Shown: positions 1-64,000, numbered from the stretch's first letter. The stretch: 64,000 nucleotides of DNA from a virus (IMGVR_UViG_3300045988_179151), one strand, 5' to 3'. Translations and numbers: made by a program. Notes: a model not told the origin generated them from the sequence alone.

Positions 1-70
1 ACGAGCCTAAGAAGGACGAGCCTAAGAAGGACGAGCCTAAGAAGGACGAGCCTAAGAAGGACGAGCCTAA
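1..70 (+). repeat. 15-bp tandem repeat (acgagcctaagaagg x4 plus a partial copy) encoding a (D)EPKK peptide repeat
   Basis: Direct reading: four perfect 15-nt copies at 1-60, with a degenerate fifth; frame 3 translates to EPKKD repeats. Confidence 0.85.
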
Positions 71-208
71 AACTCCAAACATCAAAGAACCAGGCCGTCA
101 AACACAACAACTTCCAAAAACAGGTACCACTACAAGCATCTTAAGCTTGATCGGTGTAGTCTTATTCGGATTGATCGGCTTTGTGTCGCTCAAAAAGAAA
201 AATAACTA
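3..208 (+). CDS. C-terminal end (5'-truncated by the window edge) of an LPXTG cell-wall-anchored surface protein
   Basis: Frame 3 reads ...EPKKDEPKTPNIKEPGRQTQQLPKTGTTTSILSLIGVVLFGLIGFVSLKKKNN*. LPKTG sortase motif, then a hydrophobic span, then a basic tail. Confidence 0.75.
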
Positions 209-220
209 GTGAAAAAAAAC

Positions 221-250
221 AACCCTGCCTAAACAAATAGGCGGGGTTTA
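221..250 (+). terminator. Rho-independent terminator-like hairpin after the LPXTG gene
   Basis: ccctgcc ... ggcgggg stem (one G.U pair) followed by tttataa. Confidence 0.45.
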
Positions 251-254
251 TAAC

Positions 255-345
255 TAAAAACACTTCAAGAACTGCACAAATAGTGATAGTTCTCCCACAA
301 ACTAGCAAATAAGACCCCGCAACGGGGTCTTGTGTTGATAAAATC
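255..345 (+). mobile_element. Noncoding remnant homologous to the 3' end / right-end region of the IS607-like TnpB at 41762-41860 (omega-RNA-scaffold-like)
   Basis: By-eye alignment: taaaaacacttcaagaactgcacaaatagtgatagttctcccacaaactagcaa-ataagaccccgcaacggggtcttgtgttgataaaatcaa versus ataaaaacacttcaagaactacacaaatggtggtagttcttccacgaattagcaacgattatccagcaacgtggtcttgtgttgataaaaagtcaa, about 85% identity over about 95 nt. No ORF here. Contains a perfect hairpin ccccg-caa-cgggg. Confidence 0.55.
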
Positions 346-363
346 AACACGTTATGTTATAAT
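335..363 (+). promoter_or_regulatory. Sigma-70-like promoter (TTGATA-17-TATAAT) for the giant surface protein gene. The -35 lies inside the IS-end-like remnant
   Basis: ttgata at 335-340, 17-nt spacer, tataat at 358-363, about 100 nt upstream of the ATG at 463. Confidence 0.5.
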
Positions 364-462
364 ACACTTATGTTCAAATCAAATGAAATAATTTTGAACT
401 TTTTACTAAAATTTATTAGAAAGGCCATAAAATATACATTATATTTTATGCGATAGGCTTCC

Positions 463-3400
463 ATGAAGTTTAAAGACAAGAAAGAATATTATTCTTTAAG
501 AAAATTTAAAGGTATCGGCCTCGCATCCGCACTTGTAGGTTTAGCATTCCTCACAGCGCCGAGTGTCTTAGCTGATGAAACCGCTGCAAATTCAAATAAC
601 AGCAACATCAGCGCAATTGCGCAGGCAGATACCGAATCTAATCAACCTACATTAGAATCAATTGCATCAACCGCATCTAAAACCCCTGTCGAACCTAAAG
701 AAGAGACTTCTAATATTGCAACAGAAAATAAATCTCAAGAGAACGTAGTCACTACTTCTACTACTAAGACGACTTCAGAAGAAACACACACTTCTGCACC
801 AACAGAAGAATCTTCAAAAGCGCCAGAAAATAAACCATCCGAAGCTTCAGAACAACCCACTACAACACAACCTGTGCGTTCTCGGTCTAAACGCGATACA
901 TCTTCACAAGAATCACCATATGTATCCGATAAAGCTAAAGAAGTTTCAAAAGAACTTAGTAATACCTTAGTCATGACTAAAGAAGATACAGCGTCTACAT
1001 CAAAGACTCTATTCAAATTAGATGCAGGTATTACACCAACTGACGATGAAAAAGCGTATAATCAAAAACTGGCACAAGCATTCGATGAATATCCAGAACT
1101 TGTTCGGTCGCAAGTACATAGTTTGACCTTCGTCCGCGAACCAAACGGTATGTACGGTTTCACTTATTCGAAATCCGGCGATGTTAATATTAATATGCAA
1201 TATTACCATCCCGAACTAACTGGTAATGAACCGGGTTCGATCAATCAATATCTCGGTGTCTTAGGGCATGAACTTGGGCACATCATGAACGCTCGTTCTT
1301 TTAGAGACAACGATACTTGGTCTTATTCTAGAGATCCTAAATACGCTGAGTTAGCAAAAGAAGTGTACGGCTCTGATGAAAATCGTTTCTTAATTAGTCG
1401 CTGGGCTTCTGATTTTGCAGATTATGTATCATATCTGAGAGGTGACTATAAACCACAAGGTTCTGCTCAAAAAATTATGACCTACATGGACGATCTCTTC
1501 AAAGGTATTTTGACGCCTCGAGAAGATCGTATTACACCTGGATTGAAGGCCGCCGTTGATTCTGTAAATGCAAGTTCAAGCAAGAAACTGGTATATGACG
1601 GTCATGTTGAATTAGTTGCCGACTATAGAAACCTTGATGAAGTTAAACAAACGGTTCAAACTCTTAATTCAAATGAAATAACTAAAGTTTCTTCTAAGTC
1701 TAGTACCCATTACAAGACGTATGGCTACAAAACATTAGTAACAACTAAGTATACTTCTGGCGGTGCCAATATTGCAGAAACTACGATAACCGATCAAGGA
1801 TCTGTTCAACAAGATTTGCCAGGTTATAACTTCGTAGACAAAGAAGTAACTCATGACGGTTTGCTCGTAGAATATAAGTATTCTCCTAAAAATACATACT
1901 CTTTAGATAATGAAAAGCTCTCAGCCGATTTAGATATCCAAACGGGCGACTCATATATTGGAGATCGCAATAAAGCTAATCTTCGCTTTACTCTAAAAGA
2001 ACAAGCGAATAATTTAAGCGTATCTTATAAGATTCAAAACTTAACAACAGGTGTTTGGCAAACACTTGACGGAACCGACAGTGAAGCGTCAGTAGATAGT
2101 ACAAATCTAAAAAATCAAGCAAAAAGATCCAACTCAGCACATAATTTAGGTTCTGTCGAAACCGGATATCATGCTACTGCCGACCTCACCTATACGCTCT
2201 TCACAGGAGCTCACGGTAATAATGTCTATCGAATGACAGCTACATTCTTTGATGGCGCTACCGAACTAGGTTCAGTATCAAAAGATTTCGTAGGTAAAGT
2301 TGCCGCTTCTAAAGAAGACGATTTACAAGATATCGAACTCAAGAGTCAAGTAGATCTACACGATGGTAAAACTATCGGCGCTATTATTAAAAATGGTAAC
2401 GTATATCGTCCCTATATCGGCGCTATCGGTCATTTAAACCCTGAAACAAAACTTGCTAACTTGGATATAGCCAAAGCTCGAGATGAAGTCTATACAAATC
2501 ACGGCGAAGTTGCAAGTGGTTCTCAAGATAATCGAGTTCGTTACACAATTCTAAACGAAAATTATCGTCTGAATGACATAGCTGCACATATTACGCCAAT
2601 ATTCAAAGATATGAAAGACGAAACAACAAATCGACCATTTGGATCTCAAGACTTAGATACTAGTGCGTCTAAAAAAGATGCATTAGGGTATACGGTAGCT
2701 ACATATAATATAAACAATCTAGGTGTAACCGGTATTACAGACACTTGGGGTACATTTTCTTATGTCGGTAACGACAAAACCTCTCGAACTGACAACGTTT
2801 CAATCAAAATAGAAATCCTTAAAGTGCTCAACGGAAAAGAAACAGTAATTGACTCTAAGATCGTTACAAAAAATGTAGAAATCGTTAATTACGACGAAAG
2901 CTTAAAACCGTTCTTCGCAGAAGACTATCAAATCGATAGACGTGCAAGCTTAGGATTGGCGACTAAAAGTGGAGATCAATATAACATCTATTATGGTACT
3001 TATGGCACTAATCTAGAATATGTTCGTGCTTGGAGTTTTGATAAGTGGAACGAGGCTTCATTCGATTCTGTCGAACGTTATCGATTATCTGAGATTGATC
3101 CAAACAAACATATCTTCTTAGAAAATATGATAAGTTTGAATATCAAGAATCCTAATGACGCAATCTTTTCTGACGCAGATTATACGGTTCATTTTGATGT
3201 ATTTAAACGTAGTGATGGAAAACCTTTAAATTTTGCAGAAATTGATCTAACATCATACGTCAATAGAACACCAATTCTAACTCCAAAAGAATACAAAGAA
3301 ACTGTTTATTGGTTAGATGAATCGGGTACACGTCATGAGATTGGCCTTGAAGTATCTAAAGCAGGTGAAGTATTTAAGACTCGTTACGCAATTCCAACAA

Positions 3401-4155
3401 ATGCTAAATCAATAGAAATTGATATTTCTGGTAAAGTTCCTGTTGACTACGGTCCAAGTTATTTAGTTCAATATATCACTGATGATACATTTGAAAAAGT
3501 TAAAAATGAGAATAGATATTTAAACTCTAACGATCCTCTAACTTATGATTCTAGGGCATACACTGTAACAGCCAGTCTTACAGATAAGATTCTCAATAAA
3601 AAACGAGACTTTACAAATCATACAATCGTTAGAAACAGTGACGTTTTAGCCCTACAAGTCAATCCTGCTGTCGCTGGAGCAAACAAAAATAATATCAGCT
3701 TGAATCAACCTTTTAGATTAACTAGTGATCAAATAGCAATGGCTAGTTCGAATGGACAATTAACAACAAATAATCTGTTAAATACAACCGATCTTCTAGA
3801 TGAGTACCCTGCTAAACGATTCATGCTTTTAGAAGACGGCGTTAAAATCTCAGACGCTGGTTGGATTAAACAATCGTCATTTGACTTTGCCGGCAAAACA
3901 TACGCCCTATATACGAGACCGTGGACCGAAAGCAAAGATCTTAATGAATCAGATTTTACTACAAATATCATTATTTCTCCGTCTTCTTCGAACTTGATTA
4001 CAAACAAGAACTATGATGCTTACACAGGTGTGATTTACAAGCTAAAAGAGGGTGTCTCACTCTCACCGACTCTCCAACCAATGTCAGCGCAACTAGTTTC
4101 TGATGCCGTCGAACGTAAGAGACTCGATCAAAAAAATCCTTTCAGTGCTCGGTGA
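463..4155 (+). CDS. N-terminal part of a giant secreted surface protein: YSIRK-type signal peptide, Ser/Thr/Glu-rich linker, HEXXH zinc-metallopeptidase-like motif. Ends prematurely at a frameshift
   Basis: MKFKDKKEYYSLRKFKGIGLASALVG...SVLA is a YSIRK-G/S signal. GVLGHELGHIMN is an HEXXH motif. No anchor in this ORF; it overlaps the next ORF in a different frame. Confidence 0.7.
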   Translation: MKFKDKKEYYSLRKFKGIGLASALVGLAFLTAPSVLADETAANSNNSNISAIAQADTESNQPTLESIASTASKTPVEPKEETSNIATENKSQENVVTTSTTKTTSEETHTSAPTEESSKAPENKPSEASEQPTTTQPVRSRSKRDTSSQESPYVSDKAKEVSKELSNTLVMTKEDTASTSKTLFKLDAGITPTDDEKAYNQKLAQAFDEYPELVRSQVHSLTFVREPNGMYGFTYSKSGDVNINMQYYHPELTGNEPGSINQYLGVLGHELGHIMNARSFRDNDTWSYSRDPKYAELAKEVYGSDENRFLISRWASDFADYVSYLRGDYKPQGSAQKIMTYMDDLFKGILTPREDRITPGLKAAVDSVNASSSKKLVYDGHVELVADYRNLDEVKQTVQTLNSNEITKVSSKSSTHYKTYGYKTLVTTKYTSGGANIAETTITDQGSVQQDLPGYNFVDKEVTHDGLLVEYKYSPKNTYSLDNEKLSADLDIQTGDSYIGDRNKANLRFTLKEQANNLSVSYKIQNLTTGVWQTLDGTDSEASVDSTNLKNQAKRSNSAHNLGSVETGYHATADLTYTLFTGAHGNNVYRMTATFFDGATELGSVSKDFVGKVAASKEDDLQDIELKSQVDLHDGKTIGAIIKNGNVYRPYIGAIGHLNPETKLANLDIAKARDEVYTNHGEVASGSQDNRVRYTILNENYRLNDIAAHITPIFKDMKDETTNRPFGSQDLDTSASKKDALGYTVATYNINNLGVTGITDTWGTFSYVGNDKTSRTDNVSIKIEILKVLNGKETVIDSKIVTKNVEIVNYDESLKPFFAEDYQIDRRASLGLATKSGDQYNIYYGTYGTNLEYVRAWSFDKWNEASFDSVERYRLSEIDPNKHIFLENMISLNIKNPNDAIFSDADYTVHFDVFKRSDGKPLNFAEIDLTSYVNRTPILTPKEYKETVYWLDESGTRHEIGLEVSKAGEVFKTRYAIPTNAKSIEIDISGKVPVDYGPSYLVQYITDDTFEKVKNENRYLNSNDPLTYDSRAYTVTASLTDKILNKKRDFTNHTIVRNSDVLALQVNPAVAGANKNNISLNQPFRLTSDQIAMASSNGQLTTNNLLNTTDLLDEYPAKRFMLLEDGVKISDAGWIKQSSFDFAGKTYALYTRPWTESKDLNESDFTTNIIISPSSSNLITNKNYDAYTGVIYKLKEGVSLSPTLQPMSAQLVSDAVERKRLDQKNPFSAR

Positions 4156-7100
4156 AACCTCTAACAACGATCAAACCGACACTGTCCGACTAAACGGTGT
4201 CAAATTAGATTTGAAAACTAAGAGAAGTCTTGAATTTACAGTAAATCAGACAGTCGAAGATTCTGAAATTGTTACACGAGATTATGCTAAATCTGCGGGC
4301 AAACAAGTAGATATTGTAACAACCCTATCAAACGGTGCTCAAACAACAAGTCCAACTCTTGAAGTTATTCAAAAACTACCAGTCGGTGATTTAAGTTACA
4401 CATTCGTAGATCCTAAAGAAAACAATAACTATAATATCTTCTACACCTCTGACACAGATGTTACTGCCTCTAGTAACTGGGTATCAGCTAAACCTACTAC
4501 AGTGACTGGTTTAAAATGGGTTCGTAAGTCTGCGCTAAATACGGGTACAATTGACAAAGTGGCTTACACAATCCAAGTTGCCAATGATAAATCTAAAGTT
4601 ACAAAATCCGTTGCATCTGCCACCATGCTGAATGGCGGATTAGTTGGTTCAATCAATGATGTGGTTATTAGAAATGATCAAGCATATCGTACTTTGAAAA
4701 TCCAAAAACAAACGTATACAGCTGGCGGACATTTAGTAGAGAATATCACTACAAATATTCTGTCTCTGCCAGTAGGAGAGGAAGTACCATATAGAGGTAC
4801 TGTTTTAGATTATCTCTTAAATTCGTATGTCGCAGGTTCTGCAACTCAAACGAGCACAGATTATACTTTACCTAAACCAAAAATTACTTGGGACGGTTTG
4901 ACATTTACAGTACCTGATAGAGATACCACTATGGTGTTTAAATTTGTTCAACCCGCCGAACCTCAAGAAGCGCGACGTACTTACACAACAACTTGGGAAA
5001 ACGGATATGTAGAACCAGACATCCAAGAACTTCAAAACCTATTTGGAAATGTTAGAAGTTACGAGTTCCTACCAAACGAATCAACACAAGCCGTTAAGAA
5101 GTTCAACTTAACTTACATTAGCGGTCAAAAAGGTATCGGATATGTAGATATTAAGATTGAACCAAAACGTGAAAAAGTTGTAGGTACCCATAAAGGTATT
5201 ACTTATCAAGGTGATGATTCCAAAGACCTTGGATATGAAACAACTATAAACGGCATTAACCCTTCTTATGAAAAAGTAACCAGTTATCCAGTAGATTCAA
5301 CTGGCACATTTAGCGAAGTTGTCTCAAAAGAAAACGAAGTAGCCGCAAAAGACGCCATTATCGTCCGTGGTACAAAACCAACAGTCAAGACGGATACGAT
5401 TCCAAAAGGCAAACGTTACGAAGCGGACCCTGATCAACCAGTTAAAGGTAAAGAAACTGTTATCGAGGGTCAAGATGGTGTTAAAACATCAACAACTCGT
5501 TATACCGTAAATCCAACTACGGGTGATATTACATCAAACACAACTGTTGAAAACACAGCTAAAGTTGATACCGTAGTCAAAGTAGGTAACAAAGAGATTC
5601 TTACTGAACCGATTTCGATTGTGACAAAATATAAAGCAGAACCAACTCTCGAAAAAGATGTTCAAGAAACTGAAACTACTGGTCAAGCTGGTAGTCGCGA
5701 AATCACAGTAACTTACGACGTAAACGCCGCGGATGGTACTCTATCGAATCCAACTAGAACAACTCGAGATGCTGAACCTATGGTTCCGACGATCGTCAAA
5801 GTTGGTTCTGTACATAAAGATGTCGTTGAAACTGCAATTACAACCAAGTATATTTCAGACGATACCAAAATCCATGACTCTCGTGAAGAGCTTGTTGCCG
5901 GTTCTAAAGGTGTTAAAACAACAACTACAACTTATGAAGTTGATGAAAATACAGGCGCTACACATTCACCTACAACGCAAGTAAACGACCAACCGATGGT
6001 CCAAAAAGTTGTCAAAATTGGTACAAAACCAACGGTAAATGTTCAAACAGTAGCCATTACGACAAAATACATCTTTGATGACAAACTAGCTTACGGTCAA
6101 CGTATTGTGGAAGAAAACGGTTCAGAAGGACGAATCGTAACAACAACGACTTACACAATGAATGAATCTGATGGTACAACAACCGCTGATACTCCAGATA
6201 TTCAAACGGTAGAAATGAAGCAACGTGTGATTCGCGTTGGTATCAAACCAACTGTAGAAGAAACGCCAATTAACTTCAATACATTCTATGAACCCGACCC
6301 AGAAGCTGAAAAAGACAGTCGAGTTGATAAGGTTGCCGGTAAAGTTGGTAAAGTTACAACAACTACAACTTACACCTACGATGAAACTACTGGCGTAGTT
6401 ACTCCAAACACACCAACTACGGTTAAAGAAGATGCCGTAGACAGAATCGTCAAAGTTGGCACTCGTCCAAACGTTGTTGAAACGCCAATTGACTTTACAA
6501 CGACTTATGAAGCTGATCCTGAGTCTCCAAGAGACATTAAGACAGACAAAGTTATTGGTAAAAAAGGTACAACTACTGTTACAACAACGTACTCAGTTGA
6601 TCCGAAAACGGGTGTTGTTACTGAAAATCCAGCAACAACTACGGTAAAAGACCCAGTGAACGCCATCATCAAGGTTGGTACAAAATCAACAGAAGTAGTT
6701 GAAGTATTACCATCACCTAAACGTTTTGTTAAAGATAGTACTCGTCCAAAAGATGAAGAACCTGTAACAGAACAAGGTAGACCTGGAAGCAAGACAACTG
6801 TTACAACATATACCGTTGATCCACGAACTGGCGTTACAACTCCAAATGAACAACCACCTGTAACTGTAGACCCTACAGACACTATTGTAAGAGTTCCTGC
6901 GGGCGACAAGATTGTAGAAGATAAAATTACAATCACAACTCGTTACATTGAAGATCCAACCAACAATCCAAGCTATGAAGAAGAAATCAGCAAGGGTTCT
7001 GAAGGTAAGATCGTAACAACGACAACTTACAATGTTGATGAACATACAGGCGTTGTAACAGAAAGTGGAACTAACAGAGTTCAGACTGATATGGTTCAAC

Positions 7101-8863
7101 GTGTTGTCAGAAAAGGCACAAAACCTAAAGTTGAAGAAACACCAATTCATTTCACAACTCGATATGAAAAAGACGGTACTAAACCTGAAGGTGAAAGAAC
7201 TGATTTCGTGATCGGTGTAAATGGTAAAGTAGTAACAACTACAACTTACACGCTAAATCCTACAACCGGTCAAATTACAGAAAACCCATCAACTTCTGAA
7301 ACCATCAACCCTACTACACACGTAGTAAAAGTCGGTGCCAAAGATAAAATTGAAGTAACACCAATTGAATTGGTTACTCGCTATGAGCGTGATGATGAAC
7401 TAGTCGTTGGTAAATCAACAATTGTAAATGCCGGTAAAGCGGGCTCTATCACAACAACTACTACTTATGACGTGAACCCTACAACAGGTAATGTGACTGA
7501 GTCTGGCAAGACTTCTGTGACAGATAAAATGATTGAAAAAGTAGTCAAAGTAGGTACAAAACCAACGGTTGATGTGGAAACCCGTCCAATTAATATTCGA
7601 TATGTTCCAAAAGAAGATGTTTCTTACGGTACACGAACCGTTAAATCAGAAGGTTCTGCAACCGTAATTACATCAACTACTAACTATACATTGAATCCAG
7701 ATGGTTCAACTACAGCAAATACTCCAATTGTAACAACAACAGATGGTAGCGATAGAGTTATCGAAGTAGGTGTTCAAACTTCAAGTACGACCATTGCATT
7801 GCCATATGATGTCGAAACGGAATACGATTCAAGTTTAGAAGCTGGCCAAACAGTTGTTGACCAAAATGGTGAAAATGGAAGTAAGACAATTACTACAACG
7901 TATTCATTGAATGAGTCAACTGGTGAAGTAACCTCAAACACGACTGAAACTTCGGTTAAACCAAAACCTAAGAAAATTCGTATCGGTACCGGGGTACGCT
8001 CTACAAATGTAAGAAATATTGTTCATGATGTACCATTTGAAACTGAAACTATCGAAGACCGATTCTTACCAAAAGGTAAAGAGATCGTAGAACATGAAGG
8101 AACGCTTGGTAAAGACATCGAAACAATCGTAGAACAATTGTTCAACGGTGAAGTCAAGTCTTCTGAAAGTTCTACTCGCCGCGTATTAGATCCCGTTAAA
8201 CGTGTAGTTCGAGTGGGTACTTATGAATTTGCAAAACCAACTGATGCTCCAATCGTAGAAATCCCTGAATTCAACGGTGGTGTCAACCCAGTTGATCCAC
8301 CAGTTGTAGAGATTCCTGAATATACGGATCCAATCGGAGGCAACGGTTTAGATGGTGAAGGAAATATTATCCCCGCGCCAATCGTAGAAATCCCTGAATT
8401 CAACGGTGGTGTCAACCCGATTGATGCACCCGTTGTAGATATCCCTGAATATACGGGTCAAATCGGGGGCAACGGCTTAGATGGGGAAGGTAACATCATC
8501 CCAGCTCCTATTGTAGAAATCCCTGAATTCAACGGTGGTGTCAATCCAATTGATCCACCAGTTGTAGAAGTTCCTGAATATACAGGTCCGATCAACAGTA
8601 ACGATTCAGATGGTAACGGCAACATCATTCCCGCTCCAATTGTAGATGTCCCTGAATTCACAGGAGATGTCAATCCAATTGATGCGCCAGTTGTAAAGAT
8701 CCCTGAATCCAACAATGATACTGAAAACAATTCTCTCGTTAAAGATGAAAAGAATACATTACCAAACACAGGTAGTCATGAATCATACATTCTTAGTCTT
8801 TTAGGTGGATTGTCATTAGCATCCTTACTAGGATTTATCTCTAAAAAACGTAAAAAACAATAA
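4103..8863 (+). CDS. C-terminal part of the same giant surface protein: many ~85-90 aa G5-like repeats (...VKVGTKPTV...TTTYT.NP.TG..T), 4 x 43-aa tandem repeats, LPNTG anchor
   Basis: No signal peptide. Ends ...LPNTGSHESYILSLLGGLSLASLLGFISKKRKKQ*. Deleting one A from the A7 run at 4130-4136 joins the upstream frame (..LDQK) to ILSVLGETS.., giving one ORF 463..8863. Confidence 0.7.
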   Translation: MPSNVRDSIKKILSVLGETSNNDQTDTVRLNGVKLDLKTKRSLEFTVNQTVEDSEIVTRDYAKSAGKQVDIVTTLSNGAQTTSPTLEVIQKLPVGDLSYTFVDPKENNNYNIFYTSDTDVTASSNWVSAKPTTVTGLKWVRKSALNTGTIDKVAYTIQVANDKSKVTKSVASATMLNGGLVGSINDVVIRNDQAYRTLKIQKQTYTAGGHLVENITTNILSLPVGEEVPYRGTVLDYLLNSYVAGSATQTSTDYTLPKPKITWDGLTFTVPDRDTTMVFKFVQPAEPQEARRTYTTTWENGYVEPDIQELQNLFGNVRSYEFLPNESTQAVKKFNLTYISGQKGIGYVDIKIEPKREKVVGTHKGITYQGDDSKDLGYETTINGINPSYEKVTSYPVDSTGTFSEVVSKENEVAAKDAIIVRGTKPTVKTDTIPKGKRYEADPDQPVKGKETVIEGQDGVKTSTTRYTVNPTTGDITSNTTVENTAKVDTVVKVGNKEILTEPISIVTKYKAEPTLEKDVQETETTGQAGSREITVTYDVNAADGTLSNPTRTTRDAEPMVPTIVKVGSVHKDVVETAITTKYISDDTKIHDSREELVAGSKGVKTTTTTYEVDENTGATHSPTTQVNDQPMVQKVVKIGTKPTVNVQTVAITTKYIFDDKLAYGQRIVEENGSEGRIVTTTTYTMNESDGTTTADTPDIQTVEMKQRVIRVGIKPTVEETPINFNTFYEPDPEAEKDSRVDKVAGKVGKVTTTTTYTYDETTGVVTPNTPTTVKEDAVDRIVKVGTRPNVVETPIDFTTTYEADPESPRDIKTDKVIGKKGTTTVTTTYSVDPKTGVVTENPATTTVKDPVNAIIKVGTKSTEVVEVLPSPKRFVKDSTRPKDEEPVTEQGRPGSKTTVTTYTVDPRTGVTTPNEQPPVTVDPTDTIVRVPAGDKIVEDKITITTRYIEDPTNNPSYEEEISKGSEGKIVTTTTYNVDEHTGVVTESGTNRVQTDMVQRVVRKGTKPKVEETPIHFTTRYEKDGTKPEGERTDFVIGVNGKVVTTTTYTLNPTTGQITENPSTSETINPTTHVVKVGAKDKIEVTPIELVTRYERDDELVVGKSTIVNAGKAGSITTTTTYDVNPTTGNVTESGKTSVTDKMIEKVVKVGTKPTVDVETRPINIRYVPKEDVSYGTRTVKSEGSATVITSTTNYTLNPDGSTTANTPIVTTTDGSDRVIEVGVQTSSTTIALPYDVETEYDSSLEAGQTVVDQNGENGSKTITTTYSLNESTGEVTSNTTETSVKPKPKKIRIGTGVRSTNVRNIVHDVPFETETIEDRFLPKGKEIVEHEGTLGKDIETIVEQLFNGEVKSSESSTRRVLDPVKRVVRVGTYEFAKPTDAPIVEIPEFNGGVNPVDPPVVEIPEYTDPIGGNGLDGEGNIIPAPIVEIPEFNGGVNPIDAPVVDIPEYTGQIGGNGLDGEGNIIPAPIVEIPEFNGGVNPIDPPVVEVPEYTGPINSNDSDGNGNIIPAPIVDVPEFTGDVNPIDAPVVKIPESNNDTENNSLVKDEKNTLPNTGSHESYILSLLGGLSLASLLGFISKKRKKQ
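8249..8715 (+). repeat. 129-bp tandem repeat (~3.6 copies) encoding PIVEIPEFNGGVNPIDPPVVEIPEYTGPIGGNGLDGEGNII units
   Basis: Copies start at 8249, 8378, 8507 and 8636 with near-identical DNA (ccaatcgtagaaatccctgaattcaacggtggtgtcaa...). Confidence 0.85.
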
Positions 8864-8869
8864 AATCAA

Positions 8870-8900
8870 AAAGGCTATCCAAACGGATAGCCTTTTTTTA
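8870..8900 (+). terminator. Rho-independent terminator
   Basis: aaaggctatcc-aaac-ggatagccttt followed by ttttta. Confidence 0.7.
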
Positions 8901-8908
8901 TAATCACT

Positions 8909-9298
8909 TTAGTCTTCAAAAATATGTGTTTGTGCGCCAACATATTTACTACCCTGAACAACCATTATTATGCTTGTTATAAGCGGGAAGAATACCGTTA
9001 AAATTGAAAAACCGTTTGTGCGTCCAAAAGATCTTGCAAATTTAATAACAGTATAAACACTGTAAAAACCTGGAATTGCTAGATTTAGAAACCAGAACCA
9101 TTTATTCTTTTCGCCAAATGCGATTTTATGATATGTGAACGATCCATAAAATGGAATAAATGATTTCCATACAGCTTCCCCAGCACGACTAAACAGAAAA
9201 CTACGAGCAATTGCCCCTGCAAAACCCAATAGACCAAATGCGACAATAACAAACAAGTACATTGTCAAAACAAAATAAACTTCAGCCATATTGTCCAT
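8909..9298 (-). CDS. Small multi-pass membrane protein, unknown function
   Basis: ORF with a likely ATG start (MDNMAEVYFVLTMYLFVIVAFGLLGF...) after a gaaagtaggg RBS. About 4 hydrophobic segments. Confidence 0.5.
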   Translation of the reverse strand: MDNMAEVYFVLTMYLFVIVAFGLLGFAGAIARSFLFSRAGEAVWKSFIPFYGSFTYHKIAFGEKNKWFWFLNLAIPGFYSVYTVIKFARSFGRTNGFSILTVFFPLITSIIMVVQGSKYVGAQTHIFED

Positions 9299-9442
9299 AA
9301 CGACCAAACCCTACTTTCTAATAATTTAATATATACAGTATAATAAATAAAACATATACTGTCAATACCAATCTAAAGAGCCGATTCAAATAATCGGCTC
9401 GCTTTAGAACATAACATAAGAACTTAAAAAGAAGGATATTTT

Positions 9443-9781
9443 ATGCAAATCATTAAACGTAACGGTTCACTCGTCGAGTTCGAACCCGACAAAATTTACA
9501 ACGCCATCGTAAAAGCCGCTAGTTCAGTATTCGTCATGACTGACGACTTACGCGAACGTCTTACAGATATTACCAAAAAAGTTGTAATCGACTTACATGA
9601 ATTAAAACTAAAAACAATCACGATCAGCATGATTCAATCTCAAGTCGAACAACGTCTACTTTCCGCCGGTTACACGCAAATCGCGGAACACTACATCTCA
9701 TACCGCCTGCAACGTGACCTAGAACGCTATGGTTACGGCGATCACCTCATCGTTCACTTAAAATTTGAACACATAAAATAA
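9443..9781 (+). CDS. Standalone ATP-cone domain protein (no zinc ribbon, no catalytic RNR domain)
   Basis: MQIIKRNGSLVEFEPDKIYNAIVKAAS... matches the ATP-cone pattern (KRdGs.e.Fd..KI..ai..A) seen at NrdR/RNR N-termini. RBS aaagaaggat upstream. Confidence 0.55.
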   Translation: MQIIKRNGSLVEFEPDKIYNAIVKAASSVFVMTDDLRERLTDITKKVVIDLHELKLKTITISMIQSQVEQRLLSAGYTQIAEHYISYRLQRDLERYGYGDHLIVHLKFEHIK

Positions 9782-10038
9782 ACCCTCGACCGAAATGTCG
9801 TTAAACTAGCCTCTTTCGATTCTCTATGGATGTGCCTCGTTGCTTCTTTCTTTAAAATCTTTTCATCGGCGCATTCATAGAGTTTTTTTATAGAAACACT
9901 CCAAAAACAACGTTTGTCAGCAGTTTCAAATTAGTCATAAATTGATGTAAACTTTTAGTGCTTGTTTGTGTTTTTCTTTTGAGATTCATTCGGTTTTATG
10001 ATATACTTGTTATATCAAAATAAACGAAAGGACGTCTT

Positions 10039-11376
10039 ATGCATAAACGCAAGTTTACGGTTTTCACCCAATTACATGAAGAAAACAATGCCGATTTAAT
10101 TGAATATTTTGATGATCGTCGTGAACGTCAGTCCCAAATTATGCGTAAGACGTTCCAAGTTATTAAAAACACGGAAACGTTTGAAAAATCTAAATATAAT
10201 ACGTATCTTCAAAATAAATATGGAATTACATGTCGAATGGCAAATTCTATTATTTCTGATGCTCAAGGTCGATTAAATGCTTTGAAAGAATTAAAGGTTT
10301 TCGAAAAAGCACAAATCGAACAAAAAATTGGACATTTAGAAAAGAAAGTGCTTCCGAAGCTTATTTCAAAACGTGACGATTGCATTGCTCAATTAAAGGT
10401 TAATCCAAAAGGTTCACCCATTCGACTTCGAAATATTCGACGTAAGATTGTCGCTAAAAAGAATAAACTAAATAGACTGAAACAAAAGCTAGATAATGTG
10501 ACCTATCAGATTGAAACAGGACGTTTAAAATTATGTTTCGGAACTAAATATTTATTGAAGCGTGATTATAGACGTTTTGTTGAACAACGAGATAGTCAAA
10601 TGTCTTTCGTTGGTTCAAAGTCAGAACCCGCTCAAAACCAAATGCTTCAATTAAGCTATAATCCGAAAAACAACCAGTTTAACATCAAATTACGAAAAGA
10701 CTTCGATGGTTATAAAAATGCTAATAAAGACGATAAATACATTTACGGACGCGTTTATTTCAGACATCATAAGTCTGAATTGGTTTCAATTTTACGTCAA
10801 GGTTATAGTCCTCTCAGCTACAAGATTATTAAAAAGGGAAATCGTTTTTATCTATATTGTACCTTTGAGATCCATGTCGAAGATGATGAATTCTTGACAC
10901 GCTCGTCTTATGGAACAATTGGGCTTGACTTTAACAAAGGTTTCGTGACGTTGTCAGAAACCAATGAGTATGGTCATCTTCTACGAACGCAAGTCTTACC
11001 TTATCGCTTTAAATCTGGTTCTAAGACAAGAACCGATCTTCAAAAGTTAGTGAATGATGTTGTCGATTTAGCACTTCAAACAGGTAAAGATATTTGTATT
11101 GAAGATTTGAATTTCAAAAAGAAAAAGGCTAAAACCGAATCAAGACAAGGTTGTAAATATAACGAAATGTTACATTCTTTAACCTATCGTCAGTTTAGCC
11201 ATTTTATCGAAGGCATTGCCTTTCGAAATCTAGTTTATGTAAGAAAAGTCAACCCCGCGTGGACGTCTTGGTTGGCGAAAGAACTTTATTGTCCACGAAT
11301 GAAACTCAATGTTCACGTCGGAGCTTCATTCGTTATTGCGAGACGTGGACAAGGTTTTAAAGACGCCTTTAAATGA
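10039..11376 (+). CDS. tnpB: TnpB-like protein (445 aa) with RuvC-I/II motifs, but catalytic Asp replaced in RuvC-III and zinc finger lost (putative nuclease-dead, TldR-like)
   Basis: IGLDFN is the RuvC-I Asp motif; CIEDLNF is the RuvC-II Glu motif. C-terminus NPAWTSWLAKELYCPRMKLNVHVGASFVIARRG aligns to the canonical NPAYTSQ.C..CG...DADVNAAINIARRG with D->H and no CxxC pairs. Confidence 0.6.
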   Translation: MHKRKFTVFTQLHEENNADLIEYFDDRRERQSQIMRKTFQVIKNTETFEKSKYNTYLQNKYGITCRMANSIISDAQGRLNALKELKVFEKAQIEQKIGHLEKKVLPKLISKRDDCIAQLKVNPKGSPIRLRNIRRKIVAKKNKLNRLKQKLDNVTYQIETGRLKLCFGTKYLLKRDYRRFVEQRDSQMSFVGSKSEPAQNQMLQLSYNPKNNQFNIKLRKDFDGYKNANKDDKYIYGRVYFRHHKSELVSILRQGYSPLSYKIIKKGNRFYLYCTFEIHVEDDEFLTRSSYGTIGLDFNKGFVTLSETNEYGHLLRTQVLPYRFKSGSKTRTDLQKLVNDVVDLALQTGKDICIEDLNFKKKKAKTESRQGCKYNEMLHSLTYRQFSHFIEGIAFRNLVYVRKVNPAWTSWLAKELYCPRMKLNVHVGASFVIARRGQGFKDAFK

Positions 11377-11600
11377 GTTCTTTAAACAATCAGCCTTATA
11401 AAGATGTATGAACGCAAGACAGTTTGGCATCTCCCTTTAAGGCCTTGTTCAATTAGAAACTTCAATGACAAATCTTATTGTATGGCATTTGTCGAAATGA
11501 GATGAATTGAAGCGGAATAGGTTAACGGTTAGACCTTGAATTAAAAAATTCTAAAATTGATCTCAAAGGTGACTATTACTTTTTAATACTTTTGAGTAAC
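11377..11600 (+). ncRNA. Putative omega-RNA (reRNA) scaffold of TnpB-like copy 1
   Basis: About 190 nt right after the stop are ~96% identical to the matching region of copy 2. This is more conserved than the proteins (~90%). Ends ...ctaaaattgatc and then diverges. Confidence 0.5.
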
Positions 11601-11801
11601 CGTTCTAAAAACGCTGTCGTTCTCGACCGAGCAATCCTTACGATTGTGAGTTGAAATATCCTTTCTATATTCGGTCTGACGCACTAACTACTCAACTCAG
11701 ACCTAAACACTACAGCGAAACTCGTTGTAGTGCTTTTTTTATGGGCAACGTTCCACGAACGTTGCCGAAATCTATCGAAATATCACTAGAAAGAAGACAC
11801 T

Positions 11802-12269
11802 ATGCAAACACCCATCACAACATCATTAGACCATCTAATTCCTATTCTTTCCGAAGAACATCAACAGTTCATCGATAGTATCGTGCAAAAAATTGAATCG
11901 AATCACGTCACCTACATCCTACCATCACAAGGCTTATCATCGGTACAGATCGCTGAGACCGCATCCCGCACCATTGAACTTGCAACAGACGGGCAAACTT
12001 ATGTAGCAAAACCACACTTGATTGAATCATTTGACGAATTTGATGCCAAAATGGTAGATCCACTCAAACAAAAACTATCAAATTCAAGCATTGTCATCAT
12101 TGAAGCCAACTATAACAACTATTTGGAAGTAATCCCTCAAATGTTTATTCTTGCCGATGAACTTGCAAGTACCGGTGCAAAAATTGTCATTCCCTGTACA
12201 AAAGACGAATTAACCGTTATTAAAGAAGTTGAGCGAGCGGTTCGTTCAATGTTAAAACCTGTAGACTAA
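11802..12269 (+). CDS. Hypothetical protein (155 aa)
   Basis: ORF with upstream RBS region. No motif recognised. Confidence 0.4.
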   Translation: MQTPITTSLDHLIPILSEEHQQFIDSIVQKIESNHVTYILPSQGLSSVQIAETASRTIELATDGQTYVAKPHLIESFDEFDAKMVDPLKQKLSNSSIVIIEANYNNYLEVIPQMFILADELASTGAKIVIPCTKDELTVIKEVERAVRSMLKPVD

Positions 12270-12485
12270 AAACTCAAAAAATAATATAATAGATGTAATA
12301 TCTAAACATAGAAAGAGTTTTCTCAAATGCACCCAAAAACATTTACATCGTTTATTCACAATAAAATTCTAGCTCAGGATCTCAAAGGTTATAAGCCTGC
12401 TATAAAATCATCCGATATGACCGATTATGCAAAAAAAACCTATCGTCAAATCGCAAAATCCTTTAAAAAATCTCGGAAATAGAAA

Positions 12486-14213
12486 GTGAGTAAACACATG
12501 CAAAGACTTGATTTTAATATTTCAGACCAAACCATTCTATCATTTGACGTCGATCATAAAACAAAAACGGCACGTCTTATTGAAACAACAGATGAATTCG
12601 CAGCACGAGTCTTATTGACTCCTGATGAGCGAACCTACAACGGTATTGAACGACGTTTGAACGAATTCCAACAATCAGATAAACCCTTAGTCGAACACTT
12701 GATGGATATTGAAAACGATGGTTTTCACGCGCCAATGCAACAAAACCTAAATATCAACAATAGCGATAACGCTATAAAAGAAACGAAGGCTCCAACAGAT
12801 GCATCTCTCATCGAATTGCCAAGTAATTTCGGAAATACAAATATCAACGGGCTTCAGCAAAAAGATAATATTCAAATTGAAAATGAATCTTATTTTGTAA
12901 AATTGGACTCATTATCGCCAATCGTCAATGGTTCGTGGGATAACAACTTCGATTCACAATATTCATCTGTCTCTGAAGCCATTACATCAATCCTACTCAA
13001 AAACATTAAAAACGCCGATCAACTAAACAGCGTTCTTTACGAATGGCGTGAATTTGACTTAAATGGGAAAAAAGTTACAGGTACGATCTCAAAAAACTTC
13101 TTACAAGAAAACGAAGAAGAACATGTCCTGTCCATTCAAAACAGATCCGATAAATACACACATATTTCTATCAAAGAATATGAAAAAAACATGTATGACG
13201 TCAATTCCGAAACCCGTATCAAGAATCTAATGACGGCTTTTGCATCCGCAAATGTCGATAAAAATGCGAGCCAAAACTTTCTCATACAACAAGCCGCATT
13301 TGATATGTTCATCGGTAACCAAGACCGCGTAAACAATCCGTCAAACTTTGTATTTGCCTACAATACAAAAGACCAAACAACACGATTAGTTAATTTGGAC
13401 TATGGCCGTGCATTACCAATGCTTTGGACTGCTACATCTGAAGCCAATTGCGACATTAAAGAATTATTAGACGAAGACCTTCCAGACTTTGCAGAAGACC
13501 TCAATCGTTCAAATGATTCCATTCTAAGTGGTATGCAAAAAAATCAAGCTATGGATTTTCTACACGACCATGGATTTGAGCCATTTGAAGTTAACATTCA
13601 ACAACTTCATACGGACCTTGACGAGTTGAAAGAGCGAATTCTCGCATCCGACGCGCCTTATAAGAAATTCGCTGAAATGAAGATTGAATCATTTAGAGAA
13701 ATGTTAAATAGTGATTTTTCAAAGAACTTCTATAAAGAAATCACTACCGAAAAACCAGAACCCGTTGTCTTTAAAAAATTCGATGTCGTTTTAGGTTATT
13801 TCCCAACTACCGAAGTTCCTAGTGACAACTACATCTCCCACGAAAGCCAACTTGAAGAAAACAAAACAGAAGGTGAATATCGACCACTTGTTCTATTAGC
13901 TGAGAAAAACGGTAAATACATAGCCGTTCAAGGACGTAGCGCCGAAAACCAACAAGAATGGCCCCACCACTATGCGCTTCAAAATGCAAAAGAAGCTGGA
14001 TTAGTTGAAGAAACCACATTAACTACAAATATCGAACAAATTCTTTACATTGAACCGGAAGCTCTTCAAGAAATGACGCCTCTAGGCCACCTGTCGCAAA
14101 ACGACAAAGAAGCTTTTCTAAAAGAATTCGCAAGAGAAAACCACGTTCAAAAACAAATAGAGCGACATCATGCGTCGCAATCAAAAGAAAAGGATCATGG
14201 ATTAGAACCCTAA
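12486..14213 (+). CDS. HipA-like / PI3-PI4-kinase-like protein kinase domain protein (575 aa)
   Basis: FIGNQDRVNNPSNFVF resembles the catalytic loop (GN.D.H.KN.S in HipA; DRHxxN in PI3K). NLDYG resembles the DFG-like Mg-binding motif. RBS aaagtgagtaaacac before the ATG. Confidence 0.45.
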   Translation: MSKHMQRLDFNISDQTILSFDVDHKTKTARLIETTDEFAARVLLTPDERTYNGIERRLNEFQQSDKPLVEHLMDIENDGFHAPMQQNLNINNSDNAIKETKAPTDASLIELPSNFGNTNINGLQQKDNIQIENESYFVKLDSLSPIVNGSWDNNFDSQYSSVSEAITSILLKNIKNADQLNSVLYEWREFDLNGKKVTGTISKNFLQENEEEHVLSIQNRSDKYTHISIKEYEKNMYDVNSETRIKNLMTAFASANVDKNASQNFLIQQAAFDMFIGNQDRVNNPSNFVFAYNTKDQTTRLVNLDYGRALPMLWTATSEANCDIKELLDEDLPDFAEDLNRSNDSILSGMQKNQAMDFLHDHGFEPFEVNIQQLHTDLDELKERILASDAPYKKFAEMKIESFREMLNSDFSKNFYKEITTEKPEPVVFKKFDVVLGYFPTTEVPSDNYISHESQLEENKTEGEYRPLVLLAEKNGKYIAVQGRSAENQQEWPHHYALQNAKEAGLVEETTLTTNIEQILYIEPEALQEMTPLGHLSQNDKEAFLKEFARENHVQKQIERHHASQSKEKDHGLEP

Positions 14214-14638
14214 TGACTCATAAAAAATATACAAATATCTTCGTTGACATTGAACTATTAAACGGTGATATCGTTAAATACCAAATACCAAATGACCTAC
14301 AAAAACCAATGAAACAAGCCTGGTTCGATAATAGTCTTAGCGAAGTTCTTTTAGACGCGCTCATCAATGTGCCAACATCACCATATAAAAAAGATGGTTC
14401 TGTGAAACTACATCTTGGTAGAATCGTCGCTATTCACTGTTTACACAAAAAGCAACAATTAAGAACGCGAGGTCAGTTCTTAACCAACGATGCATGGCAA
14501 GGAAAACTTGACAAAACACAAATTAAGTTCCTCTTACACGACCACTCGTTTTTGAACAAAGGCCGGATTCGATTTGACCTTTTTCGGTGGCAACGCAGAT
14601 TTTCCTCTAAAACGACGTCTAAGCGCTTAAAAAAATAA
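14213..14638 (+). CDS. Basic hypothetical protein (141 aa), translationally coupled to the kinase (TAATG overlap)
   Basis: ATGA/TAATG stop-start overlap at 14211-14215. Lys/Arg-rich. Confidence 0.4.
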   Translation: MTHKKYTNIFVDIELLNGDIVKYQIPNDLQKPMKQAWFDNSLSEVLLDALINVPTSPYKKDGSVKLHLGRIVAIHCLHKKQQLRTRGQFLTNDAWQGKLDKTQIKFLLHDHSFLNKGRIRFDLFRWQRRFSSKTTSKRLKK

Positions 14639-14781
14639 ATGGATAATTACATTACTCGCAAATAAAAATACAACAGAAGACAAAAGAGAGCCTCTGAGGA
14701 CTCTTTTGAATACAATCATGAACTATTAGCCAATATTTTAGCCTACGTTATGGATACTGACTTCATTCAAATTTTTAAACG

Positions 14782-15723
14782 ATGGAAATCCCTGATTTTA
14801 ATCGGGGGAAATCGTTCCTTTCTTTAAAATTTGTCAATGATTTGACTTTTTTGTGGAAACCGATTGAATTTAAACGTCCTCAAGTAGACTTAGTTCGTAA
14901 TCGCGATTATAGCTTCAAAAATGATATGTTGTCTATGAATACGATTAACGGACGTATTTTCGTTAAAGTTTATGGTCTTCCTGAAAATCATTATTTCGAT
15001 GGTTCGTGGAAACTTGGAATTGGAAAAGTAGTTCGAAGTGGAAAACATTGGTTTTTCCATATTTCCGTAACTAAAGAAGTTCCTGATTTCGAAATGAAAG
15101 ATTTGAAACACGTTGTTGGAATTGATCGTGGATTACGTCAAATCTTAACAACTTATGACGAAAAAGGTCAAACTCGTTTTGTGAATGGTGCGTTTATTTC
15201 GAAAAAACGCAAACATTATGCTAAATTGAGAGCACGTCTTCAAGCTAAAGGAACGAAATCAGCGAAACGTCGTTTACGTTCTTTAAGTGGACGAGAATCC
15301 CGTTGGATGAGTGATGTAAATCATCAGTTATCTAAGACACTCGTTCAAACTTATGGTAAACAAACGTTATTCGTTCTTGAAGATTTAACAGGCGTGACTT
15401 TTGAGACGGTTCATTCTCGTAAAAAAGAGAATCGTTATGAGCATCATTCTTGGTCATTTTATGATTTAGAACAAAAACTTCGGTATAAGGCTCACTTAAA
15501 TGAAAGTGAAGTTGTCTTAGTAGATGCTCATTATACGAGTCAACGTTGTCCTAAATGTGGAACGATTGATAAATCGAATCGTGATAAAGACATTCACCAA
15601 TATACATGTTCTAATTGTGGTTATTCGAGTAATGATGATCGAGTAGGTGCAATGAACATTTATGAACTTGGAAAATGGTTTGTCTCAGGCGTTGAAGAAC
15701 CAGCCTTTTCGATAAATGAATAA
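14782..15723 (+). CDS. tnpB: TnpB (IS605 OrfB family), compact or N-terminally truncated (313 aa), with intact RuvC and zinc finger
   Basis: VVGIDRGLRQ is RuvC-I; FVLEDL is RuvC-II; DAHYTSQRCPKCG...CSNCG...NDDRVGAMNI is the Zn finger plus RuvC-III. An in-frame stop lies 2 codons upstream of the ATG, so no longer N-terminus exists. Confidence 0.7.
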   Translation: MEIPDFNRGKSFLSLKFVNDLTFLWKPIEFKRPQVDLVRNRDYSFKNDMLSMNTINGRIFVKVYGLPENHYFDGSWKLGIGKVVRSGKHWFFHISVTKEVPDFEMKDLKHVVGIDRGLRQILTTYDEKGQTRFVNGAFISKKRKHYAKLRARLQAKGTKSAKRRLRSLSGRESRWMSDVNHQLSKTLVQTYGKQTLFVLEDLTGVTFETVHSRKKENRYEHHSWSFYDLEQKLRYKAHLNESEVVLVDAHYTSQRCPKCGTIDKSNRDKDIHQYTCSNCGYSSNDDRVGAMNIYELGKWFVSGVEEPAFSINE

Positions 15724-15960
15724 ATAGACATGCGTAAACGTATGTCATTGCCGTAGCCCATCAACCTGCGGATTTAGAAATACTTTTCTAAAAAGAAGTC
15801 TCAATTGTTTCGTTTGTTTAAACGAAGTGTGTGGGAGGAAGTTGCTTCTGCTTGACCACATTCAAATTAAGGACAAACCACCTACTTTAGTGGGTGGTAG
15901 TTGATCCCCCTTCAATATGATGGCACAAACACTACCGATGATGAGCTTCGACTTCGCGCA
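15724..15960 (+). ncRNA. Possible omega-RNA-like structured 3' region of TnpB 14782
   Basis: Structured noncoding stretch with hairpins (cgtttgtttaaacg; ccacctactttagtgggtgg) directly after the TnpB stop. By analogy only. Confidence 0.3.
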
Positions 15961-16075
15961 CGATACGACATCATTCACTTGGCCAACCAACTCTTACCAA
16001 AAGAAACACTAGCCGACTATTTTATTCCAAATTTGGATAAATCTAATAATCAATAAACGAAAGGATACAAAACTT

Positions 16076-18505
16076 ATGCGTACTTTACTACTACTCCGCG
16101 GTGCACCAGGCGCCGGAAAATCAACTTGGATTGAAGAAAACAATTTACAAAATTACACTCTTGAGGCGGATAAATTCCGACAACTCACATCAAATCCCGT
16201 TCTTGGATTAAACGGCGATCTCCACATTACGCAAGACAACGACCGACTAGCATGGGATTTACTGTTCCAAGCGCTTGAATCACGCATGCAACGCGGTGAT
16301 TTCACTATCGTTGACGCGACACACTCAAATGAAGCCATGTTCAACAAATATCGAGGGCTCATCGAAAAATATCGATATAAGATTTATTACAAAACTTTTG
16401 ACGTTGATCTCGAAGAACTTGAACGTCGCAATTTAACGCGCCCTGAGCACAAACGTGTTCCTCTTGACGCTGTCCGCCGTGTCAAAGCCTTAGTTGATAA
16501 CACAAAACCAACATCATCAGCAACAGAAATCAACGACATTTCTGAAATCATCAATTACTGGACAGACGATTTAACCAACAAATACGAAAACGTCAAAATC
16601 ATCGGTGACCTCCAAGGTTGTTACTCCGTGCTCAAAGAAGCAATTGGCTCTGAACTAAATCCAAACACCAAATATGTCTTCGCTGGGGATATTCTCGACC
16701 GAGGCATTGAAAACAAAGAAGTCTTAGATTTCATGCTATCCATCTATACAAAGCCAAACGTTGTCTTCGTCGAAGGAAACCACGACACACATTTGCGTAA
16801 TTGGGCAATGGACACATGGCCATTGAAGAAATCAGGTGAACCAAATATTCCTCGTGAATTCAACTTTAAAACTCTTCCTCAATTATTGGATCAAAAGAAA
16901 AAATCAGAATTTACGATTGGAACTCATGAGGTTGATGACGCTATCTATTACACTGTAAATGACAAACTAACAACCATCCCGGTTTGGACGTCCTACGATG
17001 AATCCATTGTCACAGAACCACATCTCAAATACAAAGATGGCACTCTCTGGCTAAAACCATATAAAACATCACGGACCGAAATCGACACCGGAATTCCGGT
17101 TAATCGAATCGATTCCGAACAACTAAAATCAAAAGTTCGACAATTCGTACGTCGATTCCGACTAGCTTACGCTTTTGAATTCCACGATCAAAAATACTTT
17201 GTCAACCATGGTGGTATTTCCGCTCTTCCAAACATGGTCACCATTTCAGGTGAACAACTCATCAAAGGTGTCGGAGCCTATGAATATCAAATCGATGAAG
17301 CTTGGGAACAAAGCTATCTCGCTAATAAAACGCAAGGATTTATCCAAGTGCACGGTCATCGCCACACAGAATCCACTGAACACTCTATCTGTCTTGAAGA
17401 TGATGTTGAATATGGCGGTAATCTCGTCATTCTTGAAATTTCAAAAGACGGTCATGAAGTTAAAAAATTCAAAAATAAAGTTTTCAAAGTACCAACTGAA
17501 GATGACTTTGAACGTGAACGTAAAGCCTGGATCGAAGACACACAAAACCCAATCACAAATAAAATGATCCACGATAAATACATCAAAGTCAAAGACCTTG
17601 ATGATAACCTTATGTCGTTGAACTTCAGCGAAAAAGCTTTCTACAAAAAGAAATGGACGGAAAACACCATTACAGCTCGTGGATTATTCGTCGACAAAAC
17701 GTCAGGTGATATCAAAATCCGTTCCTATAACAAATTCTTCAACCTCAACGAAAATGCAGAAACATCCGTCCGAGAATTGAAAAAGAAAGTCGCCTATCCA
17801 TTGATGGCTTATGAGAAGTATAACGGATTCTTAGGAATTGCCTCATCAGTAAACAGCGTGTTCACATTAGCTTCAAAATCAACAACAAGTGGACCTTTCG
17901 TAGAATACTTCCAAGAAATCTTTAACGATTTGACTGACTCTGAAAAAGAACAACTAAAACAATTATCTGAAAAATATCATTGTTCGTTCACATTTGAAGT
18001 GATGCACATTGATGACCGACATATCATTGACTTTAGTCAAAACAGACTCGTCATCCTAGATGCTATTCCTAATTCGTATAACATTAACGGAATCACTGTT
18101 GATGCCACATTCTCCGAAAACGTTCTCAGTCAATTAAACATTGAATCTGATTTCTTCTCACGCAAAGAACTCGTCAAAGAATTCACCTCAATGGAAGACC
18201 TCATGCGTTACATCAATGAACACAAGCATGACCGTACATCTGAAGGGTTGGTTATTGAGGATCAAAACGGTTATATGTTCAAAGTAAAATATGAATATTA
18301 CACAGAACTTAAACGATTGCGTGGTCTCCGAGACGTGGTGAAAGCGTATTACCATACAAAAAACGTTACGCAATACGCCAAAAATGCCACTCAAGTCGCA
18401 TTCGCGGCTTGGTGTAAACAACAACCGTTTGAAAAATTAAAAGAATGTCACATCATTGACTTATTTAAAGAATACGAAGAACAACTCGGCACGAAAGTGC
18501 TATAA
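16076..18505 (+). CDS. pnkp: Polynucleotide kinase-phosphatase (Pnkp-like RNA repair enzyme): P-loop kinase, calcineurin-like phosphoesterase and ligase-like nucleotidyltransferase domains
   Basis: GAPGAGKST is Walker A. IGDLQGC / AGDILDRG / EGNHD are metallophosphatase motifs (the first His is replaced by Gln). AYEKYNGFLG is a K-x-NG motif-I-like ligase element. 809 aa with the bacterial Pnkp architecture. RBS cgaaaggata. Confidence 0.6.
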   Translation: MRTLLLLRGAPGAGKSTWIEENNLQNYTLEADKFRQLTSNPVLGLNGDLHITQDNDRLAWDLLFQALESRMQRGDFTIVDATHSNEAMFNKYRGLIEKYRYKIYYKTFDVDLEELERRNLTRPEHKRVPLDAVRRVKALVDNTKPTSSATEINDISEIINYWTDDLTNKYENVKIIGDLQGCYSVLKEAIGSELNPNTKYVFAGDILDRGIENKEVLDFMLSIYTKPNVVFVEGNHDTHLRNWAMDTWPLKKSGEPNIPREFNFKTLPQLLDQKKKSEFTIGTHEVDDAIYYTVNDKLTTIPVWTSYDESIVTEPHLKYKDGTLWLKPYKTSRTEIDTGIPVNRIDSEQLKSKVRQFVRRFRLAYAFEFHDQKYFVNHGGISALPNMVTISGEQLIKGVGAYEYQIDEAWEQSYLANKTQGFIQVHGHRHTESTEHSICLEDDVEYGGNLVILEISKDGHEVKKFKNKVFKVPTEDDFERERKAWIEDTQNPITNKMIHDKYIKVKDLDDNLMSLNFSEKAFYKKKWTENTITARGLFVDKTSGDIKIRSYNKFFNLNENAETSVRELKKKVAYPLMAYEKYNGFLGIASSVNSVFTLASKSTTSGPFVEYFQEIFNDLTDSEKEQLKQLSEKYHCSFTFEVMHIDDRHIIDFSQNRLVILDAIPNSYNINGITVDATFSENVLSQLNIESDFFSRKELVKEFTSMEDLMRYINEHKHDRTSEGLVIEDQNGYMFKVKYEYYTELKRLRGLRDVVKAYYHTKNVTQYAKNATQVAFAAWCKQQPFEKLKECHIIDLFKEYEEQLGTKVL

Positions 18506-18518
18506 AAAGGAAGTTAAC

Positions 18519-18767
18519 ATGAAAATCAAACAAACTACCGTCCACCGTATTGACGTGCCCGAACGCTTCCAAACCAACTGGGAGCCTATCGTCCACTCAT
18601 GGATTGACACGCATAATGATGTGTTTCCCGACGACATCATCGAAAACATAGAGCCTCAAATTGAGTATTATACTCGCAACGACGGCGAATCCATGATGGA
18701 GGGCTATATCAACATTACGTTGAGTTACCTAGTAGACGCTACAAAAGCGCACGACTTCCCACATTAG
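18519..18767 (+). CDS. Small hypothetical protein
   Basis: Internal ATG (MKIKQTTVHRID...) with RBS aaaaaggaagttaac. The longer ORF-track start overlaps pnkp. Confidence 0.45.
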   Translation: MKIKQTTVHRIDVPERFQTNWEPIVHSWIDTHNDVFPDDIIENIEPQIEYYTRNDGESMMEGYINITLSYLVDATKAHDFPH

Positions 18768-18778
18768 AAAGAAAAACT

Positions 18779-19045
18779 ATGACTACTAAAAAGACAGAAC
18801 TCACATTTGAAGAATCAATCGATCAAGCCCTCGAGATTCTACAACAATTACGACAAAAAGAAAATAACAACGCAGCATTCATCCTGACAGCCTCACAAGA
18901 TGACCCGACAACCCCATCATCCATTCTTGTGTCATGCGTCGCGACAGGACCTATTACGAATCAACTAAACGGACTCGCGCAATATGTCGCAAGCGATTCA
19001 CGCATTATGCCCGTCTTAGAAAAATTCTATAAATTAACAAAATAG
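18779..19045 (+). CDS. Small hypothetical protein (88 aa)
   Basis: ORF with RBS gaaagaaaaactatg. Followed by a terminator. Confidence 0.45.
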   Translation: MTTKKTELTFEESIDQALEILQQLRQKENNNAAFILTASQDDPTTPSSILVSCVATGPITNQLNGLAQYVASDSRIMPVLEKFYKLTK

Positions 19046-19075
19046 AGTGCTTATTCAAGCACTCTATTTTTCTTT
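19043..19075 (+). terminator. Rho-independent terminator
   Basis: tagagtgctt-attc-aagcactcta followed by tttttcttt. Confidence 0.7.
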
Positions 19076-19099
19076 GTCCCGATTTAGCTTATCTTTTTG

Positions 19100-21180
19100 T
19101 CCCCGTTCATTTCTTATCTAGCAAAATTGACGTCCTCCCGGGGTTGAAACCCCGGGATTCCCGTTTACCTCATGGTAAACGGGCTCAGTTCTCGTCTCCA
19201 ACTCATGGATGAGTCAAAGGCGACTGCTAAACAGCAATGACCTGCTTCGGGTAAAGACCCGATCTCAGTATGTGTCTGAGCATTGGAAGTTTCACAAGAT
19301 GGAAGACACATATTAAAAATACGTATCGTTCGCCTCAAAACCTCTTTATACTGTGTAGAAAGAAGAGGTTCTGTCTTGTGCGGTAACGAAGGAGCGTCAG
19401 TCCCTCGGGTTTTATCGTCTTTTCCTTGACAAACATTTTATTTTAGATACCAAGCTAAACGCTCGGTTTCGATTGGTTCTTGAAGGAAGTCCTTCATTTG
19501 CTTATAGAAAGCAGGAAAATCCTGTTCTAATTGTTCTTGTTGGTAGTGACCGTTCTCAATATGTCCGATGAGAAAGGCTGAGTAGAGATCGCGTTGTACG
19601 TCTGGGTATTCACTGGACAGGTCATACACGCGAGTGGAAAGCGATTTTTTATCAAAGGTTTGAGTGATGTGGTTGTACTGGCTCGGTTTCACGTCTTTTG
19701 GTGAAATGACTTCGACGTCAATACCGAGTTGAGAAGCTCTTGTTTCAAGAGCGACTCTCAAAGCGCTTGGAGCGGCCCTAAAAATGGCTTTTCCAAAACG
19801 CTTCTTACTATAAGGTCGATTGGTCTTTGGATTGATGCGAATATCTCGACTTCGTCTTTGAAGTCCTTTGACACCCAATTCCTCAATCCGGATGCTCGAC
19901 GCTTGTGAAACAATTCGGCTAACTAGTTGACCTTGAATCTTTTTACGCTCTTCAGATAAAGAGCGGTAAACCTTGCGCCTGCGATTTCGCAAACGAACTT
20001 GTCGATTGGACGGGCGTTTAAATCGGGCGCCTTTCTTGATTTTACCCCGCTCATCATAGCACTCAGGGTTATTCACTCGTTGACTGCGCTCAATGTTTCG
20101 GTCGAGTTCTTTCAGGAGTTTTTCCTTCCGAGCGATGGTTGTAGGTACTAAATCAACCAAGGCAACTTCTGTTGGTGACGCAAAGGCCACCGTCGAAATA
20201 CCCGGGTCAATTCCAACCACTCCTTCACCTTTGGTAACCTTTGGCGGTGGAAATCCCTGACAGACAATCTGGAGGTAATAAACCTTCTTTCCTCGAATGG
20301 TTTTTCGAACGATTTGGACATATTTGATTTTCTCACTACGCATCAAGCTGATTTGTTGGTATTTGTTAAAAGCTTTAACTGGAATATCTACAAAAGTTGA
20401 AGCTTTGTGGATATAAAGTCGATAAGCAATACCTTCTTTATCTGACGGTTCGAGTCTAGTTCCTGTCGTGTTGACACGATTGCGGAAACTAACATCTAAA
20501 TCGAACTTACTTCTAAAATGCACTTTGTGCGGTTTGATTTGATAGAAGAGAACTTTTTCTAAAGTTTTATAAGCTTGAGCGGCAATCACCTGGATTTCAC
20601 CTGAGTTGAATTGCTGGTAAGGCGAACCCGGTTTTCTTCGTTGCTGAGCAAGAACTTTTTGAAGTTCCGATTCGGTCAAGCTATACGCTTTTCGTAATTC
20701 GAAAAGAGCGTTGTCATAGTCTTTGACTTGTTTGCTTAAAGCTTTGTCTTTTTTCTTAGTCTTTTTCAAAGCAGCTAATTTAGCAACAACAGGGCGTCGT
20801 GCTTCTAGCAATTCTTGATACTGGGAGTTTTGCTTGAGGGCTTCAAATCGTTTGAGTCCAAAGCTCAGTGCCTCATTATAAGCACTATTTGAAATACGCA
20901 AACTTTTTTCCAATCGTTTTGCAATTGACTCAGGAAACGGAACCTTTGTCGAAACCACATAACTTGAGGTTTGTGCTCGCATATGGGCACACTCCTTTCC
21001 ATTTACTTTTTATCAATAGTATATCATAAATGATATCAAACATCAAGTTTTACCGGTTCAGAAACCTGAGGATTTATTTGATGAGAAACGTAAATGAACG
21101 GCATTAAATGGTATATTTGAGAATATCGTCGGCCCGATTCATCCTGGGGTTGAAACCCCGGGCTTTCTCGGTCCATCTAT
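19100..21180 (-). mobile_element. TnpB-only IS-like element bounded by matching subterminal hairpins
   Basis: cccggggttgaaaccccggg at 19137-19156 and cctggggttgaaaccccggg at 21143-21162 flank the TnpB gene. About 340 nt of structured noncoding sequence lie 3' of the gene (19100-19437). Confidence 0.55.
19438..20982 (-). CDS. tnpB: Large TnpB-like RuvC nuclease (514 aa), no zinc finger
   Basis: GIDPGISTVAFA is RuvC-I; IRIEEL is RuvC-II; DVQRDLYSAFLIGHI is a RuvC-III-like D..(N/Y)(A/S)A..(N/L)I. No Cys pairs in the C-terminus. Confidence 0.55.
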   Translation of the reverse strand: MRAQTSSYVVSTKVPFPESIAKRLEKSLRISNSAYNEALSFGLKRFEALKQNSQYQELLEARRPVVAKLAALKKTKKKDKALSKQVKDYDNALFELRKAYSLTESELQKVLAQQRRKPGSPYQQFNSGEIQVIAAQAYKTLEKVLFYQIKPHKVHFRSKFDLDVSFRNRVNTTGTRLEPSDKEGIAYRLYIHKASTFVDIPVKAFNKYQQISLMRSEKIKYVQIVRKTIRGKKVYYLQIVCQGFPPPKVTKGEGVVGIDPGISTVAFASPTEVALVDLVPTTIARKEKLLKELDRNIERSQRVNNPECYDERGKIKKGARFKRPSNRQVRLRNRRRKVYRSLSEERKKIQGQLVSRIVSQASSIRIEELGVKGLQRRSRDIRINPKTNRPYSKKRFGKAIFRAAPSALRVALETRASQLGIDVEVISPKDVKPSQYNHITQTFDKKSLSTRVYDLSSEYPDVQRDLYSAFLIGHIENGHYQQEQLEQDFPAFYKQMKDFLQEPIETERLAWYLK

Positions 21181-21190
21181 GTAATAAATC

Positions 21191-22294
21191 TTAATTTTTT
21201 AACTTACATTTAAAGTAAATCTCAGTACACAACCATTGCACTGAACCGACAATGGCTCCTACTGCAAAGATAGACTCAAAACTCAATTGCAAATAATGCA
21301 AAAACAACCATAGTAATGTTGGGGTCATAACCGCTGTCGGTACGGCATAAATAAGCTGAGCAACACCGTTCAAATCATGACGATATGAACGACTAATTGC
21401 AAGCCACATATAATATCTTAGTTTGGTAACAATCTCAATTGGCAAGAAGAGCCAGATAACTGGAGAAATGATTCCTTGATAAATTGATTCAGGTAACCAA
21501 GTTAAACCGAAATAGGCAATGAAATACAGAGATACAATAGAAATCAATGCTCCGACTGCGGCTTTCCAAAAGACAAATTTATTGTCTTTATATGGAATAG
21601 CTTCATTCAAACCAACATTTCGAGATACATGACTGTTTAATAGTCCGGCCATGGAATCAACCCAACCTTCGGGTAACATCATAAGATTTGAAATCCAATA
21701 TTTGATACCGGCATAAATAGGATTAATTGTAATTGTTAGACCAACACCAATAATTGCTGATATACGTGGCGCAAGACGTCGAACCAACTCCCATTTTACA
21801 ATTATCCAATAAGACTTAATTTCTTTCCATGAAAACTCAAATCCTTTAGAAAAGAATTGTGGTATTGGTTTTGTCCATAAAAACCAATATAATGGTATTG
21901 CATTCGTTATTATGTTTACAATTAACGCTGTGTTCACACCCAACTTCAAAACATGAGTTGTGAAGAAGATACCAATCAACATAGACCAAGCTATAGTATG
22001 ATCTAAAACTGTAGCCTGTTTACTTCGACCTCGTGTTCTTAAATATGATGGAATAACTGTTGCCCACGGCGCCGCTATCAAAATTGATACAATTGACAGT
22101 TGAAAATAAGGAATATAGAATGGTAAGTCCGATGGTGCTACACCCAAAATTAATAGTAATTTAGGAAGAAACATGAAACTACCAATAGCCGATGGTAATA
22201 GCATGAGATAGAATAAATAGATATGGTTTTTAACTACTCTTGATTCTATACTTAATCCTTGTTTCTCTATTAACTTGGGCAATGTGGCCGTCAT
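21191..22294 (-). CDS. Polytopic membrane protein (367 aa, about 10 TM), unknown function
   Basis: Hydrophobic segments throughout. Start lies about 25-45 nt from the putative guide region of TnpB-like copy 2. Confidence 0.5.
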   Translation of the reverse strand: MTATLPKLIEKQGLSIESRVVKNHIYLFYLMLLPSAIGSFMFLPKLLLILGVAPSDLPFYIPYFQLSIVSILIAAPWATVIPSYLRTRGRSKQATVLDHTIAWSMLIGIFFTTHVLKLGVNTALIVNIITNAIPLYWFLWTKPIPQFFSKGFEFSWKEIKSYWIIVKWELVRRLAPRISAIIGVGLTITINPIYAGIKYWISNLMMLPEGWVDSMAGLLNSHVSRNVGLNEAIPYKDNKFVFWKAAVGALISIVSLYFIAYFGLTWLPESIYQGIISPVIWLFLPIEIVTKLRYYMWLAISRSYRHDLNGVAQLIYAVPTAVMTPTLLWLFLHYLQLSFESIFAVGAIVGSVQWLCTEIYFKCKLKN

Positions 22295-22337
22295 TGACGT
22301 TCTAGCGGTGTAATAGGTTGAAGATAATACTACCGTT

Positions 22338-22561
22338 ACTCAAAAGTACTAAAATGTAATAATAATAACTTTTAAGATCAATTTTAGAATTTTTCAATTC
22401 AAGGTCTAACGGTTAACCTATTCCACTTCAATTCATCTCATTTCGACTAATGCCAGGCAATAAGACTTGTCATTGAAGTTTCTAATTGAACAAGGCCTTA
22501 AAGGGAGATGCCAAACTGTCTTGCGTTCATACATCTTTATAAGGCTGATTGTTTAAAGAAC
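22338..22561 (-). ncRNA. Putative omega-RNA scaffold of TnpB-like copy 2
   Basis: The reverse complement of 22372-22561 matches 11377-11566 with about 7 mismatches. The sequence diverges beyond ...ctaaaattgatc. Confidence 0.5.
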
Positions 22562-23899
22562 TCATTTAAAGGCGTCTTTAAAACCTTGTCCACGTCTCGC
22601 AATAACGAATGAAGCTCCGACGTGAACATTGAGTTTCATTCGTGGACAATAATGTTTTTTCGCCAACCAAGACGTCCACGCAGGGTTGACTTTTCTTACA
22701 TAAACTAGATTTCGAAAAGCAATGTTTTCGACAACATTAGAAAATTGACGATAGGCTAAAGAGTGTAACATTTCGTTGTATTTACGACCTTGTCTTGATT
22801 CTGTTTTAGCCTTCTTCTTTTTAAAATTCAAATCTTCAATGCAAATATCTTTACCTGTTTGAAGAGCAAGTTCGACAATCTCATTCACTAACTTTTGAAG
22901 ATCCGTTGTTGTCTTAGAACCAGCTTTAAAACGATACGGCAAAACTTGCGTTCGTAGAAGATGACCATACTCATTGGTTTCTGACAAGGTGACGAAACCT
23001 TTGTTGAAATCAAGACCAATTGTTCCATAAGACGAACGTGTTAAAAAATCATCATCTTCGACATGAATCTCAAAAGTGCAATATAGATAAAAACGATTTC
23101 GCTTTTTAATAATTTTGTAACTAAGAGGGCTATAACCTTGTCGTAAAATTGAAACAAGTTTAGATTTGTGATGTCGGAAATAGACGCGCCCGTAAACGTA
23201 TTTATCTTCTTTACTAGCATTTTTGTAATCTCCGAAATCTTTTCGCAATTTAATGTCAAATTGATTGTTTTTCGGATTATAACTTAATTGGAGCATATGA
23301 TTTTGTGCTTTTTCGGATTTTGAACCAACGAAAGACATTTGACTGTCTCGTTGTTCAACAAAACGTTTATAATTGCGCTTCAATAAATATTTAGTGCCAA
23401 AACACAATTTTAAATGTCCAAACTCAATTTGATAAATTATGTTTTCTAATTTTTGTTTTAGTCGATTTAGTTTATTCTTTTTATAGACGATTTTGTGTCG
23501 AACATTTCGAAGTCGAACTGGTGAACCTTTTGAATTAGATTTTAACTGAGCAATGTAATCATCGCGTTTTAGAATAAGCTTTGGAAGCACTTTCTTTTCT
23601 AAATGTTCAATCTTTTGTTCAAGCTGCTTTTTTTCGAAAACCTTTAATTCTTTCAAAGCATTTAATCGACCTTGAGCATCAGAAATAATAGAATTTGCCA
23701 TTCGACATGTAATTCCATATTTATTTTGAAGATACGTATTATAACTTGATTTATCAAACTCATCTGCGTTTTTAATTAGATGAAACGTCTCACGCATGGA
23801 TTTCGCATAACATTCACGACGATCATCAAAATATTCAATTAAATCAGCATTGTTTTTCTCATGCAATTGAGTGAAAACCGTAAACTTACGTTTATGCAT
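22562..23899 (-). CDS. tnpB: TnpB-like protein, paralog of 10039..11376 (~90% aa identity), same D->H RuvC-III change and no zinc finger
   Basis: C-terminus NPAWTSWLAKKHYCPRMKLNVHVGASFVIARRGQGFKDAFK. Substitutions cluster in the N-terminal half. Confidence 0.6.
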   Translation of the reverse strand: MHKRKFTVFTQLHEKNNADLIEYFDDRRECYAKSMRETFHLIKNADEFDKSSYNTYLQNKYGITCRMANSIISDAQGRLNALKELKVFEKKQLEQKIEHLEKKVLPKLILKRDDYIAQLKSNSKGSPVRLRNVRHKIVYKKNKLNRLKQKLENIIYQIEFGHLKLCFGTKYLLKRNYKRFVEQRDSQMSFVGSKSEKAQNHMLQLSYNPKNNQFDIKLRKDFGDYKNASKEDKYVYGRVYFRHHKSKLVSILRQGYSPLSYKIIKKRNRFYLYCTFEIHVEDDDFLTRSSYGTIGLDFNKGFVTLSETNEYGHLLRTQVLPYRFKAGSKTTTDLQKLVNEIVELALQTGKDICIEDLNFKKKKAKTESRQGRKYNEMLHSLAYRQFSNVVENIAFRNLVYVRKVNPAWTSWLAKKHYCPRMKLNVHVGASFVIARRGQGFKDAFK

Positions 23900-23998
23900 T
23901 GATGTTCCTTTCTATGTATTTTCAATATACTAATTATATCACAAATCAGAAAGAACATCAAATAAAAAAAGTCAAAAATCATTACAACTATAAAAAAG

Positions 23999-24229
23999 TT
24001 ATTTCAATTTTGTACTATTTTGAAACTGCTGACAAACCCAAAAAGCATCATTAACTCCAAATAGAACCGTTATTCGTTCTACCAAACTTTTATCTGCTAA
24101 AAGACTAAAGCATAAGATCCAACCAATTTCAATAGCATTATCAGCTAGTGAACCTATAAAAGCATGATAAAGCATCTGTGTCAGCTTTTGACGGGACCAA
24201 GGCTTATTCGTTAACATTAGATACCTCAA
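23999..24229 (-). CDS. Small hypothetical protein (76 aa)
   Basis: ORF overlapping the 3' end of the next gene by 26 nt. Weak support. Confidence 0.25.
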   Translation of the reverse strand: MRYLMLTNKPWSRQKLTQMLYHAFIGSLADNAIEIGWILCFSLLADKSLVERITVLFGVNDAFWVCQQFQNSTKLK

Positions 24230-25067
24230 TCAAGTGTCGCAGACCTTTAAAATAGTTTAATATTTCATTTAATTTTTCAACATAAGGATTATCTAAATCT
24301 TGAACTTCTTTAGTTAGACTACCAAATGGAAGCATTGATTTGTGTATATCTGCATCATCCCTATTGTACATCGCTACTGACCAAGCATCATGAACCATTT
24401 CATCTGTAATGTCAGTATTTAATGATAAAGCAGTTAAAATAAGTTGAGTATAGAAAGGTATAAATATTTCCGAAAGTGAAGAATATTCAGTTCTAAATTC
24501 AGAGCTAACCTTTTCAGCAACTTTATGGACGTAAGTATCCCCTAATCTATTAGTTTGTCTCAAAATGACACCCGAAAATACAAGGTAATCACTTAGATAG
24601 TAAGGTTGGTCGAAAATCGCAACCTTAATATCGTTTCTATCTTTGTATAATTCAAGTGTCTTGTTATAAAAACCTTTTAGGTTTGTCCAATATTGAGCAT
24701 TGTTACCTCTTAGTTGACTACGTTCTTTATAGACAGACTCGTTATCTCCAACATCAACAACTACTATTTCTACTGAATACCCCTTGTTAATCAAATAGTT
24801 CAAGGAGTCTTGTTGCAACCAACCAGTCACAACATCATATTGACCTGAGTCAATGACTTCGCACCAGTCTGTCATGTAACGTTCAAACCAACCGTCATTT
24901 ATTTTGCGATTTGGAATACTTTTGAACTCTTCATTAGACAGATGTTCAAACCCTGTTTTATCATACTTATACTCCAAAGTATGTTTATCAAAGTCATAAA
25001 CGTTTGAATAAGTTTTGTCGAGATATGTTTTACCAACACAACCAACTGTCAAAATAATTCGCGTCAC
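24204..25067 (-). CDS. P-loop NTPase / kinase-like protein (287 aa)
   Basis: N-terminal ILTVGCVGKTYL is a Walker A-like motif. Confidence 0.4.
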   Translation of the reverse strand: MTRIILTVGCVGKTYLDKTYSNVYDFDKHTLEYKYDKTGFEHLSNEEFKSIPNRKINDGWFERYMTDWCEVIDSGQYDVVTGWLQQDSLNYLINKGYSVEIVVVDVGDNESVYKERSQLRGNNAQYWTNLKGFYNKTLELYKDRNDIKVAIFDQPYYLSDYLVFSGVILRQTNRLGDTYVHKVAEKVSSEFRTEYSSLSEIFIPFYTQLILTALSLNTDITDEMVHDAWSVAMYNRDDADIHKSMLPFGSLTKEVQDLDNPYVEKLNEILNYFKGLRHLIEVSNVNE

Positions 25068-25163
25068 GCCCTACCCTCATGAATCTTTCTTTGATGATAT
25101 CTTTATTATATCATATTTGACCACTTAAAGCCATATTAAAAAGATGGAAATTTTACATTCGGT

Positions 25164-26357
25164 TTAAAAATCATTCGGCACATCCCCTTCGAAATATGTT
25201 TCAATAACCACCACATCGTGTTGTTGGCGACTTCCTGTCACGCGCCATAACAATTGTCGATAATCATTATACTCGCCGTTCGAGGGTAGAACTGGGTCAA
25301 GCACCAATATCGCGTGGAATCGCGATTGTAATCCGTCAACACCTACGCCCATCACTTGCTGAGTAGCAACCATTATCGGTTGCCCGTTATCATCTCGACG
25401 CTCGCCACTCCAAAATGCAATATGTGAATTGCGTTCTTTAATGATTTCCGCTATCTGAACCGACTTCGTGACGATTAAGAGTCCGCCCGGCGCTTCTTTA
25501 ATCATGCGATCGACATAAAGCAAGGTTGGCGTGTCTACGTTCACGGCTTTTAGTTTCGGAAAATCAACCTCAACGCCAGTTTGACGAAGATATCGCATAA
25601 ATGACTTCCGACCGAAACTTTGACGAGCCATTGCCGATTGCTTATTAACACGTACTAGATTGTACTTCTTGAAATCTCGAATCAATTCAGGGTTCGCGTC
25701 TTCTAGCATGACTCTGTGGAACCTGAGCTCGTGACCATTGTTCTCAATCGCGTTTTCGATTGCTTCAATCTCTTCATAACTCATAAAGTTCATCAACTGA
25801 GAAACATATTGATTGTAATCTCGAAAATCGTGCCATTTTAGTCCACTTGCCGTCCACGGATCAGATACCATAATGCCCCAGTAGCTCTGCCACTCCCACT
25901 TGTTCGATGGATAAGCCCCGCCAAAAATCGTTTGTTCTAATCCAAAGAAGTTCGTTCCTTTTCGACGAATAGGCGTTGCTGATAAACCAACGGTGTAGTT
26001 ACGCTTTACTTTCTTATACGTAGCTAGATTGGCTTCTGAACACATATCTTGCCATTCATCGATAATGAAAACATCCACATTAAACTTAACACCTTTTGCC
26101 AGACGATTCTTCAATGTTTTATCTGTGATACATGTAACATCCGTAAAAGAATAATGTTTCAGTGCTTCTTTCCAACCATCTAAGATAGACAACTTTTTAT
26201 TCACAATTAAAATGGATTGAGCGCCTCTTGCGCGTGCAATCTCAAGCGCACACAGAGTTTTTCCTCGACCCCCAGCCGCTTCTAAAAATATTCCAGGTGC
26301 ACTTGTTAGACTTCGTCTAACCGCTTGTTCCTGCCATTTTCTAAGAGTTAATCCCAT
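25164..26357 (-). CDS. SF2 DEAD/DEAH-type helicase (397 aa)
   Basis: Motif I AAGGRGKT, motif II IDEWQ, motif III GLSATP, motif VI-like QQVMGVGVD. Confidence 0.6.
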   Translation of the reverse strand: MGLTLRKWQEQAVRRSLTSAPGIFLEAAGGRGKTLCALEIARARGAQSILIVNKKLSILDGWKEALKHYSFTDVTCITDKTLKNRLAKGVKFNVDVFIIDEWQDMCSEANLATYKKVKRNYTVGLSATPIRRKGTNFFGLEQTIFGGAYPSNKWEWQSYWGIMVSDPWTASGLKWHDFRDYNQYVSQLMNFMSYEEIEAIENAIENNGHELRFHRVMLEDANPELIRDFKKYNLVRVNKQSAMARQSFGRKSFMRYLRQTGVEVDFPKLKAVNVDTPTLLYVDRMIKEAPGGLLIVTKSVQIAEIIKERNSHIAFWSGERRDDNGQPIMVATQQVMGVGVDGLQSRFHAILVLDPVLPSNGEYNDYRQLLWRVTGSRQQHDVVVIETYFEGDVPNDF

Positions 26358-27397
26358 GGTTCTTCATCAATTCCTTCTGATATATTCTGAGAAAAACCGT
26401 TTAACTGAATAGGTCTTTCTGCTACTTTTTCTTTGAAACGTCGCCAACTGTGCATACCCAACACCATACAATCATCAAGAGAAGTGTTTATACTATCTTC
26501 ATCTGATAAGAATTCGCCTAAAAAAGCGTCCATCTCATGATCCTCTTGCAAACATAACTTACCAATTGTCTCCCACGATGATGATTTAAAAACATACTTC
26601 AATAATTGATTTCCAAGAATATCGATTAATGTATTGTTTTCATCATCCGATTCAATATACTTGTGAACCATCAAATTAATGTAATCCATATAGACATCCT
26701 CCGTTACAGGTATTTCATAGATATCAAATGGACGCATATAAGCTACATCTAAAACGATATAGTTGATTGTTGGTTCTTTATGCTTCGACCAAATGCCCAG
26801 TGTTGGAAAATCAGAATTTTTCACAATAGCATTACCTACAACAAAATAATCCTTCTGATTATAGAAACTATCCCATAAAAGCATCGTATACAATTGATCA
26901 TACGTCATACGATCTTTTCCAAAATAGTAATCTCGGAAATTCTTTCTATCGTCACAAATAACGTATCGAATGCCTTGGCCTAACGATGTTGCTAAAAATG
27001 ATAAGTCATAATCCAATAAGGATAATTCATGAAGGCTAATAAAACAATAAAACGGTTCTTTATCGGCTGACGTATCACTTAAACGATAATTTAACAACAC
27101 CTTTGCGTTAATCAATTCTTCAGCGGTTGATGCAACATTCAACTTCGATTTCAATAATTCAAAGATGTCAGCCGGAACAGAAATATGGCTATTATTGTTA
27201 AAAAAGTCATACTTGCGATCAGCTTGCGTTAAGATTTGCGCCATAGATAATGGCATGTTCTCAACTTTAGATTGACCATACGCATAGTTCTTTAACGTAC
27301 CATATTTAATCCCGGTCTGTTTTGATAATTCTTTCAAGTCAGACTTAACCAACAAAAGCTTAATTTGCTCTGGTGAAAAAATGTGCAATGTTTCCAT
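26348..27397 (-). CDS. Hypothetical protein (349 aa), co-directional and overlapping with the helicase gene
   Basis: 10-nt overlap with the helicase ORF. No motif recognised. Confidence 0.4.
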   Translation of the reverse strand: METLHIFSPEQIKLLLVKSDLKELSKQTGIKYGTLKNYAYGQSKVENMPLSMAQILTQADRKYDFFNNNSHISVPADIFELLKSKLNVASTAEELINAKVLLNYRLSDTSADKEPFYCFISLHELSLLDYDLSFLATSLGQGIRYVICDDRKNFRDYYFGKDRMTYDQLYTMLLWDSFYNQKDYFVVGNAIVKNSDFPTLGIWSKHKEPTINYIVLDVAYMRPFDIYEIPVTEDVYMDYINLMVHKYIESDDENNTLIDILGNQLLKYVFKSSSWETIGKLCLQEDHEMDAFLGEFLSDEDSINTSLDDCMVLGMHSWRRFKEKVAERPIQLNGFSQNISEGIDEEPWD

Positions 27398-27539
27398 ATA
27401 AGTATTACCTCAATTTCATATTCTTTCTTATATTATAGCACAACCATTTCTTAAAATCAAGAAAAATCTTCAAATAAATAACGAACCACGTTCGTTATCG
27501 TTTTAAACTGAACAAACTATCATAGAAAGAAGGAATTTC

Positions 27540-28271
27540 ATGACACCCGATTTACTCAACCAACCAATCACGATTCAAAACATTATTCGCGATCCATATT
27601 GCAAAGATGACTTTCTTTTCGAAAAAGATGAACTAACCTTAATTCACAAAATCATCGTCCTTGCAGGACCAAACGGTTATGGCAAAACAAGCTTGATTAC
27701 AATGCTAAAAGAATCACTCGAACAAGCAGGGGCTTTTTCTTTTGAAAATGACGCTCATTCTAGAAATCTATCTCAAGGCCTTGCTAAACTCTTCGACCAC
27801 GAAGAACTTGAACACGAAACATCTATCGGATTCATCTCTTACGATTCACATAATGACGACTATAGCAACGCGATATCATCCGCGTTACTAAATAAAAACC
27901 CAATCTTAACAGTCCTGCGTAAAGAATCCTCCGAAGGCGAAAACAATCTAATTTCACTGGGATTATTGTTTAATGAAGCTCAAGACGTCGTCAATGAGCA
28001 TCCTAATCTTAAACAATTAATCATCTTCGTTGATGGTATTGATTCAGGATTATCTGTTGATAAAATTAGTTTCATCATCGACACTCTACCGCTCAAAATC
28101 AAACAAATTGAAGAGTTACGCCCGGAGATTGAGGTCGCTCTAGTTTTCACAGCTAACAATTACGAATTCGTTCGAGACTTACCAACGATCGACCCTATCA
28201 CTTTCGAAAAACTTGACTATCATGATTATGAAGAGTTTCGAACAGACATGCTTCAAAAAGCAAAACGTTAA
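27540..28271 (+). CDS. Small P-loop ATPase (243 aa)
   Basis: VLAGPNGYGKTSL is Walker A; LIIFVDGIDSG is Walker B-like. Divergent from the helicase operon. Confidence 0.45.
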   Translation: MTPDLLNQPITIQNIIRDPYCKDDFLFEKDELTLIHKIIVLAGPNGYGKTSLITMLKESLEQAGAFSFENDAHSRNLSQGLAKLFDHEELEHETSIGFISYDSHNDDYSNAISSALLNKNPILTVLRKESSEGENNLISLGLLFNEAQDVVNEHPNLKQLIIFVDGIDSGLSVDKISFIIDTLPLKIKQIEELRPEIEVALVFTANNYEFVRDLPTIDPITFEKLDYHDYEEFRTDMLQKAKR

Positions 28272-28295
28272 TTTTATAATTAGAAAGGATACAAT

Positions 28296-28469
28296 ATGAT
28301 CTACGAATTTCTCTATATTGACAAACCAATCGACGTTTCCGTCACAATTATTTCAATCTGCACCACAATAATTTTCTACGGCACTTTCCTATTGCTATCC
28401 CACTTAAAAAATCAACAAAAACAAAATACAAACTATCAATCAACAATTACATTCACGCAATGGCATTAG
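28296..28469 (+). CDS. Possible small membrane protein (57 aa)
   Basis: RBS agaaaggatacaat before ATG 28296. One hydrophobic helix. Below the ORF-track cut-off. Confidence 0.3.
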   Translation: MIYEFLYIDKPIDVSVTIISICTTIIFYGTFLLLSHLKNQQKQNTNYQSTITFTQWH

Positions 28470-28732
28470 GCCTACTATTCGGAGCCTTAGCCCTAACAAT
28501 CTCAGTAATCAGTCTTTACGACAACGTAACGTCCCCAAGCAAAAACATCAAAACAACAGATATCTATCGTATTACTAAAGAAAAAGATTATCTCACTTTC
28601 ACAGCTAAAAAATCATACATCCATCTCTACAAAACGAAAACAGTAGAAATCACATATAGCAATTCAAGTGAATATGTCGTTATCATGAACAACCAAACCT
28701 ATAAAATTCCGAAAGAATCAATCAGCAAATAA
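28460..28732 (+). CDS. Small protein with N-terminal TM helix (90 aa)
   Basis: MALGLLFGALALTISVISLY... from the ORF track. Confidence 0.35.
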   Translation: MALGLLFGALALTISVISLYDNVTSPSKNIKTTDIYRITKEKDYLTFTAKKSYIHLYKTKTVEITYSNSSEYVVIMNNQTYKIPKESISK

Positions 28733-28748
28733 ATAGAAAGGAAACCTT

Positions 28749-29420
28749 ATGGATCATACCGAAACTGAATCACTCGACCAAATTCAGGACTACGTGCAAT
28801 CCTTATTATTTAAAGATAAAGTTTTAAGCGTCAACAAAGCATCACACACAAATAGTATTTACGTGCTGATTACTGACGATAAAACCCAATTATTTAAAAT
28901 CCTACGAATAAGTGATCACAAACGTGCTAGAGGTCGAGAAGTTGATTCAATCAATTCTACAAAAAATGAATTCGCCTTCAAAGCACAAATCCACAAAGCA
29001 CTGTATAACACAAACAACTGGTTCCACGTAGATAGACAACAATATTCTTGCCTAAATTTAATTCCATGGTTAAAAGCCAATAATTACCAATTAAATATCC
29101 AAAACACCGACGTTTATATTATTGATTTAAACGAAACCGCACATCCTCGCACGCGTATCTATTTGAAACCATCACTTCAAGACGAAATTAAAATGCTACT
29201 AAAAATGGGCTTGTTGATTACAAACCCAGACAAAAACGGCTATCAATTGCGATTAACAGGTCCTGCAAAAACCATCATGGATTTAAAACAGAAACAACCC
29301 AAGTACCGCAAACATTGGAGGAAATATTTCGAATCGCAAATCAATATTAATGATTTGTTCGATATCGAAACCGACCACATGTTTGACCGTCGTTATAAAT
29401 CATTCGAACAAAAATATTAG
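28749..29420 (+). CDS. Hypothetical protein (223 aa)
   Basis: ORF with RBS gaaaggaaacc. No motif recognised. Confidence 0.4.
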   Translation: MDHTETESLDQIQDYVQSLLFKDKVLSVNKASHTNSIYVLITDDKTQLFKILRISDHKRARGREVDSINSTKNEFAFKAQIHKALYNTNNWFHVDRQQYSCLNLIPWLKANNYQLNIQNTDVYIIDLNETAHPRTRIYLKPSLQDEIKMLLKMGLLITNPDKNGYQLRLTGPAKTIMDLKQKQPKYRKHWRKYFESQININDLFDIETDHMFDRRYKSFEQKY

Positions 29421-29432
29421 AAAGAAGTAACC

Positions 29433-30107
29433 ATGTCAAAACCCCAACTCATTCATCTATCAGAATCCTACATTAGCGATTATTTAAGACTTTACCACAG
29501 CGAATCGCTTGTAAATGGAAACATTAAAAAATATAATTTTGTCTCTAAACATGCAGGAATGTCTCAAGAACCAAACTTGTTAAGTGTACCATATCGCGCA
29601 GATGCTGTTTGTATTTTCGTTTACAACAAAAATAAAACAAAAATGTTACTTATCAAAGAATTCCGATATCCAGTCAACGATTTCATTATCGGAACCCCCG
29701 CAGGCTTTATCGATCCAAATGAAACTATCGAACAAGCAGCTCTACGTGAACTCTTCGAAGAAGTCGGCTATACAAAAGACCAAGTCACAATTGATTGTAT
29801 TCTCGAAGCATCTTATTCAGCCGTTGGTTTAAGTGACCAACAAGTTGCATCTGTTTTTATCACTGTTGACGATTCTGTCAAACCAAAACAACATCTCGAA
29901 GGCACTGAAACCATTCAATATTTTTGGATTACTCCGCACGATGCAGAATATTTCCTAAAATATAAACAATTCAACAAAGATATCATGCAACAATTAGACT
30001 TACCTGAAAAACCAATTGGAATTGCCGCTCGTACTCAACTAATGCTCAAACAATTCACAGACACCCTACCTAGCGAATCGTTTCGTGCACTTATTGACCA
30101 ACTATAA
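29433..30107 (+). CDS. Nudix hydrolase
   Basis: Perfect Nudix box GFIDPNETIEQAALRELFEEVGY (G-x5-E-x7-REUxEExGU). Confidence 0.7.
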   Translation: MSKPQLIHLSESYISDYLRLYHSESLVNGNIKKYNFVSKHAGMSQEPNLLSVPYRADAVCIFVYNKNKTKMLLIKEFRYPVNDFIIGTPAGFIDPNETIEQAALRELFEEVGYTKDQVTIDCILEASYSAVGLSDQQVASVFITVDDSVKPKQHLEGTETIQYFWITPHDAEYFLKYKQFNKDIMQQLDLPEKPIGIAARTQLMLKQFTDTLPSESFRALIDQL

Positions 30108-30293
30108 TTAGAAAACAGAAAATTATGCCAAAATATTACAGATTTATCTCAAAAGAAGAATGGCAACACATGGTTATCCACTTAAACGAAAATCGTTAAA
30201 CAAACATCAAATCTACTTGAAGCCGATTCTGTTCACGAAATCTCAAACGAAAACTCTTCGTGACCTGAACGAACATCTCAAAAGGACATTCCA

Positions 30294-30494
30294 ATGAAAC
30301 AACTTTTACGAGACATCTATTTATTTCTTTTACGAAAATTCTTGCCGAAATCAGATGAGAACTACTTGATAATTCCAACATCAAATTCATCTATCAAAAA
30401 CACAACAATCATTCAACCAGCTATCTGCGCCGATGATATTGATAGCGCCAATCCACCAAAACTTATCATAATCGACTCAAAAAAAAAGCTCTAA
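30294..30494 (+). CDS. Small hypothetical protein (66 aa)
   Basis: RBS aaaaggacattcca before the ATG. Followed by a terminator. Confidence 0.3.
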   Translation: MKQLLRDIYLFLLRKFLPKSDENYLIIPTSNSSIKNTTIIQPAICADDIDSANPPKLIIIDSKKKL

Positions 30495-30505
30495 ATGATA
30501 ACTAA

Positions 30506-30531
30506 AAAAGCACTTTTACGAGTGCTTTTTA
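30506..30531. terminator. Bidirectional hairpin terminator between convergent genes
   Basis: aaaagcact-tttacg-agtgctttt, with A/T runs on both sides. Confidence 0.6.
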
Positions 30532-30557
30532 TCGTATATCTGAAACGAAACCGACCA

Positions 30558-31037
30558 TTATTCGGGCAGAGTTTCCTGCTCATTATAAATACGGTCACCT
30601 ATTTCGTTCACTATATCTTGCATGTCCGTGCGCATGGCATAGAATAACGCCAAACGTGCCGCCGCCCGAACATCCTGATGGTGGCTCTTTTCAAAGGTCC
30701 ATAAACCACACGCTTTCAAGACACTATCAGGCACGTCAGTGCCGTAGCCCATATTCGATTGCTCAATAATTTCCGGTATAACGGACTTAATCGCCTCGAC
30801 AGTTTGCGTTACAGTATTGTCCCGACCGCCGTCACCATGTCGCACGATGAATTTCTCGACAATTGCGATATCGTATTCTAAATGGGAACCTGTATCGTGC
30901 CACCACTGTAGGAAATTGGTGACGCCGTATGGAACGACCCAGTAATCGATTAGTCGCGTGTTATTAAGAAGCACGATACCAGTGGTCGATGTAGTTTGTT
31001 TATTACTAGATGGATCTATAGATAAAATTCTTGTCAT
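30558..31037 (-). CDS. RuvC-like Holliday junction resolvase (159 aa)
   Basis: MTRILSIDPSSNKQTTSTTGIV matches the RuvC N-terminal catalytic-Asp motif (ILGIDPG...TG). Also DIAIVEKF and C-terminal HHQDVRAAARLALFYA. Confidence 0.55.
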   Translation of the reverse strand: MTRILSIDPSSNKQTTSTTGIVLLNNTRLIDYWVVPYGVTNFLQWWHDTGSHLEYDIAIVEKFIVRHGDGGRDNTVTQTVEAIKSVIPEIIEQSNMGYGTDVPDSVLKACGLWTFEKSHHQDVRAAARLALFYAMRTDMQDIVNEIGDRIYNEQETLPE

Positions 31038-31271
31038 AACTCTATTATACCACTAGTAAACGAAAATCTCAAAAAAAAGTCGCTACCAGATTAGGCTCTA
31101 AAATGCGTTTTAAACACTCTTAATAGAAATTGACATAATCATACGCGAGTCTCGCTAAAACGTCTTATACGTGCGCCTACGCGCTCGTAGACATATTCTA
31201 CTACAAAATCGAACCGTGACTCTATCACGGTTCGTTTTCGAACACGTATTAAAATAAAAGAAAGGATTCCC

Positions 31272-32771
31272 ATGGAAGAATCAATTGCACAAAGCGTCTC
31301 ATCGCTTATTCCCACAATTCTTATTGCACTTGTTGTAATCGGACTCATCTTGACAATTCTAGTTAAAGGCTACGTGAACGCTAAACCAAACGAAGTCGTC
31401 GTTATCACAGGTCTTCGTAAACAACGTCACTTACGAGGTAAAGCCGGATTTATGATTCCGTTCGTTGAACGACGCTCTTATCTTGACATCGAACAATTCT
31501 CAACTGACGTTCGAACCTCAGAAGCCGTTCCAACGCTTGATTTCATTAATGTTCGTGCCGATGCCGCGGTTAAGTTGAAAATCGGAACCACTGACGAAAT
31601 GATTGCCCGCGCTTCAGAAAACTTCTTGAACTGGAATACAAAAGATATTTCAAACTCCGTTCAAGACGTACTAGAAGGAAATCTTCGTGAAGTGATCGGT
31701 CAGATGGAACTTCGTAAGATGGTTAACGACCGTCAAGAATTCGCTTCAAAAGTACAAGACAACGTAGCACCTGACTTGGCTAAAATGGGTCTGGAAGTCA
31801 TCGCCTTTACCGTTCAATCTTTCTCTGATGAAGGTGGCGTTATCGATAACCTCGGTATTGAAAACGTTGAAACCATCAAGAAAGATGCATCTATCGCGAA
31901 AGCTCGAGCTGAACGTGAACGTAAAGAAGTTGAAGCAGAGCAAGACAAACTCGCTAACGACAAACGTGTTGAAGCGGATCTAGCTATTGCTCAAAAACAA
32001 AACGAACTAGCTCTTCGTAGAGCCGCTCTGAAACAAGAAGCTGACATTGCTCAAGCTAAAGCAGATGCTGCTCGTGGTATCGAAGCTGAAGTTCAACGTC
32101 GTGAACAAGAGCGCGTGGCCGCTGAAGCCAACATCATGAAACAAGAAAAAGAAGCTGAAGTTAAGGAACGTGAAGTTAAAGTCCGTGAACAAGAATTAGA
32201 CGCTAACGTCCGTAAGCAAGCGGAAGCTGAGAAATACGCTCGTCAACAAGCCGCAGAAGCTGAATTAATTGAACGTCAACGCAAGGCCGAAGCTGAGCTC
32301 TTTGAAACACAAAAAGAAGCAGAAGCTCGTAAAGCTCAAGCCGAAGCTGAGAAGTTTGCTCAATTGCAAGAAGCTGAAGCTATTGAGGCTAAAGGTCGTG
32401 CAGAAGCTGAAGCTATTCGTTTGAAACTAGAAGCCGAAGCCAAAGGTTTGGATCAAAAGGCAGAAGCGATGAAGAAAATGCAAGAAGCAGCCATTACCGA
32501 AATGGTTGTCGACAAATTGCCTGAAATTGCACGTGCCGTTGCAGCACCACTTAGCAAAGTTGACAAAATCACTATGTACGGGGAAGGTAACTCTGGTAAA
32601 CTCGTTGGTGATATCATGTCCAGCATGGACCAAATTACAAACGGAATGGGCTTGAACATTCAAGAACTCATCACCGCAACACTTACCGGTCGAGCTATGG
32701 GTCGTGCTCAAGCAGAAGCTATCGACGCACCAGTCGTTGAACCTTCAACTGACGACGAACCATTCACCTAA
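31272..32771 (+). CDS. Flotillin / SPFH (band-7) family membrane protein with a long EA-rich coiled coil
   Basis: N-terminal TM (LIPTILIALVVIGLILTILV), an SPFH-like region, then about 200 aa of AEAE/KQ-rich coiled coil. Confidence 0.6.
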   Translation: MEESIAQSVSSLIPTILIALVVIGLILTILVKGYVNAKPNEVVVITGLRKQRHLRGKAGFMIPFVERRSYLDIEQFSTDVRTSEAVPTLDFINVRADAAVKLKIGTTDEMIARASENFLNWNTKDISNSVQDVLEGNLREVIGQMELRKMVNDRQEFASKVQDNVAPDLAKMGLEVIAFTVQSFSDEGGVIDNLGIENVETIKKDASIAKARAERERKEVEAEQDKLANDKRVEADLAIAQKQNELALRRAALKQEADIAQAKADAARGIEAEVQRREQERVAAEANIMKQEKEAEVKEREVKVREQELDANVRKQAEAEKYARQQAAEAELIERQRKAEAELFETQKEAEARKAQAEAEKFAQLQEAEAIEAKGRAEAEAIRLKLEAEAKGLDQKAEAMKKMQEAAITEMVVDKLPEIARAVAAPLSKVDKITMYGEGNSGKLVGDIMSSMDQITNGMGLNIQELITATLTGRAMGRAQAEAIDAPVVEPSTDDEPFT

Positions 32772-32781
32772 TCACATTAAA

Positions 32782-32812
32782 AGACATTCCAAGTTGGAGT
32801 GTCTTTTTTTAT
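32782..32812 (+). terminator. Rho-independent terminator
   Basis: agacattcc-aagtt-ggagtgtct followed by ttttttt. Confidence 0.6.
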
Positions 32813-33243
32813 TTATAATTTAACATCTAATCTTTTTGTCTTTTTCATCGACTAACGTCGCTTCGCGCACTTATCCATATAATTCATTCTTCTTTTCATC
32901 TCGAAGCCAACCCAAGGTTGACTTCGTTTTAAATTTTGAATGAACTAAAGAGAATTGCGCTTTATAGTTAAAACCAAATGATAAACTCATTTGTTTTTAA
33001 TTTCTCTCTCTCCGCTACATTCGTAACTATTCTCAATCACATCTTAGAATTAAGATATTGAGAAAGACTTTGGCTCTGGCTTGCATTACCTTTTTCATAT
33101 ATTCGTTAAAACAATTGATACTCCTATGAAAATTTCCATATTGAAAATCAAAAACTTAAAAACAACAATCAATCGTTTTAACACCTCATTTAGCCAAGGT
33201 CTCTCCCAGTATCTTAATCGAACTCGTAGAAAGGATCTCACTC

Positions 33244-33948
33244 GTGTATATTGCAACTAACAAACCTTACGCTGTCTTCGTATTAGGCGCAGGCGGAACC
33301 GGTTCATGGTTATGTTCGTTCCTTGACAAAATGTCATTACACAATAATGTTATTGTCATGGACGGGGATATCGTTGAACCAAAAAATGTTCTCCGCCAAA
33401 ACTTCAAAATGCAGGACGTCAACGCTAACAAAGCAGAAGTCGTTGGAAAAAACAATATGATGAGCTACGTACATGGCTTCATCACAGACACAAGTATCTT
33501 CCATCAAATTCTTGAAGAATTCCCCAAAGATACCATTCCAATGCTCATCGGCTGTCTCGACAACAATGCATCTCGTAAAATTGCTCATGACTTCGTAAAC
33601 GAAGTTGACAACGCCGTTTGGATTGATGGCGGTAACGCTGAACGACACGGTCAAGCTTACGTCTGCATCAAAGAGAACGGACAAATTGTCGAAGGCTTCG
33701 AATCACCTATCGCTATCGAACCCGCTTTCCAAAACTTTGAAGGTGACGAACGTCGTCCAGACCAAATCTCCTGTGCGGAACATTCTGAAAGTGCTCCCCA
33801 GAACGTTACAGCAAACGTAACATCCGCTAACGTGCTTTTCAACATCATGACCATCTTCTTAAATGGCGGTGCTTTGATGACCAATAAATTCATCTTTGAC
33901 ACTCGAACCATCACTGTCACACCTATGATGGCTCAATCTAACGCATAA
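33244..33948 (+). CDS. E1-like (ThiF/MoeB-family) adenylation-domain protein (234 aa, GTG start)
   Basis: VFVLGAGGTGSWL is a GxGxxG Rossmann motif. MDGDIVEPKNVLRQNF matches the ThiF/E1 D.D.VE.SNLNRQ motif. RBS agaaaggat. Confidence 0.5.
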   Translation: MYIATNKPYAVFVLGAGGTGSWLCSFLDKMSLHNNVIVMDGDIVEPKNVLRQNFKMQDVNANKAEVVGKNNMMSYVHGFITDTSIFHQILEEFPKDTIPMLIGCLDNNASRKIAHDFVNEVDNAVWIDGGNAERHGQAYVCIKENGQIVEGFESPIAIEPAFQNFEGDERRPDQISCAEHSESAPQNVTANVTSANVLFNIMTIFLNGGALMTNKFIFDTRTITVTPMMAQSNA

Positions 33949-34039
33949 AAATAATCAACTTGACCGCTATGTCATTAAACTGGCAAAAAACATATTTAAA
34001 GAAAGGGCATAAGATAAATCTTATGCAGGTAATGCAAAA

Positions 34040-34693
34040 ATGGCATTCGAAAATATCCAAAAAATCAACATCATTGGCGCTCCCGAAATCGCTGTACCAT
34101 CAACAATGACTGTTGAACAAGTACTTCAAACTATGAACTATAACTTGTCTGACTACGAACAACGCGTAGAAGGCTCAACTCTTATCTTGTCAGCCGCGGC
34201 CGGCTCTAAAGGTGCGCTTGAAAACCGTATCGTTGACGGACGTCTCTTGCCTGTCGGAGGTTCTACGTTCCCAACAGACCAAGATATCGAACTTCTTGCA
34301 TCTCTTCCTCAATTCCAAGATGACAACTTCTTCGAAACAGTGGAAGACCCAGCTAAATTGCAAGAATACTATGACTACTTGACAACCAACGCAGAACAAA
34401 TCTTGCAAAATCAAGCCGCTGCACACCGTGCAAAACTTGAAGAAGACGCCAAAGAAGCTGTCGCTAAATTAACAGAAGTTCTTGACGCTGTCACATATTA
34501 CGCAACTAAAGTTGGAAACCCAATCCAACCAGCTATCACTAGTTTCGTAAAAGACTCTATTCAAAAATTTGAAAACTTTGCAGAATTGGCAAAAGCATCT
34601 GACATCGCAGCACTTCGTGCAGCTCGTGAAGAAGAAGCCGAAGCAACGCTTGTTGAAGAAGTTGAAGCGCAAATTGCAGCTGATCAAGACTAA
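34040..34693 (+). CDS. Acidic alpha-helical hypothetical protein (217 aa)
   Basis: Glu/Asp/Ala-rich. Ends ...EEVEAQIAADQD with no Gly-Gly terminus. Followed by a terminator. Confidence 0.4.
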   Translation: MAFENIQKINIIGAPEIAVPSTMTVEQVLQTMNYNLSDYEQRVEGSTLILSAAAGSKGALENRIVDGRLLPVGGSTFPTDQDIELLASLPQFQDDNFFETVEDPAKLQEYYDYLTTNAEQILQNQAAAHRAKLEEDAKEAVAKLTEVLDAVTYYATKVGNPIQPAITSFVKDSIQKFENFAELAKASDIAALRAAREEEAEATLVEEVEAQIAADQD

Positions 34694-34700
34694 TTCAGCT

Positions 34701-34730
34701 AAATAGGTGGTTCATTCGAGCCACCTATTT
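34701..34730 (+). terminator. Rho-independent terminator
   Basis: aaataggtgg-ttcattcgag-ccacctattt, a perfect 10-bp stem. Confidence 0.6.
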
Positions 34731-34814
34731 GCGCTTATGGCGAAACTGGCAGACGCGCAAGACTCAACGTCTTGTATCCTTTTGGACGTCTAGGTTCGAA
34801 TCCTAGTAAGCGCC
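34731..34814 (+). tRNA. tRNA-Leu (anticodon CAA), type II with a long variable arm
   Basis: Acceptor gcgctta/taagcgc; anticodon stem caaga/tcttg with loop ctCAAcg; T-arm ctagg-ttcgaat-cctag; long variable arm; no encoded CCA. Confidence 0.6.
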
Positions 34815-34836
34815 TTAATATAATAAAGTAAAGGAA

Positions 34837-36195
34837 ATGCAAATGACAAACTTTAGTAATACAGCATCCAAATTTGGATCTACCACTCGCACTATCAAAA
34901 TGGATAAAACATTTGATTTTAACAGTTTCTTATCTAAAACATTCTTAGAACCAAACCCTGAAAAATTTGAACCAACAAGTCTCGCACACATCAACGATGA
35001 GACAATCACCAAAGGTGTTCTTAAAACAATGATCGTTGCCGGAAACGGAGCTTTCAATTTAATTCCATCCAAATACGGATTCTCTATCCAAAGCAATAAC
35101 GAATCAGCCTTGGGCCCTGCATACCCATCACTCGCAAACGGATGTTTCATCACAGAAAACCCGGCTCCAAAACTACCACGAAAAGCTTTGGAAACTGTTA
35201 TGGAATGGTACCGTCGAATCACGTTCAAAAACGGTGAAGAAGCTCAAGTCGTATTCTACTGGAATCAATACAAATTTGAAACTATTAAAGACGACATGGG
35301 CGTAGAACACGTCATTAAAGACATTCCTGGCGTTCATTTTTGGACTGACGAATTATTCTCATACACTCCAAAACAATACAACCATGGAACTTTGACTGAA
35401 GTTGCTGAAGAAGATGAATGGTACGAAGTCTTTAACCGAAACTTCGGAATGTACGTCGAAACCCATTCTCATAACAAAATGGACGCATTCGCATCCGGAA
35501 CCGATGAAGATAACTCAGCTAATGACGGCTTCCAATTGGTCTTCGGTCGATTGGACACTGAAAACCCGATTATGTATTCGTGGATGACCATGAACCGTGT
35601 TCTTCGTCTTGGTATGCAAGAACATGAACTTGCAAAAATCATGGAAATGAACCCATCTAGTCACTACGACACAGCAACAGAAAAACTTGTCTATAAAGCA
35701 AATGATTTAACATTTGACGACTCTCTATTCGACGAATGGGACAAACAAGTTATTCCACGACCAGTACGCCCAGTTACAACAACCACTACCTACGGACAAA
35801 CCGGTAGATATGGCGGATATTGGGATAACTACTACGATGAATACTATGGTGGTTACTACGGATCATCAAACCGTTACGCTTATGGCAAAGGATACAAACA
35901 ACCTAAAAACCAATACGCCGCTCGTTCAAAAGAAGAAAAAGAAGATTTCATCCGTACAACTGTTGCTGACGTTCTCGATCAATCTGTTGTCTATCAAATC
36001 TTGCGCTCTCAAGACGAAGGCATCGACCTCGACATCGTTACAAGTCTTATTGAAGAAGCATTCGTTCGTGGATATAAAGCCCATGAAAAACAACCAACTG
36101 TTTTCTCTCAATTCAATGAAAAACGAATTGAAACAGCAATCCGAACAGAAGCTCGTGATATTCTAGAATCATGTTACGAAGTTAGCGACATCTAA
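34837..36195 (+). CDS. JAB/MPN (JAMM) metalloprotease-domain protein with a Tyr/Gly-rich low-complexity C-terminal region (452 aa)
   Basis: ETHSHNKMDAFASGTD matches the JAMM motif H-x-H-x7-S-x2-D exactly, with an upstream Glu. C-terminal ...GRYGGYWDNYYDEYYGGYYGSSNRYAYGKGY. Confidence 0.6.
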   Translation: MQMTNFSNTASKFGSTTRTIKMDKTFDFNSFLSKTFLEPNPEKFEPTSLAHINDETITKGVLKTMIVAGNGAFNLIPSKYGFSIQSNNESALGPAYPSLANGCFITENPAPKLPRKALETVMEWYRRITFKNGEEAQVVFYWNQYKFETIKDDMGVEHVIKDIPGVHFWTDELFSYTPKQYNHGTLTEVAEEDEWYEVFNRNFGMYVETHSHNKMDAFASGTDEDNSANDGFQLVFGRLDTENPIMYSWMTMNRVLRLGMQEHELAKIMEMNPSSHYDTATEKLVYKANDLTFDDSLFDEWDKQVIPRPVRPVTTTTTYGQTGRYGGYWDNYYDEYYGGYYGSSNRYAYGKGYKQPKNQYAARSKEEKEDFIRTTVADVLDQSVVYQILRSQDEGIDLDIVTSLIEEAFVRGYKAHEKQPTVFSQFNEKRIETAIRTEARDILESCYEVSDI

Positions 36196-36197
36196 TA

Positions 36198-36229
36198 AGT
36201 CGAGGTCGTATGACCTTGACTTATTTTTA
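36198..36229 (+). terminator. Rho-independent terminator
   Basis: aagtcgaggtc-gtat-gaccttgactt followed by atttttat. Confidence 0.6.
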
Positions 36230-36245
36230 TTAGAAAGGACCAAAC

Positions 36246-36494
36246 ATGCAACCTAAATTTGATATTGGCGATACAGTTCTCATTCTAGATTTAACCGACG
36301 AACAAAAAAGAAACTACGGGCCCTCATGGGTGCGTGGTATGAATGAATACATAAATCAACAAGCTGTAATCTTAGATAAAACTGAGGTAAGAAACCAATA
36401 CAGATATAAGATCAATTTGGACTCCGGCTTGTATTGGTGGGACTCCGTTAGTTTCCAAAAAGGAATCGCAAACAATCAACTACTATGGTTCTAG
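36246..36494 (+). CDS. Small protein, family A (C-terminal ...NNQLLWF)
   Basis: RBS aaaggaccaaac. C-terminus matches the shared NNQQLW[IFL] motif. Confidence 0.5.
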   Translation: MQPKFDIGDTVLILDLTDEQKRNYGPSWVRGMNEYINQQAVILDKTEVRNQYRYKINLDSGLYWWDSVSFQKGIANNQLLWF

Positions 36495-36506
36495 ACGGGA
36501 TAATAC

Positions 36507-36791
36507 ATGGACAAACCTCAACCAAAATTCAAACCAGGTGATACCGTTCGCATCAAAGATCTACCAGATTTCGAATTGCGCGCTCAATCACATGGTTGGC
36601 TCACAGAGATGGACCAATATATTGGACAAACCTTAACAATCAACCGCGCCATATATCGTCAGAATACAAACGCAACTATTAATCACCGAGACGAATACGT
36701 ATGGGTGTATATCGTCCATGAAAATAACTGGACTTTCGAGGAATACGTCCTCGAACCCTATACAGATAACTGCCAACTTGTTTGGATTTAA
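36507..36791 (+). CDS. Small protein, family A (C-terminal ...NCQLVWI)
   Basis: KFKPGDTVRIKDLPDFELRAQSHGW is shared with the next paralog. Confidence 0.5.
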   Translation: MDKPQPKFKPGDTVRIKDLPDFELRAQSHGWLTEMDQYIGQTLTINRAIYRQNTNATINHRDEYVWVYIVHENNWTFEEYVLEPYTDNCQLVWI

Positions 36792-36808
36792 CTATAAAAA
36801 GGATACCT

Positions 36809-37102
36809 ATGGATAAACCTCAACCAAAATTCAACAGAGGTGATAAGGTTCATATCAAAAATTTACCACATTCTGAACTAGAAACCCAATCACATGGTTG
36901 GAATCATCTTATGGACGGATATATTGGACGAACACTAACAATCAAAGATCCTTCATATCGTTGCAATACAAACATTGAACAAAATGGTCGAAATGAACAA
37001 GTGTGGATATATTTTGTTCGTGAAACCGGCTGGTCTTTCGAAGAACACGTCCTTGAACCACACATAGACAAGATAAACAATCACCAACTTGTTTGGATTT
37101 AA
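36809..37102 (+). CDS. Small protein, family A (C-terminal ...NNHQLVWI)
   Basis: Start MDKPQPKF after RBS aaaaaggatacct. Paralog of 36507. Confidence 0.5.
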   Translation: MDKPQPKFNRGDKVHIKNLPHSELETQSHGWNHLMDGYIGRTLTIKDPSYRCNTNIEQNGRNEQVWIYFVRETGWSFEEHVLEPHIDKINNHQLVWI

Positions 37103-37120
37103 CTATAGAAAGGAAAACCT

Positions 37121-37393
37121 ATGTTCGAAAAATTAATCGCAGTTGTTTCAATTGAAGAAAAACCTGTACCCGAAGAAACAACGCCAACTACAACAGAATT
37201 AGAACCTCAAACCGAACCCGCAACTGAAGACCAATCACTACCTGAACCAACAACTGAAAGTCAAGCTCATATTGACTGGCGACAAAAAAAAGAACAATTC
37301 ATTCAACAATTCTGCCACGGGGAAGAACCAACTGGCGGATTAGCTGAAATTATGGCTGCATCTATTGGCGCTGAACCTGAATTTTACGCATAG
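37121..37393 (+). CDS. Small acidic Pro/Glu/Thr-rich protein (90 aa)
   Basis: RBS agaaaggaaaacct. Low-complexity EPxTEP repeats. Confidence 0.4.
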   Translation: MFEKLIAVVSIEEKPVPEETTPTTTELEPQTEPATEDQSLPEPTTESQAHIDWRQKKEQFIQQFCHGEEPTGGLAEIMAASIGAEPEFYA

Positions 37394-37406
37394 AAAGGAC
37401 AAAATC

Positions 37407-38099
37407 GTGAATATTTTCGATAATTCTATCCGACGCTTCACAAACATCGTCACACCCATTACACGTAAAGAAAAAACAACTAAAGAATTACCTTTAGCTG
37501 TTGGTCTTTACACTCAAAATATCACAACAGAAGCATTCGACTTCTTACAAATGTACTATCACGGTGGCGGTGTTTACACCGCCGTATCGTTTGTTCTTGA
37601 CAACAAACAAGGACTCCGCGTATCCCATGGAAAATTAGTTGAAGACTTATTAAACTATCCGGAACAGCCCCGAAAAGTCAAAAAGTTAGAAGTCTTTGAA
37701 AACCCGATTAACGGAAAACCTGTTGCAACAAATCTACGAATCAAAACGATTGGAACATTTGCTGTAAATGACGATTCCGCATTAAAGGAACAATTAGTTA
37801 CAAACGGTATTGCCATCGCAACCTTTGATAATAAAACGTTCCAACTCATCGACGCTCGCCACAGTGATTATGAACACGAACTTGGCATTTGGTATTCACC
37901 AACAAGCCAATTCACCGAACTCCGCACTGAACCAAATGGGGATTTCATCAAGGCCGTACAAACTGTTCGTTCTCAAGCAAATCAAAACATCAACGTCGAA
38001 CCAGCACATATCGCACAAAAACTATTAACATACACATTCCCAATCCTACAAAAACAGCTCTTTTATGACATTATTCAACCATGTTTAGCGACACGTTAA
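37407..38099 (+). CDS. Hypothetical protein (about 230 aa, probable GTG start)
   Basis: RBS agaaaggacaaaatc before GTG. No motif recognised. Confidence 0.4.
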   Translation: MNIFDNSIRRFTNIVTPITRKEKTTKELPLAVGLYTQNITTEAFDFLQMYYHGGGVYTAVSFVLDNKQGLRVSHGKLVEDLLNYPEQPRKVKKLEVFENPINGKPVATNLRIKTIGTFAVNDDSALKEQLVTNGIAIATFDNKTFQLIDARHSDYEHELGIWYSPTSQFTELRTEPNGDFIKAVQTVRSQANQNINVEPAHIAQKLLTYTFPILQKQLFYDIIQPCLATR

Positions 38100-38114
38100 C
38101 GAAAGGATCTGTAT

Positions 38115-39050
38115 ATGTTTCTCGAAAAAAATACTATCCGAAAACCTGATTCACCAAGGTATCAAAGTACCAAACCTTGGTTATTCAACAACAGTCTTCG
38201 TAGTAAAAACCATTACGTTCCCGAATTCAAAACATTTAATAAAATTGACCATTTGTCATCACACGAAGATATCAAGCAGGGTTATATCTACGCATCCTAT
38301 GATAAATCCACAAAAACATTCACATTCGTGTTTAAACACGCTCCTGGTATTTATCGCGCATACGGTTTCCTAGAAGGGTCTGTTGATATTCCATTACCTG
38401 AACTCTATATTTACGGAAGCCTTAGCTTCGGTCAATCTGAAAACGGCACATTCTCAATTATTGGTGAAGAAATAGCCTTGGGTTCGCCTTGGCTCTCAGT
38501 TCTTCCGCTTAGCAATATTTATACGGATCGTGCAGAACCATGGCCACGCCCCACTACATCAAACGGTGAAACCATCTACTACGCTCCAATGTGTTCCGGT
38601 TCTATTTTATACAATCGAACACGAAACTCAACATCACCTCTTGAAATCATCAACAAATGTGCATCTTATTTCACGGCATTCTTATTGAATCATGGGAATA
38701 CGGACTTAAGCCTATATTCCTATGATACAGACAGTGAGTGTGACGAAGATGATGAAGAGTATCACCCTCGAACAATAACTGGCCGTGAAATCGGACGTAT
38801 TCTTGCAGATAGATCAACCGAAGACTTTACACGACAAGCTACAGCTGAAGCTTATCAAAATTATTGGCTGTTTCTCAATCAAATTAAAGATATGGATATG
38901 CCAAACAACATTTACGCTCGTATTCGAAAACATAATAACTTCGACGATGTCCTTGACGAATTTAATTTATCCATCATAGACGTTAGCGAATATTATGGCG
39001 ATTATCAATCATCAGAAACTCCGCTTATTATGCGACGTAATTACGACTAA
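38115..39050 (+). CDS. Family C protein (311 aa), paralog of 43434 and of the disrupted gene at 39065
   Basis: Shared N-terminus MF.E...PDSPR.QS..PW.FN..LR, plus IPLPELYI and LPLSNIY blocks. Confidence 0.5.
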   Translation: MFLEKNTIRKPDSPRYQSTKPWLFNNSLRSKNHYVPEFKTFNKIDHLSSHEDIKQGYIYASYDKSTKTFTFVFKHAPGIYRAYGFLEGSVDIPLPELYIYGSLSFGQSENGTFSIIGEEIALGSPWLSVLPLSNIYTDRAEPWPRPTTSNGETIYYAPMCSGSILYNRTRNSTSPLEIINKCASYFTAFLLNHGNTDLSLYSYDTDSECDEDDEEYHPRTITGREIGRILADRSTEDFTRQATAEAYQNYWLFLNQIKDMDMPNNIYARIRKHNNFDDVLDEFNLSIIDVSEYYGDYQSSETPLIMRRNYD

Positions 39051-39064
39051 AAGAAAGGAACAAT

Positions 39065-39642
39065 CATGTTCTTAGAAGAAAAAAACTATTAAACACGCAG
39101 ATTCACCTCGATTGATGAGTCTGCGTCCATGGTTGTTCTCAAAATCACTACGAACAACTAATAAATATACAAAAACTGTTAAAAAATCATATATCTACGT
39201 TGATGTTCGTTCTATTGAAGAATCAATAAGACACGGATACATTTATCTGAACCAAACCGGGGATCAATCATTTAATTTTGTTTTCAAAATTGGAAATGGA
39301 ATCTACCAACAATATGGATTTCACGATGGTTCTATCGCAATTCCACTCCCAGATATCTATATTGAAGGCGCTATTGATTTATATTACAGCGATGGCGCGT
39401 ACGAATGCAGACCAGACTTTATCACAATTGGCTCTCCGTTTCTACAACAAATCCCTCTTAGCAACATCTATTACGACTCAATTACTCCGTCATACGCGCC
39501 ACGAGAAAGCGACGGCTTCAAGATCAACTATTCAAACATCTGTTACGGTAATTCCTTCCGTAAGCTTGTTGGTCCGGTTCAAACACCACACGAAGCCATT
39601 AACAAAATTGCATCTATCATTGTTAACTGCTTCTATCAATAG
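39065..39642 (+). pseudogene. N-terminal portion of a family C gene, frameshifted in an A7 run (39080-39086) and truncated by the IS607-like insertion
   Basis: MFLEEKNY* as read. With A6 it reads MFLEEKTIKHADSPRLMSLRPWLF..., matching paralogs MFLEKNTIRKPDSPRYQSTKPWLF. The ORF stops at the IS boundary. Confidence 0.55.
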
Positions 39643-39728
39643 CCGTACATATTGAATTTTATCCATATTTATTGACATTCAATTCATCGTATGATATACT
39701 AAAATAACAAATAAAAAGGAGTACTGTT

Positions 39729-40346
39729 ATGCGAAAATATATGAAATTAAGTCAATATGCAAAAAATTTAGGAATTCACTATAAAACAGCGTGGCGACAC
39801 TGGCATGATAACAAGCTCAATGGATATCAAGATCCCGTAACAGGCACTATTTATGTGTTAGATCAAGATACGAATGTGCCAATAGGTTCTCAAATAAGAG
39901 CGATTTTATATGCACGTGTTTCAAGTACAACTAACAAAGCTTCTTTAGACGGTCAATTGGATAGAATGCGTCAATTTGCCGCTGCAAAAGGATACACTGT
40001 TGTCGATGAACGAAAAGAAATTGCATCTGGTTTAAATGAAAACAGAAAACAATTATTACCGCTTCTTTCTCGACAAGATTATGATGTTTTAATTGTAGAA
40101 CATAAAGACAGATTGAGTCGATTTGGTTCCACATATATTGAACAAGCTTTGATTAATAATGGTGTAAAATTAGAAATTATTAATAAAATTGAAAATAAAG
40201 ATAATGAACTTATTGACGATTTTATTTCTATTATTACAAGCTTTTGTGGTCGCATTTATGGACGCAATCGCAAGACTAAAACACAAGAAATCATAAACCA
40301 ACTAGAATTGACACCTGAAAGGACAAAAGATGAAACTAGCGTATAA
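39729..40346 (+). CDS. tnpA: IS607-family TnpA: MerR-like HTH plus serine recombinase/resolvase catalytic domain
   Basis: MKLSQYAKNLGIHYKTAWRHW is the HTH. AILYARVSSTTNKASLDGQLDRMRQFA is the Ser-recombinase active-site region. Confidence 0.7.
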   Translation: MRKYMKLSQYAKNLGIHYKTAWRHWHDNKLNGYQDPVTGTIYVLDQDTNVPIGSQIRAILYARVSSTTNKASLDGQLDRMRQFAAAKGYTVVDERKEIASGLNENRKQLLPLLSRQDYDVLIVEHKDRLSRFGSTYIEQALINNGVKLEIINKIENKDNELIDDFISIITSFCGRIYGRNRKTKTQEIINQLELTPERTKDETSV

Positions 40347-41931
40347 AATCGCATTTCCTGATGAGTTAATAGACACATATGATTTCTTACAAAAAGAATT
40401 CAATCGCGTCTTATCTGATGAATATATGCGTGAATCTATTTTATCAATTGACAATGAGCTTCATCCTGGCAAATATTGGCCACTATTGCGTGATCTCATA
40501 GGTCAAGATACTCAATATAAATGGAAAACAGATAAACGCTTTCCGTCACCATCTTGGTATTTTTGTGCGTTTGCTGAACAAATTCGTCAAATTCACAAAT
40601 CTCAAAAAGAACAACTAGCTCTTTATGACGCCTTACAACGCTTTGATAATAACGATAACGTCGAATTTTATCAATATTGTATGAATAATAGTATTCCATT
40701 TAATAAAGCAAAAGTTAAAAATCTAAAGCGGTGCGATGAACGCCCAGAATTACCGTATTCAGCTACCTTTGTCCTTGATTTTGCCTTTATCAACAGTCAA
40801 GCCGCTAAAATGGTAGATAATACATTCCACTATGCGATTTTCAACGAAAACAATAAACTCATATGGAATCAGTTACCAATTATCTTTCATCAATCAAGTA
40901 AATATCAACCAGGAATGCGTGTAAGTAAACCTAGATTTTCAAAAGATGAAGACGGTAATTATTACGGAGTAGTCTCTTTTGATTTTGAAGAAAGTGTCAC
41001 ATTTGGTGAAAATATTGCTGCTATTGATTTAGGTAAAATTAATTTATATACATTCGCATACATTCGTCCAGATGGTACTTATAGTGACAATTATTTCATT
41101 CATTCAAAAATGATTGAACGGTTAAAACAAAAACTTGAAACATTATATAATGAAAAAGCAATTTTAATCGAAAAAAATAAGCATGTTGACGAACTTTTCA
41201 AGTATTCTGACTATATTCCTGATGCAAGCCTTAAAAAATGGATACTGCGTCAAGGCAAAATAGAACGTTTATCAACAAAAATAACAGCAATTAAAGATGC
41301 TATCAGTGCTGAAATGAGTGCCGAAATAGTTGAATTGTGTCAAAAACACAATTGTTCTACTCTTTTTATGGAAAATCTTAGTTGGTTAGAATCCGTAGGA
41401 GGTAAGTGGAATCATAGTGTTCAACAAGATACCATTGCCTTAAAATGTGCACAAAACGGTATTGCTGTATATAAAGTAAACGCAAAAAATACCAGCAAAG
41501 CACATCCTATTACAGGCGAATTAGGCAAAGAATTAGGCCGAAATATCATTTGGTCAAATGGCGACATACTTGATAGAGATTTTGTTTCTTGTTTAAACCA
41601 AATTCAACGAAAAGGAAAACGTCGTACATCTCATCGACGAATTGAGACAAAACAAGGAATTCAATTAAAATCTCTCCGAGATAAACATCAGCCAACACCA
41701 AAACGCACTAAGCGACAAACTAGTCGACGTTATGAAAATCTAAAAAAACTAGAAAACTTAAAAAATAAAAACACTTCAAGAACTACACAAATGGTGGTAG
41801 TTCTTCCACGAATTAGCAACGATTATCCAGCAACGTGGTCTTGTGTTGATAAAAAGTCAATACAAGAGGGTAACAATTGCATGAGACGTACAGATGTCTA
41901 TAAAAAGTCATACATGTACATCTGCAATTGA
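40330..41931 (+). CDS. tnpB: IS607-family TnpB-like RuvC nuclease (533 aa), no zinc finger
   Basis: IAAIDLGKINLYTF is RuvC-I; TLFMENLSW is RuvC-II; GDILDRDFVSCLNQIQRKG is RuvC-III-like. Its 3' end is homologous to the noncoding region at 255-345. Confidence 0.6.
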   Translation: MKLAYKIAFPDELIDTYDFLQKEFNRVLSDEYMRESILSIDNELHPGKYWPLLRDLIGQDTQYKWKTDKRFPSPSWYFCAFAEQIRQIHKSQKEQLALYDALQRFDNNDNVEFYQYCMNNSIPFNKAKVKNLKRCDERPELPYSATFVLDFAFINSQAAKMVDNTFHYAIFNENNKLIWNQLPIIFHQSSKYQPGMRVSKPRFSKDEDGNYYGVVSFDFEESVTFGENIAAIDLGKINLYTFAYIRPDGTYSDNYFIHSKMIERLKQKLETLYNEKAILIEKNKHVDELFKYSDYIPDASLKKWILRQGKIERLSTKITAIKDAISAEMSAEIVELCQKHNCSTLFMENLSWLESVGGKWNHSVQQDTIALKCAQNGIAVYKVNAKNTSKAHPITGELGKELGRNIIWSNGDILDRDFVSCLNQIQRKGKRRTSHRRIETKQGIQLKSLRDKHQPTPKRTKRQTSRRYENLKKLENLKNKNTSRTTQMVVVLPRISNDYPATWSCVDKKSIQEGNNCMRRTDVYKKSYMYICN

Positions 41932-42222
41932 ACCATTCAACATTTAGATGTAAACGCTAATGTCTATAAAGAAGCATATGCTCAATATTGGTCACTATTG
42001 AATCTACTATCTCGAAATTATGCACCAAACGAATTGTACCAACAACTCGCCAATTGCAATGAACAACAAATACTCAGAAATCTTCTCAGTGATAACAATA
42101 TTACTCTAGAAGATATCACACAAAACTCAAAATGCATCAATAATAATTACGTATGGAAACCTGGTGATGATGATGACGATGAAGACGATTACGACGACGA
42201 AGATTATGATGATGAATGGTAA
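41932..42222 (+). pseudogene. C-terminal remnant of the IS-disrupted family C gene, ending in a poly-acidic tail
   Basis: In frame immediately after the tnpB stop: ...VYKEAYAQYWSLLNLL... aligns with paralogs (AYQNYWLFLNQI / HYTRYWILLNYL). Ends GDDDDDEDDYDDEDYDDEW. Confidence 0.5.
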
Positions 42223-42264
42223 CCAAAACAAATGGCACCACACTCAAAACCAAACCTAGAAAGG

Positions 42265-42921
42265 AACTACCTAATGACTGAAAAAGAACTCTTATATCAA
42301 ATCACCTCAACCACTATCGATCAGCTAATCGAATTAGAAACACCAACATGCACCTCAATTGTAGAAGCTACAGAGAACCAAAAAAGTCTTTATAATAAAA
42401 TCATTCCATTTCTAATTGAAAACAGCCATCTTGATGAAGTATTTGCGACAATCGTAGAAGGATCCACTGAAAAATTCATCTTGCCACATAATCTCAACGA
42501 TTTCATTAAGTTGTATGATGATACCTATCTACATCCAATCACCATCAACGGCGAAACCATTCTACCGCAAACGGCTCGAATGCTTAATAACAACCAAATT
42601 ATGGACGTTCGTGCCTACGAAGAAGAACGACTCGAACAACTTCTCCCACAAATGCTCGAAGCTTACCCATTGTTCATCATCAAATTATTGAACGACAAAC
42701 CAGACTTCGATCAACCCCAAATCAAAGAAGCAATTGATGCATATATTCAAAAATACTACATTAAACCGCTTCTCGACGTGATTCCTGATGCAATCGTCAC
42801 CTACGAAATCAACGACCTCGTTCATTTCACCGTCGATTTGTCAAAAGTAGAAAACCCAGAAATCGCTGCATTGTCTATTCCTAAAGGGAATTTCCACACA
42901 TATACTATTACAATTATTTGA
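42265..42921 (+). CDS. Hypothetical protein (about 218 aa)
   Basis: Start MTEKELLYQ after RBS ctagaaaggaacta. Confidence 0.4.
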   Translation, partial: NYLMTEKELLYQITSTTIDQLIELETPTCTSIVEATENQKSLYNKIIPFLIENSHLDEVFATIVEGSTEKFILPHNLNDFIKLYDDTYLHPITINGETILPQTARMLNNNQIMDVRAYEEERLEQLLPQMLEAYPLFIIKLLNDKPDFDQPQIKEAIDAYIQKYYIKPLLDVIPDAIVTYEINDLVHFTVDLSKVENPEIAALSIPKGNFHTYTITII

Positions 42922-42929
42922 GGTATTCC

Positions 42930-43397
42930 ATGTTAGATCAACTTAAAAATTTTAATCAAGCAACACGAAAACCAGGTGTCACTCATATATCACAAGAAAT
43001 CATGATTAGTGACCTTCCAACCATTTTCTCACAAAAACTCATCCTCTTGCCACTATCAGAGACATCGCTACTTTACTCCGCTGAAGATTTTCCAGAACAA
43101 TACGAGCCTGTCCACTATAATGAGACAAATAATGTTGTTACGCATTACATCCTTAAATCGGGTGATGAAGGTGACTCAACATCAATCACGTCATACCTTA
43201 TTGAATTCCTCGAAACTGGAAAAGTAACCCCTCGAAAATCAAACGGTTCAACGAACATTCACAACATTCCACTTCCAGCCTATCCAATTGAAGAATACAA
43301 TGGTGAATATGTTCCATGTGTTCTATTGAAAAACAATAAACGTGCGATTATCGAGCCAAACGGCAACATTATCGAAGGTGTAGAGTTCGCCCAATAG
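42930..43397 (+). CDS. Hypothetical protein (about 155 aa)
   Basis: Start MLDQLKNF after RBS tgaggtattcc. Confidence 0.4.
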   Translation: MLDQLKNFNQATRKPGVTHISQEIMISDLPTIFSQKLILLPLSETSLLYSAEDFPEQYEPVHYNETNNVVTHYILKSGDEGDSTSITSYLIEFLETGKVTPRKSNGSTNIHNIPLPAYPIEEYNGEYVPCVLLKNNKRAIIEPNGNIIEGVEFAQ

Positions 43398-43433
43398 GCG
43401 ACTCTCACCACTTTATATAGAAAGGATTCATTC

Positions 43434-44294
43434 ATGTTTTACGAACAACAATTTGTCCATAACCCAGACTCTCCTCGAAAACAATCACCAATCCCATGGG
43501 CTTTTAACAAAACACTGCGCACCGGTCACAAACATATCAACACACTTAAAAGCCAAATTCATATCGATCATCGAGATATTGAAGAAGAGATCGCGCAAGG
43601 ATTTGTTTATCTTCAAACGTCAGACAATAAATACATTGACTTCCTCTACAAAATTCCAGCGGGAACCTACACGATTTACGGATTTCGTCGAGGTTCTATT
43701 GACGTTCCACTACCTGAATTATACGTTGCAGGACGTTTGAAATTTAACAACAATTCCCTTGTATACCATAACATTCGTCTAGGCTCACAATATCTACCAC
43801 TACTACCTCTTTCAAATATTTATAACTACGATGATTCTGAATCTTTTGAAATTGATACCTCAAATGGTCAGCCAATCTATTATATGAAAATGTGTACAGG
43901 ATCTGCACTTCGAGATCTTATCGGCGAAGTCAACAATCTTATGGAAGCTGCTAACAAACTTCAAACTATCCTTATTCCGTTCTTCCTTCGATATGGAAAC
44001 AACGATTTACGATTATGTCCTTTAGAAGCAGACTCTTTAAATTCAATCACTGCTCGATCCATTTCATATTTCCTTCAAGACAAACTCACTATTGCATCCG
44101 ATCATTATACACGCTATTGGATTCTACTAAATTATCTACATCAAAAATATGACGCCAATACTATCTACCGAAAACTTGGCTCTATGAATCAGCGACATGA
44201 GGTTTTTGACGAATTTGGTATTACAGCATCTGAATTACAAGAACGTTATCGAGAATATCAATCATCTGCAAATAAAAATCGAATTATTAATTAG
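43434..44294 (+). CDS. Family C protein (286 aa)
   Basis: MFYEQQFVHNPDSPRKQSPIPWAFNKTLR... paralog of 38115. RBS agaaaggattcattc. Confidence 0.5.
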   Translation: MFYEQQFVHNPDSPRKQSPIPWAFNKTLRTGHKHINTLKSQIHIDHRDIEEEIAQGFVYLQTSDNKYIDFLYKIPAGTYTIYGFRRGSIDVPLPELYVAGRLKFNNNSLVYHNIRLGSQYLPLLPLSNIYNYDDSESFEIDTSNGQPIYYMKMCTGSALRDLIGEVNNLMEAANKLQTILIPFFLRYGNNDLRLCPLEADSLNSITARSISYFLQDKLTIASDHYTRYWILLNYLHQKYDANTIYRKLGSMNQRHEVFDEFGITASELQERYREYQSSANKNRIIN

Positions 44295-44422
44295 AAGCAC
44301 TGGATATTTATCTAGTGCTTTTTTACAAGTAACAGGCAAACGCAGTTATAAAGTAACGCGACGAAGTCTTCTTGCCTATTTATTTTCAAATATAGTAAAT
44401 TTCGGATAATATTTATGTTTTC

Positions 44423-44925
44423 TGACACCACTTTCAGAAAAACGGTGTCAAAAGTGGTGTCAGAGAAAAAGCTTTTAAATCAACGTTTTCGGCACATTCT
44501 TTATTTCTTGACACCACTTTTTTTAAAAGTGGTGTCAGGTATAAATGTAATAATATCAATAGTTTAGACGATTCTGACACCACTTTTTCAATATTTTGTA
44601 AAAAACTTTTTATTTTAAAATGCGAAAAAAAAATATAACTTGTGTTATAAAAAAATATAGCGTTTATATTTTGAACTGAAATCGCAAAAAATGCCAAAAA
44701 GTGGTGTCAGAAACCCCTTTTTCGAGCGCAAACCCGCATCGTTGAGCGATTTTCTCTGACACCACTTTTGACACCACTTTTTTTTCGACAGACACCAAAA
44801 ACGGTGTCGACCTAGTCCGAAACACAAGTAAACGCTTAGAGCCTCAACGCGTTTCACGATTTTCACGCGCATTTTTCTCTGACACCACTTTTGTCATTTC
44901 TGACACCACTTTTTTTCAGACTCAA
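44423..44925. repeat. Iteron cluster: about 12 copies of TGACACCACTTT(T) in both orientations, several as closely spaced inverted pairs
   Basis: Seen at 44423, 44449(rc), 44506, 44529(rc), 44574, 44699(rc), 44757, 44770, 44800(variant acggtgtc), 44880, 44903 and others. Confidence 0.8.
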
Positions 44926-44929
44926 AATT

Positions 44930-45160
44930 TGCACTTTTTCGCCCTTTTCATCGAAAACCCAAGAACTACAATCGATTGCGATAATTTTTTTTGACTTTAG
45001 CTTGAAATTATTATATAATAATTATATAAGATTTAGAAGAAAATCTCCAAAAATAGCCCTATATAAATGTGGTTTTTCATCTAATATTTATGCTTTTTAT
45101 ATAACGCGCATAAATAAATTTATACTATATTTAAAAATGTACAAAAAAAAAGAAAGAAGG
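44930..45160. promoter_or_regulatory. AT-rich region with AT palindrome (aattattatataataatt); putative DNA-unwinding element and promoter next to the iterons
   Basis: Very AT-rich. Lies between the iteron cluster and the RHH/primase genes. Confidence 0.4.
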
Positions 45161-45165
45161 ACTCT

Positions 45166-45345
45166 ATGCCACATCCATTACGAAATATCCACGGTGAACA
45201 CACATTCACACGTCTTCGCTTAGAAACCGCTATGAAGCGTGAACTAGACTCATTGGCGAAACAAGATAATCGTTCGACAACGTACATCATCAACGAAGCC
45301 ATTGCAGAATATTTAGAACGTCATTCTAATTATCAACGTAAATAA
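45166..45345 (+). CDS. Ribbon-helix-helix (CopG/Arc/MetJ-like) DNA-binding protein (59 aa)
   Basis: MPHPLRNIHGEHTFTRLRLETAMKRELDSLAKQDNRSTTYIINEAIAEYLERHSNYQRK has a beta-strand followed by two helices, typical of RHH. RBS agaaagaagg. Not in the ORF track because it is under 60 aa. Confidence 0.55.
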   Translation: MPHPLRNIHGEHTFTRLRLETAMKRELDSLAKQDNRSTTYIINEAIAEYLERHSNYQRK

Positions 45346-45356
45346 GGCGGTATCTC

Positions 45357-47066
45357 ATGGTAACAATTAAACCAAATAAAGCTTTTTTAGAGCGCATGGC
45401 GAGATTGTACGATCGTGAACTCGACCCGACTATTTTTGACTTTTTCGATTATATGCTCAACAACGAGATGAACTCTATCGACATCAATACACAAGAAGCC
45501 TTTCTCGAACATATCGTCGCACTTAAAAGTAATCTCACACGAATTCATATCACGAATGCCAACGTGCGAGCCGGGCGTATGACGACAACTTTAGACGCAT
45601 CTAAATTCAAAATGCAACAAAACGAGATCGCACTCATCGTACATACCTACCTGCCAATTGTTCGCTTAAAACTAACCAATGACGCAAAAACGAGTGATCT
45701 AGCCGTGTTCAACTATTTCGGCAATAACGCCGGTACTTATCAACTTGATACATCCCTTATCGATGACTTGATCTACATTTTGCAACCAAACGTGTCCGTC
45801 TCGGCACTGAAATCCTATCGCAACGCCATCGCGTCACTTGCCAAACACAAGACCGAAGACAAAAACAAAAACTTGATCGTCGTCGGAAACGGCATCTACA
45901 ACAAACTCACCCGCGAGCTCGTGCCCTTTGATCCGTCGTATATCACAACTACAAAAATTGCCACGAACTACAACCCCGACGCTCAACTGGTGACGATTCA
46001 TAATGACGATGACAACACCGATTGGGACGTTGAGTCCTGGTTAAAAGACTTGGCAGGAGCACTTAGTAATAATTTCGACAATGACACATATCAATTGTTC
46101 TGGCAAATCATCGCGGGCGTAACTAATCCGGATCAGGTCAACGCTAAAGCCGTGTTCTTTTACTCATCTGTTGGGAATAACGGTAAGGGAACCTATGGCC
46201 AACTTCTTAAAAATCTGGTCGGTCAAGATAATTACTCATCGCTACCCATACCCGCCTTTAAACATGAATACTTAAAAGAAAAACTGCTAGGAAAAACGTT
46301 AAATATTGCTGATGAGAATCCTGTCGATGTCTATGTCGATGACGTGCAAGATTTCAAGGCAATGATTACGGGCGATGATATTATGATTAACCGTAAACAT
46401 GAAAAACCAATCGTTGCTCGTATTAAAGCCATCAACATTCAAATGTTAAATGGACTACCTAAGACTCGTGACAAGTCTGATTCGTTTTATCGTCGATTAA
46501 TTATCGTTCCTTTTCTTTATTCTTTCACGAATAACGGAGAAAGACCCTATATCAAGCATGACTATATGTATCGTCCTGAAGTTCTTGAATATGTCTTGAA
46601 AAAAGCGTTAGAAATGCCGTCTTTCTCAGAATTTGTTACGCCTGCGCGTTCCGCACAAGCTTTACTGCAATATAAAGAAGATAACAATACGGCACTTGAA
46701 TTCTGGAACGAGTTTGAATGGCAATTCCAGTGGGACTTTATCCCACCCGCGTTCTTATACGACTTATATGTAGCATGGTTTCAAGAAGAACACGGTGGTG
46801 AACACGGTTCTTGTTTCTCTAAGAAGACATTTTTAGCGCACATTCAAAATCATCTACAAAATGACCCTATTTGGGAATTTAAAGCCACCCGAGCCACTTG
46901 CCCGAACCCCTTGCAAGTTTCCGGACGAATGGATGCGGACGAGCCACTCATCACGCAATACAATTTGACGCGCTTTATGGATAGCTCTTATAAAGGCTCA
47001 AACCCGTTACTGACGCGAGCATTCACCCGTATGGACAGAGGTCGTGGCATTATACGAAAAGCATAA
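45357..47066 (+). CDS. Phage/plasmid primase-helicase, D5/P4-type C-terminal NTPase domain (569 aa)
   Basis: VFFYSSVGNNGKGTYGQLL is Walker A; LNIADENP is Walker B-like. The architecture matches P4-alpha/D5-type replicative primase-helicases. Confidence 0.55.
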   Translation: MVTIKPNKAFLERMARLYDRELDPTIFDFFDYMLNNEMNSIDINTQEAFLEHIVALKSNLTRIHITNANVRAGRMTTTLDASKFKMQQNEIALIVHTYLPIVRLKLTNDAKTSDLAVFNYFGNNAGTYQLDTSLIDDLIYILQPNVSVSALKSYRNAIASLAKHKTEDKNKNLIVVGNGIYNKLTRELVPFDPSYITTTKIATNYNPDAQLVTIHNDDDNTDWDVESWLKDLAGALSNNFDNDTYQLFWQIIAGVTNPDQVNAKAVFFYSSVGNNGKGTYGQLLKNLVGQDNYSSLPIPAFKHEYLKEKLLGKTLNIADENPVDVYVDDVQDFKAMITGDDIMINRKHEKPIVARIKAINIQMLNGLPKTRDKSDSFYRRLIIVPFLYSFTNNGERPYIKHDYMYRPEVLEYVLKKALEMPSFSEFVTPARSAQALLQYKEDNNTALEFWNEFEWQFQWDFIPPAFLYDLYVAWFQEEHGGEHGSCFSKKTFLAHIQNHLQNDPIWEFKATRATCPNPLQVSGRMDADEPLITQYNLTRFMDSSYKGSNPLLTRAFTRMDRGRGIIRKA

Positions 47067-47067
47067 A

Positions 47068-47092
47068 AGGCACGAAATCGTGCCGTTTTTCT
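47068..47092 (+). terminator. Rho-independent terminator
   Basis: ggcacga-aat-cgtgcc followed by ttttt. Confidence 0.65.
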
Positions 47093-47153
47093 ATGCTCTT
47101 AAACTGTTCTCTTGAAGAGAACTCGTGAACGATAACTCTAGAAAGGACATCAA

Positions 47154-47570
47154 ATGGAAAACAACTTCGAAGATTTTATAAAATATCGCGCAGAATTGCG
47201 TTATAAACACTTCAACAACAATAAATATAAATCTTTAACTGAATTTTGTAACGAGACAGTGACTTGGAATCTATGGGACACTAATTTCTTTAGACTTCTT
47301 TTCAAAATACCCTGCACCACTCCCGATATGCAATCATCAAAATTTGAAGCATTTCTAGAAAATGAACTCGCCCACCCAACTGTTGATTGGATTAACATAT
47401 TCGATTACATCGCCGCCCTTGAAAAACATCCATATTTTAACGAATATCTTGATTCATACATAAACGATTCCGGCTCATTTATACGAGACCCACTTTTCTG
47501 GTCGATTTTGAATAAATATAAAGATGCACTGATCGGACAAATCTCAAATAATCAACAACTGTGGTTCTAG
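47154..47570 (+). CDS. Small protein, family B (138 aa, C-terminal ...NNQQLWF)
   Basis: RBS agaaaggacatcaa. Shares the EL RYK(H/Y)F...DWI..(Y/F)DY... blocks with 47586, 48683, 49491 and 49920. Confidence 0.5.
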   Translation: MENNFEDFIKYRAELRYKHFNNNKYKSLTEFCNETVTWNLWDTNFFRLLFKIPCTTPDMQSSKFEAFLENELAHPTVDWINIFDYIAALEKHPYFNEYLDSYINDSGSFIRDPLFWSILNKYKDALIGQISNNQQLWF

Positions 47571-47585
47571 AAAGGGCTTTATATA

Positions 47586-48035
47586 ATGACAACATTATCT
47601 TCTACGGACTATTTCGCTATTCGAAAAGAACTTCGTGAAAAATATTTCATGAACAACGACTTCACACAATTAACCGACATCCCCACATTTCAACGATGTC
47701 TAACGGCCCATGCCGATGCACATATAGGCGAACTGTCAGAACCTTATTTTATTATCAACTATATAGTTACGCCTGAACAAAAAGAAGCGCTAGATGTAAA
47801 AATACCATATACTAATCTCAAAAAACTAAGATTAATATTATCAAACCCAAATCAATACTTGAACCCAAAAATCAATATTCAAACCGTGTACGATTATCTT
47901 CAAGAATTAAATCAATATGATACCATCGATTGGCTTAGCAATCGAGCCGTCAATATTCTGACAGTATTTGATGAACATGGACGTGATTTATCAATATCAA
48001 CCAAACCTAACAACAATCAACTACTATGGCTCTAG
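47586..48035 (+). CDS. Small protein, family B (149 aa, C-terminal ...NNNQLLWL)
   Basis: Paralog. The stop TAG is followed directly by AAAGGA, the RBS of the next gene. Confidence 0.5.
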   Translation: MTTLSSTDYFAIRKELREKYFMNNDFTQLTDIPTFQRCLTAHADAHIGELSEPYFIINYIVTPEQKEALDVKIPYTNLKKLRLILSNPNQYLNPKINIQTVYDYLQELNQYDTIDWLSNRAVNILTVFDEHGRDLSISTKPNNNQLLWL

Positions 48036-48179
48036 AAAGGATATTATATGCCTAATAAAAAAATTATCAAATCAAACAAAGCCATTGTCGCATCCTATCG
48101 CGATGCATTCATATCTAAACAATGCACACGGTCACAAAACAATGATACTTAATCATGACATAAAAAGGAACCTGGAACT

Positions 48180-48671
48180 ATGTCTACAAATAAACAATTA
48201 CAACTCGCTTTAGAAATTGCAACAATGGCTCACAAAAATGTACAACGTCGAAACGGCGATCCTTATATCTTTCATGCCTTGCGCGTAGCTAACAACTCAA
48301 CATATATTCGCACAAAAACACAAAAAGCCGCAGGTATTTTGCACGACGTCATTGAAGATACGCCATTTAACGAAGAATTTTTGCGCCAACAAGGAATCGA
48401 TGAAACTATACTTAAAGTTTTACGCTTTTTAACGCACGATAAAGAATCAACTACCTACGAAGACTATATCGCTCACATCTGTCAAAACATTGATGCTATG
48501 CTTGTCAAACTTGCAGATTTAGCCGATAATTTAGATCAAGGGACCCTTCCTGTTTTAACTGAACGCGACATCGAACGATTCAGCATATATAAAAATGCAC
48601 AACAAACGATTATGCAAACACTCGCTCAAAAACACCCCACCATCTTCCAAGAAATTCTGCAAAAAATGTAA
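48180..48671 (+). CDS. HD-domain small alarmone hydrolase (RelA/SpoT-type (p)ppGpp hydrolase domain only, 163 aa)
   Basis: GDPYIFHALRVA...ILHDVIEDT...MLVKLADLADNL matches the RSH hydrolase-domain motifs (HD, ED, LVKLADRLHNM). Confidence 0.6.
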   Translation: MSTNKQLQLALEIATMAHKNVQRRNGDPYIFHALRVANNSTYIRTKTQKAAGILHDVIEDTPFNEEFLRQQGIDETILKVLRFLTHDKESTTYEDYIAHICQNIDAMLVKLADLADNLDQGTLPVLTERDIERFSIYKNAQQTIMQTLAQKHPTIFQEILQKM

Positions 48672-48682
48672 AGGACCATAAC

Positions 48683-49099
48683 ATGTCAATATTCGAAGAA
48701 CAAATTAGATTATCCGAACAGTTACGTTATCAATACTTTGACAGAGATGGTTTCACAAAAATATCTGATAATACTCGACCCGTCGAGTATATCGAAAGAT
48801 ATGACTCGATTGGATATTTAACCGAACTTACATTCTTCCATGCATATCTTGATTATAACTATAAAACAGATATGAGCCCCAATCATAAATCAACAGCGAG
48901 CGATATAATAAATCTAATCAAAACAAAAAAAGCAAATTCCCATATTGATTGGATAGCCCTCTATGATTACCTGGATAAATTAAAACAAACTCGATGGCGT
49001 AGAGTCATTGACAATGATATCAATGCCGCCCTTGAAGTGTTTGAACCGTTTCGGGGTGAATTAGCCAGCGTTAAAAATAACCAGTCACTTTGGATTTAA
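48683..49099 (+). CDS. Small protein, family B (138 aa, C-terminal ...NNQSLWI)
   Basis: Paralog (IDWIALYDYLDKLKQTRW...FEPFRGELA). Confidence 0.5.
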   Translation: MSIFEEQIRLSEQLRYQYFDRDGFTKISDNTRPVEYIERYDSIGYLTELTFFHAYLDYNYKTDMSPNHKSTASDIINLIKTKKANSHIDWIALYDYLDKLKQTRWRRVIDNDINAALEVFEPFRGELASVKNNQSLWI

Positions 49100-49126
49100 C
49101 AATAACTATAAAAAAGGATAATCAAC

Positions 49127-49474
49127 ATGAACACACAAACAAAACTACAACAATACCTCACAGGTCACGATACAAGTGTTCTTGAAGAACGACTTGAACT
49201 CACACCTGATCTCGGATTTAATTACAAAATCCATTCCGAAGAATCCCTCTATTTCTTAAAAACACCAAGTCTTCAATCCGTTAAACTAATCACAGAAACA
49301 AAAACTGAAAAGGTCACAAAATATTATATCAATATTTTCCAAAAGAATGGCGGTTATATTGCATTTATTGGCGAAACAGACGACCCAACCTCATCCAAAT
49401 TACAAACGACCGTTTACGAAGCCGATTCCTATAATACACTCATCAAAGAAATCTACTACTTAATTTACAAATAA
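49127..49474 (+). CDS. Hypothetical protein (115 aa)
   Basis: RBS aaaaaggataatcaac. No family motif. Confidence 0.4.
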   Translation: MNTQTKLQQYLTGHDTSVLEERLELTPDLGFNYKIHSEESLYFLKTPSLQSVKLITETKTEKVTKYYINIFQKNGGYIAFIGETDDPTSSKLQTTVYEADSYNTLIKEIYYLIYK

Positions 49475-49490
49475 AGAAAGGCGTTAAAAT

Positions 49491-49907
49491 ATGTTAACCT
49501 CCAATGATTATATTGAATTGTCTGACGAATTGCGCTATAAATATCTTGATGTAACTGGATTCGCAACCATATCCGATAATACTAAATTCACTGATTACAA
49601 TGAAGACGGTAACATAATTGGAAATATTACAGAGCGTGCATTCTTGTATTGTTATCTCAATTATGACTATGAAATCGATAAAGACGCCGATTATGACCCA
49701 ACCACAGACGAAGTTATAAGATTAATCAAAACTAGAAAAACAGATCCTTATATCAATTGGACAGCGCTCTATGACTACTTCGATGAGTTAAAACAAACGC
49801 AATGGAGCAAGGCCATTAGTGAGGATATCGACAACGCTCTTGAAGTATTTGAACCATTTCGAGGTGAATTAGCCGGCATTAAAAACAACCAACAACTATG
49901 GATTTAG
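49491..49907 (+). CDS. Small protein, family B (138 aa, C-terminal ...NNQQLWI)
   Basis: Closest paralog of 48683 (INWTALYDYFDELKQTQW...FEPFRGELAGIKNNQQLWI). Confidence 0.5.
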   Translation: MLTSNDYIELSDELRYKYLDVTGFATISDNTKFTDYNEDGNIIGNITERAFLYCYLNYDYEIDKDADYDPTTDEVIRLIKTRKTDPYINWTALYDYFDELKQTQWSKAISEDIDNALEVFEPFRGELAGIKNNQQLWI

Positions 49908-49919
49908 AAAAGGAAGCCT

Positions 49920-50318
49920 ATGTTCAATATTGAAACTACCTACGACCCCATACAAATTACCGAAAAATATAGAAAAATAAGAATCAAATATTTTTCAAAC
50001 CCTAACTATAAAACACTTGCCGATACTGGCTGGCACTTGGACAATCTCGAAAGTCTTTACGAATTCAATTTTTTAAGCGTTCTCATTTTCGGTGGATGGA
50101 ATACCGGTTTTGCGAGAACAACAGAAGAAGTCTGTCATGCTATCAAAAATCATAAAAACTATAAAAACATCAATTGGCGAGCCTACATCGAATATATCGA
50201 CGAAGTTCAAAAAACATTGCCCGTTCGTGAACCGTACGAACTTGAAATCTACAAAGCGGTTAATAGTATCCGTTCTGACTTCGGAATTATCTCAAACAGT
50301 CAACAACTTTGGATTTAG
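49920..50318 (+). CDS. Small protein, family B (132 aa, C-terminal ...NSQQLWI)
   Basis: Paralog (INWRAYIEYIDEVQKT...). Confidence 0.5.
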   Translation: MFNIETTYDPIQITEKYRKIRIKYFSNPNYKTLADTGWHLDNLESLYEFNFLSVLIFGGWNTGFARTTEEVCHAIKNHKNYKNINWRAYIEYIDEVQKTLPVREPYELEIYKAVNSIRSDFGIISNSQQLWI

Positions 50319-50335
50319 TAGAAAGGCGTACCATC

Positions 50336-50740
50336 ATGAACCTTAAAAACAAAATTATGTTCATCAACAGTTTATTTTCTATTAACCAACTACCAATATT
50401 TCTATTTTTCGATGACGAAGACGAAATGTTATTTTTAGCATCAAAAGACGCACGTTATGAAATCGATAGCCTATATCACAATAACGATGATAAAACACAA
50501 AAATGGCTTGATAGCCACAACCGATTAATCCCACTCTACAAACAAATCTATGAAGCCTATCCAAACGGATACGTACATCCGTCTATTATCGACAATAACA
50601 TCGTTATCTTACCAAGAGAAGATCAAGGTTATATCACAATTAAGCCATATGATAAAACTGTTGACATTGAATTTGACGACAAAGTTCACAAAAACATCAA
50701 CTGGTCTGATTTAAAGGACCAATTAGAGACCTTGTCATAA
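50336..50740 (+). CDS. Hypothetical protein (about 134 aa)
   Basis: Start MNLKNKIMF after RBS gtagaaaggcgtacc. Confidence 0.4.
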   Translation: MNLKNKIMFINSLFSINQLPIFLFFDDEDEMLFLASKDARYEIDSLYHNNDDKTQKWLDSHNRLIPLYKQIYEAYPNGYVHPSIIDNNIVILPREDQGYITIKPYDKTVDIEFDDKVHKNINWSDLKDQLETLS

Positions 50741-50871
50741 AACGTCTCTAAAATCGATTCTAAGCAATATTGACTCTCAACCATATAAATGACCATCACA
50801 CAATTAATCGTCGAAAATGAGCCATTTACGCCCCAATAAGACGATTTTAAAACCATTAGAAAGGAATCATT

Positions 50872-51366
50872 ATGGCATACCGTACAAAATACGAAATTGC
50901 GGATTACATCCACAACTACTACAAAGAACACAATAAAGAAGATGTTCTCGGGCATTTGCGACTACATGTCATTATGTATATTCTTTTCACAGAATATCTG
51001 TACGTTTTCAATGTCCAAGAAGAAGAAGGTATTATCGAAGCACCCGGCTTCTTCCCAAAATATCTATTTGATCCAAACTATACCGTTTGCCCCTACGGTG
51101 TGACCGACCCTGATTTCCGAGACTATGAATTTCAAAAATCAACCATTGACTTTCCAACAACATTCGATAAACAAATTCAACTATTCATCGACCATCTAGT
51201 TGATCAAACATTAGTCGTAGACGACTTCTCACTCGTCGACTATGTTTTAGAATGCCCCTGCCGTCAATATATGACTAACGGAGAGCCTCTCGATATAGCT
51301 CTTCTCGAGAATCACTATCGTTGTAATAGTCGCGTTTTTCAGACTCGTGATTTATTTTTCACCTAA
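50872..51366 (+). CDS. Hypothetical protein (164 aa)
   Basis: RBS agaaaggaatcatt. Followed by a terminator. Confidence 0.4.
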   Translation: MAYRTKYEIADYIHNYYKEHNKEDVLGHLRLHVIMYILFTEYLYVFNVQEEEGIIEAPGFFPKYLFDPNYTVCPYGVTDPDFRDYEFQKSTIDFPTTFDKQIQLFIDHLVDQTLVVDDFSLVDYVLECPCRQYMTNGEPLDIALLENHYRCNSRVFQTRDLFFT

Positions 51367-51369
51367 ACA

Positions 51370-51402
51370 GAACCACGGCTAAACCGTGGTTCGTTTTCTT
51401 TT
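51370..51402 (+). terminator. Rho-independent terminator
   Basis: gaaccacgg-ctaaa-ccgtggttc followed by gttttctttt. Confidence 0.7.
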
Positions 51403-51595
51403 AAGATACAAACTATGGCATAAAGGTGTTCCTTAATTAAATATTAGGACTTTGAAAAATTTACATCCCGCCATACACTCTAGCATAAAACGGTTCCTTA
51501 TTGTCGATATAAGCCTATAGTAATTTACCGTTCGCTATTTTATAAGGTTCTAAACGACGGTTTAGAACCTTTCTTTTTAGAAAGGATATTCAACC

Positions 51596-53374
51596 ATGAT
51601 TCAACCAATCAAACAACAATTCACAGCTAAATATCTTAAGAAAATCCTCGCAACTGAAGCTTCTAACTACAAATATACGGCTCGATGCCTCACGCGAGGA
51701 ATCGTCATCGATCCAATCCAACCCATCTCAAAAGAAACAGCCGAATTACTTATTCATCTATACGGTCTCGACTTAGCAAACGCTAACGCAACATTCTATA
51801 AGACATTCGCGGACCGTGAAAACAAAGATTGGGATGAAGTCGTACTTGACCGACTCATCCACTATGCAACCACTTACGGTGGATTGGCCGAATTCTTCGG
51901 AGGCGTTTATATTCCAAACTCGCCAGAACAAGACATGGTTGACGCATTTTCAACAGTGACACGAATTGAAGTCGTTTCACCTGAAACAATGAAAGAATCG
52001 CTTCAAAATCTTGTTAATCAACCAATCGCTTTCCCATCCGAAGACATCTCTCTACTAGCATCTTTCGTTCACGAACTAGAGCTAAACACGGATGCGATTC
52101 AAAACAAAGAACTTCTCATCTACTTAATCGCAAACTACAACCTTGTGCCTAAAACTCCACAGATGCTGTTACGAGCACTGGTCTTTTTATGCACAGATTC
52201 AACGCAATTGATCAAAAACAAACGATTACGTCGTCGACTATACTATGAGTTAGACGACATGGATTCTAAGACAAAACGTCGTATCCAACAAATTGTTCGA
52301 TCTTACATTGAAACACACGGTGCCCAATCTCTTGCTGACCACTATCGTCCTAACAAAAAACTGTGGTTGATCATTCGCAAAATGGGCTTGCAAAAAGAAA
52401 TCAACCGTATCAAACGTTTGTCAGACAAGAAGCATGTTTCACATGAAACATACACGATCTTGGAAAAAGAACAAGATTTGTCTTCTTTCTCTATCTATCA
52501 ATTGATTAAAGTCTACAATTACGTTTCTGAGCAAAAAGTATTACCTGACGAATATGTTCAAGCCTATCGAATTCGTGACGGTCGAGTTTTCGTTACACAA
52601 AAACAAAAACGATACTACTGGCCTGAACTGATTGAAAAAGCATTAACTGCTATTATAAATGAACTTCGCTCCCGTTTCTCTGAAAAAGAATTGAAGTTCT
52701 ACAATCCAAATACACACATCAATATCAAGATGCCAACATCTGCAAAATCATTCATCGGGCAATACCCAATGTACACATCTATCCAAACCGATAATGCCTT
52801 CCAAGTTGGAATCTACTGGAAAGAACAAACTGATTTGGACTTGCACGCGCACTCGGCCGATGGACGTCACTGTGGATACTACGAAGAATCACTTGAAGGT
52901 TGCGTTCATTCAGGAGACATGACTTGTTTGAACCAAAACAAGCAAGCCGCTGAAGCCATCAAAGTAACCGACGTACATGACGCAACGTTCTCTATCCAAT
53001 TGTATAGCGGAAACCCAACTCCATACAAACTATACATTGCAAAACAATTTGAAGGACACCCAACAAACATCTTGTCTGACGGTCAAGTCATTTTCCAAAC
53101 ACAGGCCATCGCTCAACGCACAGGTGACGTATTTGGGACATGTATCGACAATGAATTCATTCTGACCAGTCTAAAACTTGGTGGAAGAATTCCGAACCAC
53201 GAGCAATCTGAACTCATGATTGATGCTATTGCGCGTAAATCCGCAACTGCGCTCAATCTAGCAACATTTGCGACTATCGTTGGTGCAACTTTTGTCGATG
53301 ATCCTGCCGAAGCAACCCACAACTTCTCTCAAGAAAGTCTGTCATTAGACACCTTTATCGATCTGATGAAATAG
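51596..53374 (+). CDS. Large hypothetical protein (592 aa)
   Basis: RBS agaaaggatattcaacc. No motif recognised. Immediately upstream of the NAD module. Confidence 0.45.
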   Translation: MIQPIKQQFTAKYLKKILATEASNYKYTARCLTRGIVIDPIQPISKETAELLIHLYGLDLANANATFYKTFADRENKDWDEVVLDRLIHYATTYGGLAEFFGGVYIPNSPEQDMVDAFSTVTRIEVVSPETMKESLQNLVNQPIAFPSEDISLLASFVHELELNTDAIQNKELLIYLIANYNLVPKTPQMLLRALVFLCTDSTQLIKNKRLRRRLYYELDDMDSKTKRRIQQIVRSYIETHGAQSLADHYRPNKKLWLIIRKMGLQKEINRIKRLSDKKHVSHETYTILEKEQDLSSFSIYQLIKVYNYVSEQKVLPDEYVQAYRIRDGRVFVTQKQKRYYWPELIEKALTAIINELRSRFSEKELKFYNPNTHINIKMPTSAKSFIGQYPMYTSIQTDNAFQVGIYWKEQTDLDLHAHSADGRHCGYYEESLEGCVHSGDMTCLNQNKQAAEAIKVTDVHDATFSIQLYSGNPTPYKLYIAKQFEGHPTNILSDGQVIFQTQAIAQRTGDVFGTCIDNEFILTSLKLGGRIPNHEQSELMIDAIARKSATALNLATFATIVGATFVDDPAEATHNFSQESLSLDTFIDLMK

Positions 53375-53377
53375 AAA

Positions 53378-53406
53378 AGCTGGCCATTTCGGTCAGCTTT
53401 TTTTAT
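53378..53406 (+). terminator. Rho-independent terminator
   Basis: aagctggcc-atttc-ggtcagctt (1 mismatch) followed by ttttttt. Confidence 0.55.
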
Positions 53407-53498
53407 TTATTAGAAAAAAAAAGAAACTTTTATTTGCATCATCTTCTCATTTATGATATACTTTAATCATAAATAATAATCATGAATAAAAAGGAGAA

Positions 53499-54212
53499 AT
53501 GATTATGAAAAAATCATTAAAACTCTTCGCCACATCCAAGTGGTTTGACCTTTTAGGCGTCGCCCTTGTTGTCGGCATCGCCATCGCATCAGGCTATCTC
53601 AACTCACGCTTAGACCAATTTGTTAATTGGGGCCCTTGGACAGCCTTAGTGCCGTTCGGACTTATCTCCGTCACAAACGTCGGAATTTCCATGTTATCGA
53701 CACGATTTACAGGAAAACTCAGCAAATGGGGAAATTACCTCGGAATTCTAAACACCGTTCTTTCGGGGACCATCGACTACATCCTTGGTAACAAAGCCGC
53801 AATCATCACCTATCCCGTAACTTTCTTGATTTATACGGTTGCTATTCAAAAATGGCAAAAATCGCAAGAAGGTAAACCAAACCAACTTAATAAAACACAA
53901 ACAAAGCTCGTCGCAGTTTTCGCCACAATTTTAGCCTTTGCCTTTGCGTATGGCACTAACTATATCGGTTACGGTGGCAAAATGAACATTCTTGCTTACG
54001 TCACTACGATTGCCTTCGCCCTATCTCTTGTAGCAAATGTCTTTAACGCTTTAAAACTTACAACACAATGGAGCTTCTGGTTGGTCTACAACTTTGTTCA
54101 ACTTGCTAAAGCCAGCGTTCAAGGAAACTTCGCCAATGTCGGTAAATACATCTTCTATATCTTAAATGCGTTCGGTGCGTTATTCGTATGGAATGACAAA
54201 GAAAGGAATTAA
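53499..54212 (+). CDS. pnuC: PnuC-like nicotinamide riboside/NMN transporter (237 aa)
   Basis: About 7 TM segments and Trp-rich motifs (WFDLLG, NWGPW, WQKSQEG, W..YNF). The size and pattern match PnuC. RBS aaaaaggagaaatg. Confidence 0.45.
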   Translation: MIMKKSLKLFATSKWFDLLGVALVVGIAIASGYLNSRLDQFVNWGPWTALVPFGLISVTNVGISMLSTRFTGKLSKWGNYLGILNTVLSGTIDYILGNKAAIITYPVTFLIYTVAIQKWQKSQEGKPNQLNKTQTKLVAVFATILAFAFAYGTNYIGYGGKMNILAYVTTIAFALSLVANVFNALKLTTQWSFWLVYNFVQLAKASVQGNFANVGKYIFYILNAFGALFVWNDKERN

Positions 54213-54215
54213 AAC

Positions 54216-54863
54216 ATGTCATTAAACCCAACCCAAAATTTAGCTATTGACCTATTGATTCTAGCATTTGATAGAAAACATAATACAGTTAAAATCTTCA
54301 CACCTGTTCGTGAAGACTCTAAGAAAAAAGCCTTACCTGGCGTTCTCTTAAAACCTAATGAATCTATTTCAGAAGCGGTTCAACGAACACTGGATACCAA
54401 AACAAATCTCGCGCATCTACGTTACCGCCTTCAAGAACTGCCGGCTCAAACCAATCCAAATCGTGACCCGAGAGGACACGTTGTATCTGTTCCCATTTTA
54501 GTATTTATTTCAGAACCTTTTGAACTATCAAACGGTTGGTCTAACTTCGAACCAAATCTAGACCTCGATTTTGACCACACCGAAATGGTCAACAAGGCCT
54601 TTAACATTTTGGCTCAAAACTGGGACCGATATCCACTGCCGCTTCTTCTCGTAGGTGAACGTACCACTCTTGAGGAAACCAGAGATCTACTGGCGCATTT
54701 CCAACCATACTATTCTAAAACCTTGCCGTCAAACCTACGTCAAATGACCTTTTTCCAAAACTTTTTAGAAGAAACAGACGACTTCATGGCATCAAATAAG
54801 AAGGGCCGTCCGCCTAGATGCTATAACGTTTTAACTGACGAAATCAAACCACTATATACCTAA
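54216..54863 (+). CDS. Hypothetical protein, possibly a degenerate Nudix-fold (215 aa)
   Basis: LPGVLLKPNESISEAVQRTLDT only loosely matches a Nudix box. No NMNAT (H/T)xGH motif. Confidence 0.3.
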   Translation: MSLNPTQNLAIDLLILAFDRKHNTVKIFTPVREDSKKKALPGVLLKPNESISEAVQRTLDTKTNLAHLRYRLQELPAQTNPNRDPRGHVVSVPILVFISEPFELSNGWSNFEPNLDLDFDHTEMVNKAFNILAQNWDRYPLPLLLVGERTTLEETRDLLAHFQPYYSKTLPSNLRQMTFFQNFLEETDDFMASNKKGRPPRCYNVLTDEIKPLYT

Positions 54864-54877
54864 AGGAGAACGCCCCC

Positions 54878-55759
54878 ATGTTACTATTAAACAACGCGCA
54901 AGTACACTTCATCGATTTTCCTAACAAGGAACGCCGTCTTGACCTGCCAAGAGAGCTCGTGAACGATATGAATACCGTTATCTGGCATTATGACAATGAT
55001 GGTTCCATCTTTGAATTGCTTTTGCTCGAACAAGTTATGTTCCAATTACAAAAGCCATACGATCTTGTCATTGGATACATGCCCTATTCTCGTATGGACC
55101 GCGTTCAAGAAAACACTACGGCGTTTTCGTTAGAGTTACTATGCAAGCTTCTTGCGAATAACACGCTAATGCTCAACAAAGTCCTCGTATCAGATCCTCA
55201 TTCACCTGTTACGTTAGCGATATTCCATAAATATGGCATTCCAGCTGACGAATTAAACTATTCCCTTGCAGATACCATTATGGATTACGCTAACGTAAAC
55301 CTTGAAAATGCATGGATCGTATTCCCCGATAAAGGTGCGGCATTGCGTTATGATGAGAGCAAATATCCGAATGTCATCATTTGTGAAAAGACCCGTGACT
55401 TCACAACCGGACGTATCACAAACATGACTGCGCACATTCACAAACAAACGACAACGCCCGATAGTGATGCACCGCTTATTATCATTGACGATTTGTGCTC
55501 ATACGGTGGCACCTTCATCCGTGCAATTGATGCTGTTAAAGAACTAACTGACGTAGCATCTACAAATGCATGGCTCATCGTTACTCATGCAGAAAAAGCT
55601 ATCGACGAAGGTTCCGTCATGAATACATTTAACAAGGTATTCTGCACTGATTCAATTGCCACGCCACACGGAGCCGTGAATATGTCCGAATCATCATTCG
55701 ACAACACGCAACAAGTCTACGTCAAAGCCGTCCAAGATATCGTAAACGAAATCGTCTAA
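54878..55759 (+). CDS. Ribose-phosphate pyrophosphokinase (Prs) homolog; candidate ADPR-pyrophosphate synthetase (Adps) of a NARP1-type NAD+ reconstitution pathway
   Basis: IGYMPYSRMDRVQE...VSDPHS aligns with Prs (IPYYGYARQDRK...ALDLHA). IIIDDLCSYGGT is the PRPP-binding loop (cf. ILIDDIIDTAGT). Confidence 0.55.
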   Translation: MLLLNNAQVHFIDFPNKERRLDLPRELVNDMNTVIWHYDNDGSIFELLLLEQVMFQLQKPYDLVIGYMPYSRMDRVQENTTAFSLELLCKLLANNTLMLNKVLVSDPHSPVTLAIFHKYGIPADELNYSLADTIMDYANVNLENAWIVFPDKGAALRYDESKYPNVIICEKTRDFTTGRITNMTAHIHKQTTTPDSDAPLIIIDDLCSYGGTFIRAIDAVKELTDVASTNAWLIVTHAEKAIDEGSVMNTFNKVFCTDSIATPHGAVNMSESSFDNTQQVYVKAVQDIVNEIV

Positions 55760-55783
55760 TCAATTCGAAAAAGGAACAAACAC

Positions 55784-57313
55784 ATGATTACACCAATTTA
55801 TCTATCTACTGACTTTTACAAGCTTTCTCACCGCGAGCAATACCCAAAAGGCACAACTACTGTTTATTCAACATTAACGCCACGGTCTAATAAATACGCC
55901 CCCTGGTCAGATGAAATTGTATTCTTCGGTTTGCAATACTTCATCAAGGAATACTTGATTGAACGCTTCAATAAAGAATTCTTTGAAGTTCCAATTGAAG
56001 AAGTTGTAACGCTCTATACAAGCTTTATTCAAAATACACTCGGAAAAGAAACCGTAGACGTTGACCATCTCGTAAAACTTCACGAATTGGGTTATTTGCC
56101 ACTTAAAATCAAAGCTCTTCCTGAAGGAACACTCGCTCCGATGCGATGTCCTGTCATGACGATTGAAAACACGCATCCTGACTTCTTCTGGTTGACCAAC
56201 TTCATCGAAACTATTCTTTCGACAACTATCTGGCGACCAATTACATCAGCAACACTAGCGTATCAATACCGTAAAGTGCTTGATGACTATGCATTGAAGA
56301 CAACCGGCTCAACCGCGGGGGTTGAATTCCAAGGTCACGACTTCTCTCTTCGAGGAATGTCATCTGAACAATCCGGTATAACGTCAGGTATGGGGCACTT
56401 AACCTCATTCCAAGGAACGGATACAATTCCAGCCATCTTCGGTGCGCATAAATACTATAATGCCCCTCTTGATTTCACAACCGGTGCATCGATCTCTGCC
56501 ACAGAACATAGCGTTATGTGCGCTTACGGTAAAACCGATGAACTAGAACTCTTTAAACATCTTCTCGTAGACGTTTATCCAACAGGATTATTCTCAGTCG
56601 TATCCGACACATGGGATTTCTGGAAAGTTGTTACAGAATACTTGCCAGCTCTTAAAGATATTATCATGGCGCGTGACGGCAAACTGGTTATTCGTCCTGA
56701 CAGTGGTGATCCCGTGGCTATTGTTACAGGAACCGCTATCAACGGAACTACACCTGAAGAAAAAGGTCTTATCGAATGTCTTTGGGATATCTTTGGCGGA
56801 ACCGTTAATGAACAAGGCTATAAAGTTCTCGATCCGCATATCGGAGCTATCTATGGCGACTCTATCAACCTAGACCGCGCCAAAGCTATTTCAGAACGTC
56901 TTGAACAAAAAGGCTTCGCTACAACAAACATTGTTTTCGGAATTGGTTCTTTCTCTTACCAATACCATACCCGAGACACCTTCGGATTTGCCGTCAAAGC
57001 GACTGCCGCAACTGTTAATGAGGAAGAACGCATGCTCTTTAAAGATCCAAAAACTGACGATGGTACGAAACGCTCACAACGCGGACGCGTTGTTGTCGCA
57101 CAAAAATCAGATGTGTTACATGAAAACCCAGACTTTGATTTTACAACATTAACGGGTGATCAATCACAAAATGACTTGCTATGGAAAGATGGGCTTTACG
57201 AAGCTGAAGAACATTATTCAGAGTGGAATGCGTTACGACCTGTCTTTTTAGATGGACGAATTCTCGTCGACGAGTCACTTGAAACAATTCGTAAACGTAT
57301 TAAATCCGCTTAA
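55784..57313 (+). CDS. Nicotinamide phosphoribosyltransferase (NAMPT/NadV) homolog; candidate nicotinamide ADPR transferase (Namat) partner of the Prs-like gene
   Basis: N-terminal LSTDFYKLSHREQYP matches the NadV/NAMPT signature (TDSYK.SH..QYP). 509 aa is a typical NAMPT size. RBS aaaaggaacaaac. Confidence 0.6.
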   Translation: MITPIYLSTDFYKLSHREQYPKGTTTVYSTLTPRSNKYAPWSDEIVFFGLQYFIKEYLIERFNKEFFEVPIEEVVTLYTSFIQNTLGKETVDVDHLVKLHELGYLPLKIKALPEGTLAPMRCPVMTIENTHPDFFWLTNFIETILSTTIWRPITSATLAYQYRKVLDDYALKTTGSTAGVEFQGHDFSLRGMSSEQSGITSGMGHLTSFQGTDTIPAIFGAHKYYNAPLDFTTGASISATEHSVMCAYGKTDELELFKHLLVDVYPTGLFSVVSDTWDFWKVVTEYLPALKDIIMARDGKLVIRPDSGDPVAIVTGTAINGTTPEEKGLIECLWDIFGGTVNEQGYKVLDPHIGAIYGDSINLDRAKAISERLEQKGFATTNIVFGIGSFSYQYHTRDTFGFAVKATAATVNEEERMLFKDPKTDDGTKRSQRGRVVVAQKSDVLHENPDFDFTTLTGDQSQNDLLWKDGLYEAEEHYSEWNALRPVFLDGRILVDESLETIRKRIKSA

Positions 57314-57323
57314 CCATACAATA

Positions 57324-57355
57324 GACCATGAGCCTTGCTCATGGTCGTTTTTTCC
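57324..57355 (+). terminator. Rho-independent terminator
   Basis: gaccatgagc-cttg-ctcatggtc followed by gtttttt. Confidence 0.7.
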
Positions 57356-57409
57356 TTTTGAAACAATTTTTCGTCACTACCAAACAAACACAAAAGGAAG
57401 AACACCCCT

Positions 57410-57895
57410 ATGCTCACAATCACATTAACAAAAGAATCTATAAATTACGATAAACTAGTTGCCTATTTGGAAGAAAATAAAGAACATCGATTGAAAATGC
57501 TCAACGATAAAAACATCCGAGACCTTAGTTACGCCTTTGATGATGAAACCTTAATTGAAAACATTATTTATTGGGACGGAATGGTAGGAAAAGCTGAATA
57601 TAATCGCTTGACGTTTAAGAATGATTACGACATCAACTACCATATGTCTCTAGACGAATGTCTAAAACAACAAATTATCGATATGAAGTCTTACTTATAT
57701 ATCTTGTACGACACAGTCTGGGACGGTGACGAAACAAACGTCATTCTTCGAGGACTCGTTACAGGCCTTAACAAAGCAAAAGCTCGCGAAGAACACATAT
57801 TTGCAACTGTACCGGATAGAATATCAGAACTAACCATCTATACAGAAATCGACAATGATGACCCGTGGGGTGACGACTCATGGGACGAATATTAG
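57410..57895 (+). CDS. Acidic hypothetical protein (161 aa)
   Basis: ORF with RBS aaaaggaagaacacc. Confidence 0.4.
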   Translation: MLTITLTKESINYDKLVAYLEENKEHRLKMLNDKNIRDLSYAFDDETLIENIIYWDGMVGKAEYNRLTFKNDYDINYHMSLDECLKQQIIDMKSYLYILYDTVWDGDETNVILRGLVTGLNKAKAREEHIFATVPDRISELTIYTEIDNDDPWGDDSWDEY

Positions 57896-57910
57896 AAAGG
57901 AAAATATAAT

Positions 57911-58081
57911 ATGAACAACAAAAAAGAAATCAAAGAAAAATTACTCGAAGAATACAGTAATCTTTTAAAACCCAACGGGGTGACAGTAGATTCACCGTCA
58001 TCTGAATTCGTGAAATACATACTTACACCCAATGACCCAATTGATATCACACCTGATCATTTTAAATATAGTTCTAAATAA
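57911..58081 (+). CDS. Possible small protein (56 aa)
   Basis: RBS agaaaggaaaatataat before the ATG. Below the ORF-track cut-off. Confidence 0.3.
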   Translation: MNNKKEIKEKLLEEYSNLLKPNGVTVDSPSSEFVKYILTPNDPIDITPDHFKYSSK

Positions 58082-58156
58082 GAATATACTTTATAATGAA
58101 ATATAATATTTTCTTATCGATGAGGATCTTCAAAAAATTTTGAAGACAGAGTAGGC

Positions 58157-59777
58157 CTATAAACTACTCTTTGCAAGAGACTCTTGGTATGTCAATAGTC
58201 CATTATCATGACAATAACGACGATGACATTCTTCAGAAGCCTCCTGAACCTGACATCTAACAGTACAACTCGTACTGCTTTTTGTATATACTGGAAACTC
58301 CAACATCAGAGAACGTCTCTGATTAATAACTCTTCCAGCATTCACATCAGCATTACAAGAGAAATAACACTGCTGACAAACAAAATCTTTTTGAGATTTA
58401 CGATTATGTTTAGACACATAATGACAACGTGAACATTCTTGACTAGTATAAGCAGGATTAACCGCAACAATTTGAATCCCATATTGCTCTTCTAAACGAG
58501 CTAATTTAGCGTTAACAACAGAACGATAGGTACGACCAATTAAACGATTCATTTGTTTAGACAGTCCTGCTGCTCTAAAATCAAGTTTTTCAACCACAAA
58601 AACGCCAACATTCTTTTTCGCTAATTTGTTTAAAATGCGACAAATCTCATTTTTAAAATACGATTTGATACGTTGTTGCAATTGATTATAACGTTCATTT
58701 GTTGACAATTTAATAGACTGTTTTTGAAGCTCTTTAGTCAATTGCAAAAGCTCTTCATCCCAAATTTTTAATTTGATAAATGATGACAATCCATGGCGTT
58801 CACCGTCACTTGTTGTGAACATTGCAACCATGCCAAAATCAAGCCCAATACTTTCTGTTGAAGAACGTAACGGGGCTTTGTCATAACCAATAATAGCTGA
58901 AATTGTACATGTTTTATCAGTCAATCGAACTTGTACGAACGGTAATCGTTCACCTTTTTTAAGGCAATCATCCAAATAAGGATTACGTTTTAAAGGCAAG
59001 TAAATCGGTTTTCCTTTTTGCAAGGTTGATAATTTCAAAAAATAATCAAAATGTGAGGCGTTTTTTTGAAACTTCTAAAACCGCTACTTTTTCATCTAAT
59101 TTCAAAGTTTTGACACGTTTCAATTGTGGAAAACGAATACGTTTTCGGGCACGCTTAATCAATTTACGCATAAAAAAGAGAATATCTGATGAAACAGGTA
59201 ACGTTACATTTGCTTTATGCGCCTTAGATGGAATTAATAAGTCACCTTCTTTTGTCTGATGCCATGTTAAGTCAACAGACGAATGATGCCAAAGATGACA
59301 CTTATTAATACGATAACAAGTAGCCAAAAAAAGTTCATCAACAATAAATGAATGGCCTAAAAAAGAACGAACGACATCTTCAAGTTTTGTTAACCAGGAT
59401 AAATAAATCTCTAACGTTTGTTTATAACAGGCTTGAACATAACGCGCAGATAAAGGTGTTTGAACAGCATCTCTTTCAATTGCTTTCAATTGTTCTTCTA
59501 ATGACTGTTTAGGCGTTTGTCCTTTTTCAAGCTGATTTGCATAACGTTTTTTACATGACTCAAATAATCGAACATAATCTTCTTTTGTTTGATATGGTTT
59601 AGCGTTTGTAAAAGTTAACTGCTCATTGTCCCGAACAAATCGTAAATCAATATCTGATAAGAAATAAGCCATTAAATCAGAATAAGGAGTCAATAAATCA
59701 TTGGCAACATCAATTTTACCAGCATTAGCTAATGAAGGTGTCGGTATTGTTGCGATCCACTTTGTTGATTCGACCAT
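58157..59777 (-). pseudogene. tnpB: Large TnpB-like gene (about 540 aa) split into two ORFs by a +1 frameshift in an A7/T7 homopolymer (plus-strand T7 at 59060-59066). RuvC and zinc finger are intact
   Basis: C-part has IGLDFGMV (RuvC-I), VVEKLDF (RuvC-II), NPAYTSQECSRCHY...CQQCYFSCNADVNAGRVI (ZF plus RuvC-III). With A6 the N-part reads ...LEVSKNASHFDYFLKLSTLQKGK..., continuous into the C-part. Confidence 0.6.
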
Positions 59778-59954
59778 AATTATTAACTCCTTTCTAATTT
59801 AGTGTTTTCTATATTTATTATTATAATAAAATCAGACTAAATAAACAAGCAGAAACATTATAAAGATATATGTTTCTGTCTACTGGCTATAATACGAAGA
59901 CAAATATAGTCGATTGACTACTTAACTTAACAAAATTCCACAAGGAAGATCAAC

Positions 59955-60896
59955 ATGACAACAGAAACTTTACATTTTCAATATGACCCTATACAACTAG
60001 CAAGACAATTACTAATCATTTACTTTGAATCAGAATTGAAAGCATTTGATACTAGTTTGTTATCCCACGGAAATTACGAAATCAAATACAAAACTCCAGT
60101 ATTTATTCGCTCGGCTGTTTATGACACACTTGAAACTATTTCTGATGATCAACTAGAAAATTTTATGATTCAGATTGCTGAAGACTACGACATCAAAGAC
60201 GAATTCACATTCGATCAATACTTGCCGCAAATTTTCAAAAAGATTATAGAATCAGACTATTTCTCAGGCATCTTAAAGAAAAACTACAAAAAGCACCCCG
60301 TTTTTGATTCTTATGTTGAAGATAAAACCAATGGCAATATTTATCGAGCAAACTTTACAGGCCACTACGGCATTGTCGTAGCCGTTCTCAGCCAACACCC
60401 TGAATTAAATTCTACGGAAAAACAAGACGATTTCGTTATGAATCACTTAAAATTAGTTGGCGAATCCTATAACCAGGCATGGTACAAGCCAAAACATTTC
60501 GTAAGATACAACGATGATGATACAAAATTATATCAATATGACTACAGAGCAACATTTAATCAAGTTTACTATGACGCTCTTTCAGCGAACAACACCGAAA
60601 AACCTGAACCAAACTGGCATATCATCATTGATGATTACGAAAATGATGAACTAATCGATGAAATCATCAACGATAAACAAGAAACACTCCAATATCTCAT
60701 TTTATATAATCTTTTAGAAGAGGCCCCAGAACTCGTGCCTGAATTCTTCACAGATGATTTAGATCCAATTCTCAACTTCGTCCAAAATAGTAATGAACTA
60801 TTCAATATTAAATCAACAAATACGGAATTAATTGAACTAAAAACCACTCATGACACTATCCTAGATAGAGAAGAACTGATCATCTATAAAGACTAA
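59955..60896 (+). CDS. Hypothetical protein (313 aa)
   Basis: ORF with RBS aaggaagatcaac. No motif recognised. Confidence 0.4.
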   Translation: MTTETLHFQYDPIQLARQLLIIYFESELKAFDTSLLSHGNYEIKYKTPVFIRSAVYDTLETISDDQLENFMIQIAEDYDIKDEFTFDQYLPQIFKKIIESDYFSGILKKNYKKHPVFDSYVEDKTNGNIYRANFTGHYGIVVAVLSQHPELNSTEKQDDFVMNHLKLVGESYNQAWYKPKHFVRYNDDDTKLYQYDYRATFNQVYYDALSANNTEKPEPNWHIIIDDYENDELIDEIINDKQETLQYLILYNLLEEAPELVPEFFTDDLDPILNFVQNSNELFNIKSTNTELIELKTTHDTILDREELIIYKD

Positions 60897-61361
60897 AAAA
60901 TGGAAATCATTGAGGACTAATCATCTGCAACCAAAATACAAATATTTCATGGAAATCAAAACTTCATGACGACGATGACGATGTTGCGTTACTGTTAGGC
61001 GTCTTCGACACCATGGAAGCCGCTGAAAAAATAGCAAGCGAAACTTCAACCATCAACATCGTACAACAAAACGAACCATGCGAGCTTGCACTAGGATAAA
61101 GACTTAATATAACCTATACTCTTTCAAAGATTAACATCAAAAAGAAATTAAAAATAAAAATTGTCCAACAACGGCTCCAATATGGTACAATAATATTGTG
61201 AACGTCGAGAGACATCCACAACGATAGTAAAACAGACATACCGCCAACCTGATATATCATCACAAACAAAGAAACTTGGGACTGCATGCTTGTTTTACTG
61301 TCACCAACTAAAAACACTCGCGAAGGACAACCCGTATCCCGCGATAGAAAAGGAGTTAGCT

Positions 61362-62135
61362 ATGCTAACAAATATTGAAGTCGTCAAGAAAGACGGTCGT
61401 GTAGAACCGTTTCGAATGACAAAACTATTGACAGCTTTGCAAGCTGCCGCATTAGACATCCACTACACACTCACAGATGATGAACTCAAACAAATTGAGA
61501 ACGAAGTGTATAAATACATCGACGCTCAATCCGTTCTTCTTCCGCAAGACTTGCACTTTACCGCTATTGAAGCGGCTCGCAAAGTCAATGCTGATGTAGC
61601 AAAAGCTTACGAAGACTATCATAAGCAAAAACAATCGTTGAAGGTTTCTGACCTCAATCGATTGAAAGTTGTATCGAAGACCGGAATCGTGTCCGACTTC
61701 AACGCCAAACACATCGAAAACGCCTGTCAAAAGGCCGCAAAATCAATCGGTAAAGAATTGACCGATGAGCAATTGCACGATGTTTTGTCTGAAGTAGCTC
61801 ACTGGCTCGATACATCTAAATACCATGACACTGTTGCAACGAGTGATCTCCACCGTTTCGTCATGGGAGGCTTGAAAAAGGTTGATTTGCCGACCTATAC
61901 AGCCTATAAGCGTTACTGGCAAGCTCAACGTGACCGAGCGACCGCATTTCATGAATTGCAAAATGAGGCGGAAGGCTTGCGCTTCGGTTCATACAATGAA
62001 AATGCCAACAAAGATTCGCAAGTGATTTCAACTAAATCAGCGCTCATCAACGAAATGACCATGAAGAAACTCATGCGTCACGTCTTGAATCCTGAATGGT
62101 TGACGGCTCACGAAGAAGGATACATTTATATCCAT
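61362..62135 (+). CDS. nrdD: Anaerobic ribonucleotide reductase NrdD (class III), exon 1: ATP-cone plus start of catalytic domain
   Basis: RBS gaaaaggagttagct. MLTNIEVVKKDGRVEPF is an ATP-cone. ...YNENANKDSQV...LTAHEEGYIYIH aligns with T4 NrdD ...LNENANKDSRV...KAHESGIIHVH (recalled from memory). Confidence 0.7.
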
Positions 62136-62495
62136 GAACAGATTGTGGCCTAGTTCGGTAACGAACTATGGAAAAACCGCGTTAACCCGTGCCGAAAGGC
62201 TGAAGGGGTGTCGTTCCTACGGCACAGTAATTATAGGAAATGATAATGAAAGGAACGGCTAACAGGGAACGAAAGAATCCTGTGCGACTTATGATATTTC
62301 ATAAACGTTAATCGACTATCGAAAGGATATCTATGAATAATTGGTTCATAGAGAATAACTGAGTAGAGTAGCCCCTGGTGAAATAAACAGGTTCGTCATC
62401 GTCTGAGATTAGGACGAGATAAATCGTGTAATAGCCAAAATGCGGCATCCTATGTAACGACTAGGATGATGATATAGTCAGCTCACACCCAAGTG
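62136..62495 (+). ncRNA. Putative group I intron 1 (360 nt, no ORF)
   Basis: Stop codons in the nrdD frame. Upstream exon ends in U; intron ends in G. Shares the blocks ggaaatga.aa / ggctaacagggaac / aatcctgtg with intron 4. Confidence 0.55.
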
Positions 62496-62693
62496 GATTT
62501 GGGTGACCTCTACAAAGACACATTTAACTGTGACCTCTTCGACTTAGAACACTTGATGAAGGATAAAGAACACGAAGACGGGTTCTATGCCTTCCGAATC
62601 AACAACAAAACGACACATGAACCAAAACACGTGTCATCAGCATTTGATATTTTATCAAGCGTAACCATCGCAGCGTCTGGAAACCAATTTGGT
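62496..62693 (+). CDS. nrdD: nrdD exon 2
   Basis: DLGDLYKDTFNCDLFDLEHLMKD..GF..R..N......PKHVSSAFDILSSVTIAASGNQFG aligns with T4 DIDYSPALPFTNCCLVDLKGMLENGFKLGNAQIETPKSIGVATAIMAQITAQVASHQYG. Confidence 0.65.
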
Positions 62694-63096
62694 AAGAAAC
62701 GACCCGCGTATTCAGTAATGAGTGCGTGCTCCTACATTTAATGCTTGCAACACCCTAAAGTCTCAATCACCTAAACAGTAAGTGGAAACGCTAAGCTGAA
62801 TGGTTGTCAAAAGACGGAAAAAACTATTGAGAATGAGGTATGCTGAAATAAAAGCCACATATGTGGTGCTAACCCTCGCAAACAATGGGCATTTAGCAGG
62901 GACGTGACCTAAAGAGAAATCCATGGCACACCCCCAACGATTATCTCCTTGAGGGAGAGTAAATCCGTAAGTCACTGACGGAAGAAAAATGTAGCTCCTA
63001 TACATATAGGATGAAGATTTAATCTGAACTTGTCTGAAAGGACAAGCCGTGATTCGCTCACGCTAATAGATTGACGCTCTATTAGGAACATATTTG
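62694..63096 (+). ncRNA. Putative group I intron 2 (403 nt, no ORF)
   Basis: Lies between exons that align contiguously to T4 NrdD. Upstream exon ends ...ttggt (U); intron ends ...atatttg (G). Confidence 0.5.
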
Positions 63097-63300
63097 GGTT
63101 TTACGGTGAACCACATCGATAGTACTTTAGCACCGTATGCTGAAAAATCATATCAGCATTATTTAAACGATGCTAAAGAATACGGTATTGCAGATGCAGA
63201 ACGTTATGCAACCGATAAAACACTCAAAGAAATCAAACAAGGCGTTCAGAGCTATACATACGAATTAGCTCAAACGCAGAACGCACTTGGACAAACGCCT
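63097..63300 (+). CDS. nrdD: nrdD exon 3
   Basis: GFTVNHIDSTLAPYAEKSYQHYLNDAKEYGIADAERYATDKTLKEIKQGVQSYTYELAQTQNALGQTP aligns with T4 GTTFANVDKVLSPYVKRTYAKHIEDAEKWQIADALNYAQSKTEKDVYDAFQAYEYEVNTLFSSNGQTP. Confidence 0.65.
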
Positions 63301-63637
63301 TAAGTAAGGGGCCAACGAAAGTGAACCTATCAAGGGTGTCTTCGAAAAGAAGGCTAACGGGCAAAGCAGAAATAAGATAAAAATGTAACCTCAACCGAGG
63401 ACGAATATGCTGATAAGAGAGCCTACAACCAGAAATGGTCAAAGGTAATCCCGTGCGAAGCTCTTAATATCCAATAAGAGAACGTGTAACGACTATTCCC
63501 GTAGTGGGTGGTGAAAGTCCACAACAGAAGTACGGCTGCTATTGATACGCAGTGGGTGAGAATCCCTTAAATGGAAGCGCTCAGGTCACTGTACCTAAGA
63601 TATAGTCTATGCCTTTATGAAAATAAAGGACAACATG
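63301..63637 (+). ncRNA. Putative group I intron 3 (337 nt, no ORF)
   Basis: Starts taagtaagggg. A possible P1 pairs exon ...gccu with ggggc. Contains ggctaacgggcaa and aatcccgtgcg blocks like intron 1. Ends in G. Confidence 0.5.
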
Positions 63638-63862
63638 TTTACAACCATCAGCTTTGGGTTGGATACAAGTAAATGGGGACGTGAAATCACACGCGCCATC
63701 CTAGAAGACCGCATGTCACCAGACAACCGCGACGTCTTCCCGAAACTTGTCTTCATGTATCGAAGTGAAATTAACGGTGATCCAGATTCACCAAACTATG
63801 ACTTATACAAACTAAGTCTCGAATGTTCATCTAAGAAACTCTACCCTAAAATAATTGGGGCT
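63638..63862 (+). CDS. nrdD: nrdD exon 4
   Basis: FTTISFGLDTSKWGREITRAILEDRMSPDNRDVFPKLVFMYRSEINGDPDSPNYDLYKLSLECSSKKLYPKIIGA aligns with T4 FVTITFGTGTDWTERMIQKAILKNRIKGLGRDGITPIFPKLVMFVEEGVNLYKDDPNYDIKQLALECASKRMYPDIISA. Confidence 0.65.
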
Positions 63863-64000
63863 TAAGAGGGTGACCTCTTTCGAATAACTATGTGAACGGC
63901 TAACAACCGGTGTCTAATTACCGACAAGGAATTGTAGGAAATGACAACTAATAATTAGGCTAACAGGGGAACTACACTGTACAATCCTGTGGGAAGCCGT
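63863..64000 (+). ncRNA. Putative group I intron 4 (5' part; the window ends)
   Basis: Starts taagagggtgacc. Shares gtaggaaatgacaa...ggctaacaggggaac...aatcctgtggg with intron 1. In-frame stop right after exon 4. Confidence 0.45.

Follow-up and report, generated by a model that had tools for sequence, protein, structure and literature searches.

The gene block at positions 53,499 to 57,313 raises the question of whether a phage carries a pathway that restores NAD+ during infection and, if so, how such a pathway would be controlled. The window, i.e., the whole analysed stretch of 64,000 nt, belongs to a large, lytic-looking phage from a human-associated metagenome, the host of which is probably Gram-positive. 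The sequence-only reading had placed four co-directional genes here, and all four open reading frames were confirmed on the plus strand in the order pnuC-nrtR-adps-namat, separated by gaps of 3, 14 and 24 nt. The same gene block was found in more than 60 independent metagenome contigs, so that the arrangement cannot have arisen by chance, and a megablast search of the module against GenBank phages yielded no near-identical phage DNA. The four genes form a single operon, bounded by a promoter (53433-53462) and a terminator (57324-57346). The promoter scan identified the former as a sigma-70-type element on the plus strand (TTTGCA, 18 nt, TATACT with an upstream TG), and the relatives possess TTGACA-N17-TG-n-TATAAT or TACAAT at the same place. 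The operon end is marked on the plus strand by an intrinsic-terminator-like hairpin (10 stem pairs, 6 of them GC, and a T run after the stem). No Rfam match to an NAD+ riboswitch (pnuC or nadA motifs) was obtained 5' of pnuC, where chance matches to the terminator were the only hits.

A 592-aa protein encoded immediately upstream (51596-53374) had been suggested to belong to the module. The open reading frame is real and encodes a TerD-domain protein; it is followed by a second terminator-like hairpin on the plus strand (53373..53403, 13-pair stem, then a T run), which occurs with identical sequence 5' of the promoter in the relatives L153 and L154 and likely terminates the 592-aa gene and insulates the operon. 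Relatives of types A, B and C lack the protein, which adjoins NARP1 solely in the window's own clade, and its homologues at 34-46% identity are not located near NARP1. Its own terminator and its absence from types A to C exclude it as a conserved member of the module; as the protein abuts adps in relative L164, a loose link within one clade is possible.

The third gene (54878..55759, plus strand) encodes a member of the Prs superfamily and, according to profiles, tree and motifs, a candidate ADPR-pyrophosphate synthetase (Adps). The DPH and IIIDDLCSYGGT motifs predicted earlier are both present, while the predicted pattern PY.Y.R.DR was slightly off, the actual first motif being MPYSRMDR. The protein matched phrog_619 (8e-56) but scored below every curated Prs cut-off; on the Prs model TIGR01251 it reached 69.9 bits (cut-off 113), compared to 75-123 bits for Adps of known lineage and 422.7 bits for E. 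coli Prs. Its identity is 34% to FADO Adps versus 19% to E. coli Prs and does not exceed 34% to any sampled GenBank phage Adps. In the tree it grouped with the FADO and Kayvirus Adps at 100% bootstrap, congruent with the Namat tree; as this tree held a single true Prs, the split between Adps and Prs rests on the profile scores. Lysine K171 is invariant in an alignment of eight Adps and E. coli Prs and, by position in this alignment, which did not include the SpβL1 enzyme, probably corresponds to the essential K162 of SpβL1 Adps. No Adps structure exists. The start of namat lies 24 nt past the adps stop, an adjacency shared by 97% of the Adps clade. Together, the data suggest that the Prs homologue is a member of the Adps clade, separate from housekeeping Prs, and it is predicted to pyrophosphorylate ADPR rather than ribose-5-phosphate.

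The fourth gene (55784..57313, plus strand) encodes a member of the NAMPT superfamily and a candidate nicotinamide ADPR-transferase (Namat), as indicated by PDB match, motifs and tree. The protein contains TDFYKLSHREQYP, matched the crystal structures of SpβL1 Namat (PDB 9W5X/9W5W) with an E-value of 8.5e-173, compared to about 1e-72 for human NAMPT, and shares 60% identity with FADO Namat. The published Namat-only SCH motif, GSXΦXΦXΦTRD, reads GSFSYQYHTRD, including F390 and Y394, where NARP2-type enzymes have GGGLLQ..RD in the same alignment. At the SCL, where the third residue is R, K or Y and the fourth stacks if the third is K or Y, the protein carries K37-Y38 of the Bas63 type, aligned to R40-V41 of SpβL1. 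Furthermore, 17 of the 19 NAD+-contacting residues are identical, and the Nampt-like catalytic core occupies invariant columns (F187, R190, D213, H242, R304 and D306, equivalent to F189, R192, D215, the catalytic His, R306 and D308 in SpβL1 numbering). In a small neighbor-joining tree (11 sequences, none of them a cellular Nampt; 200 bootstraps) the protein fell into the Adps-linked clade at 100% bootstrap, apart from NMNAT-linked Nampt. The NAMPT homologue is thus a predicted Namat that would favour ADPR-PP over PRPP and form NAD+ directly.

The claim that the adjacent Prs and NAMPT genes match the NARP1 pair was borne out by the Namat motif, the PDB match and the Prs-model scores, and the phylogenetic placement that the sequence-only reading had named as its own check put both enzymes into the Adps and Namat clades at 100% bootstrap. 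By these sequence criteria, the pair is NARP1 (Adps/Namat) and not a housekeeping Prs with a canonical NadV. A NARP2 assignment (Nampt plus NMNAT) was rejected, as clade and motif are wrong and a NadM/NadR homologue is missing; likewise NARP3 (PnuC plus a NadR-like protein), as no NadR-like NR kinase or NMN adenylyltransferase is encoded near PnuC. A phmmer search with E. coli NadR and Ccr10 NadM retrieved nothing at an E-value of 1 in the window or in the flanks of the relatives L003, L005, L016 and L100, and no NMNAT homologue occurred in the window or in the flanks of the four relatives.

The second gene (54216..54863, plus strand) had been described as a degenerate Nudix-like open reading frame. 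The Nudix box REUXEE is replaced by RTLDTK, and the catalytic glutamates are gone in all variants; what had been missed is that the product has a winged helix and belongs to a family of transcription factors. Sequence, profile and fold matches were exclusively to NrtR-family regulators: PDB 2fml (3e-15, in two segments, residues 8-104 and 116-205), AraR 5bs6 (3e-9), a profile-based match at 1e-18, NCBIfam NtrR (4e-5) and, as top Foldseek matches, AraR, 2fml and Shewanella NrtR (3gz5/6/8), with AraR and Shewanella NrtR matched over the full length, the predicted structure being of moderate quality (pLDDT 62.9, TM about 0.5). The RDPRG..S segment of the family is retained, and the recognition-helix and wing motifs, PSN[LF][RK] and GR.P, are invariant among variants at 50-100% identity. 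The curated score of NCBIfam NF050029 was not reached (23.1 bits, cut-off 400), the Pfam NUDIX model gave no match to the window's protein at an E-value of 0.5, and Pfam NrtR_WHD stayed below threshold, with a best E-value of 9e-4 and in two of 18 relatives only. Based on the NF050029 and NUDIX scores, the protein is a distant family member and not an equivalog. Judged by sequence and fold, the "degenerate Nudix" open reading frame is an NrtR-family repressor, consisting of a non-catalytic Nudix sensor and a C-terminal winged helix.

Verified GenBank phage records did not contain any NrtR homologue. Four other records did, of which three were marked UNVERIFIED and, upon inspection, had neither Adps nor Namat nor PnuC within 6 kb of the NrtR homologue; the fourth is an uninspected fragment of 4 kb. 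A prophage or bacterial origin of the phage NrtR was rejected, a first scan of genome contigs having found no relative. NrtR homologues occurred at 43 of 80 bacterial Namat loci, in 29 of these cases within 400 nt.

The first gene (53499..54212, plus strand) encodes an accessory PnuC-family transporter of the vitamin-B3 type. Its likely start is the second ATG at 53505, which is favoured by ribosome-binding-site spacing and is also the start in the ENA record. Family membership is given by PF04973 (58.1 bits, cut-off 27.3) and phrog_1880 (4.5e-12), and the 237-aa protein contains 8 Trp and 6-8 hydrophobic segments. No match was obtained by phmmer against PDB chains of the PnuC family or, at an E-value of 1e-3, by tblastn against GenBank phages. 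The score on TIGR01528, the NR-specific PnuC equivalog model, was below the cut-off (30.3 bits versus 42.45), so that nicotinamide riboside is a putative substrate. Relatives of types A and B have the gene, those of types C and D lack it, and it was found at none of the 80 bacterial Namat loci. The proposal that precursor import is coupled to the pathway was weakened by the missing NadR or NMNAT homologue in the window and the flanks of four relatives and by the dispensability of PnuC in several lineages. Coupling is plausible but biochemically incomplete, since NARP1 uses nicotinamide and ADPR and not nicotinamide riboside.

To what the regulator might bind is suggested by the promoter itself. 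An inverted repeat, TCATTTATGAT-N8-ATCATAAATAA, covers the -10 element and start site at 53447..53476 (no strand assigned) and, as the near-palindrome TTATTTATGAT-N8-ATCATAAATAA, overlaps the -10 element. Its perfect core, TTTATGAT-N8-ATCATAAA, occurs once in the 64-kb window when up to two mismatches are allowed. A third half-site copy, TAATCATGAAT, is located at 53477..53487 on the plus strand, 13 nt downstream of the right arm; in the relatives, two to four direct copies recur every 13 nt in the interval from the -10 element to the ribosome-binding site. Of 43 distinct relatives, 42 retained the repeat in their upstream regions, irrespective of the first gene (pnuC or nrtR) and of the context further upstream. 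Across these 43 relatives, conservation of the right arm reaches 90% or more, compared to about 45% for the -35/-10 spacer. Both L153 and L154 have perfect 11-mer arms, and a symmetric exchange of flanking bases (A..T to C..G) separates L003 from the window. Type C relatives have direct repeats downstream of the -10 element instead of a palindrome. Published NrtR operators lie 5' of the regulated genes as palindromes of some 21 bp with the canonical core GT-N7-AC (PMC2330246), which the 11-N8-11 repeat lacks. Conservation of the repeat may in part be due to the -10 element; the pairing of repeat and NrtR is thus that of a candidate operator with its putative repressor.

The best explanation of the locus, to which as a whole we assign a probability of about 0.6, is an early, four-gene NARP1 operon with its own NrtR repressor and a PnuC transporter. 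Host RNA polymerase would start transcription from the sigma-70 promoter; after cleavage of NAD+ by host NADase defences of the TIR, SIR2 or SEFIR types, Adps would pyrophosphorylate ADP-ribose with ATP, and Namat would combine the product with nicotinamide to yield NAD+. As NrtR builds up, it may occupy the inverted repeat that covers the -10 element and start site and turn the operon off. ADP-ribose is formed by the defence, used by Adps as its substrate and established as the effector of NrtR in bacteria, and should hence release the repressor, so that the pathway would be on when, and for as long as, NAD+ is being destroyed. PnuC, co-regulated in most relatives, would in addition import a pyridine precursor, presumably nicotinamide riboside, which would have to be processed by host enzymes, e.g., NadR or a nucleoside phosphorylase. 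The role of ADPR as inducer is drawn by analogy from bacteria, where Shewanella NrtR binds the prs-nadV operator and is released by ADPR (PMC2330246). The union of NARP1 with a repressor family that senses ADP-ribose indicates that counter-defence may be switched on only upon defence. The full sensing circuit, in which NrtR detects ADP-ribose, or a similar product of an NADase or of Thoeris, as a sign of NAD+ destruction by the host and only then de-represses NARP1 and the importer, is a tentative proposal, with the odds slightly against it. The rationale for tight control is weakened by the argument of Osterman et al. that the cost of NARP1 is low when no defence acts.

Several other explanations deserve consideration. 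The operon might serve plain NAD+ salvage, a PRPP synthetase, a Nampt and an imported precursor raising NAD+ for phage replication in an NAD-limited host, under an NrtR with the homeostatic role known from bacteria. PnuC and NrtR are classic components of bacterial salvage regulons (PMC2330246), Namat enzymes retain Nampt activity on PRPP, and bacterial copies may have housekeeping roles. However, the adenine-clamp motif defining ADPR-PP use is intact, the Prs homologue fails all curated Prs cut-offs and groups with Adps, SpβL1 Adps makes no PRPP, and neither the window nor the flanks of four relatives provide an NMNAT or NadR to complete the NMN route, which renders salvage quite improbable.

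Even if the operon is a regulated NARP1, the effector of the repressor could be NAD+, NaAD or a cyclic-ADPR isomer made by Thoeris, or the repressor might need no ligand; it would then act as an early-infection timer. Autoregulated early operons are common in phages, effectors vary within the NrtR family, as exemplified by AraR with arabinose, and the Nudix pocket has strongly diverged and gave no Pfam NUDIX match. We regard this as unlikely, as ADPR is the substrate of a co-transcribed enzyme, the RDPRG..S segment is preserved, and no ligand dissociated the two NAD-regulon NrtRs studied as effectively as ADPR (PMC2330246). Alternatively, the repeat may belong to the architecture of the promoter or be recognised by a different phage or host factor, with NrtR acting elsewhere, e.g., on host NAD genes; its left arm overlaps the extended -10 element, and the motif is unlike published NrtR motifs (PMC2330246). 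This appears highly doubtful, since conservation is highest downstream of the -10 element, in a region not constrained in promoters, the site is the sole one of its kind in 64 kb, and it always accompanies nrtR despite changes in first gene and upstream context. In addition, in L164, which lacks nrtR, adps follows the upstream gene by 10 nt, leaving no room for promoter or repeat.

If the NARP1 operon is indeed under an ADPR-responsive NrtR, a phage-borne sensor of the defence's breakdown product would constitute a simple feedback whose cost is paid only under attack, while phage counter-defences of the NARP kind have so far been described as unregulated enzyme pairs. The compact promoter-operator-repressor cassette could then report NADase immunity. 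It would also explain, as substrate-induced NARP1, the puzzle raised in 2008 of why bacteria keep an additional prs next to nadV under the control of a repressor that responds to ADPR, and suggests that bacterial 'prs-nadV' operons are in many cases modules for NAD+ reconstitution induced by ADPR. The finding thereby joins two literatures, on the NrtR regulon (nrtR-prs-nadV, 2008) and on NARP1 (2024-2026).

The nrtR-prs-nadV operon reported in 2008 is the counterpart of the bacterial nrtR-adps-namat clusters, which are common (43 of 80 loci). Like that operon (Rodionov et al. 2008) and bacterial NARP1 (Lan et al. 2026), the present locus combines a Nudix-type repressor with a Prs paralogue and a NadV-like gene; unlike them, it resides in a lytic-looking large phage, its NrtR is distant from bacterial NrtRs (hmmsearch E-values of 1e-8 to 1e-15), its candidate operator lacks their GT-N7-AC core, and PnuC, found at none of the 80 bacterial loci, is usual in the phage operon. 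Adjacency of pnuC and nrtR also occurs in the streptococcal nadR-pnuC-nrtR arrangement. As in NARP3 (Yan et al. 2026), a PnuC-family transporter is co-transcribed with genes for rebuilding NAD+, but the window has no NadR-like kinase or adenylyltransferase. With phage NARP1 (Osterman et al. 2024; Lan et al. 2026) the locus shares adjacent adps and namat in this order, the selectivity-clamp motif and catalytic residues of Namat, and the Adps-type divergence from Prs, SpβL1 and FADO being the nearest characterised relatives of the pair. Other NARP1 loci also contain extra genes that widen or tune substrate supply (the RyDEP glycosidase; phage phosphatases versus aRES); those accessories are enzymes yielding linear ADPR, whereas here they are a regulator and a transporter. 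As noted by the sequence-only reading, transporter and Nudix-like gene distinguish the locus from published two-gene NARP1. Given an NrtR-family repressor and a candidate operator on the promoter, the main departure is regulation and not only import: published phage NARP1 is an unregulated two-gene operon, to which the present one adds the repressor, usually PnuC, and a conserved promoter repeat. The NARP1 core is thus already known, and the locus is a newly seen, regulated variant of it.

The sequence-only reading had described the region 53499-57313 as a block of four genes, and four plus-strand ORFs, separated by gaps of only 3, 14 and 24 nt, indeed span it: pnuC (53499-54212), an nrtR-like gene (54216-54863), adps (54878-55759) and namat (55784-57313). 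A sigma-70-type promoter (TTTGCA, 18 nt, TG-n-TATACT; 53433-53462) precedes the block, and terminator-like hairpins follow the stop codon of the upstream 592-aa gene (53373-53403) and the last operon gene (57324-57346). The promoter and flanking hairpins indicate that the four genes form one transcription unit and that the 592-aa gene (51596-53374) belongs to another.

The same reading had assigned the two enzyme genes to NARP1, in which Adps converts ADPR to ADPR-PP and Namat joins the latter with nicotinamide to give NAD+, and both assignments held. The best PDB matches of the NAMPT homologue were the structures of SpβL1 Namat (9W5X and 9W5W, E 8.5e-173), with human NAMPT at about 1e-72, and the protein is 60% identical to Namat of phage FADO, whose NARP1 has been demonstrated genetically to defeat DSR2. 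Lan et al. described GSXΦ1XΦ2XΦ3TRD as a signature restricted to Namat; its aromatic residues hold the adenine of ADPR-PP in a clamp. This signature occurs in the window protein as GSFSYQYHTRD, whereas in the same alignment the enzymes of Vibrio nt-1, Klebsiella KP1 and Caulobacter Ccr10, all from phages without Adps and the last encoded next to NadM, carry GGGLLQ..RD. Among the listed NAD+-contacting residues 17 of 19 are identical, the differences being R40 to K (followed by Tyr) and A362 to S; in the variable loop, K37-Y38 aligns with SpβL1 R40, which is the Bas63-type arrangement. In a neighbour-joining tree the protein was placed in the Adps-linked clade (100% bootstrap) beside FADO and Staphylococcus Kayvirus.

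The Prs homologue matched the phage family phrog_619 (8e-56); no Pfam match was obtained at E 0.01, and it scored below every NCBIfam Prs cut-off. Against TIGR01251 it reached 69.9 bits (cut-off 113), close to the Adps proteins of FADO, Kayvirus, ICP1, Felixounavirus, mycobacteriophage and Pakpunavirus (75-123 bits) and far from E. coli Prs (422.7 bits). The protein shares 34% identity with FADO Adps, compared to 19% with E. coli Prs, and the invariant lysine is retained as K171, which is taken to correspond to the essential K162 of Adps, a protein for which no structure exists. The Adps tree mirrors that of Namat, as expected of a jointly inherited pair; since it included a single cellular Prs, the separation from housekeeping Prs rests on the profile scores. 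Adps has also diverged far more rapidly than its partners, with 47-55% identity to the same relatives in which Namat and PnuC show 83-88% and 81-93%, respectively.

The second ORF had been read as a degenerate Nudix protein. The degeneracy was borne out, but the winged helix of an NrtR-family regulator had been missed. A phmmer search of the PDB identified the Enterococcus Nudix and winged-helix protein 2FML (3e-15, in two segments spanning both domains; 1e-18 in a profile search) and the Bacteroides regulator AraR (3e-9). Foldseek with an AlphaFold model of moderate confidence (pLDDT 62.9) placed AraR, 2FML and Shewanella NrtR (3GZ5, 3GZ6 and 3GZ8) on top. The sole NCBIfam match, to the ADPR-responsive repressor NtrR (4e-5), was far under its cut-off, and the protein also remained under the Pfam thresholds for NUDIX and NrtR_WHD. 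Judged from these matches, it is a distant member of the NrtR family. Among variants of 50-100% identity the Nudix box REUXEE is replaced by RTLDTK, RTLETK or RAISTK, so that the catalytic glutamates are absent; no variation was seen in an RD.RG..S segment, FDH, the helix motif PSN[LF][RK] and the wing motif GR.P. Because the glutamates are lost while the helix and wing motifs are maintained, the protein should bind ligand and DNA without hydrolysing the ligand.

A candidate operator for such a regulator, TCATTTATGAT-ATACTTTA-ATCATAAATAA (53447-53476), spans the -10 element, its left arm overlapping the extended -10 sequence, and an additional copy, TAATCATGAAT, follows 13 nt downstream. A scan of the 64-kb window located a single perfect copy of the core TTTATGAT-N8-ATCATAAA and no other site with up to two mismatches. 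From 60-odd related loci that were gathered, 50 supplied the sequence preceding the first gene of the operon, and 43 of these sequences were distinct. ATCATAA was present within 100 nt of the start in 42 of the 43; the right arm and second copy were conserved at 80-99% per column, compared to about 45% for the -35/-10 spacer. The repeat accompanies the operon with either pnuC or nrtR in first position and regardless of the upstream context. Its arms are perfect 11-mers in two related loci (L153 and L154), and in another (L003) the outer position of both arms is changed symmetrically relative to the window. In L164, which lacks nrtR, the 10-nt gap between the upstream gene and adps leaves no space for this promoter or repeat. 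The GT-N7-AC core of most published NrtR sites is absent from the window repeat.

Five arrangements were observed among the relatives. The majority (type A) have the order pnuC-nrtR-adps-namat. In type B, adps and namat are separated by two additional ORFs, of 198 and 325 aa (L003, 7545-9137; also L132-L136). This insertion occurs in one lineage; neither ORF has a Pfam match, and weak paralogues of the 198-aa protein are encoded at other positions in related phages. In type C, nrtR-adps-namat without pnuC, the palindrome gives way to direct repeats, which lie downstream of the -10 element. In type D the 592-aa gene is followed by nrtR-adps-namat (42-50, 89 and 94% identity to the window for NrtR, Adps and Namat, respectively), and in L164 a 592-aa homologue directly precedes adps-namat, without nrtR and pnuC. 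The stable core is nrtR-adps-namat, and PnuC is accessory. The window itself looks like a mosaic recombinant of types A and D (53430-54877, compared with L153/L154 and L016): its pnuC and nrtR resemble those of type A relatives (80-93%), and type D relatives are the ones resembled by adps and namat (89-94% protein identity) and by the promoter as far as the -10 element. One of the junctions lies inside the common operator repeat.

PnuC-coupled precursor import had also been suggested. The transporter part of this proposal stands, as the protein passes the Pfam PnuC threshold, although not the cut-off of the NR-specific equivalog model; a coupling to NARP1 is suggested by its co-transcription with the enzyme genes. 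Neither a tblastn search of GenBank phages (E 1e-3) nor a search of the PDB gave a match. PnuC proteins are facilitators that rely on metabolic trapping. Searches of the window and of the fetched flanks of its relatives revealed neither an NR kinase nor an NMN adenylyltransferase, so any benefit of PnuC would come through host enzymes or genes elsewhere in the genome. The 592-aa protein, considered a possible module member, rather appears to be a neighbour. Sequence searches against Pfam, PHROG, NCBIfam and the PDB gave no match for it; homologues of 57-96% identity lie directly upstream of NARP1 (window, L154, L156 and L164), those of 34-46% identity lie among unrelated genes, and type A, B and C modules are flanked by other genes. 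We read its position as local synteny, and a functional link to NARP1 is improbable.

The window is part of ENA metagenome contig ERZ27263377 k119_39668 (105,864 bp), and its relatives reside on contigs of 100-300 kb, among which are viral contigs of IMG/VR and one of 291 kb that was obtained in a human saliva study. The majority of window ORFs matched nothing in PHROG or Pfam; among the remainder are an RNA ligase/kinase, a helicase, a D5-type primase, NrdD and several TnpB-type transposases. A 1586-aa protein (4103-8863) that carries an LPXTG cell-wall anchor besides six G5 domains points to a Gram-positive host and, together with Antigen I/II-type LPXTG adhesins on related contigs L159 and L160, suggests a possibly oral streptococcus-like one, with phage-driven surface remodelling. 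The load of IS200/IS605/IS607-type elements is unusually high for a phage. Two full-length IS605-orfB-I RNAs (Rfam RF03065; 11393-11606, plus strand, 189 bits; 22329-22545, minus strand, 195 bits) each lie directly 3' of a 445-aa ORF without Pfam or PHROG match (10039-11376, plus; 22562-23899, minus), and these pairs may be two copies of a divergent TnpB-like nuclease and the guide RNA belonging to it. Further TnpB/Cas12f-like ORFs occur at 58157-59777 (minus), 19438-20982 (minus) and 39729-41931 (plus); one immediately follows the NAD+ operon and is paired with a 243-aa ORF without assigned function, and another adjoins a serine recombinase. The window also encodes a 499-aa SPFH/Band 7 flotillin-like protein (31272-32771) and unannotated tandem paralogues of about 132-138 aa with a common NNQ[SQ]LWI ending (48683-50318, probably also 47154-47570). 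nrdD, for anaerobic ribonucleotide reductase, is seemingly in several pieces with short ORFs between them (61290-64000; L001, 17147-20648), which suggests introns, inteins or decay.

The enzymatic core very probably works as published for NARP1. Regarding its control, NrtR would autorepress the operon through the promoter repeat, ADPR would relieve this repression, and PnuC would be co-induced with the NARP1 genes; this model draws on operon anatomy, conservation and bacterial precedent, and we consider the odds for it about even. For the explanation as a whole we estimate a probability of roughly 0.6.

The precedent comes from Rodionov et al. 2008 (PMC2330246), who described nrtR-prs-nadV in Shewanella, Acinetobacter, Chromobacterium and Cytophaga, found that Shewanella NrtR binds the prs-nadV operator and is released by ADPR, and left the dedicated second prs unexplained. 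A pattern scan of species-representative genomes yielded at least 585 stretches resembling Namat. Of the 80 best loci, mainly from Flavobacteriia and Cytophagales with some Enterobacteriaceae, 74 had the Namat motif, 65 a homologue of Adps and 43 one of NrtR within 8 kb (for 29 of the latter, within 400 nt); none had PnuC. Homologues of Adps occur in 1317 GenBank phage records and those of Namat or Nampt in 2043, and the NrtR-like protein gave tblastn matches in only four of 50,697 phage records. The three inspected, all UNVERIFIED, lack Adps, Namat and PnuC within 6 kb; the remaining record is a fragment of 4 kb. The metagenomic regulator lineage is common (197 clusters at 90% identity).

The Adps/Namat pair is a further member of the known NARP1, and the novelty lies in the putative phage-borne repressor, the candidate operator and the transporter. 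Compared to NARP3, in which phage PnuC and NadR are able to counter SIR2-HerA, the operon holds the transporter half only. The bacterial nrtR-adps-namat loci share the arrangement of the 2008 nrtR-prs-nadV operons, and the literature examined contained no statement linking these to NARP1, the sole co-mention of NrtR and NARP1 being a reference-list entry. Seen from NARP1, the prs of nrtR-prs-nadV would most simply be an Adps and the operon would be induced by its own substrate, a tie to the 2008 NrtR regulon that may offer an additional insight.
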